A DNA stretch of 64,000 nucleotides from assembly GCA_964537215.1 (NCBI GenBank), contig CAZIBI010000002.1, positions 64,001 to 128,000 of the forward strand. Direction: 5' to 3'. Position 1 is the first letter of the stretch. Each line of letters opens with the position of its first letter. The notes beneath the pieces were generated by a model. The model searched no databases. It was not told the origin of the DNA and saw nothing but the letters and a program-made list of their open reading frames with translations. This DNA comes from an uncultured Ignavibacteria bacterium (lineage in GTDB: Bacteria; Zixibacteria; MSB-5A5; CAIYYT01). Positions 1 to 64,000 of the stretch are shown here, piece after piece. The position numbers were made by a program, and so were the translations under genes.

Positions 1-6
1 CGCAGG

Positions 7-1008
7 TTGTATGAGCACCTATCCGGAGGAGCAACGTTCCACGCTCGCGACACTATTACCCAATTTCAAATCTCAGTGCACTTTCGAAATTGGCTTGATG
101 GAACTCCCGAGGCAGTGAGAGAACTGGAAGCTACAGACGTAGTACTTGGAGATCTTCATAAGTGGCAGGATAGACTGAATATCTCTGTGGATCTGGGTGT
201 TAGTGAAGGAGAGGTAGAAGAACTCCGAGAAACACGAGACCGAATGTATGCTGAAATGAAAGCGATTTTCGAGCGCTGGAGAGACGAGAAAGGGTACACG
301 TTTAAAGATCGGGTACTAGAGGAGGCAACCTCCTTTGGCAGGGCAACGTTTCAGAACTACATCCAATATTTGAAGCGATTTCGTGAAATCCATGCGGGCG
401 TACGCGAGCTTGGTCCCGAAGATGTGTTTCCACCGAGTTCGCAAATGTTGATTTCTTCAATGTTGGAGGAGATGAGGGGGCGAGAGATGACAATAGAAGT
501 GCAAATGCAGAAGCTCAGCGAATATTTTGCGGCTGAAAGTATCCTCGAAATCCCGTTCATCAGAATTTCTTCAATCTTGTATGCATCGATTGCACGCAAG
601 AGTGCTGCAGGGCAAATACGTCCACCGAGCCGAGGTGCATTTACCGACATAAATGCAATCGCAAGCATCTTGCCGTATGTCGACGCTATGTTCGTAGACG
701 ATGAAAATGCTGCTTACCTGAACGAGCGACCGGCATCAGAAATGCTTGGGTACCAGACAAAGATCTTCTCAAATAACACGCGAGAAGAGTTCTTGGCTTA
801 TCTCGAGAAAATCGAAAGGGATGCAGATCCAAAGCAACTTGAACTAGTCCGCGAGATTTATGGAGAATGCGAACCGTATCTAAGTATTTTAGTGGATGAC
901 CGTGCCAAACGAGAGAGTGAACCACCAAAGAAATTGCGACCTTCGATCGAACAAAGCTTAAAGGAGGTAAAACAGCGTCTGCAAAGAGGTGGCGACCAGA
1001 CTCCTTGA
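7..1008 (+). CDS. Hypothetical protein, 5'-partial. The reading frame is open to the window start and the first listed codon is TTG. No recognisable domain.
   Basis: Long ORF of 333 aa with coding-like composition. It lies immediately upstream of direct repeat A and the RloC-like ATPase gene. No motif recognised by eye. Confidence 0.55.
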   Translation: MYEHLSGGATFHARDTITQFQISVHFRNWLDGTPEAVRELEATDVVLGDLHKWQDRLNISVDLGVSEGEVEELRETRDRMYAEMKAIFERWRDEKGYTFKDRVLEEATSFGRATFQNYIQYLKRFREIHAGVRELGPEDVFPPSSQMLISSMLEEMRGREMTIEVQMQKLSEYFAAESILEIPFIRISSILYASIARKSAAGQIRPPSRGAFTDINAIASILPYVDAMFVDDENAAYLNERPASEMLGYQTKIFSNNTREEFLAYLEKIERDADPKQLELVREIYGECEPYLSILVDDRAKRESEPPKKLRPSIEQSLKEVKQRLQRGGDQTP

Positions 1009-1039
1009 AATTTTTCACGCTTGCAATTGGGGTACTCAA

Positions 1040-1250
1040 GTTATCCACAGTTTGTGAGGAATATCGCTACTAATCGACAATTGATCGTTCAACTGGACGT
1101 GGCTATGCTGCATTTACCGCTCAATCAGTTATCCGCGATAATGCGACACTCTCCAGCGTCTGTTTGAACGTGGGTCGACCGGGGTTCAAGAGGTAAAAGG
1201 TTCGAACATCCTTCACCAGGGTGAACCAATGAGTTCCCAAGTATATGTTT
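1040..1250. repeat. Direct repeat A. An imperfect (~85% identical) copy of the 3' end plus downstream region of the serine recombinase gene; partner of repeat B at 3767-3957.
   Basis: Both start gttatccacag..gtgaggaatatcgctac..tcgacaattgatc and both end ...gtttgaacgtgggtcgaccggggtt.a..aggtaaaa.gttcgaacatccttcaccagggtgaacca. Similarity stops sharply after ggtgaacca in both copies. Confidence 0.85.
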
Positions 1251-1260
1251 TTCCTCATTA
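1121..1260 (-). pseudogene. Truncated remnant (C-terminal ~40 codons) of a serine recombinase gene inside repeat A.
   Basis: The minus-strand ORF fragment encodes ...WFTLVKDVRTFYLLNPGRPTFKQTLESVALSRITD. This is near-identical to the C-terminus of the intact 553-aa recombinase (…WFTLVKDVRTFYLLNPGRPTFKQTLEGVALSRLTD). There is no upstream catalytic domain. Confidence 0.6.
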
Positions 1261-1431
1261 CCTGTGGACAACGTATATCCGACGAAATCGGCGATTTTGG
1301 CACGACTTGACATTGACTTTTATGGTGTTTAGTAGCAAGTTGAACATAAGATCGTCAAAGGGAATCGTCTAATGAGCAAATTGACCAAATGCAAGACTCC
1401 ACTTTTCTAATAGGATTGGGCCTACGCACTA

Positions 1432-3729
1432 ATGATTAGAAGGATCAAGAAGATTCGGAATTTGGGATTGGTGTTCTCGAATTACTCTGAGAAAGCTACA
1501 CTCCCAGCCTTCAAGAGATTTAATCTCATTTTCGGATGGAATGGATGTGGGAAGACAACTCTGTCTCGACTCTTCGGTTCGATAAGTGGGGTAGAAAGTT
1601 CGGGCGTGGAGTACCAGCTTGAGGACGATGGCGGTGTTGTTCATAAACATGGCGACCCGTTCCCAACAAAGATTCGTGTATTCAATCAAGATTTCATTCG
1701 TGAAAATCTAAGCTTGATCGAGAGTCGAGCAAAAACGATTTCTCTGATTCTCGGGAAGGAGAATCAGAGCCTATTGAAGCAAATCGAGAAGGACAGGCTG
1801 CTGCTTGAAGGTGACCCCACGAATGGCACGCAAGGCAAATTGTCATTGTTTGCAGCCAGTGAAAAAGAGGTCACACAAGCCGAAAGTGCACGAGCAAATA
1901 CATTCACCGAAGTCGCAAGAACAGTGGGCGCTGCGATCGGTGGTAATGCACTTCGAGATTACAGACGGCCGCAGGCGGAAAGTGATTTCAATGGCATGCC
2001 TGCCAAGGCCGAGCTAACCGCAGTAGAACTGGAAAAGCAATTATTATCAGTCAAACAGCTCTCACTGTCCGAGATTGCAACTCTCTCACTTCCTAAAGTG
2101 TCCTTGTCCGATAAACAAGTCCAACATGAATTGTCTAATTTAGCAGGATTGATCAGTTCAAAGTCCAAAGAACTCCAAAGTCGAACCGTAGATTCTGAGA
2201 TTGTCGAGCGTCTTACTTCGAATCCTGATATTTCGGAGTGGGTCGAAGCCGGGCTGATTTTGCACCAGAAGCACTCGTCAAATAAGTGCGAGTACTGCAT
2301 GCAGCAAGTACCAATAAAGCGATCTGAGGAACTTGCACGCCACTTTAATGAAGCGGACAGACGGTTGAAGGAAGAAGTACGGGAGTCAATATCCGACTTG
2401 ACCAGTTTGCGAGAAGTAGTTGGCTCACTACGAATTCCGGATAAAGCGCGATTCTATACTGCACTTCAGGTTGATTTCCAAGCGAAGGCCAGTGCTTTTG
2501 AACGAGAGAAGACAGCGGCAGTCCGAAGTATTGATTCTTGCACTGAAGAACTAGTTGAAAAACTGAAAAAGACAACTGAATCAGTGATTGCTAAAGAGAA
2601 ACTAGACCTTGAGTCCCTTACAACTACTATTGGTCAGATTAATCTGTCAATTGATGCTCACAATAAGATTACAAACGATTTTGATAGCGTAAGAAATGAA
2701 GCCATCAAGAAATTGAAACAACATTATCTAAGTACAATCTATGATGGTGTAAGACAGCTGGATGGCGAGATCGCGACCAAATCAACATCAAGGGATCAAC
2801 TCAAGGCAGAGATTGATACGTTGAAAGCGAGTATTACTGACAATTTGGCAAAAATGTCATCAACTCAAAAAGCATGTGAAGAAATCAATCAGCGCCTTCG
2901 GACATTCCTTGGACACAGCGAATTGAGTTTTGTCCCACATAACGAGCAACGGACGAAGGACGACGGAACGATGGAAGAAGTAACATCGGGATACGATATT
3001 ATGCGAGGGAACGATCCGGCCACACTGTTGAGCGAAGGCGAAAAGACAGCCGTGGCATTTGCCTATTTTGTCGTCCAGCTCGCTGATCAGGAATTTGATG
3101 TCAGCGAAGGGATCATCGTAATAGATGACCCAATCTCAAGTCTAGATTCAAATTCGTTGTACCAAGCTTTTAGTTTCTTGAAGAACGCGGTCAAGGAGAG
3201 CAAGCAGGTCTTCATACTCACGCACAACTTTGAATTTCTGAAGTTGTTAATTAACTGGCTAAAGGGCGCAAGGGCCGATGCTGGTTACTATATGATAAAG
3301 AATCGCTACCAGGATGGGGTACGAAGTGCATATATCGATGCGATGGATAAAGAACTCTTCGACTATGAATCTGAATATCACTACTTGTTCAAGCTCCTAA
3401 AGCAGCTCAGTCTCGATCAAGACGGCACGCTTGCCAAAGCATATCCAGTTCCGAATATTGCAAGAAAAGTCTGGGAGACATTCTTAATGTTCAGGGTTCC
3501 TAATAGTAAGTCCCAATACATGAAAATGGATGAGTTGAAAAAGGCGGGACTCGATGCAGTTAAGTTGGATTCGATATATAAGTTCACCAATGACCAGTCC
3601 CACATCACTGGATCCGGTTTGAACCCGGCATTGGTTCCACAAGCAACAAAAGTGATCAATGAGATGTTTGAGATGATGGCGGCGGGCGCCCCAGATCATT
3701 TTCGGATTCTTGATGATGCTACGAATTAG
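1432..3729 (+). CDS. AAA_13-family ABC-type ATPase with a coiled-coil insert and CxxC zinc hook. RloC/PrrC-like putative tRNA anticodon nuclease or abortive-infection ATPase.
   Basis: The N-terminus NLGLVFSNYSEK...FKRFNLIFGWNGCGKTTLSRLF carries the Walker A motif. IRVFNQDF is the Q-loop region. A long coiled coil contains HSSNKCEYCMQQV (CxxC). The ABC signature is LSEGEKTAVAFAYF, Walker B is IIVIDDPISSLD and the H-loop is FILTHNFEF. The C-terminal domain has ARKVWE (R-x3-E) followed 42 residues later by NDQSH. Confidence 0.8.
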   Translation: MIRRIKKIRNLGLVFSNYSEKATLPAFKRFNLIFGWNGCGKTTLSRLFGSISGVESSGVEYQLEDDGGVVHKHGDPFPTKIRVFNQDFIRENLSLIESRAKTISLILGKENQSLLKQIEKDRLLLEGDPTNGTQGKLSLFAASEKEVTQAESARANTFTEVARTVGAAIGGNALRDYRRPQAESDFNGMPAKAELTAVELEKQLLSVKQLSLSEIATLSLPKVSLSDKQVQHELSNLAGLISSKSKELQSRTVDSEIVERLTSNPDISEWVEAGLILHQKHSSNKCEYCMQQVPIKRSEELARHFNEADRRLKEEVRESISDLTSLREVVGSLRIPDKARFYTALQVDFQAKASAFEREKTAAVRSIDSCTEELVEKLKKTTESVIAKEKLDLESLTTTIGQINLSIDAHNKITNDFDSVRNEAIKKLKQHYLSTIYDGVRQLDGEIATKSTSRDQLKAEIDTLKASITDNLAKMSSTQKACEEINQRLRTFLGHSELSFVPHNEQRTKDDGTMEEVTSGYDIMRGNDPATLLSEGEKTAVAFAYFVVQLADQEFDVSEGIIVIDDPISSLDSNSLYQAFSFLKNAVKESKQVFILTHNFEFLKLLINWLKGARADAGYYMIKNRYQDGVRSAYIDAMDKELFDYESEYHYLFKLLKQLSLDQDGTLAKAYPVPNIARKVWETFLMFRVPNSKSQYMKMDELKKAGLDAVKLDSIYKFTNDQSHITGSGLNPALVPQATKVINEMFEMMAAGAPDHFRILDDATN

Positions 3730-3766
3730 TCTTCAGAGTTACTTTCACCAGAGGGTAAATTAGAGT

Positions 3767-3957
3767 GGTTATCCACAGGTAGTGAGGAATATCGCTACTT
3801 TTCGACAATTGATCATTTAGATAGACGAGCTACGATGACTTCACCGCTCAATCTGTCAGTCGCGATAATGCAACACCTTCAAGTGTTTGTTTGAACGTGG
3901 GTCGACCGGGGTTTAGCAGGTAAAAAGTTCGAACATCCTTCACCAGGGTGAACCAGC
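3767..3957. repeat. Direct repeat B. It overlaps the last ~110 bp of the serine recombinase coding sequence plus ~80 bp downstream of its stop codon.
   Basis: Alignable to 1040-1250 over ~195 bp at ~85% identity. Confidence 0.85.
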
Positions 3958-5509
3958 TCGAAATTCCAGCCCGGACAGGGGTAGCAACTGCTTTAGGCAA
4001 AGCACGAATCAGTGGTTCGAACTGCAGCTTTTGCACCGCATGAGAGAGAAGCGCGTTCTGGATCAACTTGAACGGTTTTTCCGGCTGAATACTGAGGATA
4101 CCGTCCTTTAGGGAAAGTTTCGAACCGCAGTGCCGGAGTATTGCTCGCTTCTGTTCCAGCGATCCCTGATCAAACTGCTCTTGCGCTCTGGAAGCAAATT
4201 CGAACGCGTCTTCACACGAACGGAAGACGTGGTCAAAACGACTGTCATTGTCTTCAAGCAATTCTTTCAATCGCACCCGCTCCGATTCCAGTTCGTTCTT
4301 TTTCGCCAGATATTCGTCATCACTTAGGATGTTTCGCAATCGCAAGCCGAGCAGTTCGGTGATTTCGAATTGGGAGGCCTCATACCGATGGTGAAGCGCT
4401 TTCAATGCCTTGCTGCCCTTTTCACTTTCCTCATCGTGGAGCTCGCGAAGAACCTCAAGCGTCCAGTCTCGGAGTTTTTTGCTGATGGTTAAGGAGCGCA
4501 GGAAGCTGGAAATTTGCTTTTCAAGCGCGGCACGTTCAATAACTTTTTGAGAGCAGCGGACATTGCGCTTTCGTCGGGTGCAGTGGTAATAGACATACTT
4601 ATATCCATACCGTCGATTCTTCTTGTGCTCAGCCGTGATTGCTGCACCGCACTCGCCGCAGGTAATAAGACCGGTAAAAGCGAACGTGTACTCTTGTGGT
4701 CGAGGCCGGCTGGCCAGCCCGAGGATCTCCTGAACGCGATCAAATTCGGCCTTTGTAATCATTGGCTTCTGCGACCCCGGAAAGAGCTCCTTGTTATATC
4801 GAATCGCTCCGTAGTAAAACGGGTTCGTCAGAATACTGTAGATGGTAGAGTAATGCACGGGTCCGCCGCCGTAACGCGAAAACTGTCGCGTTCGCAGCCC
4901 CAGCTGATTTGTTGCGACTTCCAGCACACCCATTGGGGTATACGTTCCTGTGAGCATGAGATCCCACATCTTGCGAACCAGCAGAAATCGTTCTGGATCA
5001 GGAATGACCGTTCGGGAATTGCGGTCATTCAAATATCCCAAGGGCGGCAAACCAGGCATCCAGCCCGATGCGATCTTGGCGCGAAGTCCGCGCTTCACAT
5101 TGTCTGATAGATCGTCCACATATTTTTTTGCCATCCCAAATTCGAGCTGCATCCAGAACTTATCGTTACCCGTGTTAAGGAAACTTCGTTGCGCCGTATG
5201 GATCGCTTTGAGATGCCCTTCTTCCATTGCCCAGATAAGCGCACCGCCATCGACAGGGTTTCGCGCCAGCCGGTCAAGCTTCCAACAAATGATGCCGTCA
5301 AGATCACCCTTTTGCACTTTACCGATCAGTTGCGTGAACACCGGCCGACCCGGAGCTTTAGCAGATTTCGATTCCGTAAAAACCGCATCAACCGCAAGAC
5401 CCTCCCTCCCGGCGTATTCTTGCAATTCACGAACTTGTGAATCAATCGACAGAACCTGTCTGTCCTCTGATTCACTCGACTTACGTGCGTAGATCGCGAT
5501 TTTCGGCAT
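3848..5509 (-). CDS. Large serine recombinase (resolvase/invertase-type catalytic domain, recombinase domain, zinc ribbon).
   Basis: The N-terminus is MPKIAIYARKSSESEDRQVLSIDSQ with the catalytic Ser. The motif ...WKLDRLARN follows. The central recombinase domain and the C-terminal Cys cluster CGECGAAI...YYHCTRRKR are present. Length is 553 aa. Confidence 0.9.
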   Translation of the reverse strand: MPKIAIYARKSSESEDRQVLSIDSQVRELQEYAGREGLAVDAVFTESKSAKAPGRPVFTQLIGKVQKGDLDGIICWKLDRLARNPVDGGALIWAMEEGHLKAIHTAQRSFLNTGNDKFWMQLEFGMAKKYVDDLSDNVKRGLRAKIASGWMPGLPPLGYLNDRNSRTVIPDPERFLLVRKMWDLMLTGTYTPMGVLEVATNQLGLRTRQFSRYGGGPVHYSTIYSILTNPFYYGAIRYNKELFPGSQKPMITKAEFDRVQEILGLASRPRPQEYTFAFTGLITCGECGAAITAEHKKNRRYGYKYVYYHCTRRKRNVRCSQKVIERAALEKQISSFLRSLTISKKLRDWTLEVLRELHDEESEKGSKALKALHHRYEASQFEITELLGLRLRNILSDDEYLAKKNELESERVRLKELLEDNDSRFDHVFRSCEDAFEFASRAQEQFDQGSLEQKRAILRHCGSKLSLKDGILSIQPEKPFKLIQNALLSHAVQKLQFEPLIRALPKAVATPVRAGISSWFTLVKDVRTFYLLNPGRPTFKQTLEGVALSRLTD

Positions 5510-5769
5510 GGGAGATTATGGTAAGTAGTCTAACTGTACCAAGCCGGCAGCCGAAGACACAACTTCTAAGATGTTCGAACCTTTTTGTCGTCGTCAGGGG
5601 ACTTGTGGAGTAATAGTCGGAACAGATTTGTGAGCCGCAAAGCCATCGCCCACGCCTCTTTGTCGTTCAATTCACAGTGAAACTCTTGCCTATAGATGCA
5701 TTTGAGCTGATCGATATGGTGTTGCTGAAGTGGCATAGTCAGCACAGTATGGAGGATTGAACACCGGTG

Positions 5770-5975
5770 AAAAGTGAGGAATATCACCTAAAAGGAACTT
5801 CGGGGTGTGGATAACCCGAATTGGGTACTATTTCCGAAGATACCGCAAGCTTGTTGGTCCTCTCATTTGAATTGCCAGCGTTCGGTTACTCTTCGGCGGC
5901 GAAACCGGAAATGCATTTTTGCGAACAATTCCTCACTGATGTCCACAGGAGCAAGTTCTTTTCGACAATTGAAGG
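5770..5975. promoter_or_regulatory. Cluster of short motifs shared with repeats A and B, lying in the region between the recombinase start codon and the HTH gene. Candidate recombinase binding or recombination subsites.
   Basis: agtgaggaatatc at ~5773-5785. tgtggataacc (inverted copy of ggttatccaca) at ~5806-5816. attcctcac (inverted gtgaggaat) at ~5929. tccacagg plus cttttcgacaattga at ~5942-5974. The same tccacag..ttttcgacaattga arrangement occurs at 1043-1084 and 3771-3813. Confidence 0.4.
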
Positions 5976-6018
5976 GGTTTTGTCATGGGATTACGCTAAT
6001 TTTGCACTCTTAAAACCC

Positions 6019-6297
6019 ATGCTACGTCCCATAAACAACCGCGTTCCGAACAGTATCCGATATTACCGGCGTCGTGCCAATATGCGGCTCTTTGAGTTGG
6101 CACACTACGTCGGAATTTCGAGTCCGGCAAACCTGGCGAATTGGGAAATGGGCAGGAAGATGCCATCAGCCGACAATCTACTGAAACTCTCCGCGGTGCT
6201 CATGGTGCCGCCGGAAATTCTCTTTCTCGGTCGCCTGAAACAACTCCGTGAACAAATCAAAGCTCGCAAAGATCAACCAATAAAGAAACCACTATGA
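6019..6297 (+). CDS. XRE-family helix-turn-helix DNA-binding protein.
   Basis: IRYYRRRANMRLFELAHYVGISSPANLANWEMGRKMPSADNLLKLSAVLMV fits the XRE HTH pattern. The stop codon overlaps the start of the next ORF (ctATGAgc). Confidence 0.6.
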   Translation: MLRPINNRVPNSIRYYRRRANMRLFELAHYVGISSPANLANWEMGRKMPSADNLLKLSAVLMVPPEILFLGRLKQLREQIKARKDQPIKKPL

Positions 6298-6551
6298 GCA
6301 CGAATCTCCCGATTCCATTCGTTCCGAAAAGTGCTGCAGATGCCCTGGCGCTCCAGATCGCGCAGTCGTTCGATGACGAAGAGCGATTGCCTATTTATCG
6401 GCGTGCGTGTGCCACTCATAATCAGAGTGTGGTGTATCGAGCTTATCGTGAGGCTCTACAGGTGCCGGCAGAGAAGGTGCGGAAATCGCGACGAGCCATT
6501 TTCTTCTTCATCCTGCACACCTATGAAGACGAAAATAGTGCTCGGCATTGA
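6294..6551 (+). CDS. Small hypothetical protein (85 aa), translationally coupled to the HTH and RuvC-like genes.
   Basis: ORF overlaps both neighbours (ATGA overlap upstream, ~29-bp overlap downstream). No recognisable motif. Confidence 0.4.
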   Translation: MSTNLPIPFVPKSAADALALQIAQSFDDEERLPIYRRACATHNQSVVYRAYREALQVPAEKVRKSRRAIFFFILHTYEDENSARH

Positions 6552-7047
6552 CTATGGTACGCGTGAATTTGGCTACGCCACTTTCCACGATGGCCGACTG
6601 CAGGATTGGAATGTCAAGTCGTTGCGCCGGACATTACCTCGACGAGATCGACTCATTGTCCTCCGACACGCATTCACAAGATTATTAATTGATACCCAGC
6701 CAGGGGTGATGGCAATGACAAGACACGAAACTGCCCACAACGACAAGCTGCAGATTATGCCAAAAGTCGACAGGATTATGAAATCCATCGCTGCCGAGCG
6801 CAGCATAGCAATTCATCAGTTTGACCCGGTGACTGTCAAGAAAGCTGTTACCGGCGACTCCAAAGCGACGAAGCGTATGGAAGCCAAGGGGGTTGTCGCA
6901 CTCTTTCCGGAAGTCCGGCTGTATCTCAACGAGGCAGGCTGGCAAGAGCGCTACTTGCAGAGAATGTTCGGGGCGATTGCTGCCGGATCCACCTATTTCG
7001 CTCTCTTCGAGAACCCGCCAGACCATGAGCAACCTAACCAACAGTAA
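6523..7047 (+). CDS. RuvC-like (RNase H-fold) Holliday-junction resolvase family protein.
   Basis: KIVLGIDYGTREFGYATFHDGRLQ resembles the RuvC N-terminus ILGIDPGSRVTGYGV. LIDTQPGVMAMTRHE resembles the FQPDYFAIEQVF segment carrying the catalytic Glu. AVTGDSKATKRMEAKGVVALF resembles [20 protein letters not shown]. The C-terminal acidic pair is not clearly conserved. Confidence 0.5.
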   Translation: MKTKIVLGIDYGTREFGYATFHDGRLQDWNVKSLRRTLPRRDRLIVLRHAFTRLLIDTQPGVMAMTRHETAHNDKLQIMPKVDRIMKSIAAERSIAIHQFDPVTVKKAVTGDSKATKRMEAKGVVALFPEVRLYLNEAGWQERYLQRMFGAIAAGSTYFALFENPPDHEQPNQQ

Positions 7048-8023
7048 GCGGACGCGGACAACACGGCGGCCGGTTGCAATTACGATTCGCGATCGGGCAA
7101 TGCTACTTGCACTAATTGAATTTCGCGTGCTTTCGACAGAGCAGATTCGTTGGTTGTTCTTTCCTTCAATCCATCGCACGCGGAAACGACTGTACTTGCT
7201 GTGGCGCCACGGTTTCCTTCGACGAGCTACTCGCCCGACCCGAATTGGGGAAGGGTCGGCGCAATTCCTGTACGCGCTTTCGGCCAAAGGGCGGCGACTC
7301 GTTGGCGACCAGAGCCTGCGACTCCGGCCGCAGTTGACCGATCCAAAGAAATTCAGTGAACATAGCCAGCTTATCAACAACCTCCATATTTGTCTGTTGC
7401 TCGTCGAACGTGCCGCCGATGACTTTTCCGTCCGGCGGTGGGAGCAAGGCGCAAAGCTCAAAATGTTCGTCACGGCGATATCTGCGGCCATTTCAACGAC
7501 ATTGCCGATTATTCCAGATGCAATGTTTATCCTAACCTGCAGAGGCCGGGATTATTGTTTTTTCGCGGAAGTTGATCGCGGTCAAACCGACCTCAATCGA
7601 ATCGCAAGCAAATGCACCGGCTATTCATCGTTGTGGCGGCAGAAGTTACCACAACGTCAATTTGGCGTCCGGTCGTTTCGTGTACTTTACCTGACAACTG
7701 GCGGAAAGCGGCTTGTCCATATCCTCGAAAAGATCCGGGTGCAACTACGAAACTCTTCTTGCCCGGACTTGATCGCCGGTGTGAGCGGTAATGCCGTTTC
7801 GCTCCAAGAACCTGAAAGGCTCTTTTCGATGGCATGGCGGACAGTTGCCCTTTCAGGAGACATTGTTTCGAGCTGTCCGCTGCCAAGCCCTTCCTTTGTC
7901 CGCTCCCGCCAGCGCCTTGAACACCACTTGTGCGCTGACCAGAATCCTGATGCTAGCTGTAAGGAGACTCCGGGCTCGGTGGATGAGGGCAGCCCTCGTC
8001 TGCCGGGTAGCGGGAGCGGATAG
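7025..8023 (+). CDS. Replication-relaxation (Replic_Relax, PF13814-like) family protein, paralog 1.
   Basis: RDRAMLLALIEFRVLSTEQIRWLFFPSIHRTRKRLYLLWRHGFLRR is a typical winged-helix N-terminus of this family. The start overlaps the RuvC-like gene end. Chosen start is M45 of the listed ORF. Confidence 0.6.
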   Translation: MSNLTNSKRTRTTRRPVAITIRDRAMLLALIEFRVLSTEQIRWLFFPSIHRTRKRLYLLWRHGFLRRATRPTRIGEGSAQFLYALSAKGRRLVGDQSLRLRPQLTDPKKFSEHSQLINNLHICLLLVERAADDFSVRRWEQGAKLKMFVTAISAAISTTLPIIPDAMFILTCRGRDYCFFAEVDRGQTDLNRIASKCTGYSSLWRQKLPQRQFGVRSFRVLYLTTGGKRLVHILEKIRVQLRNSSCPDLIAGVSGNAVSLQEPERLFSMAWRTVALSGDIVSSCPLPSPSFVRSRQRLEHHLCADQNPDASCKETPGSVDEGSPRLPGSGSG

Positions 8024-8261
8024 GTGAAGATCGGATGGAAGTCTGTTTTTGTTTGTGGTGCCGTCGGCAACAAGTGCTATTCGACGGCCTGAATGCGCGC
8101 GTTCGTCGGTCGGCTGCGCTTCACGCCATGCTTCCGGTGGGGTCGTGGTTGGCAGGGAGTGCAAACCACGACGAAAAAGTAGCCGGGAAATAATCTCTAT
8201 TTCCCTTCTACTTTTTTCGGGGTGTAACCCCTTGTCCCACCTCCAGCATGTCGTTCGCTTT

Positions 8262-8510
8262 GCCTCCCGACTCCACCATTTTTCCCGAGTCCTTTCTTCC
8301 TGCGCTTGGCGTCATTATATTGTGGGTGCGCCAAGCGCTGGAGCTTGGAAAGGACTCGGCTTTGCCGGTCGGCTCGGAAGCCGACATCGCCGCCGCTTAG
8401 CTTTTTGGTGGGTGCGGCGGCTCGGCGTCGGTCGGCGGCCATCCAACGGAGTTGGTCGTTTTAGCGGAGCCGTTGTCTGGCCTTGACGAAAAATGGTGGA
8501 GTCGGGAGGC
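8262..8510. repeat. Nested inverted repeats (large imperfect palindrome/cruciform) in a GC-rich intergenic region.
   Basis: Outer perfect 23-bp inverted repeat: gcctcccgactccaccatttttc (~8262-8284) and gaaaaatggtggagtcgggaggc (~8488-8510). Inner 12-bp inverted repeat: ccgagtcctttc (~8285-8296) and gaaaggactcgg (~8348-8359). Innermost 10-bp inverted repeat: gcgcttggcg (~8302-8311) and cgccaagcgc (~8329-8338), with the AT-rich loop tcattatattgtgggtg. Two further hairpins lie inside: gtcggct-cgga-agccgac (~8368-8388) and gccgccgc...gcggcggc (~8390-8430). Confidence 0.8.
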
Positions 8511-8622
8511 ATCGCGTGGCTATCACCCCGCCGTTGCGGCGAGGTTCCCGCGCCCCCTGCTCGTTGCCGACCCGGGGCGCGGAGCCACGCGGCCTCCGAC
8601 GAACGCGCGCAGAGAAAGACAG

Positions 8623-9771
8623 ATGAGGGAAGAGGACAGTTTGAAAGACCTACCGCTAAAGAGAAAACTGAAGGCATTCCGACCGAACGGACGCGATCGT
8701 TCGATCCTGCAGTATGTCGCCGACTATCGGTTCATGAGCATTGAGTTGCTCGCGGCGTTGATCGTTGCGCCGCCGGTACCGGGACGCACGTATGGATTCA
8801 GCGAATCGGCGCTCCGGGCACGATGTCAAAAGCTTCGAGATAATGACTTTCTTAACTGGCAATTTTTGCATGACTTGCCTACAGGTCGGGGTTTGCATAC
8901 CGAGCGACCAGCGGTGTACTCCATTGGTCCGGCGGCGCTCGATCTCTTAGAAGAAGAATTCGGCTTCAGCCGCGAGCAACTCAAGCAGTCGCTCGAGAAG
9001 AACAAACTGAGCTCAATGTTTCTCCGCCATTTCCTGATGATCAGCAAGTTCCATGTTTGCTTGGAACTGGCGTGCCGTCAAACCGCCAACGGCGGTATTG
9101 ATGCCGGCGTCGCCGGAGATCTCTCCGGTATGACGGTTGAAATTGGCACTTGGCTACAGGACGGACTGGTTGACCGCGTTCGTGTTACAGTCGGCGACGT
9201 AGTCGAGACGATACCGGTGGTGCCGGATGCTGTTTTCAATCTGGTCATTCGCAAATCAGACGGCTCGGTTACGGTGAAACATTTTGCGCTCGAGGCGGAC
9301 AGGGGGACGATGCCGATGCGGAGCATTACGAAGAAAGCAACTGGCTATTGGCAGTACATCCGGCGGGGATTGCAAAAACGCCGATATACATACTATGGAG
9401 AACATGGCGCGGGACCGGAATTGCGGGTTGTCAATCCGAACTTGAAATGGGATGCGATTCCAAAGGGCGAGCAAGAGAACATTCTGCGATACGGGATCGA
9501 TGATCTAACAGTCTTATTTGTCACCCGTGGGGAATCGCCTGACGTGAAGTCCCTGAAGGAGAAGTCCCAGCTCACACGCAAGCGCCAGAGCAGTATCCTT
9601 GAGGCGGTAAGACGGGTAGAAGGTATCGATCCATCTTCCGACACGTTCGTCTTTTGTACTGAAGGATTGGATTTCGATGTAAAAAGCGCGGCAGCGTTAT
9701 TCGAATCGATTTGGCAATCGTGTCGTGAAGAGCCCCTCAGATCGAAGTTGATACCAACCCGTGCGGAGTGA
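8623..9771 (+). CDS. Replication-relaxation (Replic_Relax-like) family protein, paralog 2.
   Basis: RDRSILQYVADYRFMSIELLAALIV...FLNWQFLH parallels the N-terminus of paralog 1. The listed ORF starts at 8452 inside the palindrome, so the internal Met (MREEDSLKDL) is chosen as start. Confidence 0.55.
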   Translation: MREEDSLKDLPLKRKLKAFRPNGRDRSILQYVADYRFMSIELLAALIVAPPVPGRTYGFSESALRARCQKLRDNDFLNWQFLHDLPTGRGLHTERPAVYSIGPAALDLLEEEFGFSREQLKQSLEKNKLSSMFLRHFLMISKFHVCLELACRQTANGGIDAGVAGDLSGMTVEIGTWLQDGLVDRVRVTVGDVVETIPVVPDAVFNLVIRKSDGSVTVKHFALEADRGTMPMRSITKKATGYWQYIRRGLQKRRYTYYGEHGAGPELRVVNPNLKWDAIPKGEQENILRYGIDDLTVLFVTRGESPDVKSLKEKSQLTRKRQSSILEAVRRVEGIDPSSDTFVFCTEGLDFDVKSAAALFESIWQSCREEPLRSKLIPTRAE

Positions 9772-9858
9772 TCTCAAGTCATCCAAACCCGGTCGCAAAT
9801 TTTTGTGAAAACAATCACGTGAATCCTAAAAAAAATTGACAACATTTGTCGATTCTTC

Positions 9859-9887
9859 TTGCTTTTCTTGGAAACTGGGATTATCAT
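9859..9887 (+). promoter_or_regulatory. Candidate sigma70-like promoter (ttgctt -35, 17 nt spacer, tatcat -10).
   Basis: Sequence inspection only. It lies in a 0.75 kb ORF-free region. A second candidate (ttgaca at 10082-10087, taatta -10) follows the terminator. Confidence 0.25.
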
Positions 9888-9894
9888 CGCATAC

Positions 9895-10072
9895 GTGGTA
9901 ACCGGCACTAGCTCAGAGCTCAAATCGGCGCGTTCGTTGCGCCCCGAGGAGGGTTGATCTGGTGTTCAGAGGAGATTAACCACAAACAGAGGAGGAATTA
10001 CGATCCTCTCTAGCGCTTTTCGCTCATTATTACTTTGATTGGTCGCGGCCGGGAAACTGGCCGCTTTTTTTA
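9895..10072 (+). ncRNA. Candidate small transcript (~180 nt) running from the promoter-like element to an intrinsic terminator. Function unknown.
   Basis: No ORF is listed in 9772-10519. The terminator at 10045-10072 is clear. Internal complementarity exists (gaggagg...cctctc). Confidence 0.2.
10045..10072 (+). terminator. Rho-independent terminator.
   Basis: gcggccgg-gaaa-ctggccgc stem followed by ttttttt. Confidence 0.65.
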
Positions 10073-10223
10073 TGAAATGTCTTGACAAGACCGTCAATCC
10101 AACGCTAATTAAAGCAACCAATCAAAGTAATCTCGTGGATTTCCCACACATCCTTTAAGTATGTCCAATTGTTACGCGCGGTTTTCATGCTTTCCGTGTG
10201 CGGTTTTGAAGAAAACCATCCAT

Positions 10224-10274
10224 AAAAAAGCACCCCGACTAGAGAATGCTTTGCACACAAGGCTCCAGTCGGGG
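10224..10274 (-). terminator. Possible minus-strand intrinsic terminator.
   Basis: The hairpin ccccgact ...(27 nt)... agtcgggg is followed by a T-run on the minus strand (the plus strand has aaaaaag upstream). The large loop makes this uncertain. Confidence 0.3.
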
Positions 10275-10655
10275 CTCACAGCAGAACGCTGCTTAATCGG
10301 TTAAGATAGCTGTTTTATTTTTCATGTCCACATGAATTTTAGAACAGGCTGTTTTTGCCGTCAAGCCTGCCGATCTGCGCTTCGTCCACCAAATAGGGCG
10401 AGGCATTCCTCAGTGACACAGCATCCATAGGAGTCAGCAATGCTTCGCTGCAATATGGATATCTATATCGAGGCCGCAATTCCGCTAATCGAAGCTGCAA
10501 TTGTGGTGGTGCCGTCGGATTGGACTGCTTTAGGTCCAGCGAAGGTCGCGTTCTGTTGCTTGTTGACGATCTACATCTTGTCTCGCCGCCGTCAACAGTA
10601 GCAGTTGTCCATCGATTTCTGAATTTGAAACGGATAATTTTGGAGGAAATAACAA

Positions 10656-10876
10656 TGTCTCACAGAGACGACTATGATGACGGATTTGATGACGGTATCG
10701 CTGCCGCCATCATTGGGGGCCTGGCTATTTATGGGGCGTTTAAGATTGTCGAAAAACTCAGGGAAACCCCTGAGCAGCGGCTGCTGAACAACCTTGGTCG
10801 TGATCTCAAGCAGCTTGATTCCGGAGTGTATGACGGGTATGACGACGATGAGGAGGACGAGGATGAGGCCGAGTAA
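10656..10876 (+). CDS. Small acidic membrane protein (73 aa).
   Basis: A good RBS (ttggaggaaataacaATG) is present. It has one hydrophobic helix, AAAIIGGLAIYGAFKIV, and an acidic tail, DDDEEDEDEAE. Confidence 0.4.
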
Positions 10877-11315
10877 GGTTCTCCGTATCGCTCACGAAGT
10901 TTTGGCTATCCGTCGGAAGATCGTTACTTCCCATATTGAGAATCGAAACCGCGTGGCTCTGCAACGATCCGAGATGGAAGTCCAGCTTAACAAGCAAAGA
11001 CTTGAATCCGCCCAATATCGGTTTGGTGTTATCGAACTACTTGCAAAGGTCAAGCAGATGACGCCACCGGCGCCAATCGATCCGGTGGAAGAAATCCAGC
11101 AGCGCGAACGCCGTGTCATGGCGGATTTGTCCGCCAAGGCGAACATTCGCGCCGCCGCCGAGAAGGCACTTCGTGATCAGGCTGCTCAAGCCGCATTTGA
11201 CCGCGCCGACTTCATCGCTCAGGTGAAGCGTGACTTGCCAGAGGAATCTTGGGCGGAGATCATCGACGACTATGACCGCCGCGTGTATGAAAGCACACAA
11301 GAGGAGACGTCGTGA
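10863..11315 (+). CDS. Coiled-coil hypothetical protein (~150 aa).
   Basis: ORF overlaps the previous stop. The sequence is heptad-like and charged. No domain recognised. Confidence 0.35.
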   Translation: MRPSKVLRIAHEVLAIRRKIVTSHIENRNRVALQRSEMEVQLNKQRLESAQYRFGVIELLAKVKQMTPPAPIDPVEEIQQRERRVMADLSAKANIRAAAEKALRDQAAQAAFDRADFIAQVKRDLPEESWAEIIDDYDRRVYESTQEETS

Positions 11316-11650
11316 CGCCGTTTTGTATTGGCGTGGATCGCAACACAGGACGCAGCGTAACGCTGCGTCCAGATGTTCTCTTCGCGCACGGCTTGATAGC
11401 GGGCGGAACAGGCATGGGGAAGAGCCAGCTTGCAAACGCTCTCTGCCGCCATTGTCTGCACGCGGGCATTCCGTTTGTCTATCTTGATCCTCATGGCGAC
11501 ACCTACCACGACCTTGTTGCCTATGCCACTGCCCGTCGGGTCCAGAACCGCCTTGTGACGATTGACGCCAATCTGGCGGCGGATACGTTTGTATTTCCAC
11601 TAAATTTCTGCTGCCGAATGGCTTGGATTCGGCAACGCAGGGAGCGATGA
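11312..11650 (+). CDS. N-terminal fragment (Walker A part) of an FtsK/HerA/TraD-like P-loop ATPase (type IV coupling-protein-like). It is split from the next ORF by an apparent frameshift.
   Basis: GGTGMGKSQLANAL carries the Walker A motif, followed by FVYLDPHGD. The frame ends at 11650 while the next frame opens at ~11604. Confidence 0.5.
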   Translation: MTPFCIGVDRNTGRSVTLRPDVLFAHGLIAGGTGMGKSQLANALCRHCLHAGIPFVYLDPHGDTYHDLVAYATARRVQNRLVTIDANLAADTFVFPLNFCCRMAWIRQRRER

Positions 11651-13092
11651 TCATGAAAGCAATGGCAAAAGTATTTGGCGAACAGGACGCGGAAACGAAG
11701 CCGCGTCTCGAACGCCGTGGGCGGGACACGTTCATTGCCTTGATCGAAGCAGGATTGACGCTTGCCGAAATGCTCGACTTCCTCTCCATCGATGACGATC
11801 GTTTTCGTAAGCACGTGCTTGGCCGAGTTTCGAATCCGTATGTTCGCGCTGAGTGGCAGGAATTTGACTCCATTGCAAGGCGATCAGACCGCGAAGCAAT
11901 GCTCGAGTCGACACTCAATCGCGCCGCCAAAGTCATTCTCAGTGATGCAATCCGACGCGTCTTTGGGACAGCAACGAATAATCTCGATTGGGAGAAAGTT
12001 CGGCGCGAGAATTTGGCGGTAGTTGTCAATCTCCAGCCGCAAAAAGTTGCAAGAGAAGCCCAGCAACTGCTCGGTACAATGCTGCTAGATCACTTGGCGA
12101 ACTACGCCATGCAGCAGACGAAAAGGGAGAATAAGATGTTTGTCATCGCTGACGAAATGGACGAATTGGCTAGTCCCGACTTCGCCTTGATGTTCCAAGC
12201 GTTTCGAAAGCGAGGCATTTTCTGCTGGCCGCTACTGCAGTATTTACAGCAACTGCGTTCGCGTGACGAGTCAAATCGTCTCTACGCGGCCGCAATGACG
12301 TGTTCGGACGTCAAGGTCGTCTTCCGTACATCGTACGAGGATGCGGCGCTTCTGGCGCGCGAACTTTTTCCCGGAGCATTCCGGGGCGACATTGTTAAGG
12401 ACGAGTTATTTCGGACACTGCTTTTGCCTAAGGAGTCGCAGCGTACTGTCGTTGGCTCGTCGGAAAGCGAAAGTGAATCGACGAGTGAGAGTGAGAGCGT
12501 TTCCGAGTTCGAAGGCACCGGCGTTGGCAGCACCAATGTCGACGGTATCGCCAGCGCCGAAGGTCAGACTTTCGGCGGTATGTACGGTGACGTTCTGCAA
12601 TCGTCCGAGCTATCAAGCCTGAACAGTGTTTCCGGTGCCTCCTCCTCATCGATGTCAGGTTCGACTCGATCTTCTTCAACCACCCGCAGTCATTCACGCG
12701 GCCACTCCCGGTCCAAGGCAGTTGTTCCGTTCTATGAATATGAACACGCCAAAGAGTTGGGTGGACGGCAGTATTTCAGTGTCGAAGAGGAATTGGAAAA
12801 GCGAATCTATGCTATCCAAAGCCAGGTGCGGCGCGAAGCGATCCTGAAAGTAGGAAACGCACCGGCAATTCACATTCTCACAACGTTCATCAAGCCGGTG
12901 CGCATTCGACCGCAGGATCTGCAGAGAACATTCGACCTGCTCGCGCGGAAATATGCACTGCCGGTTGAAGTCGTCGATGCCGCGATTGCGGAACGTCGGC
13001 GGCTTGCAGTTTCGACATCGGCGGGTGATATCGGCGTCGACAACAAGCAGATTGTCGCCTATCTCTTCAAACCGCAAAGGAGGAAACGATGA
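11623..13092 (+). CDS. C-terminal part of the FtsK/HerA/TraD-like ATPase (Walker B region) with a Ser/Glu-rich low-complexity tail.
   Basis: MFVIADEMDELAS is the Walker B DExx motif. The low-complexity segment SSESESESTSESESVSE...SSSSMSGSTRSSSTTRSHSRGHSRSK follows. Confidence 0.55.
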   Translation: MDSATQGAMIMKAMAKVFGEQDAETKPRLERRGRDTFIALIEAGLTLAEMLDFLSIDDDRFRKHVLGRVSNPYVRAEWQEFDSIARRSDREAMLESTLNRAAKVILSDAIRRVFGTATNNLDWEKVRRENLAVVVNLQPQKVAREAQQLLGTMLLDHLANYAMQQTKRENKMFVIADEMDELASPDFALMFQAFRKRGIFCWPLLQYLQQLRSRDESNRLYAAAMTCSDVKVVFRTSYEDAALLARELFPGAFRGDIVKDELFRTLLLPKESQRTVVGSSESESESTSESESVSEFEGTGVGSTNVDGIASAEGQTFGGMYGDVLQSSELSSLNSVSGASSSSMSGSTRSSSTTRSHSRGHSRSKAVVPFYEYEHAKELGGRQYFSVEEELEKRIYAIQSQVRREAILKVGNAPAIHILTTFIKPVRIRPQDLQRTFDLLARKYALPVEVVDAAIAERRRLAVSTSAGDIGVDNKQIVAYLFKPQRRKR

Positions 13093-13277
13093 AACGGGAA
13101 CGCGAATTTTTGAGTAAACGGGAAGTCGCTGAGATGTTGAATTTGAGCATCTTTACAATCGATTCTTGGGTTTCGCAACGGCGCGAAATACCATTTATCA
13201 AGATGGGAAGGAACGTCAGGTTTGACATTCGAGATGTCCGAGCCTGGCTAGAGAAGCGGAAGTTCAACCCCGAGTAA
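13089..13277 (+). CDS. Excisionase/AlpA-like helix-turn-helix protein (Xis-like).
   Basis: LSKREVAEMLNLSIFTIDSWVSQRREIPFIKMGRNVRFDIRDVRAWL fits the MerR/Xis-type HTH pattern. A strong RBS (aggagg) is present and the gene sits immediately upstream of the integrase. Confidence 0.65.
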   Translation: MKREREFLSKREVAEMLNLSIFTIDSWVSQRREIPFIKMGRNVRFDIRDVRAWLEKRKFNPE

Positions 13278-13349
13278 TGCGTTTTGGACGACGCCGGTCG
13301 GAATATCATTGCTGACCGGCGTTTTTTTGTGCTTATTGGCAAGAATTGG

Positions 13350-14465
13350 ATGGAAACTATGGCAGTCATCAAGCGCGGAAATACTTGGTACATTGACTAC
13401 TACAGCGGCGGCAGGCGCTTCCGGGAGGCCATCGGCTCCAACCGGAAAATGGCCGAGCGCGTGTTGGCGAAGCGGCAAGTTGAAATCGCCGAAGGCCGCT
13501 TCCTCGACGTCAAGAAGCAGTCAACGGCGACGTTTGACGACATCGCGAAATCGTTCATGGAGTACTCGCACAGTAACAAATTGTCCTTCGAGCGCGACGA
13601 ACGCTGCATCAAGCTGCTGCGCGAACACTTCGGCGGCAAGATACTCGACGAGATTACGCCACTGGAAATCGAGAAGTACAAGTCGGCGCGCCGGAAGATT
13701 GTCGGACCGGCCACCGTCAACAAGGAACTCGCATGTTTCAAGACGATGTTCTCCAAAGCGGTCATCTGGGGTTTGGCGAATCAAAATCCGGTGAAGAAAG
13801 TTTCGATGTTTCGCGAGCCGCCCGGCAGGGTGCGATTTCTTTCTCGCGAAGAAATTAGACGCTTACTGAGCGAGGCGGCCGATCACATTCGACCAATCAT
13901 CATCGTCGCGTTGTTCACCGGTATGCGGAAGAGCGAAATCCTCAAATTGACATGGAAAGACATCGACTTCAACCTACGGCTCATCTATGTTCGCAACTCC
14001 AAGAATAACTCGGCCCGCGAAATACCAATGGCCAGGGAAGTCGTCACCGCACTGCAATCCATACCGGTGTCGAAAGGTCGAGTCTTCACCAGCAGCGACG
14101 ACCGGCCGGTTTCGAGCATTCGCACAGGATTTGATAACGCTGTCAAGCGAGCGCAGATTTCGGATTTTTCATTTCACGATATCAGACATACTTTTGCGTC
14201 GTACCTTGTGATGAACGGTGTTGAATTGTTTACCGTGAAGGAACTACTCGGTCACAAATCGATTTCGATGACGACAAGGTATTCCCATTTGAGTCCGGCG
14301 CATAAAGGGCGCGCCGTTGAGACGCTCGATTTTCTGGGTAGTCACAAATTGGTCACAAACAGTGACACCAAGGTTGCGCAAGACAAGCTAAATCGTTATC
14401 GTTCAACAATTGCCGGAGTGGCGAAATTGGTAGACGCAAGGGACTTAAAATCCCTCGTGTGGTGA
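13350..14465 (+). CDS. Tyrosine site-specific integrase (phage-integrase family).
   Basis: The arm-binding-like N-terminus is VIKRGNTWYIDYYSGGRRFRE. The catalytic region is ...FHDIRHTFASYLVMNGVELFTVKELLGHKSISMTTRYSHL (R...HxxR...Y). The C-terminal ~18 codons are encoded by the 5' half of tRNA-Leu. Confidence 0.9.
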   Translation: METMAVIKRGNTWYIDYYSGGRRFREAIGSNRKMAERVLAKRQVEIAEGRFLDVKKQSTATFDDIAKSFMEYSHSNKLSFERDERCIKLLREHFGGKILDEITPLEIEKYKSARRKIVGPATVNKELACFKTMFSKAVIWGLANQNPVKKVSMFREPPGRVRFLSREEIRRLLSEAADHIRPIIIVALFTGMRKSEILKLTWKDIDFNLRLIYVRNSKNNSAREIPMAREVVTALQSIPVSKGRVFTSSDDRPVSSIRTGFDNAVKRAQISDFSFHDIRHTFASYLVMNGVELFTVKELLGHKSISMTTRYSHLSPAHKGRAVETLDFLGSHKLVTNSDTKVAQDKLNRYRSTIAGVAKLVDARDLKSLVW

Positions 14466-14497
14466 CACACGTACCGGTTCGATTCCGGTCTCCGGCA
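14412..14497 (+). tRNA. tRNA-Leu (anticodon UAA), type II with a long variable arm. No encoded CCA.
   Basis: Manual fold: acceptor GCCGGAG/CTCCGGC. D-arm GCG-AAATTGGTAGA-CGC. Anticodon arm AGGGA-CTTAAAA-TCCCT. Variable arm GTGTG-gtga-CACAC. T-arm ACCGG-TTCGATT-CCGGT. Discriminator A. Confidence 0.9.
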
Positions 14498-14537
14498 TAT
14501 TGTAAATGGGACAAATCTAGATTGCTGAATTGGGAGA

Positions 14538-15239
14538 TTACTTCTTCTTGGAGTAGTACTGCCCATAGTACTCGTTGCCGTAATGATAGGGAAGGGCGCC
14601 CTGCACATTGTTCAGGATCAACCCAATGATATTCGCTTCGGCTTTGGTTATAATATCGCGCGCACGTTGAACGACTTCCTTTTGCGTCCGGCCGGCGCGA
14701 ATGACCATTACAACACCGTCCACCGATGAAGAAATAATCGCCGGATCCGACACCGGAATAATCGGCGCGCAATCCACGAACACCAAATCGAAGCTAAATT
14801 CCGCCCGCTCGATCACTTTCCGGACCATGTCCTCGCGGATCATCTCCGTCGGGTTGCCCTCGGCGCTTCCGGCCGGCATTAGCCAGAGATTCTCCAAACG
14901 TGTCGATTTGAGCGTCGCTTCAAATTCAGCCTGCTCGGTCAACATCTCCGCAAAGCCCACGTTATTGTCTACGCCGAACATCTCGTGGACAACCGGGCGG
15001 CGCAAGTCGGAATCGATCAGAAGCGTCTTGCTTTTTTTGTGGTGTGCGGAAGTAATGGCCAGCAGCGCTGCTATCGTCGATTTGCCTTCGCCAGTAATTG
15101 CCGAAGTCACAAGAATCGAACGGGGCGTCACGCCTTTGATTGGTCGAGTGACGTTATGCAGTAGCCGCCGCAGCTCGGTACCGGCTACGGAATCAAACTT
15201 ATAGTAATCGAGAATCGACGGTTGCTTTTCCTTTGCCAT
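14538..15239 (-). CDS. Cytoplasmic BY-kinase (CpsD/Wze/EpsG-like tyrosine-protein kinase ATPase domain) without a transmembrane activator domain.
   Basis: ILVTSAITGEGKSTIAALLA carries Walker A, LLIDSDLRRP Walker A' and VFVDCAPI Walker B. The C-terminal Tyr-rich tail is YHYGNEYYGQYYSKKK. Confidence 0.8.
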   Translation of the reverse strand: MAKEKQPSILDYYKFDSVAGTELRRLLHNVTRPIKGVTPRSILVTSAITGEGKSTIAALLAITSAHHKKSKTLLIDSDLRRPVVHEMFGVDNNVGFAEMLTEQAEFEATLKSTRLENLWLMPAGSAEGNPTEMIREDMVRKVIERAEFSFDLVFVDCAPIIPVSDPAIISSSVDGVVMVIRAGRTQKEVVQRARDIITKAEANIIGLILNNVQGALPYHYGNEYYGQYYSKKK

Positions 15240-15520
15240 AATCTCTATGCTTCCATTCCGTATCAGGTGTACCCGTTCCGCTTTCGGGCGAATCCATTCG
15301 CAAGTAGGAATCGGGATTCCGGTGGTTATGATAATAATTCGGCAGAAACTGTCAAAACATAATAACTACCGAAGCGCGGCAAACATTTGTTTCAGTTTCG
15401 TTGTTGCCGGGTACCATTCGACCGATATATTAACGAATCAAATGACCAAACTCGCAATAGTATCATCAGGAACAGTTTTAGTGGTCGGCAACAGTACAAA
15501 CGCGGACTTTGTGGAGTAAT

Positions 15521-16123
15521 ATGGCAACCGTCAAAGCAAAAGGCGCATTTAGGGAGGATCTTGAAAAGTTCTACCGAGTCCAATTCGGCAGTTCAAAGGC
15601 TTCGCTCGCCCGGAAGCTGCGGATGTGGTTCAGGCATTTCGGGCTCCACTGCGTAGCTGTTTATCGCTTCGGCAAGATGGCGGAACGGATTTCCCGGAAG
15701 AATCGTCTGCTCGGGCTGCCGTTCAAGATCCCGCATGTTTTCCTGAATCTCTCGATGCAGTTCTTTCATCACGTCAATATTGATGATGCTACTATCGGTC
15801 CGGGGTTCTTCATCGGTCATGTCGGTACAATTTATATCGGTCCGGTCGCGATCGGAGAGAACTTTAGCGTGACTCACAATGTAACTATTGGTGTTGGTCA
15901 CTCTGAAGGCAAGGTCGGCATTCCGACGATTGGTGACAATGTCTGGATCGGAACCGGCTCGGTTGTCTCCGGTGCGATTACCGTCGGAAGTGGCGTCACT
16001 ATCGCCAACGGCACCATGCTGACACGAAGTGTGCCCGATGGCAGCCTTGTTGCCGGTAATCCGGGACGAGTGGTCATGAACAACTTTGACAATAGCGAAC
16101 TTCTGACCGTTCGAGAGCAATAG
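15521..16123 (+). CDS. Hexapeptide-repeat (left-handed beta-helix) O-acetyltransferase, serine-acetyltransferase-like.
   Basis: IGPGFFIGHVGTIYIGPVAIGENFSVTHNVTIGVG...IGDNVWIGTGSVVSGAITVGSGVTIANGTML are hexapeptide repeats. Confidence 0.7.
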   Translation: MATVKAKGAFREDLEKFYRVQFGSSKASLARKLRMWFRHFGLHCVAVYRFGKMAERISRKNRLLGLPFKIPHVFLNLSMQFFHHVNIDDATIGPGFFIGHVGTIYIGPVAIGENFSVTHNVTIGVGHSEGKVGIPTIGDNVWIGTGSVVSGAITVGSGVTIANGTMLTRSVPDGSLVAGNPGRVVMNNFDNSELLTVREQ

Positions 16124-16166
16124 TGGAATGTAACACTTGGGTGTACAAGCATCATAGTTTCAGGTA

Positions 16167-17690
16167 TTGCGAATGAAACAGAAGCGTGACGCGCCATCGC
16201 CGACCCAAAAGCCCCTCTCTAATTCCAATATTGACCGCGGCGGAATCTCCACATCCTCCATAATTACGCGTTATCGTCTGGCAGTTGCCGGGCTTGGAGC
16301 GTTGTCAATAGTCTTTGCGCTTGTATTTGTGAGAATGTCTGAAAAGCTCCAGTTCGCGATGGTCGCCGCAGTTCCGGCCATACTGATGGGCGCTTACATG
16401 ATGGTCAGCCAGTTTGCCGGTGTCTGGGCTTTCGTCATGGTCGAGTATCTAAGGCCGTATACGTTTATCGCGGCCCTGCGACCCCTGCGTCTGGGAATGT
16501 TGACCGTTGCCGTGACTTTGGTTTCATGGATCATAGCCCAGGCCGTCAATCGAGAAAAAATCCACTGGAACTCCCTCTGCACTTGGTTTCTCTGTTACCT
16601 TCTAGTCATCGCTTCGAGCATCCTTACCGCCGGTAATAATTTCCGGGCGTATCACGCCTTCGAAGGTTTGCTGGTGACCTTCCTGATGTTCTTCCTGCTT
16701 CTCAACATTGTGAAGACAAAGGATCAACTTAGCAAAATCATCTGGCTGTTGCTTCTAGTTCATGTCTATTACGCGATCAAAGGAATCTTCAACTTTGCCC
16801 TGGGTGGTTCAGGCGGCGGCTTGGTCACGAGCGGTGCTGTCGGCGGAAGTTTCATGGGAGATGAAAACGACTTTGCGCTCGCGCTCAATGCCATGATCCC
16901 GTTCGCGTTTTTTATGTTCCAGAATCAGACTTCGAAATTCAAGCGGCTCTTCTTGATCGGCTCGTTGCTCGTCCTCGTACTCGGCGTCGTGTCGAGCCAG
17001 TCGCGCGGCGGCTGGGTCGGTTTGATGGCGGTTGCTTTGTTCTGCTTCATGAAATCAAAGCGCAAACTGATGAATCTTGGCATCGCCGCAATGCTGGGCG
17101 TCGCCGTCCTGATTTTTGCTCCAAGCAGCTATTGGTTGCAGGTTGAATCGATTACTGATACCGAGGAAGCTACAGCCAACTCACGCCTAAACTACTGGCA
17201 TGCCGCAGTACGTATGTACATCGACTACCCGATTACCGGTGTCGGAGCGGCAAATGGCCCGATGAAAATGCCTTATTACGTAACCGGATTTCGCGATCCG
17301 GCAACGCAATGGGGGAGAACATTCCACGGAACTCTGCCCCTGGTTCTGGCTGAATCTGGTACTTTGGGAATCGTCTGCTATTTGATGCTGTACATAACAG
17401 CATTGCGCGGCTTAAGCGGGGTGCGAAAACGCTTCAGTCAGGATCACCGCTCGGACGAGTGGACTTATGCGAGCGCAATCACGGGCGGAATGATCGGATG
17501 GCTGACTTCGGCAACTTTCTTGTCAGCCGCGTACTATCCACATCTCTGGTCGTTATATGCTATGACCGGTGTCTTGCTTCGAATCGCCAAGACTACTCCT
17601 GACGTCGCACTTTCGCAATCTCAAATCGAAAGTGAATCAGGCCCTTCTATGCCCATCGACGATCGTGCGATCAAGCCAAAAGAGGGATAA
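16167..17690 (+). CDS. O-antigen ligase/Wzy-like polysaccharide polymerase family membrane protein.
   Basis: ~10-12 hydrophobic segments. The Wzy_C-like motif is LLVLVLGVVSSQSRGGWVGLMAV and a large periplasmic loop is present. Confidence 0.65.
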   Translation: MRMKQKRDAPSPTQKPLSNSNIDRGGISTSSIITRYRLAVAGLGALSIVFALVFVRMSEKLQFAMVAAVPAILMGAYMMVSQFAGVWAFVMVEYLRPYTFIAALRPLRLGMLTVAVTLVSWIIAQAVNREKIHWNSLCTWFLCYLLVIASSILTAGNNFRAYHAFEGLLVTFLMFFLLLNIVKTKDQLSKIIWLLLLVHVYYAIKGIFNFALGGSGGGLVTSGAVGGSFMGDENDFALALNAMIPFAFFMFQNQTSKFKRLFLIGSLLVLVLGVVSSQSRGGWVGLMAVALFCFMKSKRKLMNLGIAAMLGVAVLIFAPSSYWLQVESITDTEEATANSRLNYWHAAVRMYIDYPITGVGAANGPMKMPYYVTGFRDPATQWGRTFHGTLPLVLAESGTLGIVCYLMLYITALRGLSGVRKRFSQDHRSDEWTYASAITGGMIGWLTSATFLSAAYYPHLWSLYAMTGVLLRIAKTTPDVALSQSQIESESGPSMPIDDRAIKPKEG

Positions 17691-17714
17691 CAGAAGATTG
17701 GTAGGGGGAAGCTG

Positions 17715-18695
17715 CTAAACTTTTGAGTGTCTGAGATAACTAACTTCGACGGGATCGTAGTCTCGCCTCCGAAGGCGCCGGCGTAGACTGTCAAGGAACC
17801 ACTTCAATTCAAGGGCGAGCAGTTTGCGCTTCGAGATGCTTGCGCAACCTAACTGGCTCACATAGCAATCAAGAAGCTCTGAAACTGGTGCGAACCAGCA
17901 ATCGCGTTTGCTAAGTTCCGCCAACAGTTTCTTCGTCTCCGGATGAACCTCGTCGTTTTCTACAAAGCCTTTCCCAAAGTGCGTGCTGATGATGCACATC
18001 CCGCCATCTCGCTCCAGCGATTCCTGACGACTGCTGGACAGCAATGCATTAAACTCTTCGACGTTTTCGGCGTCGCAGGAAAGAAACCACGCATTGACCC
18101 ACGGAGTATGTCTGTTGTGATAGACGACCGGTGTGGCGCCGTTCAAGATATTGATTCCGGTGAAGGTAAAACTGCGAACATACTTGAGGTGCTTCTGCGC
18201 TAGATCGCCCCAGAAATAGGGAGACCCGCTTCGGTGGCCAAGGAAATACTGTCGGTCGTCGCGGCTTAACAGCGCGTACAGTCGTTTCGTAAACCAAAAC
18301 GTAAATCGCTCCGAGCCCCAATACAGATTGTCCCGGTTCCGCCCGTGAGCCGCGTTGATTGTCGGGTACGCTCCGAACACCTCGCGAAACTTGGCGAAGC
18401 CTCGTTCAATCTCGGCTCTGTACATGCTTTCCATTCCGGCCCCATGAAATGCGATTTCAAATCCGCGCCGTTTCAGCTCGAGCATGTAGGCAGCGTATTC
18501 GGAATTTTCCAGCGTATCGGAGCCTCTGTAGCTGCTGGCGCCCTCATAACCAACGCTCCACACCGACTTGGTCGTACGTATGCCTAGCTCCGAGAGATAG
18601 TCGTAGAGGGGGCGAATTGAAGCCAATGTCGACACATCCGTATCGTCAAATACGGAGAATGCGCATCGCTTACCGTTGGGAAACGTAACTTTCAT
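17715..18695 (-). CDS. Putative polysaccharide deacetylase-like (NodB/DUF2334-like) protein.
   Basis: SVFDDTD resembles NodB motif 1 (TFDDG). Weak overall; soluble, 326 aa. Confidence 0.35.
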   Translation of the reverse strand: MKVTFPNGKRCAFSVFDDTDVSTLASIRPLYDYLSELGIRTTKSVWSVGYEGASSYRGSDTLENSEYAAYMLELKRRGFEIAFHGAGMESMYRAEIERGFAKFREVFGAYPTINAAHGRNRDNLYWGSERFTFWFTKRLYALLSRDDRQYFLGHRSGSPYFWGDLAQKHLKYVRSFTFTGINILNGATPVVYHNRHTPWVNAWFLSCDAENVEEFNALLSSSRQESLERDGGMCIISTHFGKGFVENDEVHPETKKLLAELSKRDCWFAPVSELLDCYVSQLGCASISKRKLLALELKWFLDSLRRRLRRRDYDPVEVSYLRHSKV

Positions 18696-19819
18696 TGAGG
18701 GCCAAGGCCACCGGCGGCATCCGCAAAGCCTCGTGTAATATAGGAATTTTGATATAGTTGATCGAAATCGTCCGCCTTGTTCTCACTGCGGAATGCAACA
18801 TGGACGGTTTGTGGTATGCGTATGAATGCGGACGCCTTCAAAGTTTTTGCTAAATCTCGATTGTTGCCGGAGAACATGATTATGTCCACACCCTCATCAT
18901 AGCCACGGAATAATGCGTGCTGCACCAGCTCCTCGAGAGTATGCGGATCCGCATGCGACCACATCGCATCGATCACGTTAAGGGCCTTGAGTCCGTTTAA
19001 GGGACCGCCGTCACTATAAGTCATGATAGTATATAAGGCCCAAGCCTTGACTTCGTTTGACTTCGTATAGACCATTTTCCGCCAGCCTTTTGAAGTCGGG
19101 AACTGCCAATTCATATACTTGGAATTGCGAACATTGGTCAGACTGAAATATCCCTTGGTCTTTTCCCACAATTCGTCGACTTCAGGACCGAACTTATCCA
19201 CATCAACAAAGCGACAGTCTTTGCCCTTGCGCACCTTCGCCGGAATCCTCTTGAGCTGGTGAATGGTCGAAATGCCCAGACTCATCGGCATCCGCAACAT
19301 GCGCCAGGCGAGTGCCGCAACCGACTTCATTTTCTTCGGCAAGAATCTTTCGATGCGATCAACTGTCATCACGGACAAGAAGCGCCGTGGCTTAACGATG
19401 TGCACATACTCCACGATTTTGCCCGGGAAAACCCAGTTGTCCGCCTTATGAGATCGCAACGCGGCCTCAATAACGAAGACTCCTGCCAAAAGCGGAAACT
19501 CCTTTGTGGCGACTTCGTCAAGTTTCTTTGCCAAGCCCAACCCCCGGTATTCCTTCAATACAAATCGGCCGCTTCCCCAATGAGCCAGTCGCTCTTCGCC
19601 GTTCATCCAAAGTGCGAACGGTGTCGAGGCTAAATGACCGACAACCGTGCCGTTTTCAATAGCTATCGTTGTTGTCGGCTTATCAGTTTCGTAGGGGTTC
19701 TTGCTGGATTGATCGGAGCGTTGATCGCTGTTGGCGTCTTGAGTCGAAGCGAATACTTTTCGGCAAAACTCATTGACTAGATCTTGTTCAGCTCCCACTT
19801 TACAGAGCCTAACTTCCAT
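18692..19819 (-). CDS. GNAT-family acyltransferase (N-terminal GNAT fold plus C-terminal extension).
   Basis: HWGSGRFVLKEYRGLGLAKKL matches the GNAT motif A (R/Q-x-x-G-x-G/A). Confidence 0.5.
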   Translation of the reverse strand: MEVRLCKVGAEQDLVNEFCRKVFASTQDANSDQRSDQSSKNPYETDKPTTTIAIENGTVVGHLASTPFALWMNGEERLAHWGSGRFVLKEYRGLGLAKKLDEVATKEFPLLAGVFVIEAALRSHKADNWVFPGKIVEYVHIVKPRRFLSVMTVDRIERFLPKKMKSVAALAWRMLRMPMSLGISTIHQLKRIPAKVRKGKDCRFVDVDKFGPEVDELWEKTKGYFSLTNVRNSKYMNWQFPTSKGWRKMVYTKSNEVKAWALYTIMTYSDGGPLNGLKALNVIDAMWSHADPHTLEELVQHALFRGYDEGVDIIMFSGNNRDLAKTLKASAFIRIPQTVHVAFRSENKADDFDQLYQNSYITRGFADAAGGLGPQ

Positions 19820-20367
19820 TCGCGTCTCCGTTAATTCCGACCAGATTCATGTTCAAGACTCGCTCCATGATATGATTCGTAACTGGCGTTGCAAGTATTT
19901 GTTATCTCCACCCGGAACCACTTGGAAAATGAAGGCTCAAGGGGGGATTGCAACGCTAAAAAATCATTTCGGAATATTACCCTTAAGTAGGTCGACAATA
20001 TTCACTTTGAAATAACAATTGTCCAGCAATTTCGCGAGTGAATTCTTGACCATACGATTCAAAATAGAGCAGGCCGACGCAATTTCACCGGCTGATTTCG
20101 CCTGTGCCGTATTGATCTTAAGTCGTAGCGACCGCGATCGAAACTGAAAGGCTGTCACATCGACAAAAGAATAACTGTTTTCCTGATTTGGTCGATATTC
20201 GAACGTAGGCGACTGTCGCAACAAATCCGTTAGTGGGACAAATGACTTGCTAAGCCTCAAGCTCGGCTGTATCATACTATACTAGTTAGGAATTGGAAAT
20301 TTCACCTAAGCATCGGTAGGCAGGAGTAAGAGCAGCGAACGACTCATATGCAGGCGAAAGGTCACAA

Positions 20368-21399
20368 GTGAGGAGAGTTGTAGAGTACAGTGATGATTGC
20401 GAAGAAATCTGGACTGACTACATCAAACGTTCGCCGCAAGCTTCCATTGCCCATCAAATTGGCTTCCGAAAAGTCATAAAGGAAGGGCTGGGCAACACTC
20501 CGATCTATCTCATGGTTCGCGATGGTGATTCGGTTGCCGGTGTCTTACCTTTATTTTCAATCCGAACCTGGTGGAATGTACAATACTTGATCTCCGTACC
20601 GTGGCTCGATTATGGCGGCATCTGCGCCGATGATCCGGACGCCGAGGCGATGCTGCTCCAGGAAGCCCAAAACATCGCAAAACGAGAGAAGGCGGTCTTT
20701 ATTGAGTTCAGGTCAGAGCACAAGACCAAGCAGGCGCTGACTGACCTGGACCAAAGGGTGACCTTTTTGATGGAACTGAATCCTGACAGCGAAGCTCTTT
20801 GGAAGAGTCTTGACTCCAAAGTCAGAAATCAGGTTCGCAAGTCCCAGAACTCCGGCTTGACGGTTCACTACGGCCGACTGGAGCTATTGGACGAGTTTTA
20901 TCGCGTGTTTGCCTGGAAGATGCACGAACTGGGGACTCCCGTTTGGGGCAAGAAGCTGTTTGCTGGGGTACTCAAGGAATTCCCCGATTCTGTCGAAATT
21001 GTCTTGGTAAAGCAAGGAGACACAACAGTTACGGGTGCTCTGCTTTTGGCGCACAAAGACCGGCTCTATGTGCCGTCGGCAGCGTCCTATCGCAAGTATC
21101 TCAAAATGTGTCCCTATCACGCATTGTATTGGAGCGTTATTGAACGAGGTTGTCGGACCGGGTTCAAATACTTTGACTTTGGTCGTTCAACAATCAATTC
21201 GTCAACGTATCACTTTAAGAAGCAGTGGGTAAGTGTACCAACGCCATTGGAATGGCAATATTCGCTGCATCGCATTTCGGAGATTCCGCAAATCAATCCC
21301 AGCAACCCGAAATATCGACTCGCGAAGTGGTTGTGGATGCGTCTGCCGTTGCCGGCCGCGAACTTGCTCGGGCCATTAGTAATTAAGAATTTTCCCTAA
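20368..21399 (+). CDS. FemAB-family/Acetyltransf_6 (PEP-CTERM-associated FemAB-like, TIGR03019-type) acyltransferase.
   Basis: ~340 aa. WLDYGGICADD...FAWKMHELGTP...YRKYLKMCPYHALYWSVIERGCRTGFKYFDFGRS matches the pattern of FemAB/CelD-like enzymes in EPS loci. GTG start. Confidence 0.6.
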   Translation: MRRVVEYSDDCEEIWTDYIKRSPQASIAHQIGFRKVIKEGLGNTPIYLMVRDGDSVAGVLPLFSIRTWWNVQYLISVPWLDYGGICADDPDAEAMLLQEAQNIAKREKAVFIEFRSEHKTKQALTDLDQRVTFLMELNPDSEALWKSLDSKVRNQVRKSQNSGLTVHYGRLELLDEFYRVFAWKMHELGTPVWGKKLFAGVLKEFPDSVEIVLVKQGDTTVTGALLLAHKDRLYVPSAASYRKYLKMCPYHALYWSVIERGCRTGFKYFDFGRSTINSSTYHFKKQWVSVPTPLEWQYSLHRISEIPQINPSNPKYRLAKWLWMRLPLPAANLLGPLVIKNFP

Positions 21400-21431
21400 T
21401 CGGAAAGATACGGATCGTAATCAAATACACT

Positions 21432-22637
21432 ATGCAGAATCATCTCGTCGCTCCCGCTGGAACACCAATCGTATTCGGCGAATTAGCCAAGACCCTATAC
21501 GATCGCTTTAAGCGCGAATCGCACACCGAACGTCTGGCTAAGCGAATCCAGAGTTTCACCGGATCGCGACACAGCTATTTCCTCAATTCCGGTCGCGCCG
21601 CGCAAACCGTCCTGCTCCGAGCGATGCGCCAAATCGCACCGGAAGAGCGTAACGAAGTAATTCTGCCGGCATACACCTGTTATTCCGTCGCTGCGGCTAC
21701 AATCAGAGCTGGCCTGAAGATTCGCCTCGTCGATGTCAATCCAATGAGCTTTGATTATGACTTCGAGCATCTGGAAAGAATTTCCGGGTCGCGCGTACTC
21801 GCGGCACTAGGTTGCAATATGTTTGGCGTCCTCAACGATTGGGATCGCCTGGCGGAGATAGCCAAAGCAGGAAATTACTTCCTTGTTGATGACGGCGCGC
21901 AGTCATTTGGAGCTTCATACAAGGGAAGACAATCCGGAACATTAGGAACAGCCGGTTTCTACAGCCTCGGACGCGGCAAAGCACTGACTACCTACAACGG
22001 CGGCATCCTCGTCACCAATAATCGCGATCTCGTTGGTCCATTGGATGAAATCGTCGGCAAATTACCCGCCGCCGGACTCGTCGAAGAATGCGTTGTCTTT
22101 GTCAAGCTAATGATGTATTCAATGTTCATCCGGCCAAGCCTCTACTGGATCCCGGCATCGCTGCCGTTTCTTGGGCTTGGTGAAACTGAATTCGAAGTTG
22201 ATTTTGGGATGAGCAAATTGTCGTCGGTGCAGACAGTCGCCGGGTCAGTAATCTTTGAGAGCATTCTCTATTTCCACACCAGACGCGCTGAAAATGCGGC
22301 AGAATTGGCGAATGCGGTATTGAGTCTGGGAAAATTTGAAATCCCGGGCTGGAATGCCAAGAGCTGCCCGCCCTATTTACGCCTTCCTGTGCTGGCTCCA
22401 AATCGCGAGTCGCGCGATCGTGCAATTGAAGAACTTAGAAAAGCGGGAGTCGTTGCCACGAAAATGTATCCGACTACCATTCGCGCTATTCCTGGAATTG
22501 AACCGCACCTTGCTTCAGACCAAGCGGACTTTCCCGGTTCACAACAATTGGTCGATCGCCTCTTCACACTGCCGACTCATCCTTACCTTACCGAGCGGGA
22601 TGTTGACAACATCTTGGCCGGTCTCAAAAACATCTGA
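21432..22637 (+). CDS. DegT/DnrJ/EryC1/StrS-family PLP-dependent sugar aminotransferase.
   Basis: ILPAYTCYSVAAATIRAGLKIRLVDV...FYSLGRGKALTTYNGGILVTNNRDL carries the PLP-lysine. Confidence 0.8.
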   Translation: MQNHLVAPAGTPIVFGELAKTLYDRFKRESHTERLAKRIQSFTGSRHSYFLNSGRAAQTVLLRAMRQIAPEERNEVILPAYTCYSVAAATIRAGLKIRLVDVNPMSFDYDFEHLERISGSRVLAALGCNMFGVLNDWDRLAEIAKAGNYFLVDDGAQSFGASYKGRQSGTLGTAGFYSLGRGKALTTYNGGILVTNNRDLVGPLDEIVGKLPAAGLVEECVVFVKLMMYSMFIRPSLYWIPASLPFLGLGETEFEVDFGMSKLSSVQTVAGSVIFESILYFHTRRAENAAELANAVLSLGKFEIPGWNAKSCPPYLRLPVLAPNRESRDRAIEELRKAGVVATKMYPTTIRAIPGIEPHLASDQADFPGSQQLVDRLFTLPTHPYLTERDVDNILAGLKNI

Positions 22638-22655
22638 TGCGCCTGGTAGTTGGAT

Positions 22656-23799
22656 AATGCGCCGAATCATCAAACAGCTGTTTGCAGCGGCATTATACTA
22701 CTCCGGACTTCTGGCATTGCTTGACTATTGCGCACTGGCGCTCACACGCAAACCCCATGAAGTCTTGCTTATGTATCATCGGGTGCTCGATGATCCCTTC
22801 TCTGAATCCGAATACGCCCAAACGGGAACCGCGGTCTCGACCAAGTCATTTGAAGCGCAGATGGTGTTCCTGGCGAAAAAGTTTACGGTGCTGACTGCCG
22901 CCGAATATGTCAAACGCCGCAAATCCGGCACGCCATTGCCGAAGAAATGTGCGGTAGTTACTTTTGACGATGGTTGGGCGGACAACTATGAAAACGCCTA
23001 TCCGATTCTCAAGAAGCACAAGATTCCCGCAACGATCTTTCTCTGCTCGGATTTTGTCAATTCCACCAAGAAGTTTTGGTTTCATGAAATGATTCACGCC
23101 ATCAAGTGGCAGAATCTAAGCGCACAGCAACTCGAACAGGCACTCAATCGATTTCAATCTCAAGCACCTGCGGGGGCTTCCCAGCCTGTGTCGCTTTCGA
23201 CCCACACAACCTGGAATGCTCTCATCAACAGTTTCTTTCGACTCGCCAAGACACTTAGCGCCGATCAACTGGGCGTGTTGTTGGCCGACCTCACCCGGAT
23301 AACCGGTAAATCCGACGACGATTGGAAAAGCAAGCGGTTCATCTTAAGCTGGGACGAGATCACTGCGATGGATCCGGCAATCATTGAGATTGGTTCGCAC
23401 GGCAAATCCCACCGGCTTCTGACAGCAATCTCGCGCGACGAATCCGCCCGCGAGTTGATCGAATCCAAGCGCGATATCGAAGAGAAATTGGGAAGAAGAG
23501 TCCTGACTTTTGCCTACCCGAACGGATCGTATGACGAAACGATCAAGCAGATGACTGCCGAAGCAGGCTATGAAGGCGCGTTCGGTGTGGGATTCGATCA
23601 CCTGGACTCCGACCTGTTTGCAGTATCTCGCTCTGGTGTGCACGAAGGCGCCATTGCCGGTTTTCGCGGCAAATTCTCGCCGGCAATCTGGGCGGCAAAA
23701 TTAAGCCCGGCATACCAACGGTGGTTCGACAAACGCAAAGGTCCGCAAGAAAAGGTCAATAACCGCAACAACGCCCACTATGCAATCGATGCGTTTTAA
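22656..23799 (+). CDS. Polysaccharide deacetylase (NodB/CE4 family).
   Basis: VTFDDGWADNYENAYPILKKHKIPATIFL is NodB motif 1. An N-terminal TM segment is present. The internal Met is chosen as start; the listed ORF (from 22336) overlaps the DegT gene. Confidence 0.7.
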
Positions 23800-23811
23800 T
23801 TCTGCGACACT

Positions 23812-24969
23812 ATGGCAACGACTAAGATAAATCTTCTTCATGTAGTCTTGGAAATGGACATCGGTGGTTTGCAGCGTCTGATCACTGACACGACTCTTGC
23901 TATGGATCGCGAAAAATTCAGTGTCGAAGTCGTCTGCCTTGACAGCCTTGGCTGTTTCGCTGAAGTCCTGCAAGCCAACGGCGTCAAAGTCACTTTGCTG
24001 CGCCGCCACGATCAACACCTCGCTCTGTACCCGATTCGACTCGCCCGCTATATGCGACAGCGCAAAGTCCATATCGTGCACATGCACCCCGGCAGTTTCA
24101 TCTTCGGCATACTCGCCGCAGTACTGGCGCGGGTGCCGGTTTCGGTTTACACCGAACATGGCCGCGCCGTCCCGGAGAGTCCCGCGCGTGTCAGGGAAGA
24201 CCGGGTCTCCGGCGTCTTTGTCGATCAGATCATTGCCGTCTCGAAAGAATTGGAGCTGTACCTGGCGGACGCGGTCAAGTTGCCGGCGCACAAGATCTGC
24301 ACCGTAATCAACGGCGTGAGGGTTTCGGAATTTGTCAAGAGGCCAAAGGATCCCGCGCTGCAGAAAGAATTCGGTCTTGCGCCGGACACAAAAGTTCTCG
24401 GCACTGTGGCTCGATTGGACGGCGTCAAAGATCAGTTGACCATGCTCAAAGCAGTAAAGATCGTCCGCGAAACAATTCCAGATGTGCGGCTGATGTTAGT
24501 CGGCGACGGTCCGGAACGATCGGAACTGGAAAAGTTCGCAAAAGCGAACGGCATGGAAGGGAATATGACCATCACCGGTCAGCGCAATGACGTGCCGCGA
24601 CTGATCAATCTCTTCGACATATTTTTGCTTTCCTCCTTGCGCGAAGGCACGAGCATATCTTTGCTCGAAGCAATGTCATCCGGTGTCGCCCCAATTGTCA
24701 CAAATGTCGGCGGCAATCCAGCCATTGTGAGTTCCCAAGTTGATGGAATTCTGGTCGAACCGCGCGATCCGCAAGGAATGGCCGACGCCATCATAGAATT
24801 GCTGCGTGACGACGACAAGCGAAAGCGCTTTGCCGAGGCTGCCGCGCTAAAAGTCCGTAATCATTACAGTATCGAAAATATGGTTCGCCAATACGTTGAA
24901 ATTTATACAAAGCACCTCGCCAAAAAGAGACGGTCGCGCTATCTTGTGGAGCAGTACGCCGGAAAATAA
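23812..24969 (+). CDS. Glycosyltransferase family 4 (GT-B, GT1-like).
   Basis: LLSSLREGTSISLLEAMSSGVAPIVTNVGGNPAIV is the E-x7-E region. Confidence 0.85.
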   Translation: MATTKINLLHVVLEMDIGGLQRLITDTTLAMDREKFSVEVVCLDSLGCFAEVLQANGVKVTLLRRHDQHLALYPIRLARYMRQRKVHIVHMHPGSFIFGILAAVLARVPVSVYTEHGRAVPESPARVREDRVSGVFVDQIIAVSKELELYLADAVKLPAHKICTVINGVRVSEFVKRPKDPALQKEFGLAPDTKVLGTVARLDGVKDQLTMLKAVKIVRETIPDVRLMLVGDGPERSELEKFAKANGMEGNMTITGQRNDVPRLINLFDIFLLSSLREGTSISLLEAMSSGVAPIVTNVGGNPAIVSSQVDGILVEPRDPQGMADAIIELLRDDDKRKRFAEAAALKVRNHYSIENMVRQYVEIYTKHLAKKRRSRYLVEQYAGK

Positions 24970-25026
24970 TGGACTCGAACGCAGGGATCTCGCGATGAAA
25001 GCTACCGCATTCAACAGGACTAACGC

Positions 25027-26178
25027 TTGAAGACGTCTGAAATCGTCCTGCTCGTAATTTTTGCCGCCGCAGTCGCTGAAATCTTGTGGTCATATCTCGG
25101 CTATCCGATGTTTCTCTTGATCTGTTCGAGACTCATCCGCCGGGAAAGCAAGAGCAAAGACTGGCTGCCGGATGTCGCCGTCGTGATTACTGCTCACAAC
25201 GAGGAAAAACGCATTCGCCAGAAGATTGAGAATACACTGGCTCTCGATTATCCGGCTGACAAACTGCACATCACTGTCGTTTCCGATGCTTCAACTGACG
25301 GGACCGAAGAAATCGTCCGCACGTTCAAGGATCGCGGCGTGTCGCTGATGATCATGCCGGAGCGGCGCGGCAAACACTATGGTCAGGGCAAAGGCGTCGC
25401 TGCCGCACCGGCAGAATTCGTTGTCCTGTCCGACGCGACAACATTTCTGAAAAGCGACGCAGTGCGGTTAATCATTCAAAATTACGCCGACCCGAACATC
25501 GGCTGTGTCTCTGGTTGCGATGATGTCATGGAGCACGAAGATAGCTCGGTGGGCGAAGGTGCCTATGTGCGCTACGAAATGGCGCTGCGCCGCCTGGAAA
25601 GCCGGGTGTCTTCACTCATTGGCGCCAGCGGATCCTTCTTTTCAGTGCGAAAGAGTCTATGCGATACCTGGATTGACGACATGTCGAGCGACTTCTACTT
25701 GCCGCTCACGTGTTACATCAAGGGATACCGCTCCATTCTCGATGAACGCGCGATCGGCCACTACAGCGTTCTCCATGATCCTTCGCGCGAGTTTCAACGT
25801 AAGCTGCGCACAATAGTCCACGGCCTGGAAGTACTCTTCCACTTCAAGAGAGTGCTAAATCCGTTCAAGTACGGAATTTACTCGATACAGCTTATTAGTC
25901 ACAAATTGTGCCGTTGGCTCGTGCCGTTCGCCATGATTGCCGCGCTGGTCTGTAATATTCTCCTGCTGCCTTACGGCACTGCTTACCAGATGCTCTTTGT
26001 GATCCACTTTGCGACTTACGTCCTGGCTGGCTTTGCGTTTCTTTACAAACCGGTGCAGAGCTTGACGCTGTTCAAAGTCCCGCTCTTCTTTGTAATGGCA
26101 AACCTTTCCATTCTCATTGCCTGGTACAAATTCCTGCGCGGAGAAAAGTACGTAGTATGGAAAGCAACCGAAAGATAG
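25027..26178 (+). CDS. Glycosyltransferase family 2 with C-terminal transmembrane helices.
   Basis: VVITAHNEEKRIRQKIENTLALDYPADKLHITVVSDASTDGTEEI is the GT-A region, followed by the DxD motif VVLSDAT. The C-terminal TM segments suggest a processive/synthase-like GT2. TTG start. Confidence 0.8.
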   Translation: MKTSEIVLLVIFAAAVAEILWSYLGYPMFLLICSRLIRRESKSKDWLPDVAVVITAHNEEKRIRQKIENTLALDYPADKLHITVVSDASTDGTEEIVRTFKDRGVSLMIMPERRGKHYGQGKGVAAAPAEFVVLSDATTFLKSDAVRLIIQNYADPNIGCVSGCDDVMEHEDSSVGEGAYVRYEMALRRLESRVSSLIGASGSFFSVRKSLCDTWIDDMSSDFYLPLTCYIKGYRSILDERAIGHYSVLHDPSREFQRKLRTIVHGLEVLFHFKRVLNPFKYGIYSIQLISHKLCRWLVPFAMIAALVCNILLLPYGTAYQMLFVIHFATYVLAGFAFLYKPVQSLTLFKVPLFFVMANLSILIAWYKFLRGEKYVVWKATER

Positions 26179-27293
26179 CGGTCTGCCACATCATTTCCGG
26201 AGACCTTTGGGCCGGCGCCGAGGCACAGGCGTTCACAATGATGTCGGCGCTGGCGAAGATACCTGCGATTGAAGTCTCGGCAATTGTCCTCAATCACGGA
26301 AAGCTTGTGCAAAAACTAAAAGAAGCCAATATCGCCGTTGCTGTCATTGACGAGAGGAAGTACAGCTTTCTGCAAATATTGAAAATTGCTGCCGAAATCG
26401 TTGAAGCGCGGCAGGCGAAGGTGCTGCACTCGCATCGCTACAAAGAAAATTTACTCGCGGCACTCATTAGGAAGCAGGGAAGACCAGTCTATTTGGTGCA
26501 GACCGTGCACGGTGTTCAGGAAAAATTCGCCGGCGTCAAGAGTCTGAAGATTGTCGCCTATGGGAAGTTGAATGAATTCATTTCCAATCGCTACTTTGAC
26601 CGTATTCTTGCGGTGTCTCGTGACATTCAGCAAACGCTTTCGGCGAAGTACCGCCCGGAATTGCTGCGCCACGTTGCCAATGCCATCGATCTCGATCAGA
26701 TCAAAATCACAAAATCACCGGCCGAAGTTCGCGCGTCGCTCGCGATCAAGCCGGGAGAATTGGTTATCGGGGCAGTCGGACGCATGGTGCCGATCAAAGG
26801 TTTTGAAGTGTTCCTGAAAGTAGCCCAGGAAATATTGAAGACTTCGCCACAGACAAGATTCGTTCTTGTCGGCGACGGACCGGAGTTGGAGAAGCTCAAG
26901 GCCCTTGCCGGCACTTTGGGAATTTCCGAACAGGTCGTGTTCACCGGTTTCCGCGACGACATTCTGGATGTCGTGAATGCTCTGGACATTTTCCTGATGA
27001 CCTCCTGGCATGAAGGAATTCCCGTCGCACTCTTGGAGGCAATGGCGCTGGAAAAACCGACGGTTGCCACTGGTGTTGGCGGCGTCAATGAAGTCCTTGA
27101 AAACGGCGACACTGGGTTGCTTGCCCCAGTAGGAGATTTTGTTGCACTTGCGCAACAGTGTGAAGTCCTATTAAAGTCGCCCGAGCGCAGAAGCGCCATG
27201 GGCAAATGCGCCCGCGCAAGAGTTGAGAGTGAGTACTGGTCGGTGCAGCAAAGCCACCGGCTGCAAAACATCTACACGGAACTGTGCAAGTAA
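26157..27293 (+). CDS. Glycosyltransferase family 4.
   Basis: FLMTSWHEGIPVALLEAMALEKPTVATGVGGVNEVLENGDTGLL. Confidence 0.85.
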   Translation: MESNRKIAVCHIISGDLWAGAEAQAFTMMSALAKIPAIEVSAIVLNHGKLVQKLKEANIAVAVIDERKYSFLQILKIAAEIVEARQAKVLHSHRYKENLLAALIRKQGRPVYLVQTVHGVQEKFAGVKSLKIVAYGKLNEFISNRYFDRILAVSRDIQQTLSAKYRPELLRHVANAIDLDQIKITKSPAEVRASLAIKPGELVIGAVGRMVPIKGFEVFLKVAQEILKTSPQTRFVLVGDGPELEKLKALAGTLGISEQVVFTGFRDDILDVVNALDIFLMTSWHEGIPVALLEAMALEKPTVATGVGGVNEVLENGDTGLLAPVGDFVALAQQCEVLLKSPERRSAMGKCARARVESEYWSVQQSHRLQNIYTELCK

Positions 27294-27295
27294 AT

Positions 27296-28546
27296 ATGCG
27301 AATTCTCTTTGTTTCACACTTCATACCGCACCCGCCGACCGGTGGAGCTTCGCTGCGAAATTACAACATCGTCAAGGAACTATCCCGCAACAACAGTCTG
27401 CATCTTGTGACTTTCACTCAGCGCGATCGCCATCCGACGCGCGAGAAAATCGCACTTAGCCGCGAAGTCCTCAAGGACTACTGCGAGGAGATGGCAATTA
27501 TCGATGTGCCCAGCGATTTCAGTTCGCTCAAGTGGTATTCGTTGCTTGGGTTCAACTTGTTTTCGCGCGAGCCGTATTCGGCCTGGCGGTTTTGGGCGCC
27601 GGAAATGGTGCAGGCGATTACTAATCAAATTGACAAGCACTCGTTCGACATCGTCCATGTCGACACGATCGCGCTCGCGGGTTACATTCGGCACCTGCGC
27701 CGTCTGCCCGCAATACTCAATCACCACAATGTTGAATCGACGCTGCTGCTGCGCCGCGCGGCCACAGAAAAGAATCCGGCAACGAAGGCCTACATCAATC
27801 TTCAAGGCAAGAAACTTCGGCGAGCCGAACAGCGCGCACTCGGCGAGTATGACGGCAACATCAGCGTCTCGGAACTCGATAGTCAGGAACTTCTGTCGTT
27901 GAATCCCGCCGCGACAGTTCGCGTGGTGCCGAACGGAACGGATACGGAGTACTTCAAACCGATTGACGGAGTTGCTGAAGACTTGAGTCTGGTATTCGCC
28001 GGTTCAATGGCATGGTACCCCAATGGTGATGCCATGATTCTCTTCGGCGAGAAAATCTGGCCCTTGATAAAGAAAGAGATTCCCAATATCACGATGAACC
28101 TGATTGGCTCTCGCGCTCCTGCTGAAGTCGTTCAATTTGGCGCAAATGACAGCAACTTCAAAGTACTGGGATTTGTCGACGATGTCCGCCCGACGATTGC
28201 GCGGGCAGCAGTTTACGTTGTTCCGATTCGCGTCGGGGGCGGGACCCGGCTTAAGATCCTCGATGCAATGGCAATGGGGAAAGCAATTGTCAGCCACCCG
28301 ATCGGTGCGGAAGGACTCGATGTTACTGACGGGAAAGATATCGTAATCGCCGAGGAGCCGGAAGCCTTCGCCAAATGCGTCATCGAACTGGTGCGCAACG
28401 AGCAGAAGCGGCGGCTAATCCGCGAACAAGCCCGCAAATCCGTCATAGAGAAATATTCCTGGTCGACGATTATTCCCCAATTAGAAAAATTCTACCGCGA
28501 GATCTCGGACCGAAAACGTGATAAGGTCATGGCGAAGAATGTTTGA
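27296..28546 (+). CDS. Glycosyltransferase family 4.
   Basis: GGGTRLKILDAMAMGKAIVSHPIGAEGLDVTDGKDIVIAE. ATG at 27296 is chosen; the listed ORF starts at 27284. Confidence 0.8.
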   Translation: MRILFVSHFIPHPPTGGASLRNYNIVKELSRNNSLHLVTFTQRDRHPTREKIALSREVLKDYCEEMAIIDVPSDFSSLKWYSLLGFNLFSREPYSAWRFWAPEMVQAITNQIDKHSFDIVHVDTIALAGYIRHLRRLPAILNHHNVESTLLLRRAATEKNPATKAYINLQGKKLRRAEQRALGEYDGNISVSELDSQELLSLNPAATVRVVPNGTDTEYFKPIDGVAEDLSLVFAGSMAWYPNGDAMILFGEKIWPLIKKEIPNITMNLIGSRAPAEVVQFGANDSNFKVLGFVDDVRPTIARAAVYVVPIRVGGGTRLKILDAMAMGKAIVSHPIGAEGLDVTDGKDIVIAEEPEAFAKCVIELVRNEQKRRLIREQARKSVIEKYSWSTIIPQLEKFYREISDRKRDKVMAKNV

Positions 28547-28570
28547 AGGGCAAAATCCCGGGACCAAAAG

Positions 28571-29662
28571 ATGAGCTCTGATACGCCCTTGGTAATATCT
28601 GCTGTTGGCGACATTATGCTTGGCGACCTTCCGGCCTGCTCTGGATTTGGCGTAGGCAGTATGATTGCCAAACACGGGCCGAAGTTTCCGTTCGAAAAAT
28701 GCGTCGCCGGGTTTGCCGGCAGCGACATAGTTATCGGTAATCTTGAAGTCGTGTTGTCTCGGTTTGATCCCCAAACCGATTCCTTCGCCAAGACTCACCT
28801 GCGTGCTCAACCGGAAGCCGTCGCCGGACTCACCTACGCCGGCATAAATGCCGTCACGTTAGCGAATAACCACATCATGCAACACGGCAGGGAAGCAGTA
28901 CTCGAAACGATCCGTGTCCTTGATCAAAACGCGATAGCCTATACTGGAATCGAATCAGCAGATTCCAAAATCAAGAACTTCCGCCTGATTGAAAAGAAGG
29001 GCCGACGGGTCGGTCTGCTCGGCTACAATTTTCGCCCCGAACAGTATTCTGTGTCGCCGCGAATGGACGTCGCCGGTAACCTCGACCGCATCTGCAGCGA
29101 CATCGAAGCTTACAAGGGGCAATGCGACTTTCTCGTGCTCTCGCTGCACTGGGGCGAGGAGTTTATCGGCCGTCCTTCACCGGAACAAGTGCAAATGGGC
29201 CGCAAATTCATTACCTGCGGAGCGCACGTTATTCTCGGTCATCACCCGCACATTTTGCAGGGCGTCGAACTCTACCGGGGCAGAGTCATAGCTTATAGCC
29301 TTGGCGATTTTGTATTCGATCTCTGGCCGAGTCGACTGCGCAAATCAATGATATTGCGGCTTGAGTTGGCGGGCAGCGATGACATCCGCTTTGAAATCAA
29401 GCCCATCCTGATAAATCGGAATTGGCAACCGGTGCTCTTGCAGGGTGAGGAAGCGTCACGACAGAGAACCGAGATCGAGCAATTGGCATCGTTAATTGAT
29501 ATCAACTCATCGATGGATGATTGGAATCGCGAGGTTGCCGACGAATTGCGAAAGTTCAGAAAAAGCGTCTATAGTCACTATCTCAAAAGTCTCCACCGAT
29601 TTGGCCCCAAACGACTGTTTTCGCTGGCAAAAGGGATTGTCGCAAACCGACTTACGCGTTAG
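28571..29662 (+). CDS. CapA/PgsA-family (PGA_cap, metallophosphatase-like) capsule-synthesis protein.
   Basis: ISAVGDIMLGD...ANNHIMQHGREAVLETIRVLDQNAIAYTG...VLSLHWGEE...ILGHHPH matches the CapA family. Confidence 0.7.
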   Translation: MSSDTPLVISAVGDIMLGDLPACSGFGVGSMIAKHGPKFPFEKCVAGFAGSDIVIGNLEVVLSRFDPQTDSFAKTHLRAQPEAVAGLTYAGINAVTLANNHIMQHGREAVLETIRVLDQNAIAYTGIESADSKIKNFRLIEKKGRRVGLLGYNFRPEQYSVSPRMDVAGNLDRICSDIEAYKGQCDFLVLSLHWGEEFIGRPSPEQVQMGRKFITCGAHVILGHHPHILQGVELYRGRVIAYSLGDFVFDLWPSRLRKSMILRLELAGSDDIRFEIKPILINRNWQPVLLQGEEASRQRTEIEQLASLIDINSSMDDWNREVADELRKFRKSVYSHYLKSLHRFGPKRLFSLAKGIVANRLTR

Positions 29663-29788
29663 ACGCCTTGGTCAAGTCGAATCGCAACACTGTCGATATT
29701 AAAGACAAGAGTTTAAGTCTGGCATTTCAACCTGCTTAAGGTAATCCGTAGGCGAATCGTTCGCCTTGAGTCACTGATCGGGAGGCAG

Positions 29789-31120
29789 ATGAATCCGTGG
29801 ATAGCAAAGAACGTTTTCTACCTGCCAATCGAACGACTGCGTGGAGAACCGATCACGCGCTATATGCGCGAGATCGCGGAGTTTGAGCATCTCTCCAGCG
29901 AGGAAATGTCGGCATTGCAATGGGACAGACTCAAAGCGCTTCTTGACCACGCCTACAAGAATAACTCCTTCTACCGCCAACAATTTGATCGAGTCGGCAT
30001 AATCCCGGAGGACATCAAGTCTCCGGCGGATTTTGAGCGGGTTCCATTCCTCACCAAGAAGCTCCTGCGGGAAAACTTCGCCAGCATGATGTCCAAGTCT
30101 GTTGGCAAAGTCTCGTTGCGAAAGACCTCTGGCTCGACCGGTACACCGCTGAAGCTGGCAAAGGATCGAACCGCAACTGCGTACATGGAAGCCTACATGT
30201 ACCATGTCTACGGCTGGTACGGAATCGAGATCGGAACCCGGCAAGGTCGCGTCTGGGGCATGCCCTTTGGATTTTCTGGACGTTCGATGACTCGAGTCAA
30301 GGACGTTTTGCTCAATCGCAGGCGATTGGTGTCGTTTGAGCTTAGTCGCGATGCCTGCCGCCTCTATTATCATCATCTTAAGAAATTCAAACCATATTTT
30401 CTCTACGGGCTGATTGCGCCGATTAGCGAATTCGCGCGTGAATTGGCCGGGTGCGGAATTGATCCGAAAGAGCTGGGACTTAAAGTTATCATCGCAACCG
30501 GCGAGAGACTGCATCCCGGAAAGAAAGAACACGCGGAGCGTGCCTTCGGCTGCCGGGTCGTAAACGAATATGGCTGCACCGAGTCCGGCATCATCGCATT
30601 TGAGTGTCCTTCCGGGAATTTACATGTTGCAAATCACAACCTGTTGGTAGAAATTGTGAATCCGGAAACCGGCGTAGCGGTAGCTGCGGGTGAGTCAGGT
30701 GAAGTTGTCTTGACCGAATTATTCGCGACGGGTATGCCGCTAATCCGTTATCGGATAGGTGATCTCGCCTGTAAATCAAACGAGCGATGCACCTGTGGAC
30801 GTCAGTCACCAATAATCGGAAGTGTTATCGGCCGAACGTCGGAACTAATCCCGACTCCGGACGGTCGCAAGGTCGCCGCCGCGTTGCTTGATTATGCGAT
30901 ACCGTCAAGCGTATCGAGATTTCGGGCCATTTTAACCGAAGTGGATCGCCTCGAGTTGTTGCTTGAGTGTCCGCAACCGCTGACAGAAGATGAACGCGAT
31001 TCGATTAAGAACAAGATGAGCCAATATCTCGGCAAGCAAATGCGTATAGAGCTTCGAATTGTCGGTAGCATTCCCAGCGATCCTTCCGGCAAACTTCGGT
31101 GCTTCGAATCGAGGATATAA
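29789..31120 (+). CDS. CapK/PaaK-like adenylate-forming enzyme (phenylacetate-CoA ligase/F390 synthetase superfamily), copy 1.
   Basis: The adenylation motif is LRKTSGSTGTPLKLAKD. The 443 aa length is typical of CapK-like proteins in capsule loci. Confidence 0.7.
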   Translation: MNPWIAKNVFYLPIERLRGEPITRYMREIAEFEHLSSEEMSALQWDRLKALLDHAYKNNSFYRQQFDRVGIIPEDIKSPADFERVPFLTKKLLRENFASMMSKSVGKVSLRKTSGSTGTPLKLAKDRTATAYMEAYMYHVYGWYGIEIGTRQGRVWGMPFGFSGRSMTRVKDVLLNRRRLVSFELSRDACRLYYHHLKKFKPYFLYGLIAPISEFARELAGCGIDPKELGLKVIIATGERLHPGKKEHAERAFGCRVVNEYGCTESGIIAFECPSGNLHVANHNLLVEIVNPETGVAVAAGESGEVVLTELFATGMPLIRYRIGDLACKSNERCTCGRQSPIIGSVIGRTSELIPTPDGRKVAAALLDYAIPSSVSRFRAILTEVDRLELLLECPQPLTEDERDSIKNKMSQYLGKQMRIELRIVGSIPSDPSGKLRCFESRI

Positions 31121-31182
31121 AATAAGCAATCCTTATGGCTGCTCTCCGGGCAGAGTAATCCTGCCGAGAGTTCAATGGAGAA

Positions 31183-32586
31183 GTGACAACGACGAATCTA
31201 ATGCAATCAATCTATGAGGCTTCGCCGGCATTCATACAAAACGCCGGCGTCTCGCTTTATGGCTTGAAAATATATTGGCGCGAACTCGGCCCTAAATTTG
31301 AACGCCAACTCGCCGAGTTTGAATCCCATTTCAAATGGTCCGAGTCAGAACTGCACGCGTACCAAAACGAGCGGCTGCAGCGTTTGATTGCGCACTCCTA
31401 CGAGAACGTCCCATATTACCGGGATCTGATGAATAAGCAAAAACTCACCCCGTCCGATTTTCGTGACATCGCGGACCTTCCGAAATTGCCGCTGTTAACT
31501 CGAAATATGGTGATGGAAAACGGCGACAAACTTTTGGCTCGCGGTCTTCGGCGGGCCGACCAAATTGTCGGACATACTTCCGGTACAACCGGGTCGCCCT
31601 TGCGACTGGTTTGGGATCGACACGTTTGCCTAATGAAAACAGTTGTTGACTGGCGACAAAAACGCCTCGCCGGGATCAATCCGGGCGATCGGATCGCTTT
31701 TTTCCTGGGCAGACAAGTTGCGCCGCTGCGTCAAACTAAACCGCCGTTTTGGCGCCACAATTGGGTGATGAATCATCTCTTTTGCTCGTCGTTCCACTTG
31801 TCGCCGGCAAATATGACATTTTACATGGACAAGCTGTCCAAATTCCGGCCGCGCGCGCTGGAAGGATATCCTTCAACGATGTCGGTCCTAGCTGGATTTT
31901 TGAATCAGCGCAATGAGACGTTTCCGGTGCAAGCTGTGTTCACTTCTTCCGAGACTCTGCTGCCTTCGCAGCGCGCAGCGATTGAAAAAGCATTCGCATG
32001 CAAGGTCTTCGATTTCTATGGCATGGCCGAGCGTGTGGTGTTTGCGACCGAGTGCGAACTCCACGGCGGCAAGCACGTCAATACCGATTTCGGCCTCGTT
32101 GAAATTTCGAGTTCTTCCGGCGGTACATCTTCGCCCAACAGGTTGGGAAGAGTCATTGCAACCGGATTGCATAACTACGCCATGCCGTTGATTCGTTATG
32201 AAACAAGTGATGTGACTTCGCTGGAACCCAATCCTTGTCGCTGCGGACGGCCGATGCCATTAATGAGCGGTGTTACCACCAAGGATGAAGATATCGTCGT
32301 GACTCCGGACGGGCGCTATGTGTCATCCTCGATTCTCAACGCGGTAACTCATCATCTGGTCAACGTCAAAGAATCGCAGATCGTGCAGGAAACCCGGTCG
32401 CGCGTTTTCATGCGTGTTGTCCCGCGTCCGGCTTACACGGCAGCCGACACCGAATTCATTTGCGCCGAGCTTCGCAAAGTACTTGGCGCCGAAGTCTCGG
32501 TCGGCGTTGACATCGTCGAGTCAATCGAACGCACCGCAAACGGGAAATTTCGCTGGGTGATTTCCAAGGTGCCGCTTGGATTTTGA
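31183..32586 (+). CDS. CapK/PaaK-like adenylate-forming enzyme, copy 2.
   Basis: GHTSGTTGSPLRLVWD. Start may be GTG at 31183 or ATG at 31201. Confidence 0.7.
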   Translation: MTTTNLMQSIYEASPAFIQNAGVSLYGLKIYWRELGPKFERQLAEFESHFKWSESELHAYQNERLQRLIAHSYENVPYYRDLMNKQKLTPSDFRDIADLPKLPLLTRNMVMENGDKLLARGLRRADQIVGHTSGTTGSPLRLVWDRHVCLMKTVVDWRQKRLAGINPGDRIAFFLGRQVAPLRQTKPPFWRHNWVMNHLFCSSFHLSPANMTFYMDKLSKFRPRALEGYPSTMSVLAGFLNQRNETFPVQAVFTSSETLLPSQRAAIEKAFACKVFDFYGMAERVVFATECELHGGKHVNTDFGLVEISSSSGGTSSPNRLGRVIATGLHNYAMPLIRYETSDVTSLEPNPCRCGRPMPLMSGVTTKDEDIVVTPDGRYVSSSILNAVTHHLVNVKESQIVQETRSRVFMRVVPRPAYTAADTEFICAELRKVLGAEVSVGVDIVESIERTANGKFRWVISKVPLGF

Positions 32587-32619
32587 TCTCGATTTCTATG
32601 GCAAAGCGGAAGTAAACCA

Positions 32620-33804
32620 ATGCTGCAACTGAAAACTTTGACGACCGTTGATGAGTTGGCAGCAATTGCCGACTCTTGGGACCAGTTGCTAAGTCAAAGC
32701 CTCAACAATAGCTACTCGCTTTCCTGGACTTGGCTATCACATTGGCTCAATGTCTACCTGGGAAATGACCGCCTGCTCTGTGTGTTAGTTTACGACGACG
32801 CAAGACTCGTTGGAATAGCACCGTTCTGGGTCAAGAAATTGCGTCAACTCGGGATCGGGCGCTTACGCATCCTCCGGTTCATTGGCTCCGAGGAAGTCTG
32901 TGCCGACCATCTCGATCTCATTATTTCGCGTAAGAATTCCAAAGCAATTTGCGCAGCCATTTGGGAAGAGCTTCACGGCCCCTTGCGCAAGGAGTGGGAT
33001 TTCTGGGAGTACAACTTTGTTCCTGCGATGTCGCCTGTGCTCCAGTCGCTGACCGAACTCGCAGACAAAGACAATCGCTGCCTTAGCATGAACATCACCG
33101 GGTTCACGATTTGTCCTTACGCAATGTTGCCGGACTCGTGGGAGACTTACATCACGTCCATCAGCCGCAGCTCAAGAGGGAATCTGAAGACGTCCACAGA
33201 GCTCCTGACCAAAGCTGGAAATCTACAGTTGCGTATCTGTGATTCGCACGAGAGCCTCCCGGGTTATCTGGAGACCCACATGGATCTGCACCGCAAATCT
33301 TGGAACGATCGCGGCCAGGACGGCAGCTACACAACCGAGACATTCAAGCGCTTTCATCGCGAGTTATCGCAGGATTTGCTTTCCCGCGGACAACTGATGT
33401 TGTGCAGCCTGGAATTGGACGGCGTGGCAATCGGAAGTTTCTACGGTTTTATCCACGAAAAAGTCATTTACTATTACCTTCTCGGCGTCAACCGGGCTGC
33501 CGTGCCGAAAGCTGGAATCGGACGGGTTCTGCTTGGCAAGTGCATCGAAGCTGCCATTGGCCGCAAGTGCACCGAGTTCGATATGCTGCGCGGATTCGAG
33601 GAGTACAAGTACTACTGGACGGACACCGAACGGCGCGAACTTCTGATCACATTCCACAATCGCTCGATCAACGCGCTAATTTTCATCTTGAGGCAGTTCG
33701 TCAATCGATTCAGTAAGCAGGTCGGCAAAGTCTTACTCGGAGGCAAAACGAAAGCCGTCAAGCAGTGGCTCGGCAAAGGAACACCAGATCGGAGCAGCAA
33801 TTGA
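32620..33804 (+). CDS. FemAB/CelD-like (Acetyltransf_6, PF13480-type) acyltransferase.
   Basis: Family-typical N-terminus LAAIADSWDQL.....YSLSWTWLSHW plus a C-terminal GNAT-like fold. 394 aa. Confidence 0.6.
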   Translation: MLQLKTLTTVDELAAIADSWDQLLSQSLNNSYSLSWTWLSHWLNVYLGNDRLLCVLVYDDARLVGIAPFWVKKLRQLGIGRLRILRFIGSEEVCADHLDLIISRKNSKAICAAIWEELHGPLRKEWDFWEYNFVPAMSPVLQSLTELADKDNRCLSMNITGFTICPYAMLPDSWETYITSISRSSRGNLKTSTELLTKAGNLQLRICDSHESLPGYLETHMDLHRKSWNDRGQDGSYTTETFKRFHRELSQDLLSRGQLMLCSLELDGVAIGSFYGFIHEKVIYYYLLGVNRAAVPKAGIGRVLLGKCIEAAIGRKCTEFDMLRGFEEYKYYWTDTERRELLITFHNRSINALIFILRQFVNRFSKQVGKVLLGGKTKAVKQWLGKGTPDRSSN

Positions 33805-34886
33805 AAGAGCAGATTAAGCAGAACGCAAAGAAGTTTCTCTATTACTCCGGTTACTACTCGCTGCTTGAACGCTTGCACGCACCCTCTGAACATCGTCTGT
33901 TGATAATCATGCTGCATGACATCGTCAGAGACGAAGAATGGGCTTCCACTTGGTACAATGCCGTTAGCCACAGCGAGTCTCAACTCGAAGCGATGTTCGT
34001 TGCGATCAAGAAGCGCTTTCGGGTAATAACCGTTGAAGACGCCGTGCAGGAATTCAAGACGCACGGAATGCTCAAGGAAAAGAGCATCGCCATTACATTC
34101 GATGACGGCTATCTGTCAACGTATGAGATTGTATTTCCTCTCCTAAAGAAACATGGCGTCACGGCGACTACTTATATTCCCACTGGGTGGATCAACGGAG
34201 AGATTACTCCATGGTGGCTAACGCTAACGGGAACTATCGAACACAGCGTCCTTGAGCCCAGCATGGTTAGTGCGATTGAGAAGATTATCGGGACATCTGT
34301 TGATCCTCGGATCGCCACTTTGGGCAATTCCGGACAAGCGAAACGCTTCCTGGACGACGCACTGGGTGGGATGTTGATGCGACAGGAGGACAAGACTCGC
34401 CGAAAGATGCTTCAGGACATATACCAGGTGCTTAACGAGGGCAAGGACTATCAACCCCGCATCGAAAGGCCGATGTCGTGGGAGCAAATCAAAGACATGG
34501 CCGCACACGGCAATCGCTTTGGCGCCCATACTTGCACCCACCCGAATCTGTCGTTTGTTGATATGGAAACCGCCGAGCGCGAAATAGTGGAGTCGCGACG
34601 GATTATTGAAGAGCGCCTCGGAGAGAAGATCTCTGGATTTGCCTACCCTTACGGTTATGATGTCGCCGGTTATCAGCGGCTTGAAGGTCTACTGCAAAAG
34701 CACGGATTTCTTTATGCTGTCACCAGTTGGTGGGGGCACGTCGACCACACTGCCGATTTCTACCGCCTGCGCCGCACCGGCGTGGTGATCTCCACATCGC
34801 CTGCAATCATTGGTCGCGATCTCGGAATTCAATACTGTGATGAACAGCGCCCCTTGACTCTACCGCCGCGCAGCTCCGGCCACTAG
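33765..34886 (+). CDS. Polysaccharide deacetylase (NodB/CE4 family).
   Basis: IAITFDDGYLSTYEIVFPLLKKHGVTATTYIPTGW is NodB motif 1. The start is uncertain; the listed ORF overlaps the upstream gene by ~40 bp. Confidence 0.7.
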   Translation: MARQRNTRSEQQLKEQIKQNAKKFLYYSGYYSLLERLHAPSEHRLLIIMLHDIVRDEEWASTWYNAVSHSESQLEAMFVAIKKRFRVITVEDAVQEFKTHGMLKEKSIAITFDDGYLSTYEIVFPLLKKHGVTATTYIPTGWINGEITPWWLTLTGTIEHSVLEPSMVSAIEKIIGTSVDPRIATLGNSGQAKRFLDDALGGMLMRQEDKTRRKMLQDIYQVLNEGKDYQPRIERPMSWEQIKDMAAHGNRFGAHTCTHPNLSFVDMETAEREIVESRRIIEERLGEKISGFAYPYGYDVAGYQRLEGLLQKHGFLYAVTSWWGHVDHTADFYRLRRTGVVISTSPAIIGRDLGIQYCDEQRPLTLPPRSSGH

Positions 34887-36253
34887 GGCCTGCTCTTCGA
34901 CCGCACGAAAGCATCATCCAACAGCCGCGCAAAATCCCGCGTCAATTCTCGTTTGTAAAGGTGCTTAAGCGACTGCAGCGACTTGCTCCGGTCGCGCGAG
35001 CCGCTGCGCAGGCGCGTCGCGATAGTCTGAATGGCCGATTTGATCGCGACATGGTCTTCCGGATGAGCAATTTGCACATTCTCGTAACCCTTGAGAATAT
35101 TGGCTGTGGCACCCGGAGGCGCCATTGCCAGAATTTCGTTTCCGGTTGCCAAATACTCAAAGGTCTTTGCCGGGACTTCAGTAGGAGTGAGGTTGGACTG
35201 TAGCAGCAACAGCACGTCCGCTGATCCGATCAGTCGCAAGTATTCGGATCGCTTGACGAGCGCTTTGAACTGAATCACGTCTGCGAGTCCGCATTGTTCG
35301 ATTATTCTTTGCAATGATGTTGTATCGATTTCAATCGGTCCGTAAAAATCTACCACAATCCCTTCGCGCTTGAGAAAACCGCTGCTGACCAGTTCTCCCA
35401 ATGCAACAACGAATTGGCGCGGATCCCGGCCCTCGTACAGCGTACCGGCGTACAGGAAATGAATAGTCTCCTTCGGATCGTGATCTTCGGGCGCTGCTCC
35501 CGGAAAATCATCGATATCGAATCCATTGATGACAGATTGGCAGTTCGTCTCCAGCACTGGATAGTACTGCTTCTTCAGCACATCGCGAAATTCTGGCGTG
35601 GTTGTCATGACTAGGATTGAGCGATTAACCGTGCGCCGTTCCATCCAACATTCAAATCGCCACGCCAAACGAGTCGTGAACTTCTCTGGTCTCTGTGCCA
35701 CTACCAACGGATCGCGAAAGTCGGCGACCAGCGGCTTGCCGGTGATCAGACTCACGACCCAAGCGATCCAATGTCCCGTTCGCGGCGGCCCCGAGGCGTA
35801 GATCAGATCGACTTTTTCGCGTCGCGCTACTTTGACTCCCAACCAAATTCCGGGAAACAACCATCCGATACAGTAGTCGGGCGTCCAGAATATCCAACGA
35901 AACAGCGACTTCCACTTGAAACCGCTCCCGCCTTGTTGCAGACTTGACGTGAGCGACTGCAAACTTTCGTTGCCCGACCCGGTGGACTGCTTGCCACGTA
36001 CCGATCGAAGCATCTTCTTTGCCCACAAGTAACAATCGCCAACAGTCGGCCATTTGCTGCTGCGCTCGACTGTGCACTCGAACGGAAGCGGTGTAGGGTC
36101 GGTCTTCTGATAATATTTAGACTTAACTGTGACGATAATTGCCTTCCAATCCGACTCGGGCAGGAACTTGGCGAACTTGACTGTGCGCACTGCTCCGACC
36201 TCAAGGTCCGGATGAAAATAATAGGCAATCATCAGAATCTTTCTCGGCATCAA
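34883..36253 (-). CDS. Glycosyltransferase family 4.
   Basis: MMPRKILMIAYYFHPDLEVGAVRTVKFAKFL is the GT4 N-domain. The C-domain is ...DVLLLLQSNLTPTEVPAKTFEYLATGNEILAMAPPGA. Confidence 0.7.
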   Translation of the reverse strand: MMPRKILMIAYYFHPDLEVGAVRTVKFAKFLPESDWKAIIVTVKSKYYQKTDPTPLPFECTVERSSKWPTVGDCYLWAKKMLRSVRGKQSTGSGNESLQSLTSSLQQGGSGFKWKSLFRWIFWTPDYCIGWLFPGIWLGVKVARREKVDLIYASGPPRTGHWIAWVVSLITGKPLVADFRDPLVVAQRPEKFTTRLAWRFECWMERRTVNRSILVMTTTPEFRDVLKKQYYPVLETNCQSVINGFDIDDFPGAAPEDHDPKETIHFLYAGTLYEGRDPRQFVVALGELVSSGFLKREGIVVDFYGPIEIDTTSLQRIIEQCGLADVIQFKALVKRSEYLRLIGSADVLLLLQSNLTPTEVPAKTFEYLATGNEILAMAPPGATANILKGYENVQIAHPEDHVAIKSAIQTIATRLRSGSRDRSKSLQSLKHLYKRELTRDFARLLDDAFVRSKSRP

Positions 36254-36328
36254 CTTACCCTAATTCCAAGTCAGTCATATTTGGTGGATAACATTAAGTA
36301 GTTTTGGCAGCCGTTCGCAAGCTTTTCA

Positions 36329-37810
36329 TCATGCCCCGGAGCGGAGATCTTTGATGGCCGAAGTCGGACTCTTGAAGAATCGCTGCACCCAACTCTTTTC
36401 CTCTGGCGTCAGCACACCGCTAAAATACACAAGTACCGGGAATAGCAGCGCCGCCACCGTATTTGTCAGCAAAGACAAGGGGAGATTCTCGATACGAATA
36501 TAGGAAAAGGGCACCAAAATAAGCAGGAACAAGAACCCGAGCATAACGACTCTCTTAATGTCGTAAGTAACATGATATAGCTGTTGTGCAAAGTACACAT
36601 CAAGTGTGAGCCTCACGACATAAGAAGCCAGTGTCGAGATCGCGGCACCCCATGCACCCATCGTCGGAATCAAAAGGAAGTTCAATACGATATTCGCGAC
36701 CATTGCCGATGAAGTCGAGTACGCGCGATATTTTGACTTGCCCGAAAGCAATATTCCGGCGCCGGCAATGTAGAGTGCGCCGTTGAGAACGTACGACAAA
36801 CTAATCAGCGCGACATATTTATACGCGCTCCAATACGACTCGTCCGCCATGATGCGCAAAACATCTCGGGTCAATAGAGATAATCCGAGGCAGAGCGCCA
36901 ATGCTATCAGCAGATAGTAAATCAACACTTTGGCAAATATCGGCTTTCCATCTTCCTGCTTGCCATACTTGAACATCTCGGTCCCCCAAACCGACATGAA
37001 AGGGCCGTTGATCAGCATCGAGAGAATCATTCCAAATGTGTACGACATCGAATAAATCCCGACTGTTCCGAGGTCGGCGAAGTAGTTCAAAAAGTATCTA
37101 TCCGAATAAGTCAGCATGAAGGACGATACATCCGAAACGATAATTGGCATTCCAAATCGAAGCATTTCAACATATTTGCTGAAATCAAATCCGATTCCGA
37201 CTTTTCGCAGGGTCGAAAATGTCAGATACAGCGCAAAGATGGTTGATGAGATTAGGGTGCTGTAAAGAACACCGTAGATCCCGAGACCAAGTCCCACCAA
37301 AAACCAGATATTGAGACTTAGCTGCATAACCATCTTAATCAAACTGATTCCCACGTACTTGCCGCTCTGCAGCTTGATGCGCAGGAAGATCATCGGTATC
37401 TCGATGCCGCTGGCGAGAAACATCCCGAGAAAGGTCAGGCGAAAGTAACCGGTATACTCCTCGCTCGAAAATATCAGCTGCGATAGCTGCGGTGACAGCA
37501 GCATTGCCGTCGCTGTGATGACCGCCATCACCGAGATCGAACCCAGCAGCGCCGAACTTATCACCTTGCGTCTTGACGGCTCGTCCTCAAATTTCTGATA
37601 GGTGCGCACAACCGCACTCGCCATACCAAGACCGAACAGCGTCGCAACAATATCAATCGTCAACCCAAGCAACGACAGCGTGCCGTAGTTTTCCGTGGAG
37701 AGGTAGGCAGTGTAGACCGGTATCATCAGGAAGCCGACAATGCGTCCCAATATGATACCGAACATGTAGACCGAGCCGTGCTTGAGAATATTTTTTAGGT
37801 CTTTGTACAT
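36329..37810 (-). CDS. Wzx-type polysaccharide flippase (MOP superfamily, polysaccharide biosynthesis protein).
   Basis: 493 aa with ~12-14 TM segments and the typical Wzx architecture. Confidence 0.75.
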   Translation of the reverse strand: MYKDLKNILKHGSVYMFGIILGRIVGFLMIPVYTAYLSTENYGTLSLLGLTIDIVATLFGLGMASAVVRTYQKFEDEPSRRKVISSALLGSISVMAVITATAMLLSPQLSQLIFSSEEYTGYFRLTFLGMFLASGIEIPMIFLRIKLQSGKYVGISLIKMVMQLSLNIWFLVGLGLGIYGVLYSTLISSTIFALYLTFSTLRKVGIGFDFSKYVEMLRFGMPIIVSDVSSFMLTYSDRYFLNYFADLGTVGIYSMSYTFGMILSMLINGPFMSVWGTEMFKYGKQEDGKPIFAKVLIYYLLIALALCLGLSLLTRDVLRIMADESYWSAYKYVALISLSYVLNGALYIAGAGILLSGKSKYRAYSTSSAMVANIVLNFLLIPTMGAWGAAISTLASYVVRLTLDVYFAQQLYHVTYDIKRVVMLGFLFLLILVPFSYIRIENLPLSLLTNTVAALLFPVLVYFSGVLTPEEKSWVQRFFKSPTSAIKDLRSGA

Positions 37811-37956
37811 ATTATCCCGAAGATCGGCTAATTTCAGCCGACCATTAGTGAAGCGAGTTTATGAAGCAATTTCCTGCAGCGAGAATACTTTTTTCGCCAA
37901 CGGATTTCTGGTATCAGAATCAAAAACTAGTATATTAGTCCACAGAGGAAACGCAA

Positions 37957-39051
37957 GTGCCAAAAAAGTTACTATGCATCGTCGGGACTCGACCGAATTT
38001 TGTGAAGTCCGCCCCGCTCATGCGCGAATTAAAAAAGAACTCCGCCAGTTTTGATGCCAAGCTCGTTCACACTGGACAGCACTACGATCAGAATCTCTCG
38101 GACTGGTTATTCAACGACCTCGGCATGACGCCACCCGATATCAGTCTCGGCGTCGGTTCCGGTTCGCACACGCAGCAGACCGCCAAGATCATGCTCGGGC
38201 TCGAGGAAGCCATCACCAGCGAGAAAGCGGACTTGGTGGTGGTCTTTGGCGATGTTAATTCAACTCTGGCTGCAGCCGTGGTTGCGGCGAAAATGGGCGT
38301 GCCGGTTGCGCACGTCGAATCAGGACTGCGTAGTTTCGATCGCGCGATGCCGGAAGAAATCAACCGCATCGTCACGGATCACTTGTCCGATATGCTGTTT
38401 GTCACCGAGGAATCCGGCATGCACAACCTCAAGCAAGAGGGCATCGCCGACAGCAAAGTGTTCTTCACGGGAAACATCATGATCGATTCGCTGCTCGCGA
38501 CTCTCGACATTGTCAAGCGCTCCGATATCCTCGACAAACTGAAACTGCAGCCGCGTCAATACGCCGTCATGACACTTCATCGTCCTTCTAATGTCGACGA
38601 CCCCGAAACTTTGAAATACGTCCTCAATACTGTCGCAGAGGTTGCACGCAAAGTTCCGGTCATTTTCCCGTGCCATCCGCGGACACGCAATAACATCTCG
38701 CGATTCGCGCTGGACGAAGTTGTCAAGAATAGCTCACTAACGCTCATCGATCCCCTTGGCTATGTCGATTTCTGCCGTCTAACCTACGAATCGAAATTCG
38801 TCTTGACCGATTCCGGCGGCATTCAGGAAGAAACGACTTATCTGCAGATTCCTTGTATTACGATGCGCGAGAATACCGAACGTCCAATCACAGTTACCGT
38901 GGGTACCAACGTGATGACCGGCAACGATCGGGCGAAGATTCTGGCCACTGTGGATGCAATCATTAGTGGTAACCCGAAGCAGGGGCGCATTCCGGATCTC
39001 TGGGATGGCCACACTGCCGCGCGAATTGTTGAAATCTTGAAAAAGTTGTAG
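37957..39051 (+). CDS. wecB: UDP-N-acetylglucosamine 2-epimerase (non-hydrolysing).
   Basis: VHTGQHYDQNLSDWLFNDLGMTPPDISLGVGSGSHTQQTAKIM...VVFGDVNSTLAAAVVAAKMGVPVAHVESGLRSFDRAMPEEINR matches WecB/MnaA closely. Confidence 0.9.
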   Translation: MPKKLLCIVGTRPNFVKSAPLMRELKKNSASFDAKLVHTGQHYDQNLSDWLFNDLGMTPPDISLGVGSGSHTQQTAKIMLGLEEAITSEKADLVVVFGDVNSTLAAAVVAAKMGVPVAHVESGLRSFDRAMPEEINRIVTDHLSDMLFVTEESGMHNLKQEGIADSKVFFTGNIMIDSLLATLDIVKRSDILDKLKLQPRQYAVMTLHRPSNVDDPETLKYVLNTVAEVARKVPVIFPCHPRTRNNISRFALDEVVKNSSLTLIDPLGYVDFCRLTYESKFVLTDSGGIQEETTYLQIPCITMRENTERPITVTVGTNVMTGNDRAKILATVDAIISGNPKQGRIPDLWDGHTAARIVEILKKL

Positions 39052-39062
39052 AGGAGAACTTC

Positions 39063-40361
39063 TTGGGCGACTCAATGCAGACCGGTCTTAGCCTGACACG
39101 TCGACTCCAAGTCGCACAACGGATACTGGCAACTAAATTACGCTTCAGCATTGCAACTACCGAGTTGTTTAGCCGCATTGAAAAAATCCACGGCCAATTG
39201 AAACTTGCGAGTTCGAAAACTGCGGCCGCAAGCCACCTAATGACTGCTCACCGCACCACGCGTTCTCCCAAACGGCAGATCAAAATTGAAAAGATATTGC
39301 TCAAGAACGATCTGCTGGCAAAGGACATCATGACTCCTTTGCTGCCCAATTCGGGAGCGGGGCGCGATTTTTGGGATAAGCGCGTCATCAAGATGAAAGA
39401 GAAGAAAGACGACGAGCGCGGTGTCTTAGTGGTCAGCTTCGATGTCTTCGGCCAAATGGCGGCATTTTACGATATGGCCGCAATCCTGCGCGACTATTAC
39501 TTCGTCCTTGAACCAAGTTGGTCGGGATACTGTTTGCCGGGAGTACTGCAGTTCCTCAATCATCCCAACGACAGAGTCATTGTGCAGTCACCGGAAAAAC
39601 TCGATTATGATTTCCTGCAGCGCCTCAACTCGAATCTCATTCCCATCGAAATCGGCGCTTCGAATTGGGTCGACGATCGCACCTTCAATGACCTCGGCCT
39701 CAAAAAAGAGTACGACTGCGTCATGGTCTCGCACTTCGGCGACCTCAAGCGACACTTTGTTCTATTCGACGCATTGCGCACAATCAACGACCCGTCTTTT
39801 CGGGTTTGTCTGATCGGTGAACCGTGGGGCGGCCGCACACGCGAAGATCTGCTCGATCTTGCCCGTTACTATGGCGTCGCGCAGTGTCTCGACATCTACC
39901 AGCTTGTGAGCGCCGAAGAAGTTAATCGCCTTCTCAATCTCTCCAAGGTGAACATATTGCTGTCGAGAAAAGAAGGCGCCAATCGCAGTATCTTCGAGGG
40001 ACTCTTTGCCAACGTACCGGGTATTGTTCTAAAGTCAAACTGTGGCGTGAACAAGAACTACATCAATGAATATTCGGGAAGACTCATCGAAGATGATGGA
40101 CTCGCCGAGGCGCTACTTTGGTTCCGCTCAAATCCAACAACTATTCAGCCGCGCAAGTGGGCACTCAACAATATTTCCTGCCAGATTTCAACGCGCAGGT
40201 TGGAGGAGATGCTTCAGGGAATAGCTAAGGACATGGGTAACAAGTGGACCGGCAAGCTCACTACTAAGGTCAACCGTCCGGAATTCGAGTACTATGATGA
40301 GACGTTGTCGAAATTTGACTTCGAGCACTACAGCCTGACGCGAGTACATCAAGCGCACTAG
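39063..40361 (+). CDS. Hypothetical protein, possibly a glycosyltransferase-like (GT-B C-domain-like) protein.
   Basis: LLSRKEGANRSIFEGLFANVPGIVL resembles the GT4 E-x7-E region. The start is ambiguous; several in-frame Met codons lie between 39063 and 39393. Confidence 0.35.
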   Translation: MGDSMQTGLSLTRRLQVAQRILATKLRFSIATTELFSRIEKIHGQLKLASSKTAAASHLMTAHRTTRSPKRQIKIEKILLKNDLLAKDIMTPLLPNSGAGRDFWDKRVIKMKEKKDDERGVLVVSFDVFGQMAAFYDMAAILRDYYFVLEPSWSGYCLPGVLQFLNHPNDRVIVQSPEKLDYDFLQRLNSNLIPIEIGASNWVDDRTFNDLGLKKEYDCVMVSHFGDLKRHFVLFDALRTINDPSFRVCLIGEPWGGRTREDLLDLARYYGVAQCLDIYQLVSAEEVNRLLNLSKVNILLSRKEGANRSIFEGLFANVPGIVLKSNCGVNKNYINEYSGRLIEDDGLAEALLWFRSNPTTIQPRKWALNNISCQISTRRLEEMLQGIAKDMGNKWTGKLTTKVNRPEFEYYDETLSKFDFEHYSLTRVHQAH

Positions 40362-40372
40362 CAATTCTTCAG

Positions 40373-41134
40373 TTACTTGCCCGAATTCTTCCGAAAGAGA
40401 ATATGAATCCAGTTGGGATGCGGCTTGATAAACGGCTGTTGCAACGAGCGACAAACCGATCCCGCTTTTGTAGCCACTTTTGAGAAGAAGCTTCTCGAAG
40501 TAGGACCGACCAAGACTGCACCACAATGAACGCAAGGTTCATCTTGCTCATATGTGCCGAACGGATTTCCGGCAATCGTCATGAATGCTGCCGCAGCCCA
40601 GTTGGTCGCCTCGTTGTTGGTTCCGACAAAATCAATCTTCTCCGCGCTGCACTTGGGAAACAAGGCCTTTAATTTATCTTCAGTGAATCGATTGACATGA
40701 CCCCACGGCGGATTCGTCTTTCCGCAGCTGCGGCAAGTCGTTTGGCCAACTCGCGTATCCTGCCGATAGGGCACGCCAATGAGAACATGGCCCTTCGCAA
40801 TCCGCGTGAGTTCATCGCAGGCGCGGGGAAGTTGCTTCGGCGGTATATGCTCCAGCACTTCCGCACATAGAACTAAATCGAAGGTATTGTCTTCCAGTGG
40901 CAAGTCGAGGACATTGCCCTCAACGCAAGTAATATTCTCGCCAACCACATCAGGCATGGTCAGGTCGAGAGCGACGACACGGCTGAAAATCTTGGCGAGA
41001 ACTTTGGAAATATATCCGTCGCGGGCGCCAATATCAATTGCGCTGCCTCTCTCGGTGGGAAACAAGGATTGCAAGCTAGCCACCCGGCCTTGTTCTGCTT
41101 CGCTGGCACGATATTCGCTCAAGTCCACATTCAA
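40373..41134 (-). CDS. Class I SAM-dependent methyltransferase with a C-terminal Cys-rich (zinc-ribbon-like) region.
   Basis: VVALDLTMPDVVG...FDLVLCAEVLEHIPPKQL is the methyltransferase fold. Two CxxC pairs are present: CRSCGK...CVHCGA. Confidence 0.7.
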   Translation of the reverse strand: MNVDLSEYRASEAEQGRVASLQSLFPTERGSAIDIGARDGYISKVLAKIFSRVVALDLTMPDVVGENITCVEGNVLDLPLEDNTFDLVLCAEVLEHIPPKQLPRACDELTRIAKGHVLIGVPYRQDTRVGQTTCRSCGKTNPPWGHVNRFTEDKLKALFPKCSAEKIDFVGTNNEATNWAAAAFMTIAGNPFGTYEQDEPCVHCGAVLVGPTSRSFFSKVATKAGSVCRSLQQPFIKPHPNWIHILFRKNSGK

Positions 41135-41549
41135 TTCCGTTCTGCTTTTGGTTTTTGTGCGGCTATCGCTTCATCGGTCTCTTACAGCGTCCGCGACCAT
41201 CTGCAGAAAATAGAACACTGGTCGCAAATTCCACAAAAAACAGGAGTGCGAAAGCCGTTAGAATTTGTAAAAAATCCTGATAAAGTGTACTCGCATTATC
41301 GAGAATAAAATGCTTGTGTCAACTACTAAGATTGTTCACTTTCTGGGCAATCTCAAGAAACGCACAGCCGCGAGTTGGTTGCTGCGGATACTGGCTGATT
41401 TTATGCAAGATAACATCTGTTCTAACAATAAGTTAAGCGCGAGGGAATAACGATTCGATTGGTATGCGCTTTGCAATGGAAGTTAGTCGGTAATCTGCCG
41501 ATTACTCTAATTGGCAAGCTCCGAGGTGCTTAACATTCGAGATCGGAAT

Positions 41550-44500
41550 ATGGAAAGTATGCGAATCGTTTTAGGAAGATATCTCTGGCTCATGGCCGCA
41601 GTCGCCGTGCTGTTTGCGCAAGACGTTTCAGCGACGACTTACTACGTCCGCCCCGGCGGCAACAATGCTAGCGACGGTTTGTCGTGGGCGACAGCCTGGG
41701 CACATCCCAACCGAGCTCAATCTCAATTCACGACCTCTGGTCATACCTTGGTGATTGCACCGGGTTCGTACGATACGGTTCAATTCGTACCGCCGGCAGC
41801 AGGTGGTGCTCAAACTGTTTATGCCTGTTCATCCTGGGCCGCAAGTGGTTCTGATGACGGCCGCAACAACACCTTCATTCGCGGCGGCCGCAATCAAAAC
41901 CTAACCTGGACCAGCATCGGCGGCAATCTCTGGACAACTGTGTTTGATTCGCCCGGCGGCGGCGTTGTCTCCAACAACGGCGAGTATGTTGCCTTCTTCC
42001 GTGACGGCGTTACTATGCGACCGCGCCAAACTGTTGCCGAATTGAACGAGCAAAATGAATATTCCTATGTCACAGCCGGTGGCCTGACGACTTTATACTC
42101 TACGACAAATCCCAACACTTCCTCTTGGCGCGTCAGTTGGCGACCGGTGATGTTTCTTGGCCGCAACCAATCCAATATCATGATCTATGGGTTGAACATC
42201 TCGGAAGGTTCGCAGCGACTGTTCATATTATCGGAGTCTGGATCGGGAATGCCGAAGCCGGATAGTATTTACATCTACCACTGCAACTTGAGCAAAGTGT
42301 CCGACCTGCAGATCGCGCACAATACGTCCATAGTCTATTGCGGCGAAATCGGCCCCAATTCAGTGTCCGATTGGAGCAACGCCATCGAAGTCGTGGGCTG
42401 CTCGCTCTCGACAGTTATTTCTGTTGGCGAGGGCACAGGCGTTCACGCCGGTTCTGCGATTGAATATTACTTCACCCGCGACTCGCGCATCGACTCCAAT
42501 GTCTTTGTCGGTCCGATGAGCGTGGCAATTGCATTAAAAATGGGCTGCTATCCCGACAACGGCAACAAGTCTCTGAATTGGAGCATTAAATACAACCGCA
42601 TTAGCGGTTGCGTTGACGAAGCCGTTTGGTTCAGCAACAAGGTCGGCAATGTCGACTTCATCGGGAATATCCTCGAACGCAACGAATGTGCTGTCAACAT
42701 TCACACGTCCAGCCCCTGCGGCAATGATCCGACGCAAGGCAACATCATTGTAAGCCACAATACGTTCATTGACAACCAGGTCAATTTCACGGCGTCGGCT
42801 GCCAATGCTATCGGCGGCAACAAAATCATGTACAATATCTTTTCTGATACTGTCTCAACCGTCGGCACGAACTATGAGTACACGATCGGTTTCCGCTTGC
42901 GCGGCGGTGAGGCGCCGCTCGAGACTCCGCCAACCGAAACCTATTGGGCGAACGGCGTCAATTATAACATGTACTATTCAGCCAACGGCGGCGAGTCGTT
43001 TTCGGCGCGCTTTACCAGCAACAGCGGCTTTGCCGGCTATCCGAATCCGACTTGGGCACAGTGGACCGCGCATTTCGATCAATCGAGCGTTACCGGTATC
43101 AACCCCAAGTTCGCTGCCAGCCACCTAGGCGATTATTCGCGGCCAAACTCCGCTCCTGAATTCAACGTCACCGAATACGGACGGACCTGGACACTTTACG
43201 GCGCGTGGCAACCGGATTCTCCCGGCTGCTTCCCATTAATCGCAGCTCCGGACCCGCTGTCGCCATCCGATGGAGCTGCAAACCAGACGGCGCCGATTGT
43301 ATTTGACTGGAGCGATGTTGCGGGATCTACCAACTATAGAATCGAAATTGATAACAATTCGGGATTCACAAGTCCGGAAGTCTCCGCTCAATCGGCGACT
43401 TCGACATTCAGCACATCCGCTCTTCTGCCCTCAACAACATATTATTGGCGAGTCGCCGGTTTCGATGCCTGCGGTTGGGGAAACTGGAGCACACCGAGAT
43501 CGTTCTCGACTTGCAATGCTCCGGTAGCTCCGAATTACGTTTCGCCAGCAAATGGCGCGACCGGCATTACTCTTCCGGTAGTCCTCGATTGGAGCGACCT
43601 CGCTGGAGTTACAGCGTATCAAGTTCAAGTTGACGACAACGCTGACTTTTCAAGTACCGCCATCGATCAGCAGGTCGCGGCTTCGACATATTCCGCCTCC
43701 GGATTGACCGGCGGCCCCGTCTACTATTGGCGTGTGAGAGCGCAGAATTCCTGTGGTTGGGGAACCTGGACAACAGCCCGATCATTCACATTAACCTGTA
43801 CACTACCTGCAGCGCCGACACTTGCCAGTCCAGCGAACGCGGCAACAAATCTCGCGCAGCCGATAACACTTGACTGGAATGATGTTGCCACCGCGACCGG
43901 CTATCAGATTCAGGTTGATAACGACTCCGATTTTTCCAGCGTTACCGTTGCTCCCACAGCCACGGCGTCAACATATTCTCTTTCCGGCTTGGCTACGGGA
44001 ACAACTTATTACTGGCGCGTGCAGGCGCAAAGTGCTTGCGGTCTGGGCAGCTTCAGTACCTCCCGATCCTTTACGACCGCTTGTAATCTTCCGGCAGTCC
44101 CGTCATTCGTTTCGCCTGCCAACGGTGCGACGAACCTGTCCCAGCCGATCGTGCTGGACTGGTCTGACGTCTCCGGCGCCACGCAATATCAAGTTCAAGT
44201 CGACAACAATTCAGATTTCAGCAGTCCAGCTGCGGACAACCAGCCGGGCGCTTCAACCTATTCCGTGAGCGGATTAACCGGAGGCACATTGTTCTATTGG
44301 CGCATCCGTGCGCAAAACTCTTGCGGCTGGGGATCGTGGTCTGCTTCAAGAACATTCACAACGTCTTCAACTGACGGTACGCCGCCTGTGATCTCCGGTG
44401 TGATTGCAACTGACATCACCGACCGCTCGGCAGTTATCACCTGGACCACCAACGAAGCTGCCTCGACCCAAATCAACTACGGTACGACTGGGGCTTATGG

Positions 44501-47237
44501 TTCTTCCACGCCTCTCGTTGCTACTCTCACGACCACGCACGAGCAAGTGATCACCGGACTCGATTCGCTGACTACATATCACTTCCGCGTTCGTTCGCGC
44601 GACGCGGCAAACAACGAAGCGGTCAGCAGCGACTTCGTGTTTACGACGGCAAACAGTCTCGGTGAAGGCGTCCCGCCAACCGTCTCCAGTACCTATACCG
44701 GTTTTGATCCGATCCATATTACCGACGGTGATTATAATCCTTACGGTTGGGAAACCTCAACTTGGGCCTCCGATAGTACGACATCAGCAAATTGGATCGA
44801 ATTCAATCTCGGCACAAGTCGCACCATCGATCGCGTTGCTGTCTACTGGGCCTGGAATTCGAACACAAATAGTTGGATGACGTCGCGGGAATTTCGCGTC
44901 CAGATTTGGAATGGATCTGCCTACGTCGATGTCGCGACAAATAACAACGTCACAGTTGATAGTTGTACTTTTGCCGAAATCACACCGGTCGCAACCACAC
45001 GGGTTCGCTACTACCAACCCGCCAACATGGGACCGACAGCTTACCCGAAAGTTGTGTGGCTCGCAGAACTTGACGTCTTTAGTAACGGATTAGTCAATTC
45101 AGCCCCGACTGTGCCCGGACTCACCAGCCCGGCTGACGCAGTCCAACTAGTCACGCTCACGCCTACACTCACTCTTGCGAATTCCACCGATGCCGACGGC
45201 AACCTGCTATCTTACGATTTCCAGATTGCAACGTCATCCAGCTTTGCAACAATCGTCGCACAAGCAACAGGCATCGTCCAAGGCGGAAGCGGTTCCACCT
45301 CATGGAATGTAAGCCCGAGTCTCGCCTCCGGCACAACCTATTATTGGCGTGCGCGCGCTTTTGATGGTTCGCTCTATTCGAGCTACAGCGCGTATCGCAC
45401 ATTTACGATTACAGCCAATACGGCGCCGACCGTTCCGACTCTTACGAGCCCGATCGCCGGCGCACAAGTCAGCACATTGACGCCAACCTTGGCAATCGGC
45501 AACTCGACCGACGCCCAAGGCAATACGATTACTTACGATATTCAGGTTTCAACTTCGTCGACTTTCAGCACCATTGCCGCCCAGACGACTGGACTCGCGC
45601 AGGGTGGAAGCGGCTCAACATCGTGGGTCGTTAGCCCGAATCTCGTCACTGGAACAACCTATTACTGGCGTGCCCGTGCGTATGATGGCGCCCTCTACTC
45701 AAGCTACGCTGCTTACCAGTCATTCTCAATTGTCAGCAACAGCGCGCCATCGACGCCGGGACTGAACAGTCCGGCCGCGGCTGCAACCGGATTGACTCGT
45801 ACCCCAACGCTCGTGGTCAACAATTCAACGGATCCTGACGGCAATACAATCACTTACGAATTCCAGGTCGCGACAACATCCTCGTTCTCGACAATTGTAG
45901 CGCAAGCTGCGGGAGTCGCGCAAGGGACCGGTGGTACAACCTCATGGATCGTTAGCACGCAGTTGGCTTATTCGACGACGTACTACTGGCGCGTCCGCGC
46001 AAGTGACGGCGCGCTGAACTCACCCTATGCGGCATATCGTTCGTTCACGACAATGAGCAATACTGCGCCCGGCGCACCAGCGCCGACCCTGCCGCTTAAC
46101 GGCAGCCGCGTAATCGACATGACGCCGGACTTGGTCGTGAACAACGCCACCGACACCAACGGCGACCCGCTGACCTATCAATTTTATCTCTACAACGAGG
46201 CAACAACGGTACTGCTCGCGACTTCGCCGATGACAGCGCCCGGCGCCGGCACTACCGCTTGGACTACCTCAATTACGCTTTCGCCGAAAACAAAGTATAC
46301 TTGGCGTGCGCGTGCCAATGACGGTTCAGCCTGGTCCGGGTATTCGCCGACACGCAATTTCCGGACGAATCGTATTCCATTGACGCCGGTACCGAGTGCG
46401 CCGATTGACGGCGATACGGTCATTGGTTCGATGCACCAATATGTCGTTATCAACTCGACTGACCCCGACGGCGATGCGCTTACTTACGACTTTGAGGTCT
46501 ATTCCGATTCATTGCTGACTATTCTGGTGGAATCCGTTCTCGGAGTCAATCCAGGTGCAAGCCAGACCAGCGCGATTTCAAACGTGCCGCTGAATCCCAA
46601 TCAATTCTACTGGTGGCGTGCGCGTGCCAACGACAGCACCCATTCTTCCAATTGGTGCGAGGCCGAGAAGTTCTTCCAGAGCCAGTTGAGTCTTGATGTT
46701 ACGGAAGCGCCGTCCATCGTCTCACCGCAGATCGGTGAACAGATCAATCAAGCGCAACCTGCATTGACAATCTCGTGGACGGGAATTACCGATACCTCTG
46801 AATGTAGCTTCGAATTGTCGCGGACCAACAACTTCCAGACTTTCGTGGATGTAGGCACAGTTCGCGGCAACGGCAATTCGGCATCGTGGACAACCGATCA
46901 AGTTCTCGATCAGGGCGAATACTTCTGGCGCGCCAAGCGGGGAAGTAGCGACTATTCGGTCACCGGCAACTTCTCGGTTGTCGCCTCTATCTACGTTTCG
47001 CCCAATCCTTTCGAGTACTCGAACGAAAGCATCGTCGTTCACAATCTGCCGTCCGGTTCTCGTTTCGAGGTCTACACCTCATCCGGCGACCGGGTCATGT
47101 CGATCGACAACTTGACCGGCGATTTCAACTGGGACGTCCGCAATTCGGCCGGCGAGAAACTGGGTTCCGGCGTGTTCCTTTGGTACGTCCGGCTAAGCGA
47201 CAAAACAGTTTCGGGCAAGCTGATCGTCCAGCGTTAA
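41550..47237 (+). CDS. Giant secreted protein. It has a signal peptide, a right-handed parallel beta-helix (pectin-lyase-fold) domain, 4 ~95-aa Cys-containing repeats, an FN3 domain, a discoidin/F5-8-type-C-like domain, ~6 ~105-aa repeats and a T9SS-type C-terminal sorting domain.
   Basis: Signal peptide MRIVLGRYLWLMAAVAVLFAQDVSA. Beta-helix TTYYVRPGGNNASDGLSWATAWAH. Repeats with W-x-D-V-x-G-A-x-x-Y-Q-V-Q-V-D-N-x-S-D-F-S-S...YYWRVRAQNSCGWG. FN3 region TWTTNEAASTQINYGTTGAYG. C-terminal domain SPNPFEYSNESIVVHNLPSGSRFEVYTSSGDRVMSI...FNWDVRNSAGEKLGSGVFLWYVRLSDKTVSGKLIVQR. Confidence 0.8.
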   Translation: MESMRIVLGRYLWLMAAVAVLFAQDVSATTYYVRPGGNNASDGLSWATAWAHPNRAQSQFTTSGHTLVIAPGSYDTVQFVPPAAGGAQTVYACSSWAASGSDDGRNNTFIRGGRNQNLTWTSIGGNLWTTVFDSPGGGVVSNNGEYVAFFRDGVTMRPRQTVAELNEQNEYSYVTAGGLTTLYSTTNPNTSSWRVSWRPVMFLGRNQSNIMIYGLNISEGSQRLFILSESGSGMPKPDSIYIYHCNLSKVSDLQIAHNTSIVYCGEIGPNSVSDWSNAIEVVGCSLSTVISVGEGTGVHAGSAIEYYFTRDSRIDSNVFVGPMSVAIALKMGCYPDNGNKSLNWSIKYNRISGCVDEAVWFSNKVGNVDFIGNILERNECAVNIHTSSPCGNDPTQGNIIVSHNTFIDNQVNFTASAANAIGGNKIMYNIFSDTVSTVGTNYEYTIGFRLRGGEAPLETPPTETYWANGVNYNMYYSANGGESFSARFTSNSGFAGYPNPTWAQWTAHFDQSSVTGINPKFAASHLGDYSRPNSAPEFNVTEYGRTWTLYGAWQPDSPGCFPLIAAPDPLSPSDGAANQTAPIVFDWSDVAGSTNYRIEIDNNSGFTSPEVSAQSATSTFSTSALLPSTTYYWRVAGFDACGWGNWSTPRSFSTCNAPVAPNYVSPANGATGITLPVVLDWSDLAGVTAYQVQVDDNADFSSTAIDQQVAASTYSASGLTGGPVYYWRVRAQNSCGWGTWTTARSFTLTCTLPAAPTLASPANAATNLAQPITLDWNDVATATGYQIQVDNDSDFSSVTVAPTATASTYSLSGLATGTTYYWRVQAQSACGLGSFSTSRSFTTACNLPAVPSFVSPANGATNLSQPIVLDWSDVSGATQYQVQVDNNSDFSSPAADNQPGASTYSVSGLTGGTLFYWRIRAQNSCGWGSWSASRTFTTSSTDGTPPVISGVIATDITDRSAVITWTTNEAASTQINYGTTGAYGSSTPLVATLTTTHEQVITGLDSLTTYHFRVRSRDAANNEAVSSDFVFTTANSLGEGVPPTVSSTYTGFDPIHITDGDYNPYGWETSTWASDSTTSANWIEFNLGTSRTIDRVAVYWAWNSNTNSWMTSREFRVQIWNGSAYVDVATNNNVTVDSCTFAEITPVATTRVRYYQPANMGPTAYPKVVWLAELDVFSNGLVNSAPTVPGLTSPADAVQLVTLTPTLTLANSTDADGNLLSYDFQIATSSSFATIVAQATGIVQGGSGSTSWNVSPSLASGTTYYWRARAFDGSLYSSYSAYRTFTITANTAPTVPTLTSPIAGAQVSTLTPTLAIGNSTDAQGNTITYDIQVSTSSTFSTIAAQTTGLAQGGSGSTSWVVSPNLVTGTTYYWRARAYDGALYSSYAAYQSFSIVSNSAPSTPGLNSPAAAATGLTRTPTLVVNNSTDPDGNTITYEFQVATTSSFSTIVAQAAGVAQGTGGTTSWIVSTQLAYSTTYYWRVRASDGALNSPYAAYRSFTTMSNTAPGAPAPTLPLNGSRVIDMTPDLVVNNATDTNGDPLTYQFYLYNEATTVLLATSPMTAPGAGTTAWTTSITLSPKTKYTWRARANDGSAWSGYSPTRNFRTNRIPLTPVPSAPIDGDTVIGSMHQYVVINSTDPDGDALTYDFEVYSDSLLTILVESVLGVNPGASQTSAISNVPLNPNQFYWWRARANDSTHSSNWCEAEKFFQSQLSLDVTEAPSIVSPQIGEQINQAQPALTISWTGITDTSECSFELSRTNNFQTFVDVGTVRGNGNSASWTTDQVLDQGEYFWRAKRGSSDYSVTGNFSVVASIYVSPNPFEYSNESIVVHNLPSGSRFEVYTSSGDRVMSIDNLTGDFNWDVRNSAGEKLGSGVFLWYVRLSDKTVSGKLIVQR
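43250..44375 (+). repeat. Four tandem ~285-bp coding repeats (~95-aa domains) inside the giant gene.
   Basis: Repeated protein units end in YYWRV(R)AQNSCGWGxWSxxRSFTT-C/S. Confidence 0.8.
45100..46980 (+). repeat. About six tandem ~310-bp coding repeats (~105-aa domains) inside the giant gene.
   Basis: Repeated units P(T/A)VPxLTSP...LTPTLxxxNSTDxDGNxxTYxFQ(V/I)xTSSxFxTIVAQxxGxxQGxxGxTSW.VS..L...TTYYWRARAxDGxLxSxYSxxRxFT. Confidence 0.8.
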
Positions 47238-47270
47238 GCTGACTCAATACACTCTTACGTTATGCTGCAA

Positions 47271-47309
47271 GAGGCCGGACTCGAACCGAGTTCGGCCTCT
47301 GCTTTTCTA
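47271..47309 (+). terminator. Intrinsic terminator downstream of the giant gene.
   Basis: gaggccggactcg-aac-cgagttcggcctc hairpin (13 bp, 1 mismatch) followed by tgcttttct. Confidence 0.6.
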
Positions 47310-47324
47310 TGTCTAATCGGGAGA

Positions 47325-48320
47325 TTACTTTAGTTCGATGTTATCTACATACAGAGTATGCGGGGCTTGTCTGCCTGATGTGAATAAGATGATGTTCGCA
47401 ATACTCGTCATATCCATCTGACGACCGTCAGGCAAGTCCACGACATCCGCGAGCGATACAGTGAACTGGTTCAGTCCCGGCTTCACGGTAAGCTCGCTAT
47501 TGTAGCGGTCATCGTATTCAAAATTGTGCGCCACATCATTGATTCGCAGGAAAACATGCAAGTCCCGCTGCTCATCGGAAAATATCTCAAAGTGAAAACT
47601 GCTATACCCGGTCCAAACTGGATACGGATACTGAATCGTCAGCGCAGACAGCAGCTTCCCGTCGCTATGCCAACGAACCACTCCGTCGCTCTTGTTGCTG
47701 TTCCATTCCGTCGGCGGATCGACAAAATCGATTGTCGCATTCGACCCGAGCACAAAATTGTGGTCGAGATACGAATCGAAATTGCTGATTACCGGAAACT
47801 GCGCTTGACGCCTGGCGTGCGCCAGTGTAATCGTCGCAAACGAAATGAATGCGCAGCTGACTATAAGTACCGATCCTAACCGCACCCAATTGCGTCCCGC
47901 CAGCGACTTCAGTAGGGGATATTGCTGCATTTTCGGATCAATCGTCGCCGCAAATAGCAGGAAGCTCGTTATTCCTAGCTCGTTGTAAATCATATCGAGC
48001 ACGCTAGCGTCTCGCGGTGTGAAATACTGGATGAACTCCGTTAGTCCACCGACAAACGACGCCACGACGCCGGCGGCGATGAAGTAGTGAAACTGCTCCG
48101 TTGTCCGGCGCATAAATCGCTTGGCAAAGACCAGCATCGCTATTGAAAGTACGCCGAATAGGGGAGCATGCCCGGCGTTCGTTGCTTCGCGCCAGAGCCG
48201 CGACTGCGTTGGCAAGTTGATTCCGTCGAGCACATAAACCACCGCCAGTAGCACGACGACGGATAGTATCAGCGGCATTCGCTTCTGCATTACCTCAATC
48301 AACTCATTGGGCTCAAACAA
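47325..48320 (-). CDS. VanZ-like membrane domain fused to a C-terminal extracytoplasmic beta-rich domain. Function unknown.
   Basis: Four N-terminal TM helices carry the VanZ-like motif LTEFIQYFTPRDASVLDMIYN (E-x2-Q-x-F-x2-R-x4-D). The C-terminal ~150 aa are soluble. Confidence 0.45.
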   Translation of the reverse strand: MFEPNELIEVMQKRMPLILSVVVLLAVVYVLDGINLPTQSRLWREATNAGHAPLFGVLSIAMLVFAKRFMRRTTEQFHYFIAAGVVASFVGGLTEFIQYFTPRDASVLDMIYNELGITSFLLFAATIDPKMQQYPLLKSLAGRNWVRLGSVLIVSCAFISFATITLAHARRQAQFPVISNFDSYLDHNFVLGSNATIDFVDPPTEWNSNKSDGVVRWHSDGKLLSALTIQYPYPVWTGYSSFHFEIFSDEQRDLHVFLRINDVAHNFEYDDRYNSELTVKPGLNQFTVSLADVVDLPDGRQMDMTSIANIILFTSGRQAPHTLYVDNIELK

Positions 48321-48681
48321 ACAAGCGCAAATTCAGACTCTAGTCGGTGGATCTGGACACCGGACGGTACACCATAAGACACAATGTTCTATATGGATAG
48401 CATCATGTATCTAATTCTGGACACTAACTGCCGACTGTAAAGCTCTATGGGACAGTGCGATAATGCGATAGTCTCACTATATCAACCAAAAGTGTCAACT
48501 ATCTGAACAAGATTGCATACACTAACTTCCGAGCAAATTTGACCAAACCCTGTATCGTGCAGAACTGCAAGGGGTTGCGACATTCTGCCCGAGCTTGGAT
48601 TCATTGGCACAGGTATTGCTTAATTCCAGCTTGTAGAGCTGAATTTTATAGTTTTTTCAATAACCCGTTTCGGAGGACCTG

Positions 48682-49449
48682 ATGTCGAAAATCTTCTTGG
48701 CTGCACTTGCTCTGACAATGACACTTGGTGTCGCGTCGGCGAGTGCTTTTAGTTGGTCCTATTACGACTTCGGCTCGGCCTATTTCGACGATCACAACAA
48801 TACGTCGGAAATCAATTATCCGGGCGGCGTTGGATCGCTACCATCACCCGGTAATCTCGGTGAAGGCGGCGAGAAGTTTGATATCGAAGGACTCAATTTC
48901 GCCTATGATAACAACTTCGTCTATTTGAGCGTCACTTCGTCGTTCAACGAAGGCGCTTACTCCACCGGTTGGAACCAAACCTACGGTCGCGGCGACCTGT
49001 TCTTCGGCTTTGGCGGCAACAAATACGACTACGCTATCACGAGCGACGGTCGTTTGGTTGATGTGAATACCTGGAACGGTATTTCCAATAAGCCGGGTAC
49101 ATATTACAACTACGCCTCGATCCGGAATGCCGCAGGCGCCTGGCGCGTCGGTACCGGCACCAATCTGGGCAGCGTTGACATCCTCAAGACTTATGACGCC
49201 ACCCTTGAAAGCAACCCGATGTTCGGCGGCGGCGGCGGAACCTATATCTGGGAGTACAAATTCTCCCGCTCGCTTTTGTCCGACTTCGGCAATGGCGCGA
49301 TCACTTTTCACCAGACGCTTGAGTGCGGCAACGACCTGCTCACCAAGCAGTACGAAAGTGTACCCGAACCTGCCACCATGATGCTCTTCGGCATCGGACT
49401 GGCCGGGCTTGGAGCCAAGCTTCGCAAGCGCAAAAACGCTGCAGCATAA
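48682..49449 (+). CDS. PEP-CTERM sorting-domain protein (exosortase substrate).
   Basis: N-terminal signal peptide. The C-terminus VPEPATMMLFGIGLAGLGAKLRKRK has the VPEP motif, a TM helix and a basic cluster. Confidence 0.8.
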   Translation: MSKIFLAALALTMTLGVASASAFSWSYYDFGSAYFDDHNNTSEINYPGGVGSLPSPGNLGEGGEKFDIEGLNFAYDNNFVYLSVTSSFNEGAYSTGWNQTYGRGDLFFGFGGNKYDYAITSDGRLVDVNTWNGISNKPGTYYNYASIRNAAGAWRVGTGTNLGSVDILKTYDATLESNPMFGGGGGTYIWEYKFSRSLLSDFGNGAITFHQTLECGNDLLTKQYESVPEPATMMLFGIGLAGLGAKLRKRKNAAA

Positions 49450-49474
49450 TTCCGAGAAACTTATTCGATTTATC

Positions 49475-49507
49475 AAGGTCGCCCTAAACAGGCGGCCTTT
49501 CTTTTTA
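49475..49507 (+). terminator. Intrinsic terminator after the PEP-CTERM gene.
   Basis: aaggtcgcc-ctaaaca-ggcggcctt hairpin followed by tcttttta. Confidence 0.55.
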
Positions 49508-49571
49508 TTCGCGTTGTCTTAGTTACACCAAATGTGAGGTAGGTCCGAATCTGTCGACTCGTGTGATCAAG

Positions 49572-50162
49572 CTATTCCGCGCGGCGCTCCGGGCTCTCTT
49601 TTCCTTCGTAGAAATGATCCAGAGATTTCGGATCGAGCATCCGAATCACCCGGGCAGGATTGCCTGCAACTATGGCATAGGGCGGGACATCCTTGGTCAC
49701 GACCGAGCAAGCGCCGACAATCGCGCCTTTACCGATCCTCACGCCTTTGAGTATCGTCGCGCGCGCATATATCCAAGCCAAGTCCTCGATGACAATTTCC
49801 TCCGGCACTCCATCGCCCCTGGTGTCCGAATGATAATCGCTGCCCATTATCAACACGTCCCAGGAAATGCCGGCACGGTAGCCGATAGTGACTTTCGAGC
49901 CGCAGTGAATCTCCGTGCGGTCGCCGATATGCACGTATTCGCCGATAGTAATTTCCGGATTGCTGCCTGCCGGTGCAGCTTCAAAATCAAACGTCACGCC
50001 CGGAAACAGCTTGCTGCGTTTCCCAATCGTGATCTTGCCATCCCGACCCTTTATCTTAACCCGACCGTAAACCTTGATCGGACCCGTAGTCGTGACTCTT
50101 CGCTTGAGTAGAAACCCTCTGAAGTAGGCGACAGCCTTTTTCAACGTTACCAGATCTATCAC
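49572..50162 (-). CDS. Hexapeptide-repeat O-acetyltransferase (WcaF/maltose O-acetyltransferase-like).
   Basis: [39 protein letters not shown]...[33 protein letters not shown]. Confidence 0.75.
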
Positions 50163-50610
50163 TTGCTGCTCCTTAGCTTAACAACAATCTTACGCTTGTC
50201 GCCGCATTTTCGCGTCCTTGCCAAAGTGGGGCGATACAGTAAGTCTACATACTAAGTCGACATTGGCTGCATGAGGATAACCAATTCTCGTCGCTACGAC
50301 CGTATTTTCGCTCCCGTTGGCCGCCACGGCTCGATTGCTGCGTCTCATTTGGAAACGTCCGTCGCGCAGGCATTTCATCATCTGCAGCCCTGAAGAATCT
50401 TACTAGATTAAAAGATGCTCCCAAAGACTTCTTCTTCCAAATTTGGAATTTCCTGCAGAAACTGCCGGTTTCGAGCAGGCGAACAACTGCCGATATGCTT
50501 CAGTATGGCAGCGGCGACAAGTTAAGATTGTTTTTTTTCTTGGAAATATGGATATTGTAGCTGCGTATTAAGAATAACCAAATCGGCCGGAGCTGGGCGG
50601 GTGCCAGACC

Positions 50611-52173
50611 GTGCGTTTGGCATCTTTCGTTGATATTGTTCAGGAGGAAGTGAAATTGGATAATTCCAAGCAGATCAAAACGTTCTACGTCCGCGACATT
50701 CTCTCGATTGCGTGGCGGCGCAAGTGGCTGCTTGTAATTCCCGTCGTCCTGGTTACCGCGATTACCGCGGTGAGCACGCGATACCTAAGTCCAATATTTG
50801 AAGCTTCCGTCACAATCTTCATGGAAAAGCCCGTGCGCTTATCTCAAGACCTTCAGCGGCTGATCGGCGGCGGGACCGGCGGCATGGGCGCCAACGCCGA
50901 AACACGCGAAAGCGAACTGCAGAGCCTGCAGAACGAAATCGTGTCCGCGCCGTACATTGCACAGCTTGTTGAGGCGATCGGCCTTGACAAAGATCCGTCC
51001 ATGGATATTCTCGCTGCCAAGATGCAGGTCAGCCGACCCAATATCTCGGTAGAAGAAATCAAGTTTGACTTCCTACTCGAAAGTCTGCGGAAGCGCATTC
51101 GCGTCGAATTTGCCGGCACCAATCAAGTCAAGATATTGGCGACCTCATCCGATGCCGAGCAGGCGAAGTTGATCGTCCAGAACCTTGGCGAGATATTCAT
51201 CCAGGAAAAGACCAAGCAAGAATCCCGGACCATCTCCGCGTCATCCGACTTTTCCGCGGAACAGCTGCAGACCTACGACAAAGATGTCCAGGACAAGATT
51301 ACGGAACGGACCTCGCTCGAAACTGAATTGCTGCGTGTGCAGCTCGACGATGTCGTCGCCTCGCAAGCCAATCGCCAATCAATCAACATGGAAGTCCAGG
51401 CCATCGCACTTGAACTGGCCGAAAAAGAGAAACTCGTCGGCGACTCGCAGCTTCGCCTTTCGAGCCTGCCGGGTGGTTTGCCGACTTTTACGGAACCGCC
51501 GGCACTGGTCGAAAAGAGGGATGAGATAACCAAGCTCTTGGCGACCATGCCCGAACTGCTGCGAAAAAATAGCTGGAGTACGCCGACAGTTGTCAGCTTC
51601 AAAGTGCGTTTGTATGGACTGATCAGTGATGTCGACGAATATGTCGCACAGTCGGTGCGCGGGACCTTTGCAAAAGAATCAGAAGTCACGAAGAATGACT
51701 TGATAACACTCTTCAGCTTGCGACTGCGTCTTGAATCGCTCTATGCCTACAGCAACAACTTGAAACTCGCCCTGGCCGACATCGATCGGCGGGGAAGTCT
51801 CATGCCCGGCTATCGTGCCCGCATCGAGCAATTGACCCGCGAAATCGAGGCTTCCCGCGCGCTACGCGACCAGTTCAAATTGGCACAGGAAGGCACCCAA
51901 ATTTCACAAGCGCTGCTGATGGAGTCAAAATTCCGCGTCGTCGAACCGGCGCGCTTGCCAATGTCTCCCATTTGGCCAAACAAAAGAATGATCGTCTTGC
52001 TGGGTCTGCTTGCCGGAATTAGCCTCGGCGCCGCCGCTGTCATCGTGGCAGAATTCTTCGACAACTCGATCAAAAAGATCGACGATGCTGAACAGGCGCT
52101 TGGTTTTCCGGTAATCGGCACCATGCCCCGGATTGACGGCCTTGAGAAGCTGAAAGTGCATGCCGGACGCTAA
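50611..52173 (+). CDS. Wzz/GumC-family polysaccharide chain-length determinant (co-polymerase, likely BY-kinase activator). It has no kinase domain.
   Basis: The N-terminal Wzz motif and TM helix are IKTFYVRDILSIAWRRKWLLVIPVVLVTAITAV. A long coiled-coil periplasmic domain follows. A second TM lies near the C-terminus (MIVLLGLLAGISLGAAAVIVAEFFDN). Confidence 0.75.
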   Translation: MRLASFVDIVQEEVKLDNSKQIKTFYVRDILSIAWRRKWLLVIPVVLVTAITAVSTRYLSPIFEASVTIFMEKPVRLSQDLQRLIGGGTGGMGANAETRESELQSLQNEIVSAPYIAQLVEAIGLDKDPSMDILAAKMQVSRPNISVEEIKFDFLLESLRKRIRVEFAGTNQVKILATSSDAEQAKLIVQNLGEIFIQEKTKQESRTISASSDFSAEQLQTYDKDVQDKITERTSLETELLRVQLDDVVASQANRQSINMEVQAIALELAEKEKLVGDSQLRLSSLPGGLPTFTEPPALVEKRDEITKLLATMPELLRKNSWSTPTVVSFKVRLYGLISDVDEYVAQSVRGTFAKESEVTKNDLITLFSLRLRLESLYAYSNNLKLALADIDRRGSLMPGYRARIEQLTREIEASRALRDQFKLAQEGTQISQALLMESKFRVVEPARLPMSPIWPNKRMIVLLGLLAGISLGAAAVIVAEFFDNSIKKIDDAEQALGFPVIGTMPRIDGLEKLKVHAGR

Positions 52174-52302
52174 GAACAGCCCAAATCGGGGGGACGCAAA
52201 TATTTTCACCATTTTCAAGTTGCAGTTGCGTTAACCCCTGTCCGATACTATTTTAGAGACCAATTCGAATTGTAACTTTCAAGTCTAGATAAAGGATATC
52301 GG

Positions 52303-53277
52303 TTGAAATTCCATAAAGACATTCTCAAACTGGATGCCGCGCGCGTTACCGATCAACTCTGCACGGCAATTCGCAGCCAGATCCGCGACGATCTCAAGAA
52401 AAGCGGCGTGGTCGTCGGTATCTCCGGCGGCATCGACTCGACCGTCGTTTCCGCGCTTTGCGCCAAAGCGCTCGGCCCGGAACGCGTCCTGGGAATCATG
52501 ATGCCCGAGCAGGAATCCTCCGGCGAAAGCGAAACACTCGCCCGCAAATTGGCTGCGCAATTTGGCTTTGAATCGATCAAGGAAGACATCAGCGCCGGTC
52601 TCAAGGGCCTCGGTTGTTACGAAAAGCGCGATGAGGCGATCAAGCAGCTCTTCCCGGAATACGACGCCAGTTACAAGTGCAAGATCACCAATCCCGGCAA
52701 TATCCTCTCCAAGGATACCTTCAACTTCTTTCACTTGACGATCATGAAGGAAGGCAAGGAACCGCAGACCAAGCGTATGACCCCGAGCGTCTACGCGCAG
52801 GTCGTCGCTGCTTCGAATCTCAAGCAGCGCCTCCGCATGACCACCTTGTACTACCACGGCGAGAAACGCAATTGGGCCGTCGCCGGAACCGGCAACAAGG
52901 ACGAGCACATGCAGGGCTTCTTCGTCAAATATGGCGACGGTGGCGCCGACTTCAAGCCGATCGCCCACTTGTTCAAGATTCAGGTATATCAGCTCGCCGA
53001 GTACTTGGGAGTTCCGGCTGACATCATTAAACGCACTCCCACCACCGACACGTACAGCGCAGGGTCGACCCAGGAAGAGTTCTTCTATGGTCTCGATTTC
53101 TATCGCATGGACATGCTCTGGTATGCCATGGAAAACAACGTGCCGGCCGCCGAGGTCGCATCTGTATTGGGGCTTTCGGTTCAGGAAGTCGAACACGGCT
53201 ACGCTCACATCGCGCGTAAGATTCGTGCGACCGAACCGCTGCGGATGATTCCGCTCGAGATTAGCCCGACCGCGTAA
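52303..53277 (+). CDS. nadE: NH3-dependent NAD+ synthetase-like PP-loop ATPase.
   Basis: The PP-loop is VVGISGGIDSTVVSAL. VVAGTGNKDEHMQGFFVKYGDGGADFKPIAHLFKIQVYQLAEYLGVPADIIKRTPTTD parallels E. coli NadE VVGTDHAAE..GFFTKYGDGGTDINPL..L.K.Q...LL..L..P.....K.PTADL. Confidence 0.65.
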   Translation: MKFHKDILKLDAARVTDQLCTAIRSQIRDDLKKSGVVVGISGGIDSTVVSALCAKALGPERVLGIMMPEQESSGESETLARKLAAQFGFESIKEDISAGLKGLGCYEKRDEAIKQLFPEYDASYKCKITNPGNILSKDTFNFFHLTIMKEGKEPQTKRMTPSVYAQVVAASNLKQRLRMTTLYYHGEKRNWAVAGTGNKDEHMQGFFVKYGDGGADFKPIAHLFKIQVYQLAEYLGVPADIIKRTPTTDTYSAGSTQEEFFYGLDFYRMDMLWYAMENNVPAAEVASVLGLSVQEVEHGYAHIARKIRATEPLRMIPLEISPTA

Positions 53278-53338
53278 ATAGGATTTTGTTGGATGGCGCT
53301 CCTCACGGGTCGCTTAACTTTGCTTGATAAGGATTATT

Positions 53339-53602
53339 ATGGAGTTCAATGCTGAAAGCATCCGCACCGAAATTAGAAAGTTCATCGTCGACTCATATCT
53401 TCTCGGAGATGAGAGCGTCAAATTCTCGGATGCGGATTCGTTCATGCGCCGCGGCATCATCGATTCGATGGGCATCCTCGAATTGACCGCCTTTCTCGAA
53501 CAGAAATACGGCATTACTGTCGCCGACAATGAAATGCTGCCGAACAATCTCGACAGCGTCGACAACCTTATCGGTTTCATCAAGGGCAAATCCGGTAAGT
53601 AA
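53339..53602 (+). CDS. Acyl carrier protein.
   Basis: GIIDSMGILELTAFLEQKYGI is the phosphopantetheine-attachment motif DSM/L. Confidence 0.7.
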   Translation: MEFNAESIRTEIRKFIVDSYLLGDESVKFSDADSFMRRGIIDSMGILELTAFLEQKYGITVADNEMLPNNLDSVDNLIGFIKGKSGK

Positions 53603-53658
53603 CGCGGAAGCCGCGCGTCGTCGCCGCTCATTCCCATTCCGCGGAGGTAACTGATCCA

Positions 53659-55227
53659 ATGAGACTCGATCAATTCCTGCGTCGGACCCGCGAACAATTC
53701 CCGCATAATACCGCCGTCATCGATCAAGACAGCCAAATCAATTATGCCGATTTGGGTGCTGCTACTGCGAGATTCGCGGAATCCCTTCAGCAGCTTCCAA
53801 TCGCGCCGGGATCGCGCATTGGCCTCTTGATGGAAAACTCCATCGACTACGTTATCTCGTTCTTCGCCGTAATCGAAGCCGGATTCGTTGTCGTTCCGCT
53901 CGACACCTCTGCCAATGGCGAAACTCTGCGTTTCATCATCGCCGATTGCGGCATCAAAGCGCTGATCGCACAATCGCGCTATCGCCGACAACTAAAAGTC
54001 ATCTTCGACAATGAAACGAATCTCAAATTCCTGTTCTGCGATTCGCAGCTGAATTTCGCCGAAGGGAAGGTTCAGTCGCTCATCTACGGCGCGCGGATGG
54101 AGCTGGTTGATCCCGTCGTGAGCGATTCCAAAACACCGGAAGCGGCCGATCGAATTGTCTTGACGCGCGGAGGTAAAGAGCACGAACTCGCGGCGATTTT
54201 CTATACTTCAGGCAGTACCGGAACACCCAAGGGCGTGATGCTGTCGCACCTGAATCTCATGTCGAACACGATAGCAACGATTGACTATCTGCGCCTGACA
54301 GAGATCGACCGCACTTTGGTCATCTTGCCGTTTTACTACATTTACGGCAATTCGCTTCTGCTGACAAATGTCGCCTGCGGTGCTTGTCTCGTCATCGATA
54401 ATCGCTTTCTCTATCCCGAGACGATACTCAACACGCTCGAAGAGCATCAATGCACCGGCCTCTCCGGAGTGCCTTCCAACTTCATGATCCTGCTCGGTAA
54501 GTCCACACTCACCGCGCGCAAACTGCCGCATCTGCGCTATTTCACGCAGGCCGGCGGCGCAATGGCGCCCGATATCGTCCGCACTCTTGCCGACGCTTTC
54601 CCAACCAAGGAAATCTACATCATGTACGGCCAAACCGAAGCTGCACCGCGAGTGACCTATTTGCCGCCGCCGCATCTGGCAGAAAAGCTCGGCTCAATCG
54701 GCATCCCGCTTACCGGAATCACAGTGACAATTTCCGACGACCAGCACAAAGAAGTCCCCGCCGGCGAAACCGGCGAACTCGTCGTCTCCGGCGATAATGT
54801 GATGATGGGTTATTGGAACCAGCCCGAAGAACAAAGAGAAGTCTTGCAGGACGGCAATCTCTTCACCGGCGACCTGGGCTACAAAGATAAAGACGGCTAC
54901 ATCTTCATCGTTGGCCGCAAGAAAGAAATCATCAAAGCCGGCGGCAATCGCGTCAGCGTCAAAGAAGTCGAGGAATGCCTCGTCGGAAATGACAAGGTAC
55001 TTGAGGCCTGCGTGATTGGCGTCCCCGACCCGCTGCTTGGCGAAGCGATTAAGGCCGTCATTGTGCTCAAGCCGGGGGCCGAGATGGATGCCAAGGAAAT
55101 CATCCATCACTGCCGTCTAAAATTGGCTGATTTCAAGGTTCCGAAACTGGTCAGCTTTGTCGAATCGCTGCCGAAATATCAATCAGGTAAAATAAACAAG
55201 CAATTGCTCAAGCAGCAGCCAGTTTAG
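53659..55227 (+). CDS. AMP-dependent synthetase/ligase (acyl-CoA or acyl-ACP ligase, exosortase-locus type).
   Basis: AAIFYTSGSTGTPKGVMLSH is the AMP-binding motif. ...YGQTEA... and GDLGYKDKDGYIFIVGRKKEIIKAGGNRVS... are also present. Confidence 0.8.
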   Translation: MRLDQFLRRTREQFPHNTAVIDQDSQINYADLGAATARFAESLQQLPIAPGSRIGLLMENSIDYVISFFAVIEAGFVVVPLDTSANGETLRFIIADCGIKALIAQSRYRRQLKVIFDNETNLKFLFCDSQLNFAEGKVQSLIYGARMELVDPVVSDSKTPEAADRIVLTRGGKEHELAAIFYTSGSTGTPKGVMLSHLNLMSNTIATIDYLRLTEIDRTLVILPFYYIYGNSLLLTNVACGACLVIDNRFLYPETILNTLEEHQCTGLSGVPSNFMILLGKSTLTARKLPHLRYFTQAGGAMAPDIVRTLADAFPTKEIYIMYGQTEAAPRVTYLPPPHLAEKLGSIGIPLTGITVTISDDQHKEVPAGETGELVVSGDNVMMGYWNQPEEQREVLQDGNLFTGDLGYKDKDGYIFIVGRKKEIIKAGGNRVSVKEVEECLVGNDKVLEACVIGVPDPLLGEAIKAVIVLKPGAEMDAKEIIHHCRLKLADFKVPKLVSFVESLPKYQSGKINKQLLKQQPV

Positions 55228-55280
55228 CCGCAAATGGCTGCGAAACTCAAATAAGCAGGGAAGTCAGGCGTTTAAACAAT

Positions 55281-57293
55281 ATGTGTGGAATTGCCGGATA
55301 CTTTCAACTCGAAGGAACTCGTCCGCCCGACCGTGATCTCGTGGTCAGAATGGTCTCGCTCATTCGCCATCGCGGCCCCGATGAATTCGGCGCCTTCCTT
55401 GACGACAAGTGTGTCCTCGGACATGCACGGCTTTCCATTATCGACCTCTCATCCGGCCAGCAACCGCTCTGCAATGAGGACGAAACTGTCTGGATCGCTT
55501 TCAACGGCGAAATATACAACTACATCGAGTTGCGTCCCATTCTCGAATCGCACGGCCACCAATTCCGCACACATTCCGACACCGAAGTAATCGTCCACGC
55601 CTACGAGCAGTGGGGCAAGGACTGTCTGCAATATTTCAATGGCCAATTCTCACTTGCCATTTACGACAGCAAAGCACAATCACTTTTCCTCGCGCGCGAC
55701 CGCATGGGCAAGCGACCGCTTTTCTACGCGGTTCACGACGGTCGATTCTACTTCGCTTCCGAAATCAAGGCTCTGTTCGCTGACCCGGGAATTTCCCGCC
55801 GTCTCGATGTCGAAGGGCTTGACCAAGTGTTTACATGGTGGACCTGTGCGCCGCCGAAAACTGTATTCGCGGGCGTCAACGAGCTCGAGGCCGGCTCTTG
55901 CATCGAGATCAAGCAAGGAAATGTTGCGACCTCCCGTTACTGGTCGATGCAATATCCCGATTCCTACGACAACAGCCGCGGTGTCGATTCGTGGGCGGAA
56001 GAACTCCACGCACTCTTGGTCGACTCAATCCGATTGCGTCTGCGCGCTGACGTTCCGGTCGGCGCCTACCTTTCCGGCGGCTTGGATTCTTCGGCAATCG
56101 CGTCGTTGGTCCGCTCGTTTACGACGAATCGCCTCGAATCCTTCTCAATTGCATTTGGCGATAGTGCCTTTGATGAGTCCAACTATCAAAAGCAAATGGC
56201 CGACCAACTCGGAACCCATCATCGCTCTGTCCAATGCAATTATGATGACATCGCCAATTGCTTCCCGGAAATTATCTGGCATACCGAGCGACCGATTCTC
56301 CGTACAGCGCCTGCACCGATGTACCTGCTCTCGCGGCTCGTCAATGACTGCAAGTTCAAGGTCGTCCTGACTGGTGAAGGCTCCGATGAGATCTTCGGCG
56401 GCTACGACATCTTCAAAGAAACCAAGATTCGCCATTTCTGGGCGCGCAATCCAGACTCCAAATGGCGCTCGTTGTTGCTCAAGCGGCTCTATCCGACTCT
56501 TCCCCTTAGCGAAGTCAAATCCAACTATTTCCTGGAAGAGTTCTACAAAGAGGGCCTCGCCGATACTGATCGCTATTATTTCTCGCACATGCCGCGAATC
56601 AAGACCACTTCGCGCGTCAAGGATTTCTACAACGCAGAACTCAAGGGCAAGTCAGCCGCTGCCGATTCCTTGAACGCCTTCGCCCATACCTTGCCAACCG
56701 GATTTCCGAATTGGCATCACGTCTCCAAGGCACAATTCCTCGAATCCAAATCGTTGCTTTCCGGTTATCTGCTCTCTTCGCAGGGCGACCGCATGGCCGC
56801 TGCCAACGCCGTCGAGGGCCGCTATCCGTTTCTCGATCACCGTGTAATCGAATTGGCGACACAAATCCCGCCGCACCACAAGTTGTTTGGTCTCAAGGAG
56901 AAATGGGTATTGAAGAAGGCTATGAAAGGCGCGCTTCCGGAAGCTATCCTTAAACGCCCCAAACAGCCGTACATGGCGCCCGATTCAAGCTGCTTTACGC
57001 AGGCCCAGTCGCCCGCTTATGTCCGCGAGTTGCTATCCGAAGATCGCATCAAGAAGGCAGGGGTTTTCAATCCAGTTATGGCGGGAAAACTTTACGAGAA
57101 ATGCCTCAAGCAATCCCAGGCGCAGATGTCTTTCAAGGACAACATGGCGTTCGTGGGAATATTATCCACGCAAATCCTGGTCGATAGCTTTATCGAGAAT
57201 TTCGATGCCCACGCTTTTCGCAAAGTCACGGAGTTCCGCGTCTGGCGCGACCTAAGCGGCACGCGCTCTGATTCCACGCGCCTTAGGAGCTAG
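55281..57293 (+). CDS. Asparagine synthetase (glutamine-hydrolysing)-family amidotransferase (exosortase-associated amidotransferase type).
   Basis: MCGIAGYF is the N-terminal nucleophile Cys. The class-II glutamine amidotransferase domain is followed by a PP-loop synthetase domain (YLSGGLDSSAIASL). Confidence 0.9.
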   Translation: MCGIAGYFQLEGTRPPDRDLVVRMVSLIRHRGPDEFGAFLDDKCVLGHARLSIIDLSSGQQPLCNEDETVWIAFNGEIYNYIELRPILESHGHQFRTHSDTEVIVHAYEQWGKDCLQYFNGQFSLAIYDSKAQSLFLARDRMGKRPLFYAVHDGRFYFASEIKALFADPGISRRLDVEGLDQVFTWWTCAPPKTVFAGVNELEAGSCIEIKQGNVATSRYWSMQYPDSYDNSRGVDSWAEELHALLVDSIRLRLRADVPVGAYLSGGLDSSAIASLVRSFTTNRLESFSIAFGDSAFDESNYQKQMADQLGTHHRSVQCNYDDIANCFPEIIWHTERPILRTAPAPMYLLSRLVNDCKFKVVLTGEGSDEIFGGYDIFKETKIRHFWARNPDSKWRSLLLKRLYPTLPLSEVKSNYFLEEFYKEGLADTDRYYFSHMPRIKTTSRVKDFYNAELKGKSAAADSLNAFAHTLPTGFPNWHHVSKAQFLESKSLLSGYLLSSQGDRMAAANAVEGRYPFLDHRVIELATQIPPHHKLFGLKEKWVLKKAMKGALPEAILKRPKQPYMAPDSSCFTQAQSPAYVRELLSEDRIKKAGVFNPVMAGKLYEKCLKQSQAQMSFKDNMAFVGILSTQILVDSFIENFDAHAFRKVTEFRVWRDLSGTRSDSTRLRS

Positions 57294-58203
57294 AACCGGC
57301 TCGTTCCTTGTTGCTTGCCGATGCACCGCTATTCTGCCATTCGTTCCAAACCGGTCTAAAGAATTCCAAGAACCGAATTGCTCCCTGCTTGTAGCCCAGT
57401 TCGTTGGGGTGGGAATCACTCTGATCCGGGCGCCGATATTCATCCCGCAGAACGTTGTTGCTATTCGCCAGCACGTCAAATAAGTCAAAGACTACAAAAT
57501 TGCGCATCCCGCTTTCACTCTGATATCGCGGCAGATAATCCTTCATCAACCATGCGTTGAATTCACGCGCGCGCGCGGCGGCTTCCGGATTCGTCTCGGG
57601 CTCAACCAGCGGGGGATAGGTCACATAGATGAAAAGCTTGTTCGGGTACTTGCGGAATTCCTTTGAGAGCTCTTCAAATACTGCCTTGTAATTCTCGGTC
57701 GTGTATTCCCGATTGTTGGGGTTTCCAGGACTTGTACCTTCCGACCCGATCTTGCTGCACGGATAGCATGACTTGAACATGATGATGTCGTTCACGCGGC
57801 CATCTTTGTAGTATTGGTTCGGATGATTCTTGAAAACGAACAGCTTCTGGATGTCAGTCTTGAATTTGGGATACCAGTCGCAGACATCCGTGCGTTGGCC
57901 GATTTCGTCGCCGTAGGTCGCGCCCTTTACAAAGATCCCCATGTTTAAGAGGCTGTCGCGCAGTCCACCCTGGTCCAGAATTCCCTCGCCGACTGAATGG
58001 TGCACGAACAACATGCGATGCTTGTATCCGTTTTCAACCCTGTCAGTCAAATCGTTGACGACCTTGCCGGCTCCAATAACGGCATCCTGAAGTGCGGAAA
58101 CCGTGTAACCTTGCTTACGGTATTTGTAAGCGAAGAACAATCCGATCACATTTCCAATTATCGAAATGAGCAAAATAACAATAAGCAGCTTATTCACTTT
58201 CAA
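57283..58203 (-). CDS. Hypothetical membrane-anchored protein (N-terminal TM helix plus a soluble ~270-aa domain).
   Basis: MKVNKLLIVILLISIIGNVIGLFFAY is a signal-anchor. No motif recognised. Its end overlaps the AsnB-like gene convergently by ~11 bp. Confidence 0.4.
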   Translation of the reverse strand: MKVNKLLIVILLISIIGNVIGLFFAYKYRKQGYTVSALQDAVIGAGKVVNDLTDRVENGYKHRMLFVHHSVGEGILDQGGLRDSLLNMGIFVKGATYGDEIGQRTDVCDWYPKFKTDIQKLFVFKNHPNQYYKDGRVNDIIMFKSCYPCSKIGSEGTSPGNPNNREYTTENYKAVFEELSKEFRKYPNKLFIYVTYPPLVEPETNPEAAARAREFNAWLMKDYLPRYQSESGMRNFVVFDLFDVLANSNNVLRDEYRRPDQSDSHPNELGYKQGAIRFLEFFRPVWNEWQNSGASASNKERAGSSS

Positions 58204-58333
58204 CTCCTAAATGCCGGATTAATACTAACAGGAAACATCACTCAAACCTGTGCATTATACGATGACACAAGGACGATACAACCAAATATTTTTAGGTCGG
58301 CAGAGCGCAAATTCAGAACAGACCAGATAAAGC

Positions 58334-59977
58334 TTAAGTTCGTAACGGCAACTTAATAATGAATTTTGTCCCGCGTGACGGATCGCTGTCGACAGTTATC
58401 TCGCCGTTGTGTTTCTTAACGATATTATAGGATATCGATAGTCCCAAGCCGGTGCCGACGCCGACACCTTTTGTCGTGAAGCCCGGATCAAAGATCTTCG
58501 CCAGATGTTCCTTGCGAATTCCAACGCCGGTGTCTTCAATTTCCACCCAAACCCATTCGCGATCATTTCGTGTAGTGATTGTCACGCTTCCCCGGTCGGG
58601 AATCGCTTGCGAGGCATTGACGAGAAGATTCATGAACACTTGGTTGAGTTCGTTGGGGAAGCACAAGATTGCGGGCACGCCGCCGTAGCGCTTGATAATC
58701 TCGATGCGGTTTTTGAATTCGTGATGTACCAGCGTCAGCGTTGTATCAAGACCTTCCTCAATATTAGCGCGTTGAAAATCAGCCTCATCCAGTCGCGCAA
58801 AACTCTTCAAGCTCCTCACAATATGCGCAATCCGCTGGCTTGCTGTCGTCGTGATAATCGTATTTTCGTCCAGTACTTTGAACAGCTTCTCAAACTCCGG
58901 TCCGCTCATCGCGCTGCGAACTAACTCATTGGACATAACCAATTCGCGCAGCTTGACTACGGCGCGTCGGGCATTGTCTGCCGAGGAATTGACCGCCCCG
59001 ATGGGATTGTTGATTTCATGCGCAACACCGGCGACCAAATTGCCCAGCGATGCCATCTTTTCCTTCATGATCAACTGTTGCTGCGCCTCCTGCAACTGCG
59101 TCAGCGCCATCTGCAATTCGGCATTCTGCGACCGCAGCGCTGCTTCCTGTTCCTCGGTCTTGGCTCGGGCAGCGCGCAAGGCGCCGGTCATACTGTTAAA
59201 TGAAGTCGTCAATTGCCCCAGCTCGTCCTGCGACTTGTGTTCGAGCTGCACCGACAAATCACCCTGGGCGACTTTTCCGACGGCGCTGGACAACTGCTTG
59301 ATTGGAATCGTGATCAACCGCACGGTCACAAACACCGCGAGCGCCGAGACAATGAGCGTCGCTATGAAGATGTTCTGCGCTACCCGTTTCGCCGTAGCAA
59401 ACGACTCTTCTGCCAGAACCGCCGCTTTCTGCGAATCGCGTGTGTTGACCGCAACCAATTCTTCTAGATCGGTCCGGAATTCGTCGAACACGACGCGCGC
59501 CTCGCCATTCAAAAGTTCAACCGCTTCAACGATGTGATCCTCGCGCGAGAGTCGGAAGAATTCCAAACTCAATTCCTGATACGAATCCCATTTGCTATCG
59601 AAAGCCTCAAACAGCGCCCGCTCTTCTTCGGAGTAGAGGTTCTGCGCAATCGCCTGATTCCGCAACTTTTCGTAAGCATCCAAATTTGCGCTGATTTTGT
59701 CAATCAGCACGACAATCCGGTCCGCTTGCGATACGCGTTGACTCTCGCTGTCCGAGAAAATCAACTGCAGCTGATTCTGCCGCAAATCGGTGGTATTGAG
59801 ACTTATCTCCGAGATCGTGATCGCGCGGGGAAGCCAACTATTCGTTACGTCGTCGATCGACTCTTTCAGTCTGAATAACTGATAGAACGACGAAAAATTC
59901 GCAATCGCCAACAGGGCAAGAACACAGACAAAACCGATCGTCTGTTTGACGCCGATTTTCAGGTCCTTTAATTTCAT
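58334..59977 (-). CDS. Sensor histidine kinase (periplasmic 4-helix-bundle-like sensor, HAMP, HisKA, HATPase_c).
   Basis: Two TM segments. The H-box is LVAGVAHEINNPIG, the N-box is VFMNLLVNASQA and the G-boxes are DTGVGI...GTGLGLSI. Confidence 0.85.
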   Translation of the reverse strand: MKLKDLKIGVKQTIGFVCVLALLAIANFSSFYQLFRLKESIDDVTNSWLPRAITISEISLNTTDLRQNQLQLIFSDSESQRVSQADRIVVLIDKISANLDAYEKLRNQAIAQNLYSEEERALFEAFDSKWDSYQELSLEFFRLSREDHIVEAVELLNGEARVVFDEFRTDLEELVAVNTRDSQKAAVLAEESFATAKRVAQNIFIATLIVSALAVFVTVRLITIPIKQLSSAVGKVAQGDLSVQLEHKSQDELGQLTTSFNSMTGALRAARAKTEEQEAALRSQNAELQMALTQLQEAQQQLIMKEKMASLGNLVAGVAHEINNPIGAVNSSADNARRAVVKLRELVMSNELVRSAMSGPEFEKLFKVLDENTIITTTASQRIAHIVRSLKSFARLDEADFQRANIEEGLDTTLTLVHHEFKNRIEIIKRYGGVPAILCFPNELNQVFMNLLVNASQAIPDRGSVTITTRNDREWVWVEIEDTGVGIRKEHLAKIFDPGFTTKGVGVGTGLGLSISYNIVKKHNGEITVDSDPSRGTKFIIKLPLRT

Positions 59978-60026
59978 CGGTAATTATCCCAGTTAGGGAT
60001 GGATTTTGTGAGGAGCCACTACGGCG

Positions 60027-60494
60027 CTACTTTGTCTTTGCGCCATTCTCTTGTTCAATTATTGCCAGCGTCTTTACTGTGTCTGTAACTGCACTGCGCG
60101 AGATAAACCCGATCGCTCCGGGCGTCGCGGCAACTTTACGCAACATCTCGGCTTCCGAATCCACCGCTTGCGGCGGATCTCCCTCTCCGGACAACATGCG
60201 CTTCATCCAGACCGATTTCATCCGCGACGGACTCTTGCCCAGGTACTTGTAGAAAGTCTCTTTGATCTCGCCCGCCGGTTTGAGATCCATCACGATCACC
60301 GGCTTGCCGTCGCTCCAGTTTTTGACATCACCGGAATAGATGTCCAACAGCTTCGTCTTATTTAGTTCCTTCTCCGGTACGGACGGATGCGCAATCACGG
60401 CCACGCTGTCCGCAGCCAATATCGCCGGCGTCAGTATCGCGCAACCCAGCGCAAGCGCCAGAACAATCAATATGTTGATGCGATCTCTTCTCAT
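60027..60494 (-). CDS. Small secreted periplasmic-binding-protein-like protein (phosphate-binding/PBP_like_2-related).
   Basis: Signal peptide, ~155 aa. ...TPGAIGFIS... resembles the PstS family C-terminal motif. Confidence 0.4.
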   Translation of the reverse strand: MRRDRINILIVLALALGCAILTPAILAADSVAVIAHPSVPEKELNKTKLLDIYSGDVKNWSDGKPVIVMDLKPAGEIKETFYKYLGKSPSRMKSVWMKRMLSGEGDPPQAVDSEAEMLRKVAATPGAIGFISRSAVTDTVKTLAIIEQENGAKTK

Positions 60495-60499
60495 ATTGC

Positions 60500-61702
60500 C
60501 TACAAGAACACCGAAATTGCCGCGGCAAAATAATTGAACCTGTATTCGACTTCTGAACCTTCGAAATGATAATCTTGCCGTACCGGTGCGACTTGGACCT
60601 TGATAACGATCTTATCCGTCACCGTGTAAGCCCCGCCAAAAGTCGGAGTTGCCAACTTGTAATCCGAATCCGCTGTGACTGTATCGATGCTGCCGAAAAC
60701 GCCCTCGATCTCTTCGGCTCTGAAGAAACGCTCCTTTGCCAGCCAATAGCTCCCGTAAATGCGAATATTGTCGGTGACGTCATAAAAGAGAGTCGCGTAA
60801 TAGAACTGCAAATCGATGTCGTATTTGCCCAGGCCCTGTTCGTAATTGACTTTGATAAACTCGCTCTCCAATGCGAAGTCGCCGATAGCATAGCGCAAAT
60901 CGCCGCCGATGCGAACGCGCGGCACGCGGCTTACGACGTCATCATCTTTTAATAAGGTTACAACGGTCTGGGGAAAATCAAATTTATCATACGTCGCCGA
61001 AAAACCGATATTGAATTCCCGCGCCCGCAATCCAACTCTCCCGCCAACTAAAAATGTATTGGTGGTGTCGACGCCGGTCTGTCCGTATCTGCGATCGCTG
61101 TTGATGTTCGGGCTGTTGCCGACATACAGCGCGTAATCCAACTTCGCGCCGCCTTTCGGCAGGTATCCGAAAACTTGCACGTATGCCCGGGACGGGAGAT
61201 ATTCCTCGAGCCGCAGAATTTCATTGAACGATGATTCATACACAAGCGGCCGGATAACGTACGGCATCAAGGGTGTGCGATTTTTGATCTCATTGAGATA
61301 GTTGAACGTCGGCGTCTGCAGTCCGAGTCGTAAGTTCAACCCGGTCCCGACATGATACCGAATCCACGCTTCTTCGACACTGAACGAGCCCCATTGTTTA
61401 CTCGATGAATAATTGTTCAAAAACTCGAAATTGACAAACGCCGTCAAATCACGGTCAAGGTCCTTTTGCATGAACAGATTAAGCTGCTGCATTGAAAAAG
61501 TCTTGGCGTCCTTGAACCCTTCCTCAAGCTGATTGTATTGAACGTAGTTCGTTTGAAAATATCCAAACAGCCGAAGCGGCGCCTCGCCCTGTTGAGCCGA
61601 AATTTCGGTGTGAAATCCGACCAGACACAGCAGCGTCCAAATCGCGGTAGCCGGAACTAACTTGAGATTTGCTCGGTGAAAATTCTGTCTCATTCTCTTC
61701 AT
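60500..61702 (-). CDS. Outer-membrane beta-barrel porin-like protein (possibly phosphate-selective, Porin_O_P-like).
   Basis: Signal peptide. Alternating amphipathic beta-strand pattern with aromatic-rich strands. Sits in a PstS context. Confidence 0.4.
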   Translation of the reverse strand: MKRMRQNFHRANLKLVPATAIWTLLCLVGFHTEISAQQGEAPLRLFGYFQTNYVQYNQLEEGFKDAKTFSMQQLNLFMQKDLDRDLTAFVNFEFLNNYSSSKQWGSFSVEEAWIRYHVGTGLNLRLGLQTPTFNYLNEIKNRTPLMPYVIRPLVYESSFNEILRLEEYLPSRAYVQVFGYLPKGGAKLDYALYVGNSPNINSDRRYGQTGVDTTNTFLVGGRVGLRAREFNIGFSATYDKFDFPQTVVTLLKDDDVVSRVPRVRIGGDLRYAIGDFALESEFIKVNYEQGLGKYDIDLQFYYATLFYDVTDNIRIYGSYWLAKERFFRAEEIEGVFGSIDTVTADSDYKLATPTFGGAYTVTDKIVIKVQVAPVRQDYHFEGSEVEYRFNYFAAAISVFL

Positions 61703-61771
61703 GGGGAATAGCTTAAGTCAAAACTGTCGTTCGCGCAACACCCTTTTTGTGACCAGATTGAGTCCACGAAA

Positions 61772-62563
61772 CTAGTAGGGTTTTCGCGTCAATCGAGTCT
61801 CGATGATTTCATCAACCAGTCCGATTCCATTGAAGTAAGTGTAACTTGTATACTGCACATCGTGGGCGACTTGCCTGACTCGAATCAACCCGGCATCCGC
61901 GAAATATTCTGTCATTTCTGTGCCCGGCAAATTCTCCCACAGCCAGTCAATTGCGTAACACTCGAAACTGCCTGCCGGCACGTTTTGCTCGCCGATCCCA
62001 ATGACACGCTTGTAAATCGCCCCAGCCGGTCCATAGCCGAATCCGTTCGTGTATTCCCATTGCAGTCCCTCTTGGAGCGGATATTCCAAACTCTTGCGCG
62101 CCAGAATCTCCTGTGGTTCGGCGCTCTTTGAAACTCCGGTTGGTTTGAAGAGCAAAATCGGAGAACCCGTCGACAAGTCAGTGTAATGATAGAGGCCGTC
62201 CGTCCGGTTCCCAAAGTACTGGTAGCTTTCCGATATCAGCGAATCACCTTCGCTAAGCACTTCATGGACGACATGTACAATCGCGCCGTCGTCAAGCGTA
62301 TCCGGTCCGACAACAGTCACGGTTATGTAATACAGCTTCAGCGTATCAGTCGGAACTTCGGTAATCGAATCGCCGTCGGGACGGAAATTCGTAATGTGCA
62401 CCTCGCGCTCATACTGCCAGCTATACCCGTCAGTGAGCGGAAAGCGCAAATCGCCGTTGCAGTTCAAAGTGCACTCGTCGCTTGAACATGATAGCGATAA
62501 CGTCGCAGCCAGCATCGCAACTATGATTGCCGCACCAATTCGTATGACCTTCTGTTTATTCAT
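61772..62563 (-). CDS. Hypothetical lipoprotein.
   Basis: Lipobox LSLSCSS follows MNKQKVIRIGAAIIVAMLAAT. Confidence 0.45.
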   Translation of the reverse strand: MNKQKVIRIGAAIIVAMLAATLSLSCSSDECTLNCNGDLRFPLTDGYSWQYEREVHITNFRPDGDSITEVPTDTLKLYYITVTVVGPDTLDDGAIVHVVHEVLSEGDSLISESYQYFGNRTDGLYHYTDLSTGSPILLFKPTGVSKSAEPQEILARKSLEYPLQEGLQWEYTNGFGYGPAGAIYKRVIGIGEQNVPAGSFECYAIDWLWENLPGTEMTEYFADAGLIRVRQVAHDVQYTSYTYFNGIGLVDEIIETRLTRKPY

Positions 62564-62655
62564 CTACTTGGTTATATACAATATAGTCGCGCACGAAGCA
62601 CAAAAAAACGCAGGAGCGCCCCCTGCACTCCTGCGTTCGCTGATTTCAAAGTCCG

Positions 62656-63525
62656 CTACTTAAGCGGGAAATAGCCCACTTCCGAAACGACCTTTTGGCC
62701 TTCTTCCGACAACACGAAATCCACGAACTTCTTGATTTCGCCGCTCGGCTTGTTGCGCACATACCAGAACAAGTAGCGCGATAGGGGATAAGCACCCGAC
62801 TTGACATGTTCCAGATCCGGCTTGTACGCTGGCGCCGCTGCATCCGCTTTCATCGCGCAATACTTTACACCCTTGGCGTATGCCGCACCGCCATAACCAA
62901 TACCTTGCTTGTCTTTGGCAATCGCATTGACAATCGCCGCCGTACCGGGAAGCGTCTGCACTTGCGGTGCAAAATCCTCGCCCTTCAAAACTTCGTCCTT
63001 GAAATACACGTACGTTCCCGAGCTATTCTCGCGGCCGTACACGATGATTTTGGCATCCTCGCCGCCGACTTCCTTCCAATTGAGGATTTCGCCGGAGTAG
63101 ATTGCCGCCAGCTGATCCATCGTCAGTTCACTGACCGTATTGGCTTCATTCAGATAGACCGTCAATCCGTCACGAGCGACCGGAATCTCCACGCCCGGAA
63201 CGTTGAACCGTGCCTTGAGACTTTGCGTCTCTTTCGGTTTGATTGGGCGCGAAGCCTCGCAAATGTCGGTCGTCCCGTTGATCAACGCCGCGAACCCAAC
63301 ACCCGAGCCGCCGCCTGTTACCTGAATCACGCTTTCGGGATTCTTCGCCATATATGTCTCCGCCCAGCGCTGTCCCAGAATCACCATTGTGTCAGAACCC
63401 TTGACAGTCACTCTCTCCGCAGCGCGAAGGTCGGCGGTCAGAGGGGCGAAAAGTATCGCCAGTATCGCGGCCAGTAATCCAATTTGCTTGAATATGCTAA
63501 GTTTGTTCATTCTCTTCTCCTTCAT
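62656..63525 (-). CDS. pstS: Phosphate ABC transporter substrate-binding protein (PstS family).
   Basis: VKGSDTMVILGQRWAETYMAKNPESVIQVTGGGSGVGFAALINGTTDICEASRPIKPKE is the PstS/PBP_like_2 core. Confidence 0.7.
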   Translation of the reverse strand: MKEKRMNKLSIFKQIGLLAAILAILFAPLTADLRAAERVTVKGSDTMVILGQRWAETYMAKNPESVIQVTGGGSGVGFAALINGTTDICEASRPIKPKETQSLKARFNVPGVEIPVARDGLTVYLNEANTVSELTMDQLAAIYSGEILNWKEVGGEDAKIIVYGRENSSGTYVYFKDEVLKGEDFAPQVQTLPGTAAIVNAIAKDKQGIGYGGAAYAKGVKYCAMKADAAAPAYKPDLEHVKSGAYPLSRYLFWYVRNKPSGEIKKFVDFVLSEEGQKVVSEVGYFPLK

Positions 63526-64000
63526 TAGTCAATCGAAAACTGTAACTGCAGGGTGAACCGATTGTCATCGATGTCGCCGTCATACTTGGAAAACACTGAT
63601 CCATCCTTCAACGTGCGGAACATGTCGTATGCCGCGGTGATCTTTACATACGAATCCCAGAAGTAGTGCACTGCTATCGAGGTCGTACCCACCGCATCGT
63701 TAGAAAGTACCGCCAGTTTCGCCGGGTCGGCTTCCGCATAATCATTGTGCACATTCGGGTCGAAGAAATCATATCTAATCGCTGCGCCGAATTTGGTGCC
63801 CAGACTTTGCGACAACCACAGGTACCAGCCCTTGCTGACTCCCACTTGGTCCGAGGCAGACTTGAGGTAGTCTTCGCCATAATAGAACTCGCCGCGAAGT
63901 GCGGTTCCACCAACCGGCAGTATGTCGAAATACGCTTGTGCATCCAGTCCGTAGCGCGTCTTGTCGGTATTGACCGCCAAACCCGCTGCCTTGGCAGCAA
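63525..64000 (-). CDS. Porin-like outer-membrane protein, 5'-partial (continues beyond the window end).
   Basis: The C-terminal beta-barrel-like segment ends ...RFTLQLQFSID. The frame is open upstream of the first listed start codon. Confidence 0.35.
   Translation of the reverse strand, partial: AAKAAGLAVNTDKTRYGLDAQAYFDILPVGGTALRGEFYYGEDYLKSASDQVGVSKGWYLWLSQSLGTKFGAAIRYDFFDPNVHNDYAEADPAKLAVLSNDAVGTTSIAVHYFWDSYVKITAAYDMFRTLKDGSVFSKYDGDIDDNRFTLQLQFSID

Follow-up and report, generated by a model that had tools for sequence, protein, structure and literature searches.

The 599-nt gap between two Replic_Relax genes in the window (the whole 64,000-nt stretch of DNA analysed here, from an uncultured Ignavibacteria-type bacterium) contains a large folded element of about 520 nt. 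The structure is confirmed, its conservation includes compensatory changes, and a genetic linkage ties it to the downstream Replic_Relax gene, RR2, and to a gene for a coupling protein. We judge the chances to be about even that this element is the oriT-type processing site, acting as folded single-stranded DNA, of a mobilizable element integrated at tRNA-Leu. The first-pass annotation of the region had offered an origin of transfer, a single- or double-strand replication origin, or a structured RNA; by inference from the sequence we favor an origin of transfer, which is the natural reading since Pfam Replic_Relax corresponds to the MOBC relaxase family (PMC5357655, PMC12857230).

The three nested inverted repeats described earlier between 8262 and 8510 were all present. 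The perfect 23-bp repeat (GCCTCCCGACTCCACCATTTTTC, 8262-8284, complement at 8488-8510) reaches 29 nt at 93% complementarity (8256-8284/8488-8516) and is followed inwards by perfect repeats of 12 bp (8285-8296/8348-8359) and 10 bp (8302-8311/8329-8338); the latter has a 17-nt loop, tcattatattgtgggtg, and extends to 14 nt at 93%. The additional GC hairpins that had been mentioned were likewise seen (listed with P3c in Table 1). The palindrome of about 250 bp is real, but its scale had been underestimated, as it is merely the central domain of a structure of about 520-555 nt. A perfect 16-bp repeat (8094-8109/8596-8611) encloses all three reported repeats and closes a 518-nt structure. Altogether, the fold of positions 8057-8611 comprises three domains with about 25 helices in total, roughly three-quarters of the bases being paired, and the three reported repeats account for three of these helices.

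As the first-pass annotation had proposed, both strands were folded. With DNA parameters, 8250-8520 reached -96.1 kcal/mol on the plus strand and -92.4 kcal/mol on the minus strand, compared to shuffle means of -49 and -45, respectively (z = -12 on each strand). With RNA parameters, 8024-8630 reached -345.9 kcal/mol (z -18), so that z ranged from -12 to -18 over both strands. The 23-mer occurs at two sites only in the 64-kb window, while 100 shuffles yielded zero matches, and the element as a whole is single-copy in the window. The inverted repeats are thus far beyond chance.

Table 1. Positions of the element, its parts and the neighboring genes in the window.
Feature	Coordinates	Strand	Remarks
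RuvC-like resolvase	6331..7047	+	conserved backbone; Pfam RuvC E 3.5e-7; NCBIfam ruvC weak
RR1	7025..8023	+	upstream Replic_Relax (MOBC-type, PD-(D/E)XK), 332 aa; PF13814 E 5.5e-26
Whole conserved non-coding unit	8024..8622		RR1 stop to RR2 start, 599 nt
P0 upstream hairpin	8057-8066/8082-8090		loop with conserved GTGCTATTCG; predicted fold
P1 5' arm, TGCGCGCGTTCGTCGG	8094..8109		closing stem of the structure; perfect 16-bp inverted repeat with 8596-8611
P1a	8112..8118		pairing with 8588-8594; predicted fold
Left domain	8123..8254		stems 8123-8132/8245-8254 and 8136-8141/8236-8241 around three hairpins
Left-domain hairpin 1	8142-8154/8160-8172		
Left-domain hairpin 2	8173-8182/8208-8217		plus 8185-8192/8198-8205; A5/T6, terminator-like on both strands
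Left-domain hairpin 3	8219-8223/8227-8231		
Central domain (reported palindrome)	8256..8516		P3, 24-bp stem 8261-8284/8488-8511, around P3a-P3d
P3a	8285-8297/8347-8359		
P3b	8298-8316/8325-8342		
P3c	8364-8367/8423-8426		with hairpins 8368-8374/8379-8385 and 8389-8396/8414-8421
P3d	8431-8441/8478-8487		with 8444-8449/8470-8475
Right domain	8517..8587		stem 8517-8521/8583-8587; hairpins 8525-8533/8537-8545 and 8548-8556/8574-8582
P1 3' arm, CCGACGAACGCGCGCA	8596..8611		ends 11 nt 5' of the RR2 ATG
RR2	8623..9771	+	downstream Replic_Relax, 382 aa; PF13814 E 5.8e-13
VirD4/TraG-like coupling-protein candidate	11623..13092	+	
Tyrosine integrase ORF overlapping tRNA-Leu(taa)	13284-14465; tRNA 14411-14498	+	right end of the integrated element

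The unit is conserved in related loci, which are designated by L numbers. In L004-L010, 8024-8622 is 95.6-96.9% identical, whereas identity of the flanking genes drops to 67-85% in places. The element precedes an RR2-type gene in six more lineages, with RR2 proteins 43-54% identical, and nhmmer found it in L011, L013, L014, L018, L044 and L045. The structure is accordingly present in related elements of the close family, whose absence there had been named as a reason to doubt it. A shorter version of 390 nt, likewise built from P1, a left domain, a central domain closed by P3 and a right domain, occurs near Replic_Relax genes of 25-33% identity at loci that also hold a VirD4-like coupling protein, and in both the long and the short family the orientation of the element relative to the RR2 gene is constant. 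In the alignment, 95.1% of the cells were paired compared to 38-43% with the partners slid, and double compensatory changes were found in 54 of the 138 consensus pairs as opposed to 8-18 in the slid controls. None of 500 shuffles reached any of the covariation measures. The structure is therefore real and under selection.

Compensatory changes occur throughout the element. P0 pairs as CCGTCG/CGACGG in the window, CCATCG/CGATGG in L013 and CCGCCG/CGGCGG in L045. P1 (helix 2 of the alignment; 19 pairs, 97% of the cells paired) changes from G-C to T-A in L014 and from G-C to A-T in the short family, while TTCGTCGGT of its 5' arm is invariant in 11 sequences and CCGACGAA of its 3' arm is invariant as well. 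The enclosing stems of the left domain (helices 3 and 4), helices 5-12 of the central domain and helices 13-17 of the right domain all covary. Pairing of the A-run with the T-run in the left domain is retained in L011 and L013, where the distal stem differs, and the central-domain counterparts in L011 read GCCGCCCGACTGCCGTCAATT/AATTGACGGCAGTCGGGCGGC and CCGACACCTTTC/GAAAGGTGTCGG. The stems also share short motifs. The pentamer GTCGG/CCGAC occurs 7-10 times per element (1.3-2.8 expected), its copies being dispersed inside stems and not arranged as a tandem array, and CGGTC[G/T]GC occurs in three direct-orientation copies. Among the pentamer boxes is GCCTCC(C)GAC, located in P3 and P1, two direct copies of which are altered in parallel in L011 (GCCGCC...) and in the short family (CCCCGAC). 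Further sequence-invariant stem motifs are TTCGTCGG, CCCGACT and CCGGTCG.

The location between two divergent paralogs, which had been part of the original description, applies to the window but is not a conserved context. Both flanking genes match Pfam Replic_Relax, as had been claimed (RR2 with 49.8 bits against a cut-off of 25.3), and are 30% identical over 123 residues (E 2e-10). In L011, L014 and L044, cargo genes lie between RR1 and the element or RR1 is absent (in L044 it is absent beside the element). The constant partners are a downstream RR2-type gene, directly 3' of the element in all long-family loci that have RR2 on the contig, and a VirD4-like coupling protein. About 2 kb separate the element from the RR gene further downstream in L024 and L032, where it is followed first by an orf and the gene of the coupling protein (T4CP), the order in L032 being element, orf, T4CP, RR and an ArdC-like gene. 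The related L002 (RR1 56% identical) is without such an element; where RR proteins are 25-33% identical, most loci had none within 2.5 kb. Twelve other Replic_Relax loci of this identity class lacked long-range inverted repeats comparable to P1 or P3. In the 600 nt preceding the RR gene, L021 alone in this class showed a strong fold; L024 and L032 came from the motif search.

Neither a described RNA family nor any DNA in the searched plasmid and phage collections matches the element. By blastn (word size 11), 8024-8630 had no match among 72,556 plasmids and 50,697 phages, and thus no similarity to a characterised oriT; tblastn of RR2 against the plasmids gave no match either. The short-family RR had three weak plasmid matches, among them one in S. 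aureus (24.8% identity, E 2e-4) that sits within a Tcp-type conjugation operon and one in Bradyrhizobium without a comparable upstream structure. A protein scan of viral contigs yielded no relatives, and none of more than 120 matches from a 15-mer DNA scan of these contigs was recognised by the element's nucleotide profile. A second gap, 3' of RR2 (9772-10440), was rejected as an alternative site: it is moderately structured (z -4.6), and its P3-like box repeat is not kept in relatives.

The palindrome had been described as non-coding, with the reservation that it might lie inside a translated, conserved coding region, the ORF listed from 8452. We looked at this ORF and found no such region. 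The 8452-8622 extension is broken by 1-nt indels in relatives 96% identical (one additional base in L005, one base less in L009 and L010) and is absent from distant RR2 homologues, and conservation of the RR2 N-terminus begins only at about residue 5-12 of the protein starting at ATG 8623. Several public gene calls within the element are probably spurious.

The earlier proposal of an integrative element agrees with the tyrosine integrase and tRNA-Leu at 13284-14498; homology with L007 ends exactly at 14498. In the window, the assignment of the coupling-protein candidate is weak, with TraG-D_C at 21.9 bits, just under the Pfam cut-off of 22, and NCBIfam conju_CD1115 at 25 bits, far under the cut-off of 250 (E 7.7e-6). 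Its orthologues match TrwB_AAD_bind, DUF87 and T4SS-DNA_transf, as exemplified by L032 (T4SS-DNA_transf 1.5e-10, TraG-D_C 8.7e-8) and L044 (TrwB_AAD_bind). The RuvC-like gene, whose real start is probably near 6523, is syntenic in L001, L007, L009, L011, L013 and L014. No T4SS genes are present, and transfer would therefore need a helper. Elements of this family carry variable defense-type cargo (AAA_13, AbiEii, SMODS and TIR).

Features expected of a MOBC origin of transfer are found at this locus: a relaxase gene is adjacent, and a coupling-protein candidate lies in the same module. P1 (16 bp) and P3 (24 bp) are large conserved inverted repeats, either of which might hold a nick site. RR2 is the presumed cognate relaxase; no solved structures related to it were found. 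The binding sites of TraX, the MOBC prototype, are five short direct repeats located 70-120 bp from nic (PMC12857230). We envisage that, after excision, RR2 as a MOBC-type PD-(D/E)XK protein would bind the sequence-conserved stems through their repeated GTCGG/CCGAC boxes, possibly with the help of RR1, and would nick one strand, which the VirD4-like coupling protein would pass to the mating channel of the helper. The hairpins would arise once the DNA is single-stranded and would designate where termination and rejoining take place; possibly, they also prime the complementary strand in the recipient. In this scheme the nicking, the identity of the binding protein, the transferred strand and the priming role are inferred.

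Known oriTs are much smaller and have one to three repeats, and we know of no relaxase that requires a fold of 25 helices with numerous short hairpins. One may think of a new, 'ornate' class of folded nucleic acid, either a single-stranded DNA hub for a non-HUH, restriction-enzyme-like relaxase or a 520-nt RNA partner of PD-(D/E)XK Replic_Relax proteins, an idea we regard as doubtful. At such a hub, a single fold would serve nicking, termination, complementary-strand priming and perhaps junction processing by the co-encoded RuvC-like resolvase; this fold, if the idea is true, would be among the largest conserved single-stranded DNA folds described (about 25 helices).

Covariation is equally expected for folded single-stranded DNA and for RNA. 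A large structured RNA, either a leader at the 5' end of the RR2 (or T4CP-RR) mRNA that controls its expression or a free-standing ornate ncRNA, would account for the strongly conserved structure with its 54 covarying pairs, and in size the element is comparable to large bacterial RNAs associated with mobile elements. A 5' leader would also fit the position of the element, which abuts the RR2 start codon throughout the long family. Estimated from the alignment ends, the closing stem lies roughly 10-25 nt 5' of the RR2 start in most lineages; the called starts of L011 and L014 lie further 3'. Because the genes upstream in L014 run in the opposite direction, the RR2 promoter there would be located at or just before the element. 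This position is not kept, however, in L024 and L032 with their distance of about 2 kb to the RR gene, and the conserved T6 hairpin, terminator-like on both strands, is located inside the element.

The pairs themselves also speak against an RNA. In an imperfect alignment of seven long-family lineages, 1407 of 1504 consensus-pair cells were Watson-Crick, and G-U (23 cells) was no more common than A-C (19 cells); as G-T is only mildly tolerated in single-stranded DNA as well, these counts do not name the strand. Some lineages had only 0-2 G-U pairs in 138, and changes on both sides of a pair (118 cells) by far outnumbered those on one side (15 cells). The minimum free energy folds of the long family were somewhat richer in G-U on the plus strand (11 compared to 1 in the window), which would favor an RNA, but in 12 lineages neither strand was consistently the better folder, the minus strand equalling or surpassing the plus strand in 7 of them. 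In the comparison of the window with L011, 81% of the paired but only 54% of the unpaired columns were conserved; hence the conserved parts are the stems and not the loops or junctions, suggesting from this sequence pattern that proteins read the stems. In the Rfam search, a tRNA was the sole match at gathering level in the window, and matches at E up to 10 were chance miRNA and snoRNA hits well under the cut-offs, so that a known RNA family was rejected. A conserved promoter motif, sigma-70-like or TAnnTTTG, was not found, bearing in mind that promoter rules of the host may differ. The wobble, strand and stem-conservation results thus favor DNA over RNA; of the structured RNA put forward by the first-pass annotation, the structure stands, and we consider its being an RNA unlikely.

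A DNA element could also serve as a single-strand initiation site (sso/ssi) or a Frpo-like single-stranded promoter, and not as a nick site, priming complementary-strand synthesis or driving early RR2 expression when folded. The extensive DNA-like fold and the position immediately 5' of RR2, in constant orientation in both families, are consistent with this explanation. Function of sso sites depends on structure rather than sequence, and sso1 of ICEBs1 is located directly 3' of the relaxase gene nicK (PMC4595007); Frpo elements are found just upstream of genes, and their fold mimics duplex DNA (PMC11541004). However, no correctly spaced -35/-10 pair occurs in any stem. An invariant TTGACG (8483-8488) has no -10 partner, and TTGAC[AG]-N16-18-TAnnnT was absent in and around the element in 10 lineages, the host not being a sigma-70-consensus organism. 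The ssoA signature consists of a CS-6 loop (TAGCGT/A) and an RS_B motif. Here, a CS-6-like TAGCGG (8463-8468) varies in relatives 96% identical (TAGCAG, TGGCTG) and is absent in distant ones. Moreover, known sso and Frpo elements have 50-350 nt compared to 520 nt here, no strand asymmetry was detected, and the conserved, pentamer-rich stems suggest a dedicated protein over host RNA polymerase. A purely single-strand function is improbable in our estimate; it could, however, coexist with an origin of transfer.

Finally, a functionless selfish palindromic insertion (MITE-like), or palindromes kept perfect by template switching, is very improbable: the 23-29-bp terminal inverted repeats about 230-260 bp apart would suit a MITE and quasi-palindrome correction can mimic compensatory change, but the element is single-copy in the window, for which reason a repeat family was rejected too, always occupies the same syntenic place without an obvious target duplication in the flanks (by eye), is nested in a larger conserved structure and is retained at protein identities of 25-54%.

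To our knowledge, MOBC is the least understood relaxase family, restriction-enzyme-like, with a covalent DNA intermediate never detected and with biochemistry essentially from one prototype, TraX of pAD1. The conserved covarying structure provides a concrete candidate substrate for MOBC recognition, cutting and rejoining, and the invariant stems and the co-varying box suggest places to look for binding and cleavage. Should the fold act as single-stranded DNA, the known range of functional DNA structures would reach well past attC sites, sso and Frpo hairpins. The element can furthermore serve as a marker for mobilizable elements integrated at tRNA-Leu, a family found in Ignavibacteria-type and other uncultured bacteria.

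Compared to known systems, the element resembles ROOL, GOLLD and HEARO/omega RNA in being about 500 nt long, multi-domain and covarying and in residing on a mobile element near a tRNA gene. It differs from these RNAs in that it has no Rfam match, almost no G-U pairs, no strand asymmetry and poorly conserved loops and junctions. ITRs of AAV and other parvoviruses are T-shaped nested palindromes whose single-stranded DNA fold is read by a site-specific nuclease. The likeness, an outer stem around smaller palindromes, is one of form only; unlike AAV ITRs, the element is internal, far larger and associated with a PD-(D/E)XK and not an HUH protein. With sso (ssoA/ssoU, ICEBs1 sso1) and Frpo/ssi elements it shares the presumed action solely as folded single strands of DNA, the location beside relaxase or leading-region genes and a structure that is conserved more than sequence (PMC4595007, PMC11541004). 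In contrast to these, it is two to four times larger, CS-6/RS_B and -35/-10 motifs were not found, its stems are conserved in sequence, and both strands fold equally well. Work by Francia and Clewell in 2002 reportedly placed oriT2 of the Enterococcus faecalis plasmid pAD1 in about 285 bp with one large inverted repeat of about 140 bp that contains nic. Unlike oriT2, the element has about 520 nt and 25 helices in three domains, its pentamers lie within stems and not in a tandem array, and it belongs to an integrated element of an uncultured Ignavibacteria-type bacterium and not to a Firmicute plasmid. In common with oriT2 it has the relaxase family (Replic_Relax/PD-(D/E)XK with an N-terminal winged helix), the intergenic site adjacent to the relaxase gene with a TraG-like protein in the vicinity, and the dominance of a large inverted repeat with short repeated motifs that may be binding sites.

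All three nested perfect inverted repeats (23, 12 and 10 bp) reported by the first-pass annotation in the gap between the Replic_Relax genes RR1 and RR2 were recovered by a repeat finder. The 23-mer occurs at only two sites in the window and had no match among window shuffles. Single-stranded DNA folding of 8250-8520, which had been proposed as a check, yielded -96.1 kcal/mol for the plus strand and -92.4 kcal/mol for the minus strand, compared to shuffle means of -49 and -45 kcal/mol, respectively (z ~ -12 for each strand). The palindrome is real and statistically overwhelming. However, the true feature is twice the proposed size of ~250 bp, and the palindrome represents only its central domain. 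A perfect 16-bp inverted repeat with a spacer of 486 nt, forming the closing stem P1, encloses all other repeats, and the region 8024-8630 folds with -345.9 kcal/mol on the plus strand (z -18) and -336.6 kcal/mol on the minus strand (z -13). The MFE fold of the plus strand contains 198 pairs in the 518 nt between the P1 arms, with about three-quarters of the bases paired. The A5/T6 hairpin of the left domain scores as a terminator on both strands. In the MFE fold of 8024-8630, a T/G-rich tract preceding hairpin P0 (8036-8056, TCTGTTTTTGTTTG) can pair with the ribosome-binding region of RR2, which is purine-rich (8612-8622, AGAGAAAGACAG).

Features of the RR1-RR2 region in window positions; helices and domains are from the predicted helix map
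Feature	Position	Description
RR1	7025-8023	Replic_Relax, PF13814
P0	8057-8090	upstream hairpin
P1	8094-8109 / 8596-8611	closing stem, followed by P1a
Left domain	8123-8254	three hairpins, one A5/T6
Central domain	8256-8516	closed by 24-bp P3 stem; the reported palindrome
23-bp perfect inverted repeat	8262-8284 / 8488-8510	extends to 29 nt at 93%
12-bp perfect inverted repeat	8285-8296 / 8348-8359	
10-bp perfect inverted repeat	8302-8311 / 8329-8338	around a 17-nt AT-rich loop
Right domain	8517-8587	two hairpins
RR2	8623-9771	Replic_Relax, PF13814

Relatives were identified by protein searches with RR1 and RR2, inspection of contigs and collection scans; one contig of the element family is labelled uncultured Ignavibacteria bacterium. 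The shared backbone comprises genes for a serine recombinase, an HTH protein, an 85-aa orf, a RuvC-like protein and RR1, the ~600-nt gap, and RR2, followed by small orfs, a VirD4-like ATPase, HTH_17 and a tyrosine integrase. In the closest loci (L004-L010), identity of the gap to the window is 95.6-96.9%. This level matches that of the best-conserved coding stretches; RR1 and RR2 drop to 67-85% in places. A nucleotide profile detected the element in six more lineages (L011, L013, L014, L018, L044 and L045) whose RR2 is 43-54% identical. In L021, L024 and L032, a shorter version of 390 nt lies near Replic_Relax genes whose identity is just 25-33%. It has the same layout: P1 spans 20 bp (GGCGCGCATTCGTCGGGGCT), and left and right domains flank a central domain that CCCCCGACTACCCCCG/CGGGGGTAGTCGGGGG closes. 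In this short family, the sequence preceding P1 is A/G-rich instead of T/G-rich. The structure, whose presence in related elements had been set as a check, is found across both families. Within the DNA examined, it was not found in L002 or in twelve Replic_Relax loci at 25-33% identity.

RR1 and RR2 are paralogues (30% identity over 123 residues), and the position between them, as first described, holds for the window. It is not the conserved context: RR1 is separated from the element by a TIR-domain gene in L011 and by four genes in L014, and L044 has no RR1 within 6 kb. The element nevertheless lies directly upstream of RR2 in every long-family lineage with RR2 on the contig. L032 has the order element, orf, VirD4-like coupling protein, Replic_Relax gene and ArdC-like gene, and L021 the order coupling protein, RPA-type replication initiator, element and Replic_Relax gene. 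Based on the gene orders across both families, we concluded that the constant partners of the element are a coupling protein and a protein of the RR2 type rather than the paralogue pair. The variable cargo of the family is defence-like, with TIR_2, HNH_2 and Big_5 genes between RR1 and the element (L011 4878-5357; L014 2323-5313; L044 3362-4831) and SMODS, AbiEii, PHP-SMC-type ATPase and AAA_13 genes upstream of the serine recombinase, including in L007 and L009.

Selection on the fold was assessed in a covariation alignment (A5) of 11 sequences from seven lineages. The RNAalifold consensus has 138 pairs. Double compensatory changes occur in 54 of them, compared to 8-18 in controls with partners slid by 1-3 columns; paired cells amount to 95.1% versus 38-43% in these controls. 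None of 500 shuffles reached any of five measures. For example, the P3 sequence GCCTCCCGACTCCACCATTTTTC of the window corresponds to GCCGCCCGACTGCCGTCAATT/AATTGACGGCAGTCGGGCGGC in L011, helix P3a changes from CCGAGTCC/GGACTCGG to CCGACACC/GGTGTCGG, and in P1 a G-C pair is replaced by T-A in L014 and by A-T in the short family. Within the 96%-identical relatives, identity is 98.5-99.3% at paired and 92-94% at unpaired columns.

An alternative reading, a structured RNA, was weighed against one as DNA. The 1504 pair cells comprise 1407 Watson-Crick, 23 G-U and 19 A-C pairs, with only 0-3 G-U pairs per lineage among the 138; G-U was tolerated no better than other mismatches. One-sided differences are few (15 cells versus 118 two-sided), and many double changes are transversions. 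Neither strand folds consistently better among 12 lineages (plus in 5; minus in 7, with all three short-family members among them, by 7-30 kcal/mol). No conserved promoter motif was found among the element lineages. Between the window and L011, stems are 81% and loops and junctions 54% conserved, and the invariant runs (TTCGTCGGT, CCCGACT, CCGGTCG, CGCCGCC, GGCTCGG, AGTCGGG and CCGACGAA) are essentially all inside helices. Most structured RNAs display the opposite pattern, and this one would be expected if proteins read hairpin duplexes. Taken together, these comparisons point to an element that would act as DNA rather than RNA. Since the arguments for DNA are indirect and come from seven lineages, we retain an RNA as an unlikely alternative.

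The covarying short hairpins and the long spacers exclude two sources of the constraint: a dimeric protein bound to duplex DNA, and cruciform extrusion. Because covariation extends to hairpins of 5-8 bp and the long repeats have spacers of 200-486 nt, the constraint must act on the single-stranded fold. The proposed non-coding nature of the gap (8024-8622, 599 nt) was supported by 1-nt indels within the putative ORF extension 8452-8622 in 96%-identical relatives; distant RR2 homologues lack this extension, and it was rejected as coding. Public gene calls fall inside the element in L045 (5474-6001), L005 (7394-7735), L009 (7705-7950, minus strand) and L004 (1091-1249), and N-terminal extensions of P0019, P0021 and P0022 carry RR2 into it. 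The frame of these gene calls is not kept between relatives, and they are probably artefacts caused by the lack of stop codons in a GC-rich stretch. A repeat family was dismissed, as the nucleotide profile found one copy in the window.

The carrier is an integrated element. In the region 13284-14498, the tyrosine-integrase ORF enters tRNA-Leu(taa) (14411-14498) by 55 nt. Because homology to L007 ends precisely at the 3' end of this tRNA, the mobile element supplies the final part of the tRNA gene and has its right boundary at 14498. A left-end repeat was not found inside the window. The backbone showed no type IV secretion genes, and the carrier looks like an integrative mobilizable element. 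An AAA_13 ATPase gene (1432-3729) is bracketed by ~190-bp direct repeats (1040-1229 and 3767-3955, 85% identical); L005 has a single copy of the repeat and no AAA_13 gene, which looks like cargo or a defence gene that was inserted next to the serine recombinase gene at its 3' end. A second non-coding gap after RR2 (9772-10440; 370-1190 nt in other loci) is more AT-rich, with a DNA fold z of -4.6. It contains a small P1-like hairpin (GGCGCGTTCGTTGCGCC, 9925-9941) and a P3-like box repeat (CCCCGACT, 10233-10240; AGTCGGGG, 10267-10274) that is not conserved in relatives. The gene immediately upstream of RR1 (6331-7047) encodes a RuvC-like Holliday-junction resolvase and, with its orthologues, belongs to the conserved backbone. 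Several three- and four-way junctions are predicted in the element fold, and a functional link with the resolvase is conceivable.

Replic_Relax corresponds to the MOBC relaxase family (PMC5357655) and has a PD-(D/E)XK fold (PMC3424549). TraX of pAD1, the prototype, carries a winged helix at its N-terminus, shows no covalent intermediate and binds a set of five short direct repeats that lie 70-120 bp from nic (PMC12857230). In the element, the commonest 5-mer is GTCGG/CCGAC (7-10 copies versus 1.3-2.8 expected). A GCCTCC(C)GAC box is directly repeated in the P3 5' arm and the P1a/P1 3' arm and changes in parallel at both copies in L011 (GCCGCC...) and the short family (CCCCGAC), as a protein recognition site would behave. 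Given the repeated motifs and the constant linkage to RR2 and the coupling protein, an oriT-type processing site that would work as folded single-stranded DNA is the best-supported reading. In this reading, RR2 would bind and nick the element, one strand would be transferred, and the element might provide priming. The first-pass interpretation holds in part: among the functions suggested there (oriT, replication origin or structured RNA), oriT/ssDNA is preferred to RNA.

Rfam returned only the tRNA at gathering level for the window and nothing meaningful for the element at E up to 10, and blastn against plasmid and phage collections found no similar DNA. A more unusual nature of the element, either an ornate ssDNA fold with several functions or a large new RNA that partners PD-(D/E)XK proteins, is considered rather improbable. 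To our knowledge, described oriTs are all much smaller and less elaborate than the element; oriT2 of pAD1, according to Francia and Clewell in 2002, is reportedly dominated by a ~140-bp inverted repeat containing nic. Parts of the element may also have a role in single-strand initiation. Signatures of ssoA and Frpo (PMC11541004) were not found in it; sso1 of ICEBs1 also lies beside a relaxase gene (PMC4595007), as the element lies beside RR2.

Follow-up and report, generated by a model that had tools for sequence, protein, structure and literature searches.

The window analysed here, a stretch of 64,000 nucleotides from an uncultured bacterium, contains five contiguous genes on the plus strand between positions 28571 and 34886, which fall into two modules (A and B):

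28571-29662, plus strand: PGA_cap protein (CapA/PgsA/MslH family, calcineurin-like fold), 363 aa; module A; PF09587, E 1.4e-59
29789-31120, plus strand: CapK1, a PaaK-like ANL adenylate-forming enzyme, 443 aa; module A
31183-32586, plus strand: CapK2, a divergent CapK-type adenylate-forming enzyme, 467 aa, start codon uncertain; module A
32620-33804, plus strand: PF13480 (CelD/BcsL-type) tandem GNAT with a predicted FemX fold, 394 aa; module B; Acetyltransf_6, E 1.2e-26
33765-34886, plus strand: CE4 (NodB-homology) de-N-acetylase, 373 aa; module B; PF01522 Polysacc_deac_1, E 1.9e-24, in two stretches

All five open reading frames are present, and domain matches confirmed the preliminary description of this row as a CapA-like gene, two CapK/PaaK-like genes, a CelD/FemAB-like gene and a NodB deacetylase gene. 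Because their synteny is kept in other MAGs at 50-80% amino-acid identity, they are genuine genes rather than chance ORFs. The intergenic gaps are 24, 126, 62 and 33 nt, the final pair (GNAT/CE4) overlaps by 40 nt, and the five are the last genes, at the 3' end, of an array of 14 co-directional genes (20368-34886). No transmembrane or signal segment was found in any of the five proteins, which are apparently soluble, cytoplasmic tailoring enzymes; together they look like two independent enzyme sets that add amino-acid or acyl groups to an exopolysaccharide. The other genes of the locus that bear on this interpretation are as follows:

17715-18695, minus strand: possible deacetylase-like protein, overlapping the next gene by 4 nt; DUF2334, E 0.013, sub-threshold
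18692-19819, minus strand: N-myristoyltransferase (NMT)-like tandem GNAT; only generic PF13527/PF00583 matches, residues 13-100
20368-21399, plus strand: FemAB-family XrtA/PEP-CTERM-associated protein; TIGR03019, 319.6 bits against a cutoff of 260; PF02388, E 5e-12
21432-22637, plus strand: DegT/DnrJ/EryC1 sugar aminotransferase; PF01041, E 2.6e-42
22657-23799, plus strand: first CE4 deacetylase, a paralog of 33765-34886; PF01522, E 1.9e-26
34883-36253, minus strand: weak-GT4-like gene, convergent to the array
36329-37810, minus strand: Wzx-type flippase, convergent to the array
37957-39051, plus strand: WecB, non-hydrolysing UDP-GlcNAc 2-epimerase, which provides ManNAc; TIGR00236, 334.8 bits against a cutoff of 210

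The array sits in a Wzx/Wzy-dependent, PEP-CTERM-type exopolysaccharide locus. The assignment to a PEP-CTERM locus, made in the preliminary description, draws support from the TIGR03019 protein, from the gene at 48682-49449, whose product has a PEP-CTERM tail, and from homologs of XrtA-type chain-length, ligase and amidotransferase proteins, although the window contains no exosortase gene. With the XrtA/PEP-CTERM loci (the TIGR03019, TIGR03087/88, TIGR03097, TIGR03098 and TIGR03108 set) it shares a TIGR03019 match above the cutoff, homologs of the stp1/stp2 glycosyltransferases, the O-antigen-ligase-like protein, the chain-length determinant, the Tyr kinase, the acyl ligase with ACP and the AsnB amidotransferase, and the PEP-CTERM protein. 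However, most members here score below their equivalog cutoffs, and the named set lacks the PGA_cap/CapK and PF13480/CE4 modules of this locus. The ACP and acyl ligase genes lie at 53324-55227.

Three FemAB-like genes and three deacetylases had been counted at this locus, and in each case two remain. The FemAB-like genes at 20368 (by TIGR03019) and 32620 (by its predicted fold) stand, whereas that at 18692 was rejected: it matches generic GNAT models only, hhalign gave no relation to the PF13480 family (probability 0.1%), and the top PDB matches of its AF2 model (pLDDT 87) are all NMT, at a TM of about 0.5. The two CE4 deacetylases, the only CE4 proteins that phmmer identified, match each other at E 5e-30; the ORF of the first runs from 22336, but the ATG at 22657 suits the ortholog lengths of 354-383 aa. 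In contrast, the candidate at 17715 is marginal, with its sub-threshold DUF2334 match, an N-terminal FSVFDDTD motif and no relation by phmmer to either CE4 paralog. Three deacetylase-like/tandem-GNAT pairs, adjacent or nearly so, are present (17715/18692, 20368/22657 and 32620/33765), and the FemAB-DegT-CE4 trio that begins at 20368 is conserved in four related loci (L001, L002, L024 and L029).

Comparison with about 20 related loci, including 17 readable loci anchored on CapK1, reveals that the block consists of two evolutionarily separable modules, A (28571-32586) and B (32620-34886). Module A recurs without the GNAT from FCB-group MAGs to a plasmid of Deinococcus actinosclerus (L028): in L001, L002 and L004 PGA_cap is paired with CapK but the PF13480 GNAT/CE4 pair is missing, L009, L012, L013, L028 and L030 have CapK1-type genes but no FemAB-like gene, and the GNAT/CE4 pair is absent from all 17 CapK1-anchored loci. 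Module B has the CE4 gene directly 3' of the GNAT in three of three further loci (L024, L025 and L026); L024 has no CapK within 10 kb, whereas in L025 PGA_cap, CapK, GNAT and CE4 are consecutive. Deacetylases accompany many CapK genes, with CE4 in 9 of the 17 CapK1-anchored loci (in L013 by precomputed Pfam only) and a PIG-L deacetylase in its place in L012, two genes downstream of a PGA_cap::GT9 fusion; no deacetylase lies within 9 kb in L028, where PGA_cap, CapK and Wzy are present, or within 10 kb in L004. In every related locus the CapK genes are syntenic with glycosyltransferases, Wzx and Wzy; the pair of weak-GT4-like and Wzx flippase genes directly abuts CapK2 in related loci, and WecB is conserved in L001, L002, L004 and L025.

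The best NCBIfam match of both CapK proteins is the DVU_1553 family (DVU1553_fam_AMP; 162 bits for CapK1 and 149 for CapK2), and Pfam PF27533 (CapK_C) is precomputed for P0001, a protein identical to CapK1, as well as for CapK2 orthologs from L001, L002 and L004 (77, 71 and 51% identical, respectively). No exact match to CapK2, read from its GTG start, was found in the protein collection. By our reading of the sequence, CapK1 has a P-loop, TSGSTGTP, and the C-terminal lysine of an SGK motif; in 27 homologs, conservation extends to T113, S114, G115, S116, G118, P120, G434 and K435. In the PDB, CapK1 is closest to PaaK (4R1L) and to two PaaK-like ligases, 6SIW and AjiA1. Because CapK1 and CapK2 are only 28% identical and each is found alone elsewhere (the CapK2 type in L025; the CapK1 type in L008, L009, L012, L014, L015, L029 and L030), they appear to function independently. 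An AsnB-type amidotransferase lies directly 3' of CapK in L009, L029 and L030, and an Orn/DAP/Arg-type decarboxylase follows the CapK pair in L013; such neighbours would fit a carboxyl/amine chemistry. Among CapK-like enzymes of glycan pathways, only VpsH of Vibrio cholerae has been tested genetically, and it is required for the glycine amide on the uronic-acid carboxyl of lipid-linked GulNAcA; this evidence is genetic, and its authors left the activation chemistry open (PMC13463779). By description, VpsH resembles the present enzymes in being PaaK/CapK-like and encoded inside a Wzx/Wzy cluster with a WecB-type epimerase, and genetics identify its action as a dispensable tailoring of the lipid-linked repeat unit (PMC13463779). 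The present locus differs in having two divergent CapK paralogs and a PGA_cap partner, and the window lacks a WecC-type dehydrogenase; a partner of the PGA_cap kind is not described in the VPS paper.

PGA_cap-like proteins are rare (25,266 of 1.84 billion representatives), and yet such a gene lies beside CapK in 7 of the 17 loci found through CapK1 (L001, L002, L004, L010, L012, L018 and L028) and also adjoins CapK in L025; we therefore consider PGA_cap to be linked to CapK. The protein lacks a transmembrane segment and is soluble, and fusions in distant relatives, with a CE4 domain (L010, L018) or a GT9 domain (L012), point to a glycan as its substrate. Among solved structures, PGA_cap is closest to the lasso-peptide epimerase MslH (8GQ9, E 2e-17), the only characterised relative, which binds one metal and epimerises a C-terminal residue, and whose authors suggest that CapA is the PGA epimerase (PMC10406935, PMC8179263). 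MslH and CapA/PgsA belong to the same Pfam family (PF09587), PGA_cap retains most of the residues for metal binding and catalysis (D14, E59, N100, H101, H193 and H227), and each of these proteins, like the one here, accompanies an ATP-dependent amide-forming system. Epimerase activity is nevertheless not assured, because the match to the MslH equivalog is far below the cutoff (73 bits against 700) and Asp91 and His261 of MslH are replaced by Gln104 and Gly. Unlike MslH, which acts on a lasso-peptide Trp, and the CapA/PgsA of poly-gamma-glutamate systems, the present protein occurs without PgsB/PgsC, a membrane anchor or lasso-peptide genes.

The GNAT at 32620 matched PF13480 rather than PF02388 and belongs to no NCBIfam family, TIGR03019 included. 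Its AF2 model (pLDDT 93.8) is a predicted FemX fold, the top PDB matches in Foldseek being FemX (E 1e-11, TM 0.7), FemA, Sbb17/Sba18 and MprF/A-PGS, and its invariant K330 aligns with the FK-motif lysine of the TIGR03019 protein. With FemX, FemA, FemB and Orf11/Sba18/Sbb17 it thus has in common the tandem-GNAT fold (TM about 0.7 to FemX), the C-terminal lysine conserved in an [FY]K..W motif and a sugar amine as a plausible acceptor, although sequence identity is only about 10% and the Pfam family differs. Because the solved FemX-fold enzymes use aminoacyl-tRNA, made by ordinary aminoacyl-tRNA synthetases, the GNAT would need no CapK-activated donor; Orf11, for example, aminoacylates an amino sugar from Gly-tRNA (PMC12945691). 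We found no characterised PF13480 enzyme; acyl-CoA or acyl-ACP donors are also possible, and the ACP and acyl ligase are encoded in the same window. The partner CE4 protein, whose start may be a few codons later (orthologs have 348-364 aa), matches PgaB (TIGR03938) over residues 44-144 and has the motifs MLHD (48), TFDDG (112), HTCTH (255) and YPYG (294). This motif order and its best NCBIfam matches recall the N-terminal domain of PgaB/IcaB; however, it lacks a signal peptide (maximum 19-residue hydropathy 0.89) or lipoprotein signal, and an insertion of about 90 residues splits its CE4 domain, unlike that of PgaB/IcaB or NodB. In Nod-factor synthesis, NodB precedes NodA, a CE4 de-N-acetylase being paired with a cytoplasmic N-acyltransferase; the CE4 protein here is likewise paired with a predicted cytoplasmic N-acyltransferase, although one unrelated to NodA.

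Taken together, these results lead us to propose, with moderate confidence, that module B aminoacylates a de-N-acetylated HexNAc, whereas module A forms ATP-dependent amides whose product is processed by PGA_cap. The five enzymes would act on an undecaprenyl-diphosphate-linked repeat unit or on nucleotide-sugar precursors. In module B, CE4 would strip the N-acetyl group from a HexNAc residue and the FemX-fold GNAT would then acylate the exposed amine, most likely with an amino acid from aminoacyl-tRNA, as FemX does when it modifies peptidoglycan precursors and Orf11/Sba18 when they modify the streptothrisamine amino sugar. In module A, each CapK would adenylate a carboxylate with ATP and then form an amide bond on the glycan, most likely between a sugar carboxyl and an amino acid or amine, as in the VpsH-dependent addition of glycine to GulNAcA, and CapK1 and CapK2 may make two different linkages. 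PGA_cap, which keeps the MslH/CapA-type metal and histidine site, would process the product of module A, most likely by C-alpha epimerisation of the newly added residue bearing a free alpha-carboxylate. Neither the window nor the 20-kb related loci contain a UDP-sugar 6-dehydrogenase or other uronic-acid gene, with only WecB present. The dehydratase/oxidoreductase required by the DegT aminotransferase is likewise missing, so that precursor genes must be elsewhere, and the missing uronic-acid genes are therefore weak evidence against this proposal.

On the model of the preliminary description, all five genes would instead belong to one pathway, in which the CapKs activate amino acids or other acids, as adenylates or CoA thioesters, and the FemAB/GNAT enzymes transfer them to CE4-freed amines. 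The five genes are contiguous in an operon-like array, CapK has its nearest characterised relatives among CoA ligases (PaaK and the DVU_1553 family), the GNATs of the locus, including the NMT-like one at 18692, could accept acyl-CoA, and the series in L025 and the deacetylase in many CapK loci are in keeping with such a pathway. We nevertheless consider it unlikely. CapK occurs without the GNAT, and GNAT/CE4 without CapK, as described above; the closest structures to the GNAT are aminoacyl-tRNA-dependent; and VpsH works on a glycan carboxyl and not as a supplier of acyl donors. For these reasons the five genes, although contiguous, are not one conserved cassette. The idea of de-N-acetylation followed by re-acylation or aminoacylation thus fits the deacetylase/GNAT pairs and the predicted FemX fold, whereas its coupling to CapK-activated donors is not supported.

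It is rather improbable that the CapKs are stand-alone amide synthetases that N-acylate CE4-freed sugar amines with no GNAT, PGA_cap assisting deacetylation or acylation. Among the PDB relatives of CapK1, 6SIW and AjiA1 (6WUQ) are PaaK-like ligases that make ester or amide bonds without CoA, and the frequency of CE4 in CapK1-anchored loci and the PIG-L gene near PGA_cap::GT9 would agree with this mechanism. In addition, the PGA_cap::CE4 fusions lie directly beside CapK and hint at a possible tie between module A and de-N-acetylation, which would be nearer to the idea of the preliminary description. However, L028 and L004 lack a nearby deacetylase, and in the PGA_cap family the one reaction so far characterised requires a free alpha-carboxylate, which an N-linked aminoacyl group does not have.

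By comparison with coenzyme F390 synthetase, CapK might instead put AMP on a glycan hydroxyl or phosphate, with PGA_cap as a phosphodiesterase, but this nucleotidyl transfer is highly improbable. F390 synthetase models match both CapKs (94 and 51 bits), yet far under the cutoff of 458.7. One homolog (P0097) is labelled 'adenylyltransferase' by its source; the VpsH genetics favour amide formation. PGA_cap has a metallophosphoesterase fold and is fused in one locus to GT9, a family that uses ADP-heptose, and there is a weak YmdB match in L010; however, the DxH motif of two-metal phosphoesterases is missing from PGA_cap, and its relative MslH is a one-metal epimerase. Finally, the reading of the CapK-like genes as ordinary phenylacetate-CoA ligases residing in the locus by chance, which echoes the generic label of homologs in JGI annotations, is effectively refuted by PaaK equivalog scores (TIGR02155, 120 bits for CapK1 and 105 for CapK2) of about one-fifth of the cutoff of 646 (cutoffs 646-700), by the lack of paaABCDE, paaG, paaZ or similar genes in the window and by the synteny with exopolysaccharide genes, and the original view that these genes serve polysaccharide tailoring rather than plain PaaK catabolism is upheld.

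The block between 28571 and 34886 consists of five forward-strand ORFs encoding proteins of 363, 443, 467, 394 and 373 amino acids, each belonging to an already known domain family. The genes are closely spaced (gaps of 24, 126, 62 and 33 nt) and the final two ORFs share 40 nt. Hydropathy analysis found a hydrophobic N-terminus or transmembrane-like segment in none of the five proteins, and we place them all in the cytoplasm.

28571-29662, + strand, PGA_cap protein (PF09587, 202 bits, E 1.4e-59)
29789-31120, + strand, CapK1, AMP-binding/PaaK-like HMM match
31183-32586, + strand, CapK2, AMP-binding/PaaK-like HMM match
32620-33804, + strand, PF13480 GNAT (Acetyltransf_6, E 1.2e-26)
33765-34886, + strand, CE4 deacetylase (PF01522 Polysacc_deac_1, 86.4 bits against a cutoff of 23.1, E 1.9e-24)

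These genes form the 3' end of a co-directional 14-gene array (20368-34886) within a polysaccharide locus that extends over about 14.5-57.3 kb. Array and locus also encode a Tyr autokinase, two hexapeptide acetyltransferases, a Wzy/O-antigen-ligase-like protein, a TIGR03019 FemAB-family protein (at 20368; 319.6 bits against a cutoff of 260), a DegT aminotransferase, a first CE4 deacetylase, GT4 and GT2 glycosyltransferases, a Wzx flippase, WecB (37957-39051), a methyltransferase, a 1908-aa fn3/discoidin protein, a PEP-CTERM-tailed protein (48682-49449), a chain-length determinant, an ATP-pyrophosphatase-like protein, an ACP, an acyl ligase and an AsnB-type amidotransferase. This is a Wzx/Wzy EPS locus of the XrtA/PEP-CTERM style, an already known kind. 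The remaining members of the XrtA/PEP-CTERM TIGRFAM set score below their own cutoffs, and no exosortase (XrtA/EpsH), UDP-sugar dehydrogenase or sugar 4,6-dehydratase gene was found among the ORFs scanned in the window (1-64000). The PEP-CTERM protein, DegT and WecB are nevertheless present, and essential partners must be located elsewhere on the 161-kb source contig. A promoter and terminator scan of 19.5-38.2 kb gave counts no higher than those of shuffled controls.

Comparison with related loci reveals that the block is composed of two modules. For the CapK1-anchored set, 17 loci could be read; they come from Ignavibacteria, Zixibacteria, KSB1, Calditrichia, further MAGs and, in two cases, plasmids of cultured bacteria. 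Alignment-based scans gave six loci from genome contigs and nine from metagenome contigs, so that the co-occurrence statistics rest on about 20 loci. In the three closest loci (L001, 59% identity; L002, 51%; L004, 50%), the gene order is FemAB, DegT, CE4, GT4, GT2, GT4, GT4, PGA_cap, CapK, CapK, and convergent GT4-like and Wzx genes directly abut CapK2. The PF13480 GNAT and second CE4 of the window are absent from all 17 loci. When loci were anchored on the GNAT instead (L024, L025 and L026, with 64, 62 and 54% identity), a CE4 gene followed immediately in all three; the first has neither CapK nor PGA_cap within 10 kb, the second carries PGA_cap and one CapK2-type gene, and in the third a CapK gene lies 9 kb distant. 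The synteny of the two sets thus indicates that PGA_cap with the CapK genes, and the GNAT with its CE4, are independently shuffling modules; a single conserved five-gene cassette is ruled out.

Within the first module, 7 of the 17 CapK1-anchored loci have PGA_cap together with CapK, as does L025. PGA_cap-like proteins represent only about 1.4e-5 of protein-cluster representatives, which puts the association far beyond what chance would give. In distant loci (31-38% identity) PGA_cap also occurs as fusions, each directly beside a CapK1-type gene: to a CE4 domain in a KSB1 MAG (L010:1322-3271) and in a metagenome contig (L018:2540-4552), and to a GT9 glycosyltransferase domain in L012:11424-13565. 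The pair was observed in Ignavibacteria, Zixibacteria, KSB1 and Deinococcus, the last on plasmid CP029777.1 of Deinococcus actinosclerus SJTR (L028, 283768-290530), where a PglF/CapD-like dehydratase, a hypothetical protein, PGA_cap (annotated as "hypothetical"), CapK and a Wzy-like protein are encoded in this order as a compact cluster. CapK genes have other partners that recur right beside them, one being a second CapK. In L009, L029 and L030 (about 11.3-13.3 kb) the gene immediately after CapK encodes an AsnB-type glutamine amidotransferase, and in L013:8664-12741 an Orn/DAP/Arg-type PLP decarboxylase, which could supply an amine, comes after two tandem CapK genes. The match on a Burkholderia plasmid (L027) lies in a context that is not polysaccharide-related and was uninformative.

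The preliminary description had proposed one coupled pathway, in which amino sugars are de-N-acetylated and then re-acylated or aminoacylated with substrates activated by the two CapK paralogs. With the GNAT and second CE4 missing from every CapK1-anchored locus, we regard such coupling as unlikely, although the fusions of PGA_cap to CE4 may tie the PGA_cap-CapK module to de-N-acetylation after all.

Both CapK proteins carry the motifs of ANL enzymes, that is, a P-loop of the form T[ST]G[ST]TG.P, a YG.TE motif and a C-terminal catalytic Lys; the corresponding segments are TSGSTGTP, EYGCTES and SGK in CapK1 and TSGTTGSP, FYGMAER and NGK in CapK2. Residues T113, S114, G115, S116, G118, P120, E260, Y261, G262, E265, G434 and K435 are invariant or nearly so across 27 homologs. 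Among named models, both CapK proteins score best against the DVU_1553-family ligase (162 and 149 bits for CapK1 and CapK2, below its cutoff). In precomputed annotation only, PF27533 'CapK_C' is assigned to P0001, a homologous protein identical to CapK1 (as PF27533.1), and to the CapK2 orthologs in L001, L002 and L004. The two paralogs share only 28% identity, and an obligate CapK1/CapK2 heterodimer is unlikely because each type occurs alone.

A model for their reaction comes from Vibrio cholerae, in which the carboxyl of GulNAcA in the lipid-linked VPS disaccharide bears a glycine amide that depends on VpsH; this enzyme, long annotated as PaaK-like, is partly similar to CapK-like proteins according to the study authors, and further VPS assembly does not need it (PMC13463779, July 2026). 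By analogy, we propose that each of the two CapK ligases would form one ATP-dependent amide on the repeat unit, most likely between a sugar carboxyl and an amino acid or amine. A weakness of this carboxyl-amide reading is that a uronic-acid gene is missing from the window: UDP-sugar 6-dehydrogenase is absent from both the window and the related loci, although WecB is present. As the precursor genes of DegT itself are also missing, it is likely that sugar-precursor genes are located elsewhere in the genome.

The PGA_cap protein differs from CapA/PgsA in that it lacks a membrane anchor (the 19-residue hydropathy maximum is 1.57) and has its VGD motif at the very start; neither pgsB/capB (Mur-ligase-like) nor pgsC/capC was found among the scanned ORFs of the window. 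Among its relatives, only MslH has a solved structure; this Ca-dependent enzyme epimerises the C-terminal Trp of a lasso-peptide precursor, and its discoverers propose that CapA is the poly-gamma-glutamate epimerase (PMC10406935, PMC8179263). The score against the MslH-type model NF038314 is 73 bits (cutoff 700). We compared the site of MslH, comprising the dyads His88/Asp91 and His295/Asp11 and the metal ligands Glu44, Asn87, His259 and His261. Eight residues (D14, E59, N100, H101, H193, E197, H225 and H227) are kept both in the window protein and in 150 relatives with a length of about 360 aa; D14, E59, N100, H101, H193 and H227 are kept MslH site residues, invariant in the 150 relatives. 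By contrast, Asp91 is replaced by Gln104 (Q in 105, E in 24 and D in 16 of the 151 group members) and His261 by Gly195. PGA_cap would act after CapK, most plausibly by epimerising the attached residue, which would be N-acylated with a free alpha-carboxylate and thus the kind of substrate that MslH uses and that has been proposed for CapA.

Two other reactions can be considered for these enzymes. That CapK itself N-acylates deacetylated amines directly is doubtful, although the CE4 domains fused to PGA_cap beside CapK1-type genes would fit it. An F390-synthetase-like adenylyl transfer, with PGA_cap as a phosphodiesterase, is very improbable. Finally, ordinary catabolic PaaK genes, which the preliminary description had named as the finding that would overturn it, are practically excluded by the HMM scores (TIGR02155, 119.7 and 104.9 bits against an equivalog cutoff of 646.3; NF041878, 137 and 114 against 700) and by the gene context, as no paa catabolic genes exist in the 64-kb window and the neighbours are glycosyltransferases, Wzx and deacetylases.

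For the second module, HMM scans of the 32620 protein matched PF13480 and PF00583 only, and neither PF02388, TIGR03019 nor any NCBIfam family. Its structural model (pLDDT 93.8) is that of a double-GNAT FemX fold: the best nine PDB matches are FemX, FemA and Sbb17 (E 1e-11 to 2e-9, TM 0.65-0.71), and FemX/FemA are followed by Sbb17/Sba18, which are aminoacyl-tRNA-dependent amino-sugar aminoacylases, and then by the synthase domains of MprF, which forms aminoacyl-PG. K330, which is invariant, falls on the Lys of 'HFKKQW' when aligned with the TIGR03019 protein; this is only suggestive of a Fem-type catalytic Lys, the alignment being weak (hhalign E 1e-3, probability 22%). Orf11, which uses Gly-tRNA to aminoacylate streptothrisamine, provides a direct precedent for a Fem-fold enzyme with an amino sugar as acceptor (PMC12945691). 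The adjoining CE4 has all catalytic motifs of its family (DD, H..xH, PYG and HD; located at residues 48, 112, 255 and 294) in an order like that of PgaB/IcaB, plus an insertion of about 90 residues; unlike those exported enzymes, it has no hydrophobic N-terminus or export signal, and it scores 62.6 bits against their cutoff of 321.9. We propose that this cytoplasmic CE4 would de-N-acetylate a HexNAc residue and that the freed amine would be aminoacylated by the FemX-fold GNAT, with aminoacyl-tRNA as the donor; acyl-CoA or acyl-ACP is less likely. No characterised member of the fixed PF13480-GNAT/CE4 pair was found, and the literature searched offered nothing useful on CelD, BcsL or PF13480 function, on PaaK-like genes in O-antigen amide formation or on PGA_cap in polysaccharide loci.

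In the locus, a deacetylase-like gene is paired with a tandem-GNAT gene three times, which supports the earlier general idea of de-N-acetylation followed by re-N-acylation. The gene counts behind that idea need adjustment. Two CE4 deacetylases were detected, and the third deacetylase claimed, at 17715-18695 on the reverse strand, is marginal (a sub-threshold DUF2334 match, E 0.013, and an FDD motif). Likewise, two of the three genes called FemAB-like are Fem-like (the TIGR03019 protein at 20368 and the modelled FemX fold at 32620), whereas the model of the 18692 protein (pLDDT 87) is closest to N-myristoyltransferases, which are acyl-CoA-dependent enzymes, and the protein has no profile similarity to the PF13480 family. 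It belongs to the third acyltransferase and deacetylase-like pair (17715-19819, reverse strand), in which the genes overlap by 4 nt and the 326-aa deacetylase-like protein contains an 'FSVFDDTD' motif. The GT2 at 25027-26178 is most similar, though weakly, to PgaC/IcaA and NodC, which are processive synthases; this resemblance and the PgaB-like deacetylases hint that the repeat unit may include a GlcNAc-oligomer element.

Taken as a whole, this picture of two tailoring modules has in our view an about even chance of being correct. The analysis shows the gene families, the fold, the modularity and the location in the cytoplasm; the substrates throughout and the activity of PGA_cap are what we infer. 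A broader reading is that PGA_cap and CapK constitute a widespread cross-phylum module that places amino acids or short peptides on glycans, CapK attaching amino acids or a short isopeptide through amide bonds on the lipid-linked repeat unit and PGA_cap converting the attached residue to the D-form; we consider this a long shot worth stating. If it were true, the epimerase chemistry proposed for CapA and MslH would reach from peptides to polysaccharides, the soluble PGA_cap subfamily of about 360 aa would gain its first general function, and, with the FemX-fold GNAT and CE4, the polymer would be a heavily aminoacylated glycan-peptide hybrid.

EPS loci of the exosortase type occur commonly in flocs, sediments and biofilms; to our knowledge, almost nothing is known of their polymer chemistry. 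From what was a gene list, the present analysis derives two tailoring modules that can be tested and, through the 2026 VpsH result, provides a concrete hypothesis for CapK-type enzymes. No description of a recurrent PGA_cap-CapK partnership in polysaccharide loci, with its CE4 and GT9 fusions, was found in the open literature searched; this partnership could reveal a CapA-family role outside poly-gamma-glutamate synthesis and opens a way to test two families that have long lacked an assignment, CapK and the soluble CapA-like proteins. D. actinosclerus SJTR is a cultured carrier in which genetics is feasible, making the pair tractable. Should the reading prove wrong, what remains is simply another decorated EPS cluster; the stakes are moderate.

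Further features of the locus deserve mention. The 1908-aa protein (41511-47237) contains numerous fn3/Ig-like repeats together with an F5/8 type C (discoidin) domain, is kept beside the locus (55% identity) in L001, L002 and L004, and may be a secreted EPS-binding or EPS-processing protein. An XrtA-style acyl-activation set (52303-57293) gives the locus activated acyl groups from a second source, separate from the first.

52303-53277, NAD-synthase-like ATP pyrophosphatase
53324-53602, ACP of 92 aa with a DSMGILE motif
53659-55227, TIGR03098-like acyl ligase
55281-57293, TIGR03108-like AsnB amidotransferase

At its other end, the EPS locus is adjoined by an integrative or mobilisable element (3848-14498), in which the 3' end of the tyrosine integrase gene overlaps tRNA-Leu(taa) at 14411-14498.

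3848-5509, - strand, serine recombinase
5821-6297, HTH protein
6331-7047, RuvC-like protein
8452-9771, Replic_Relax relaxase
11623-13092, TraG/VirD4-like protein
13284-14465, tyrosine integrase
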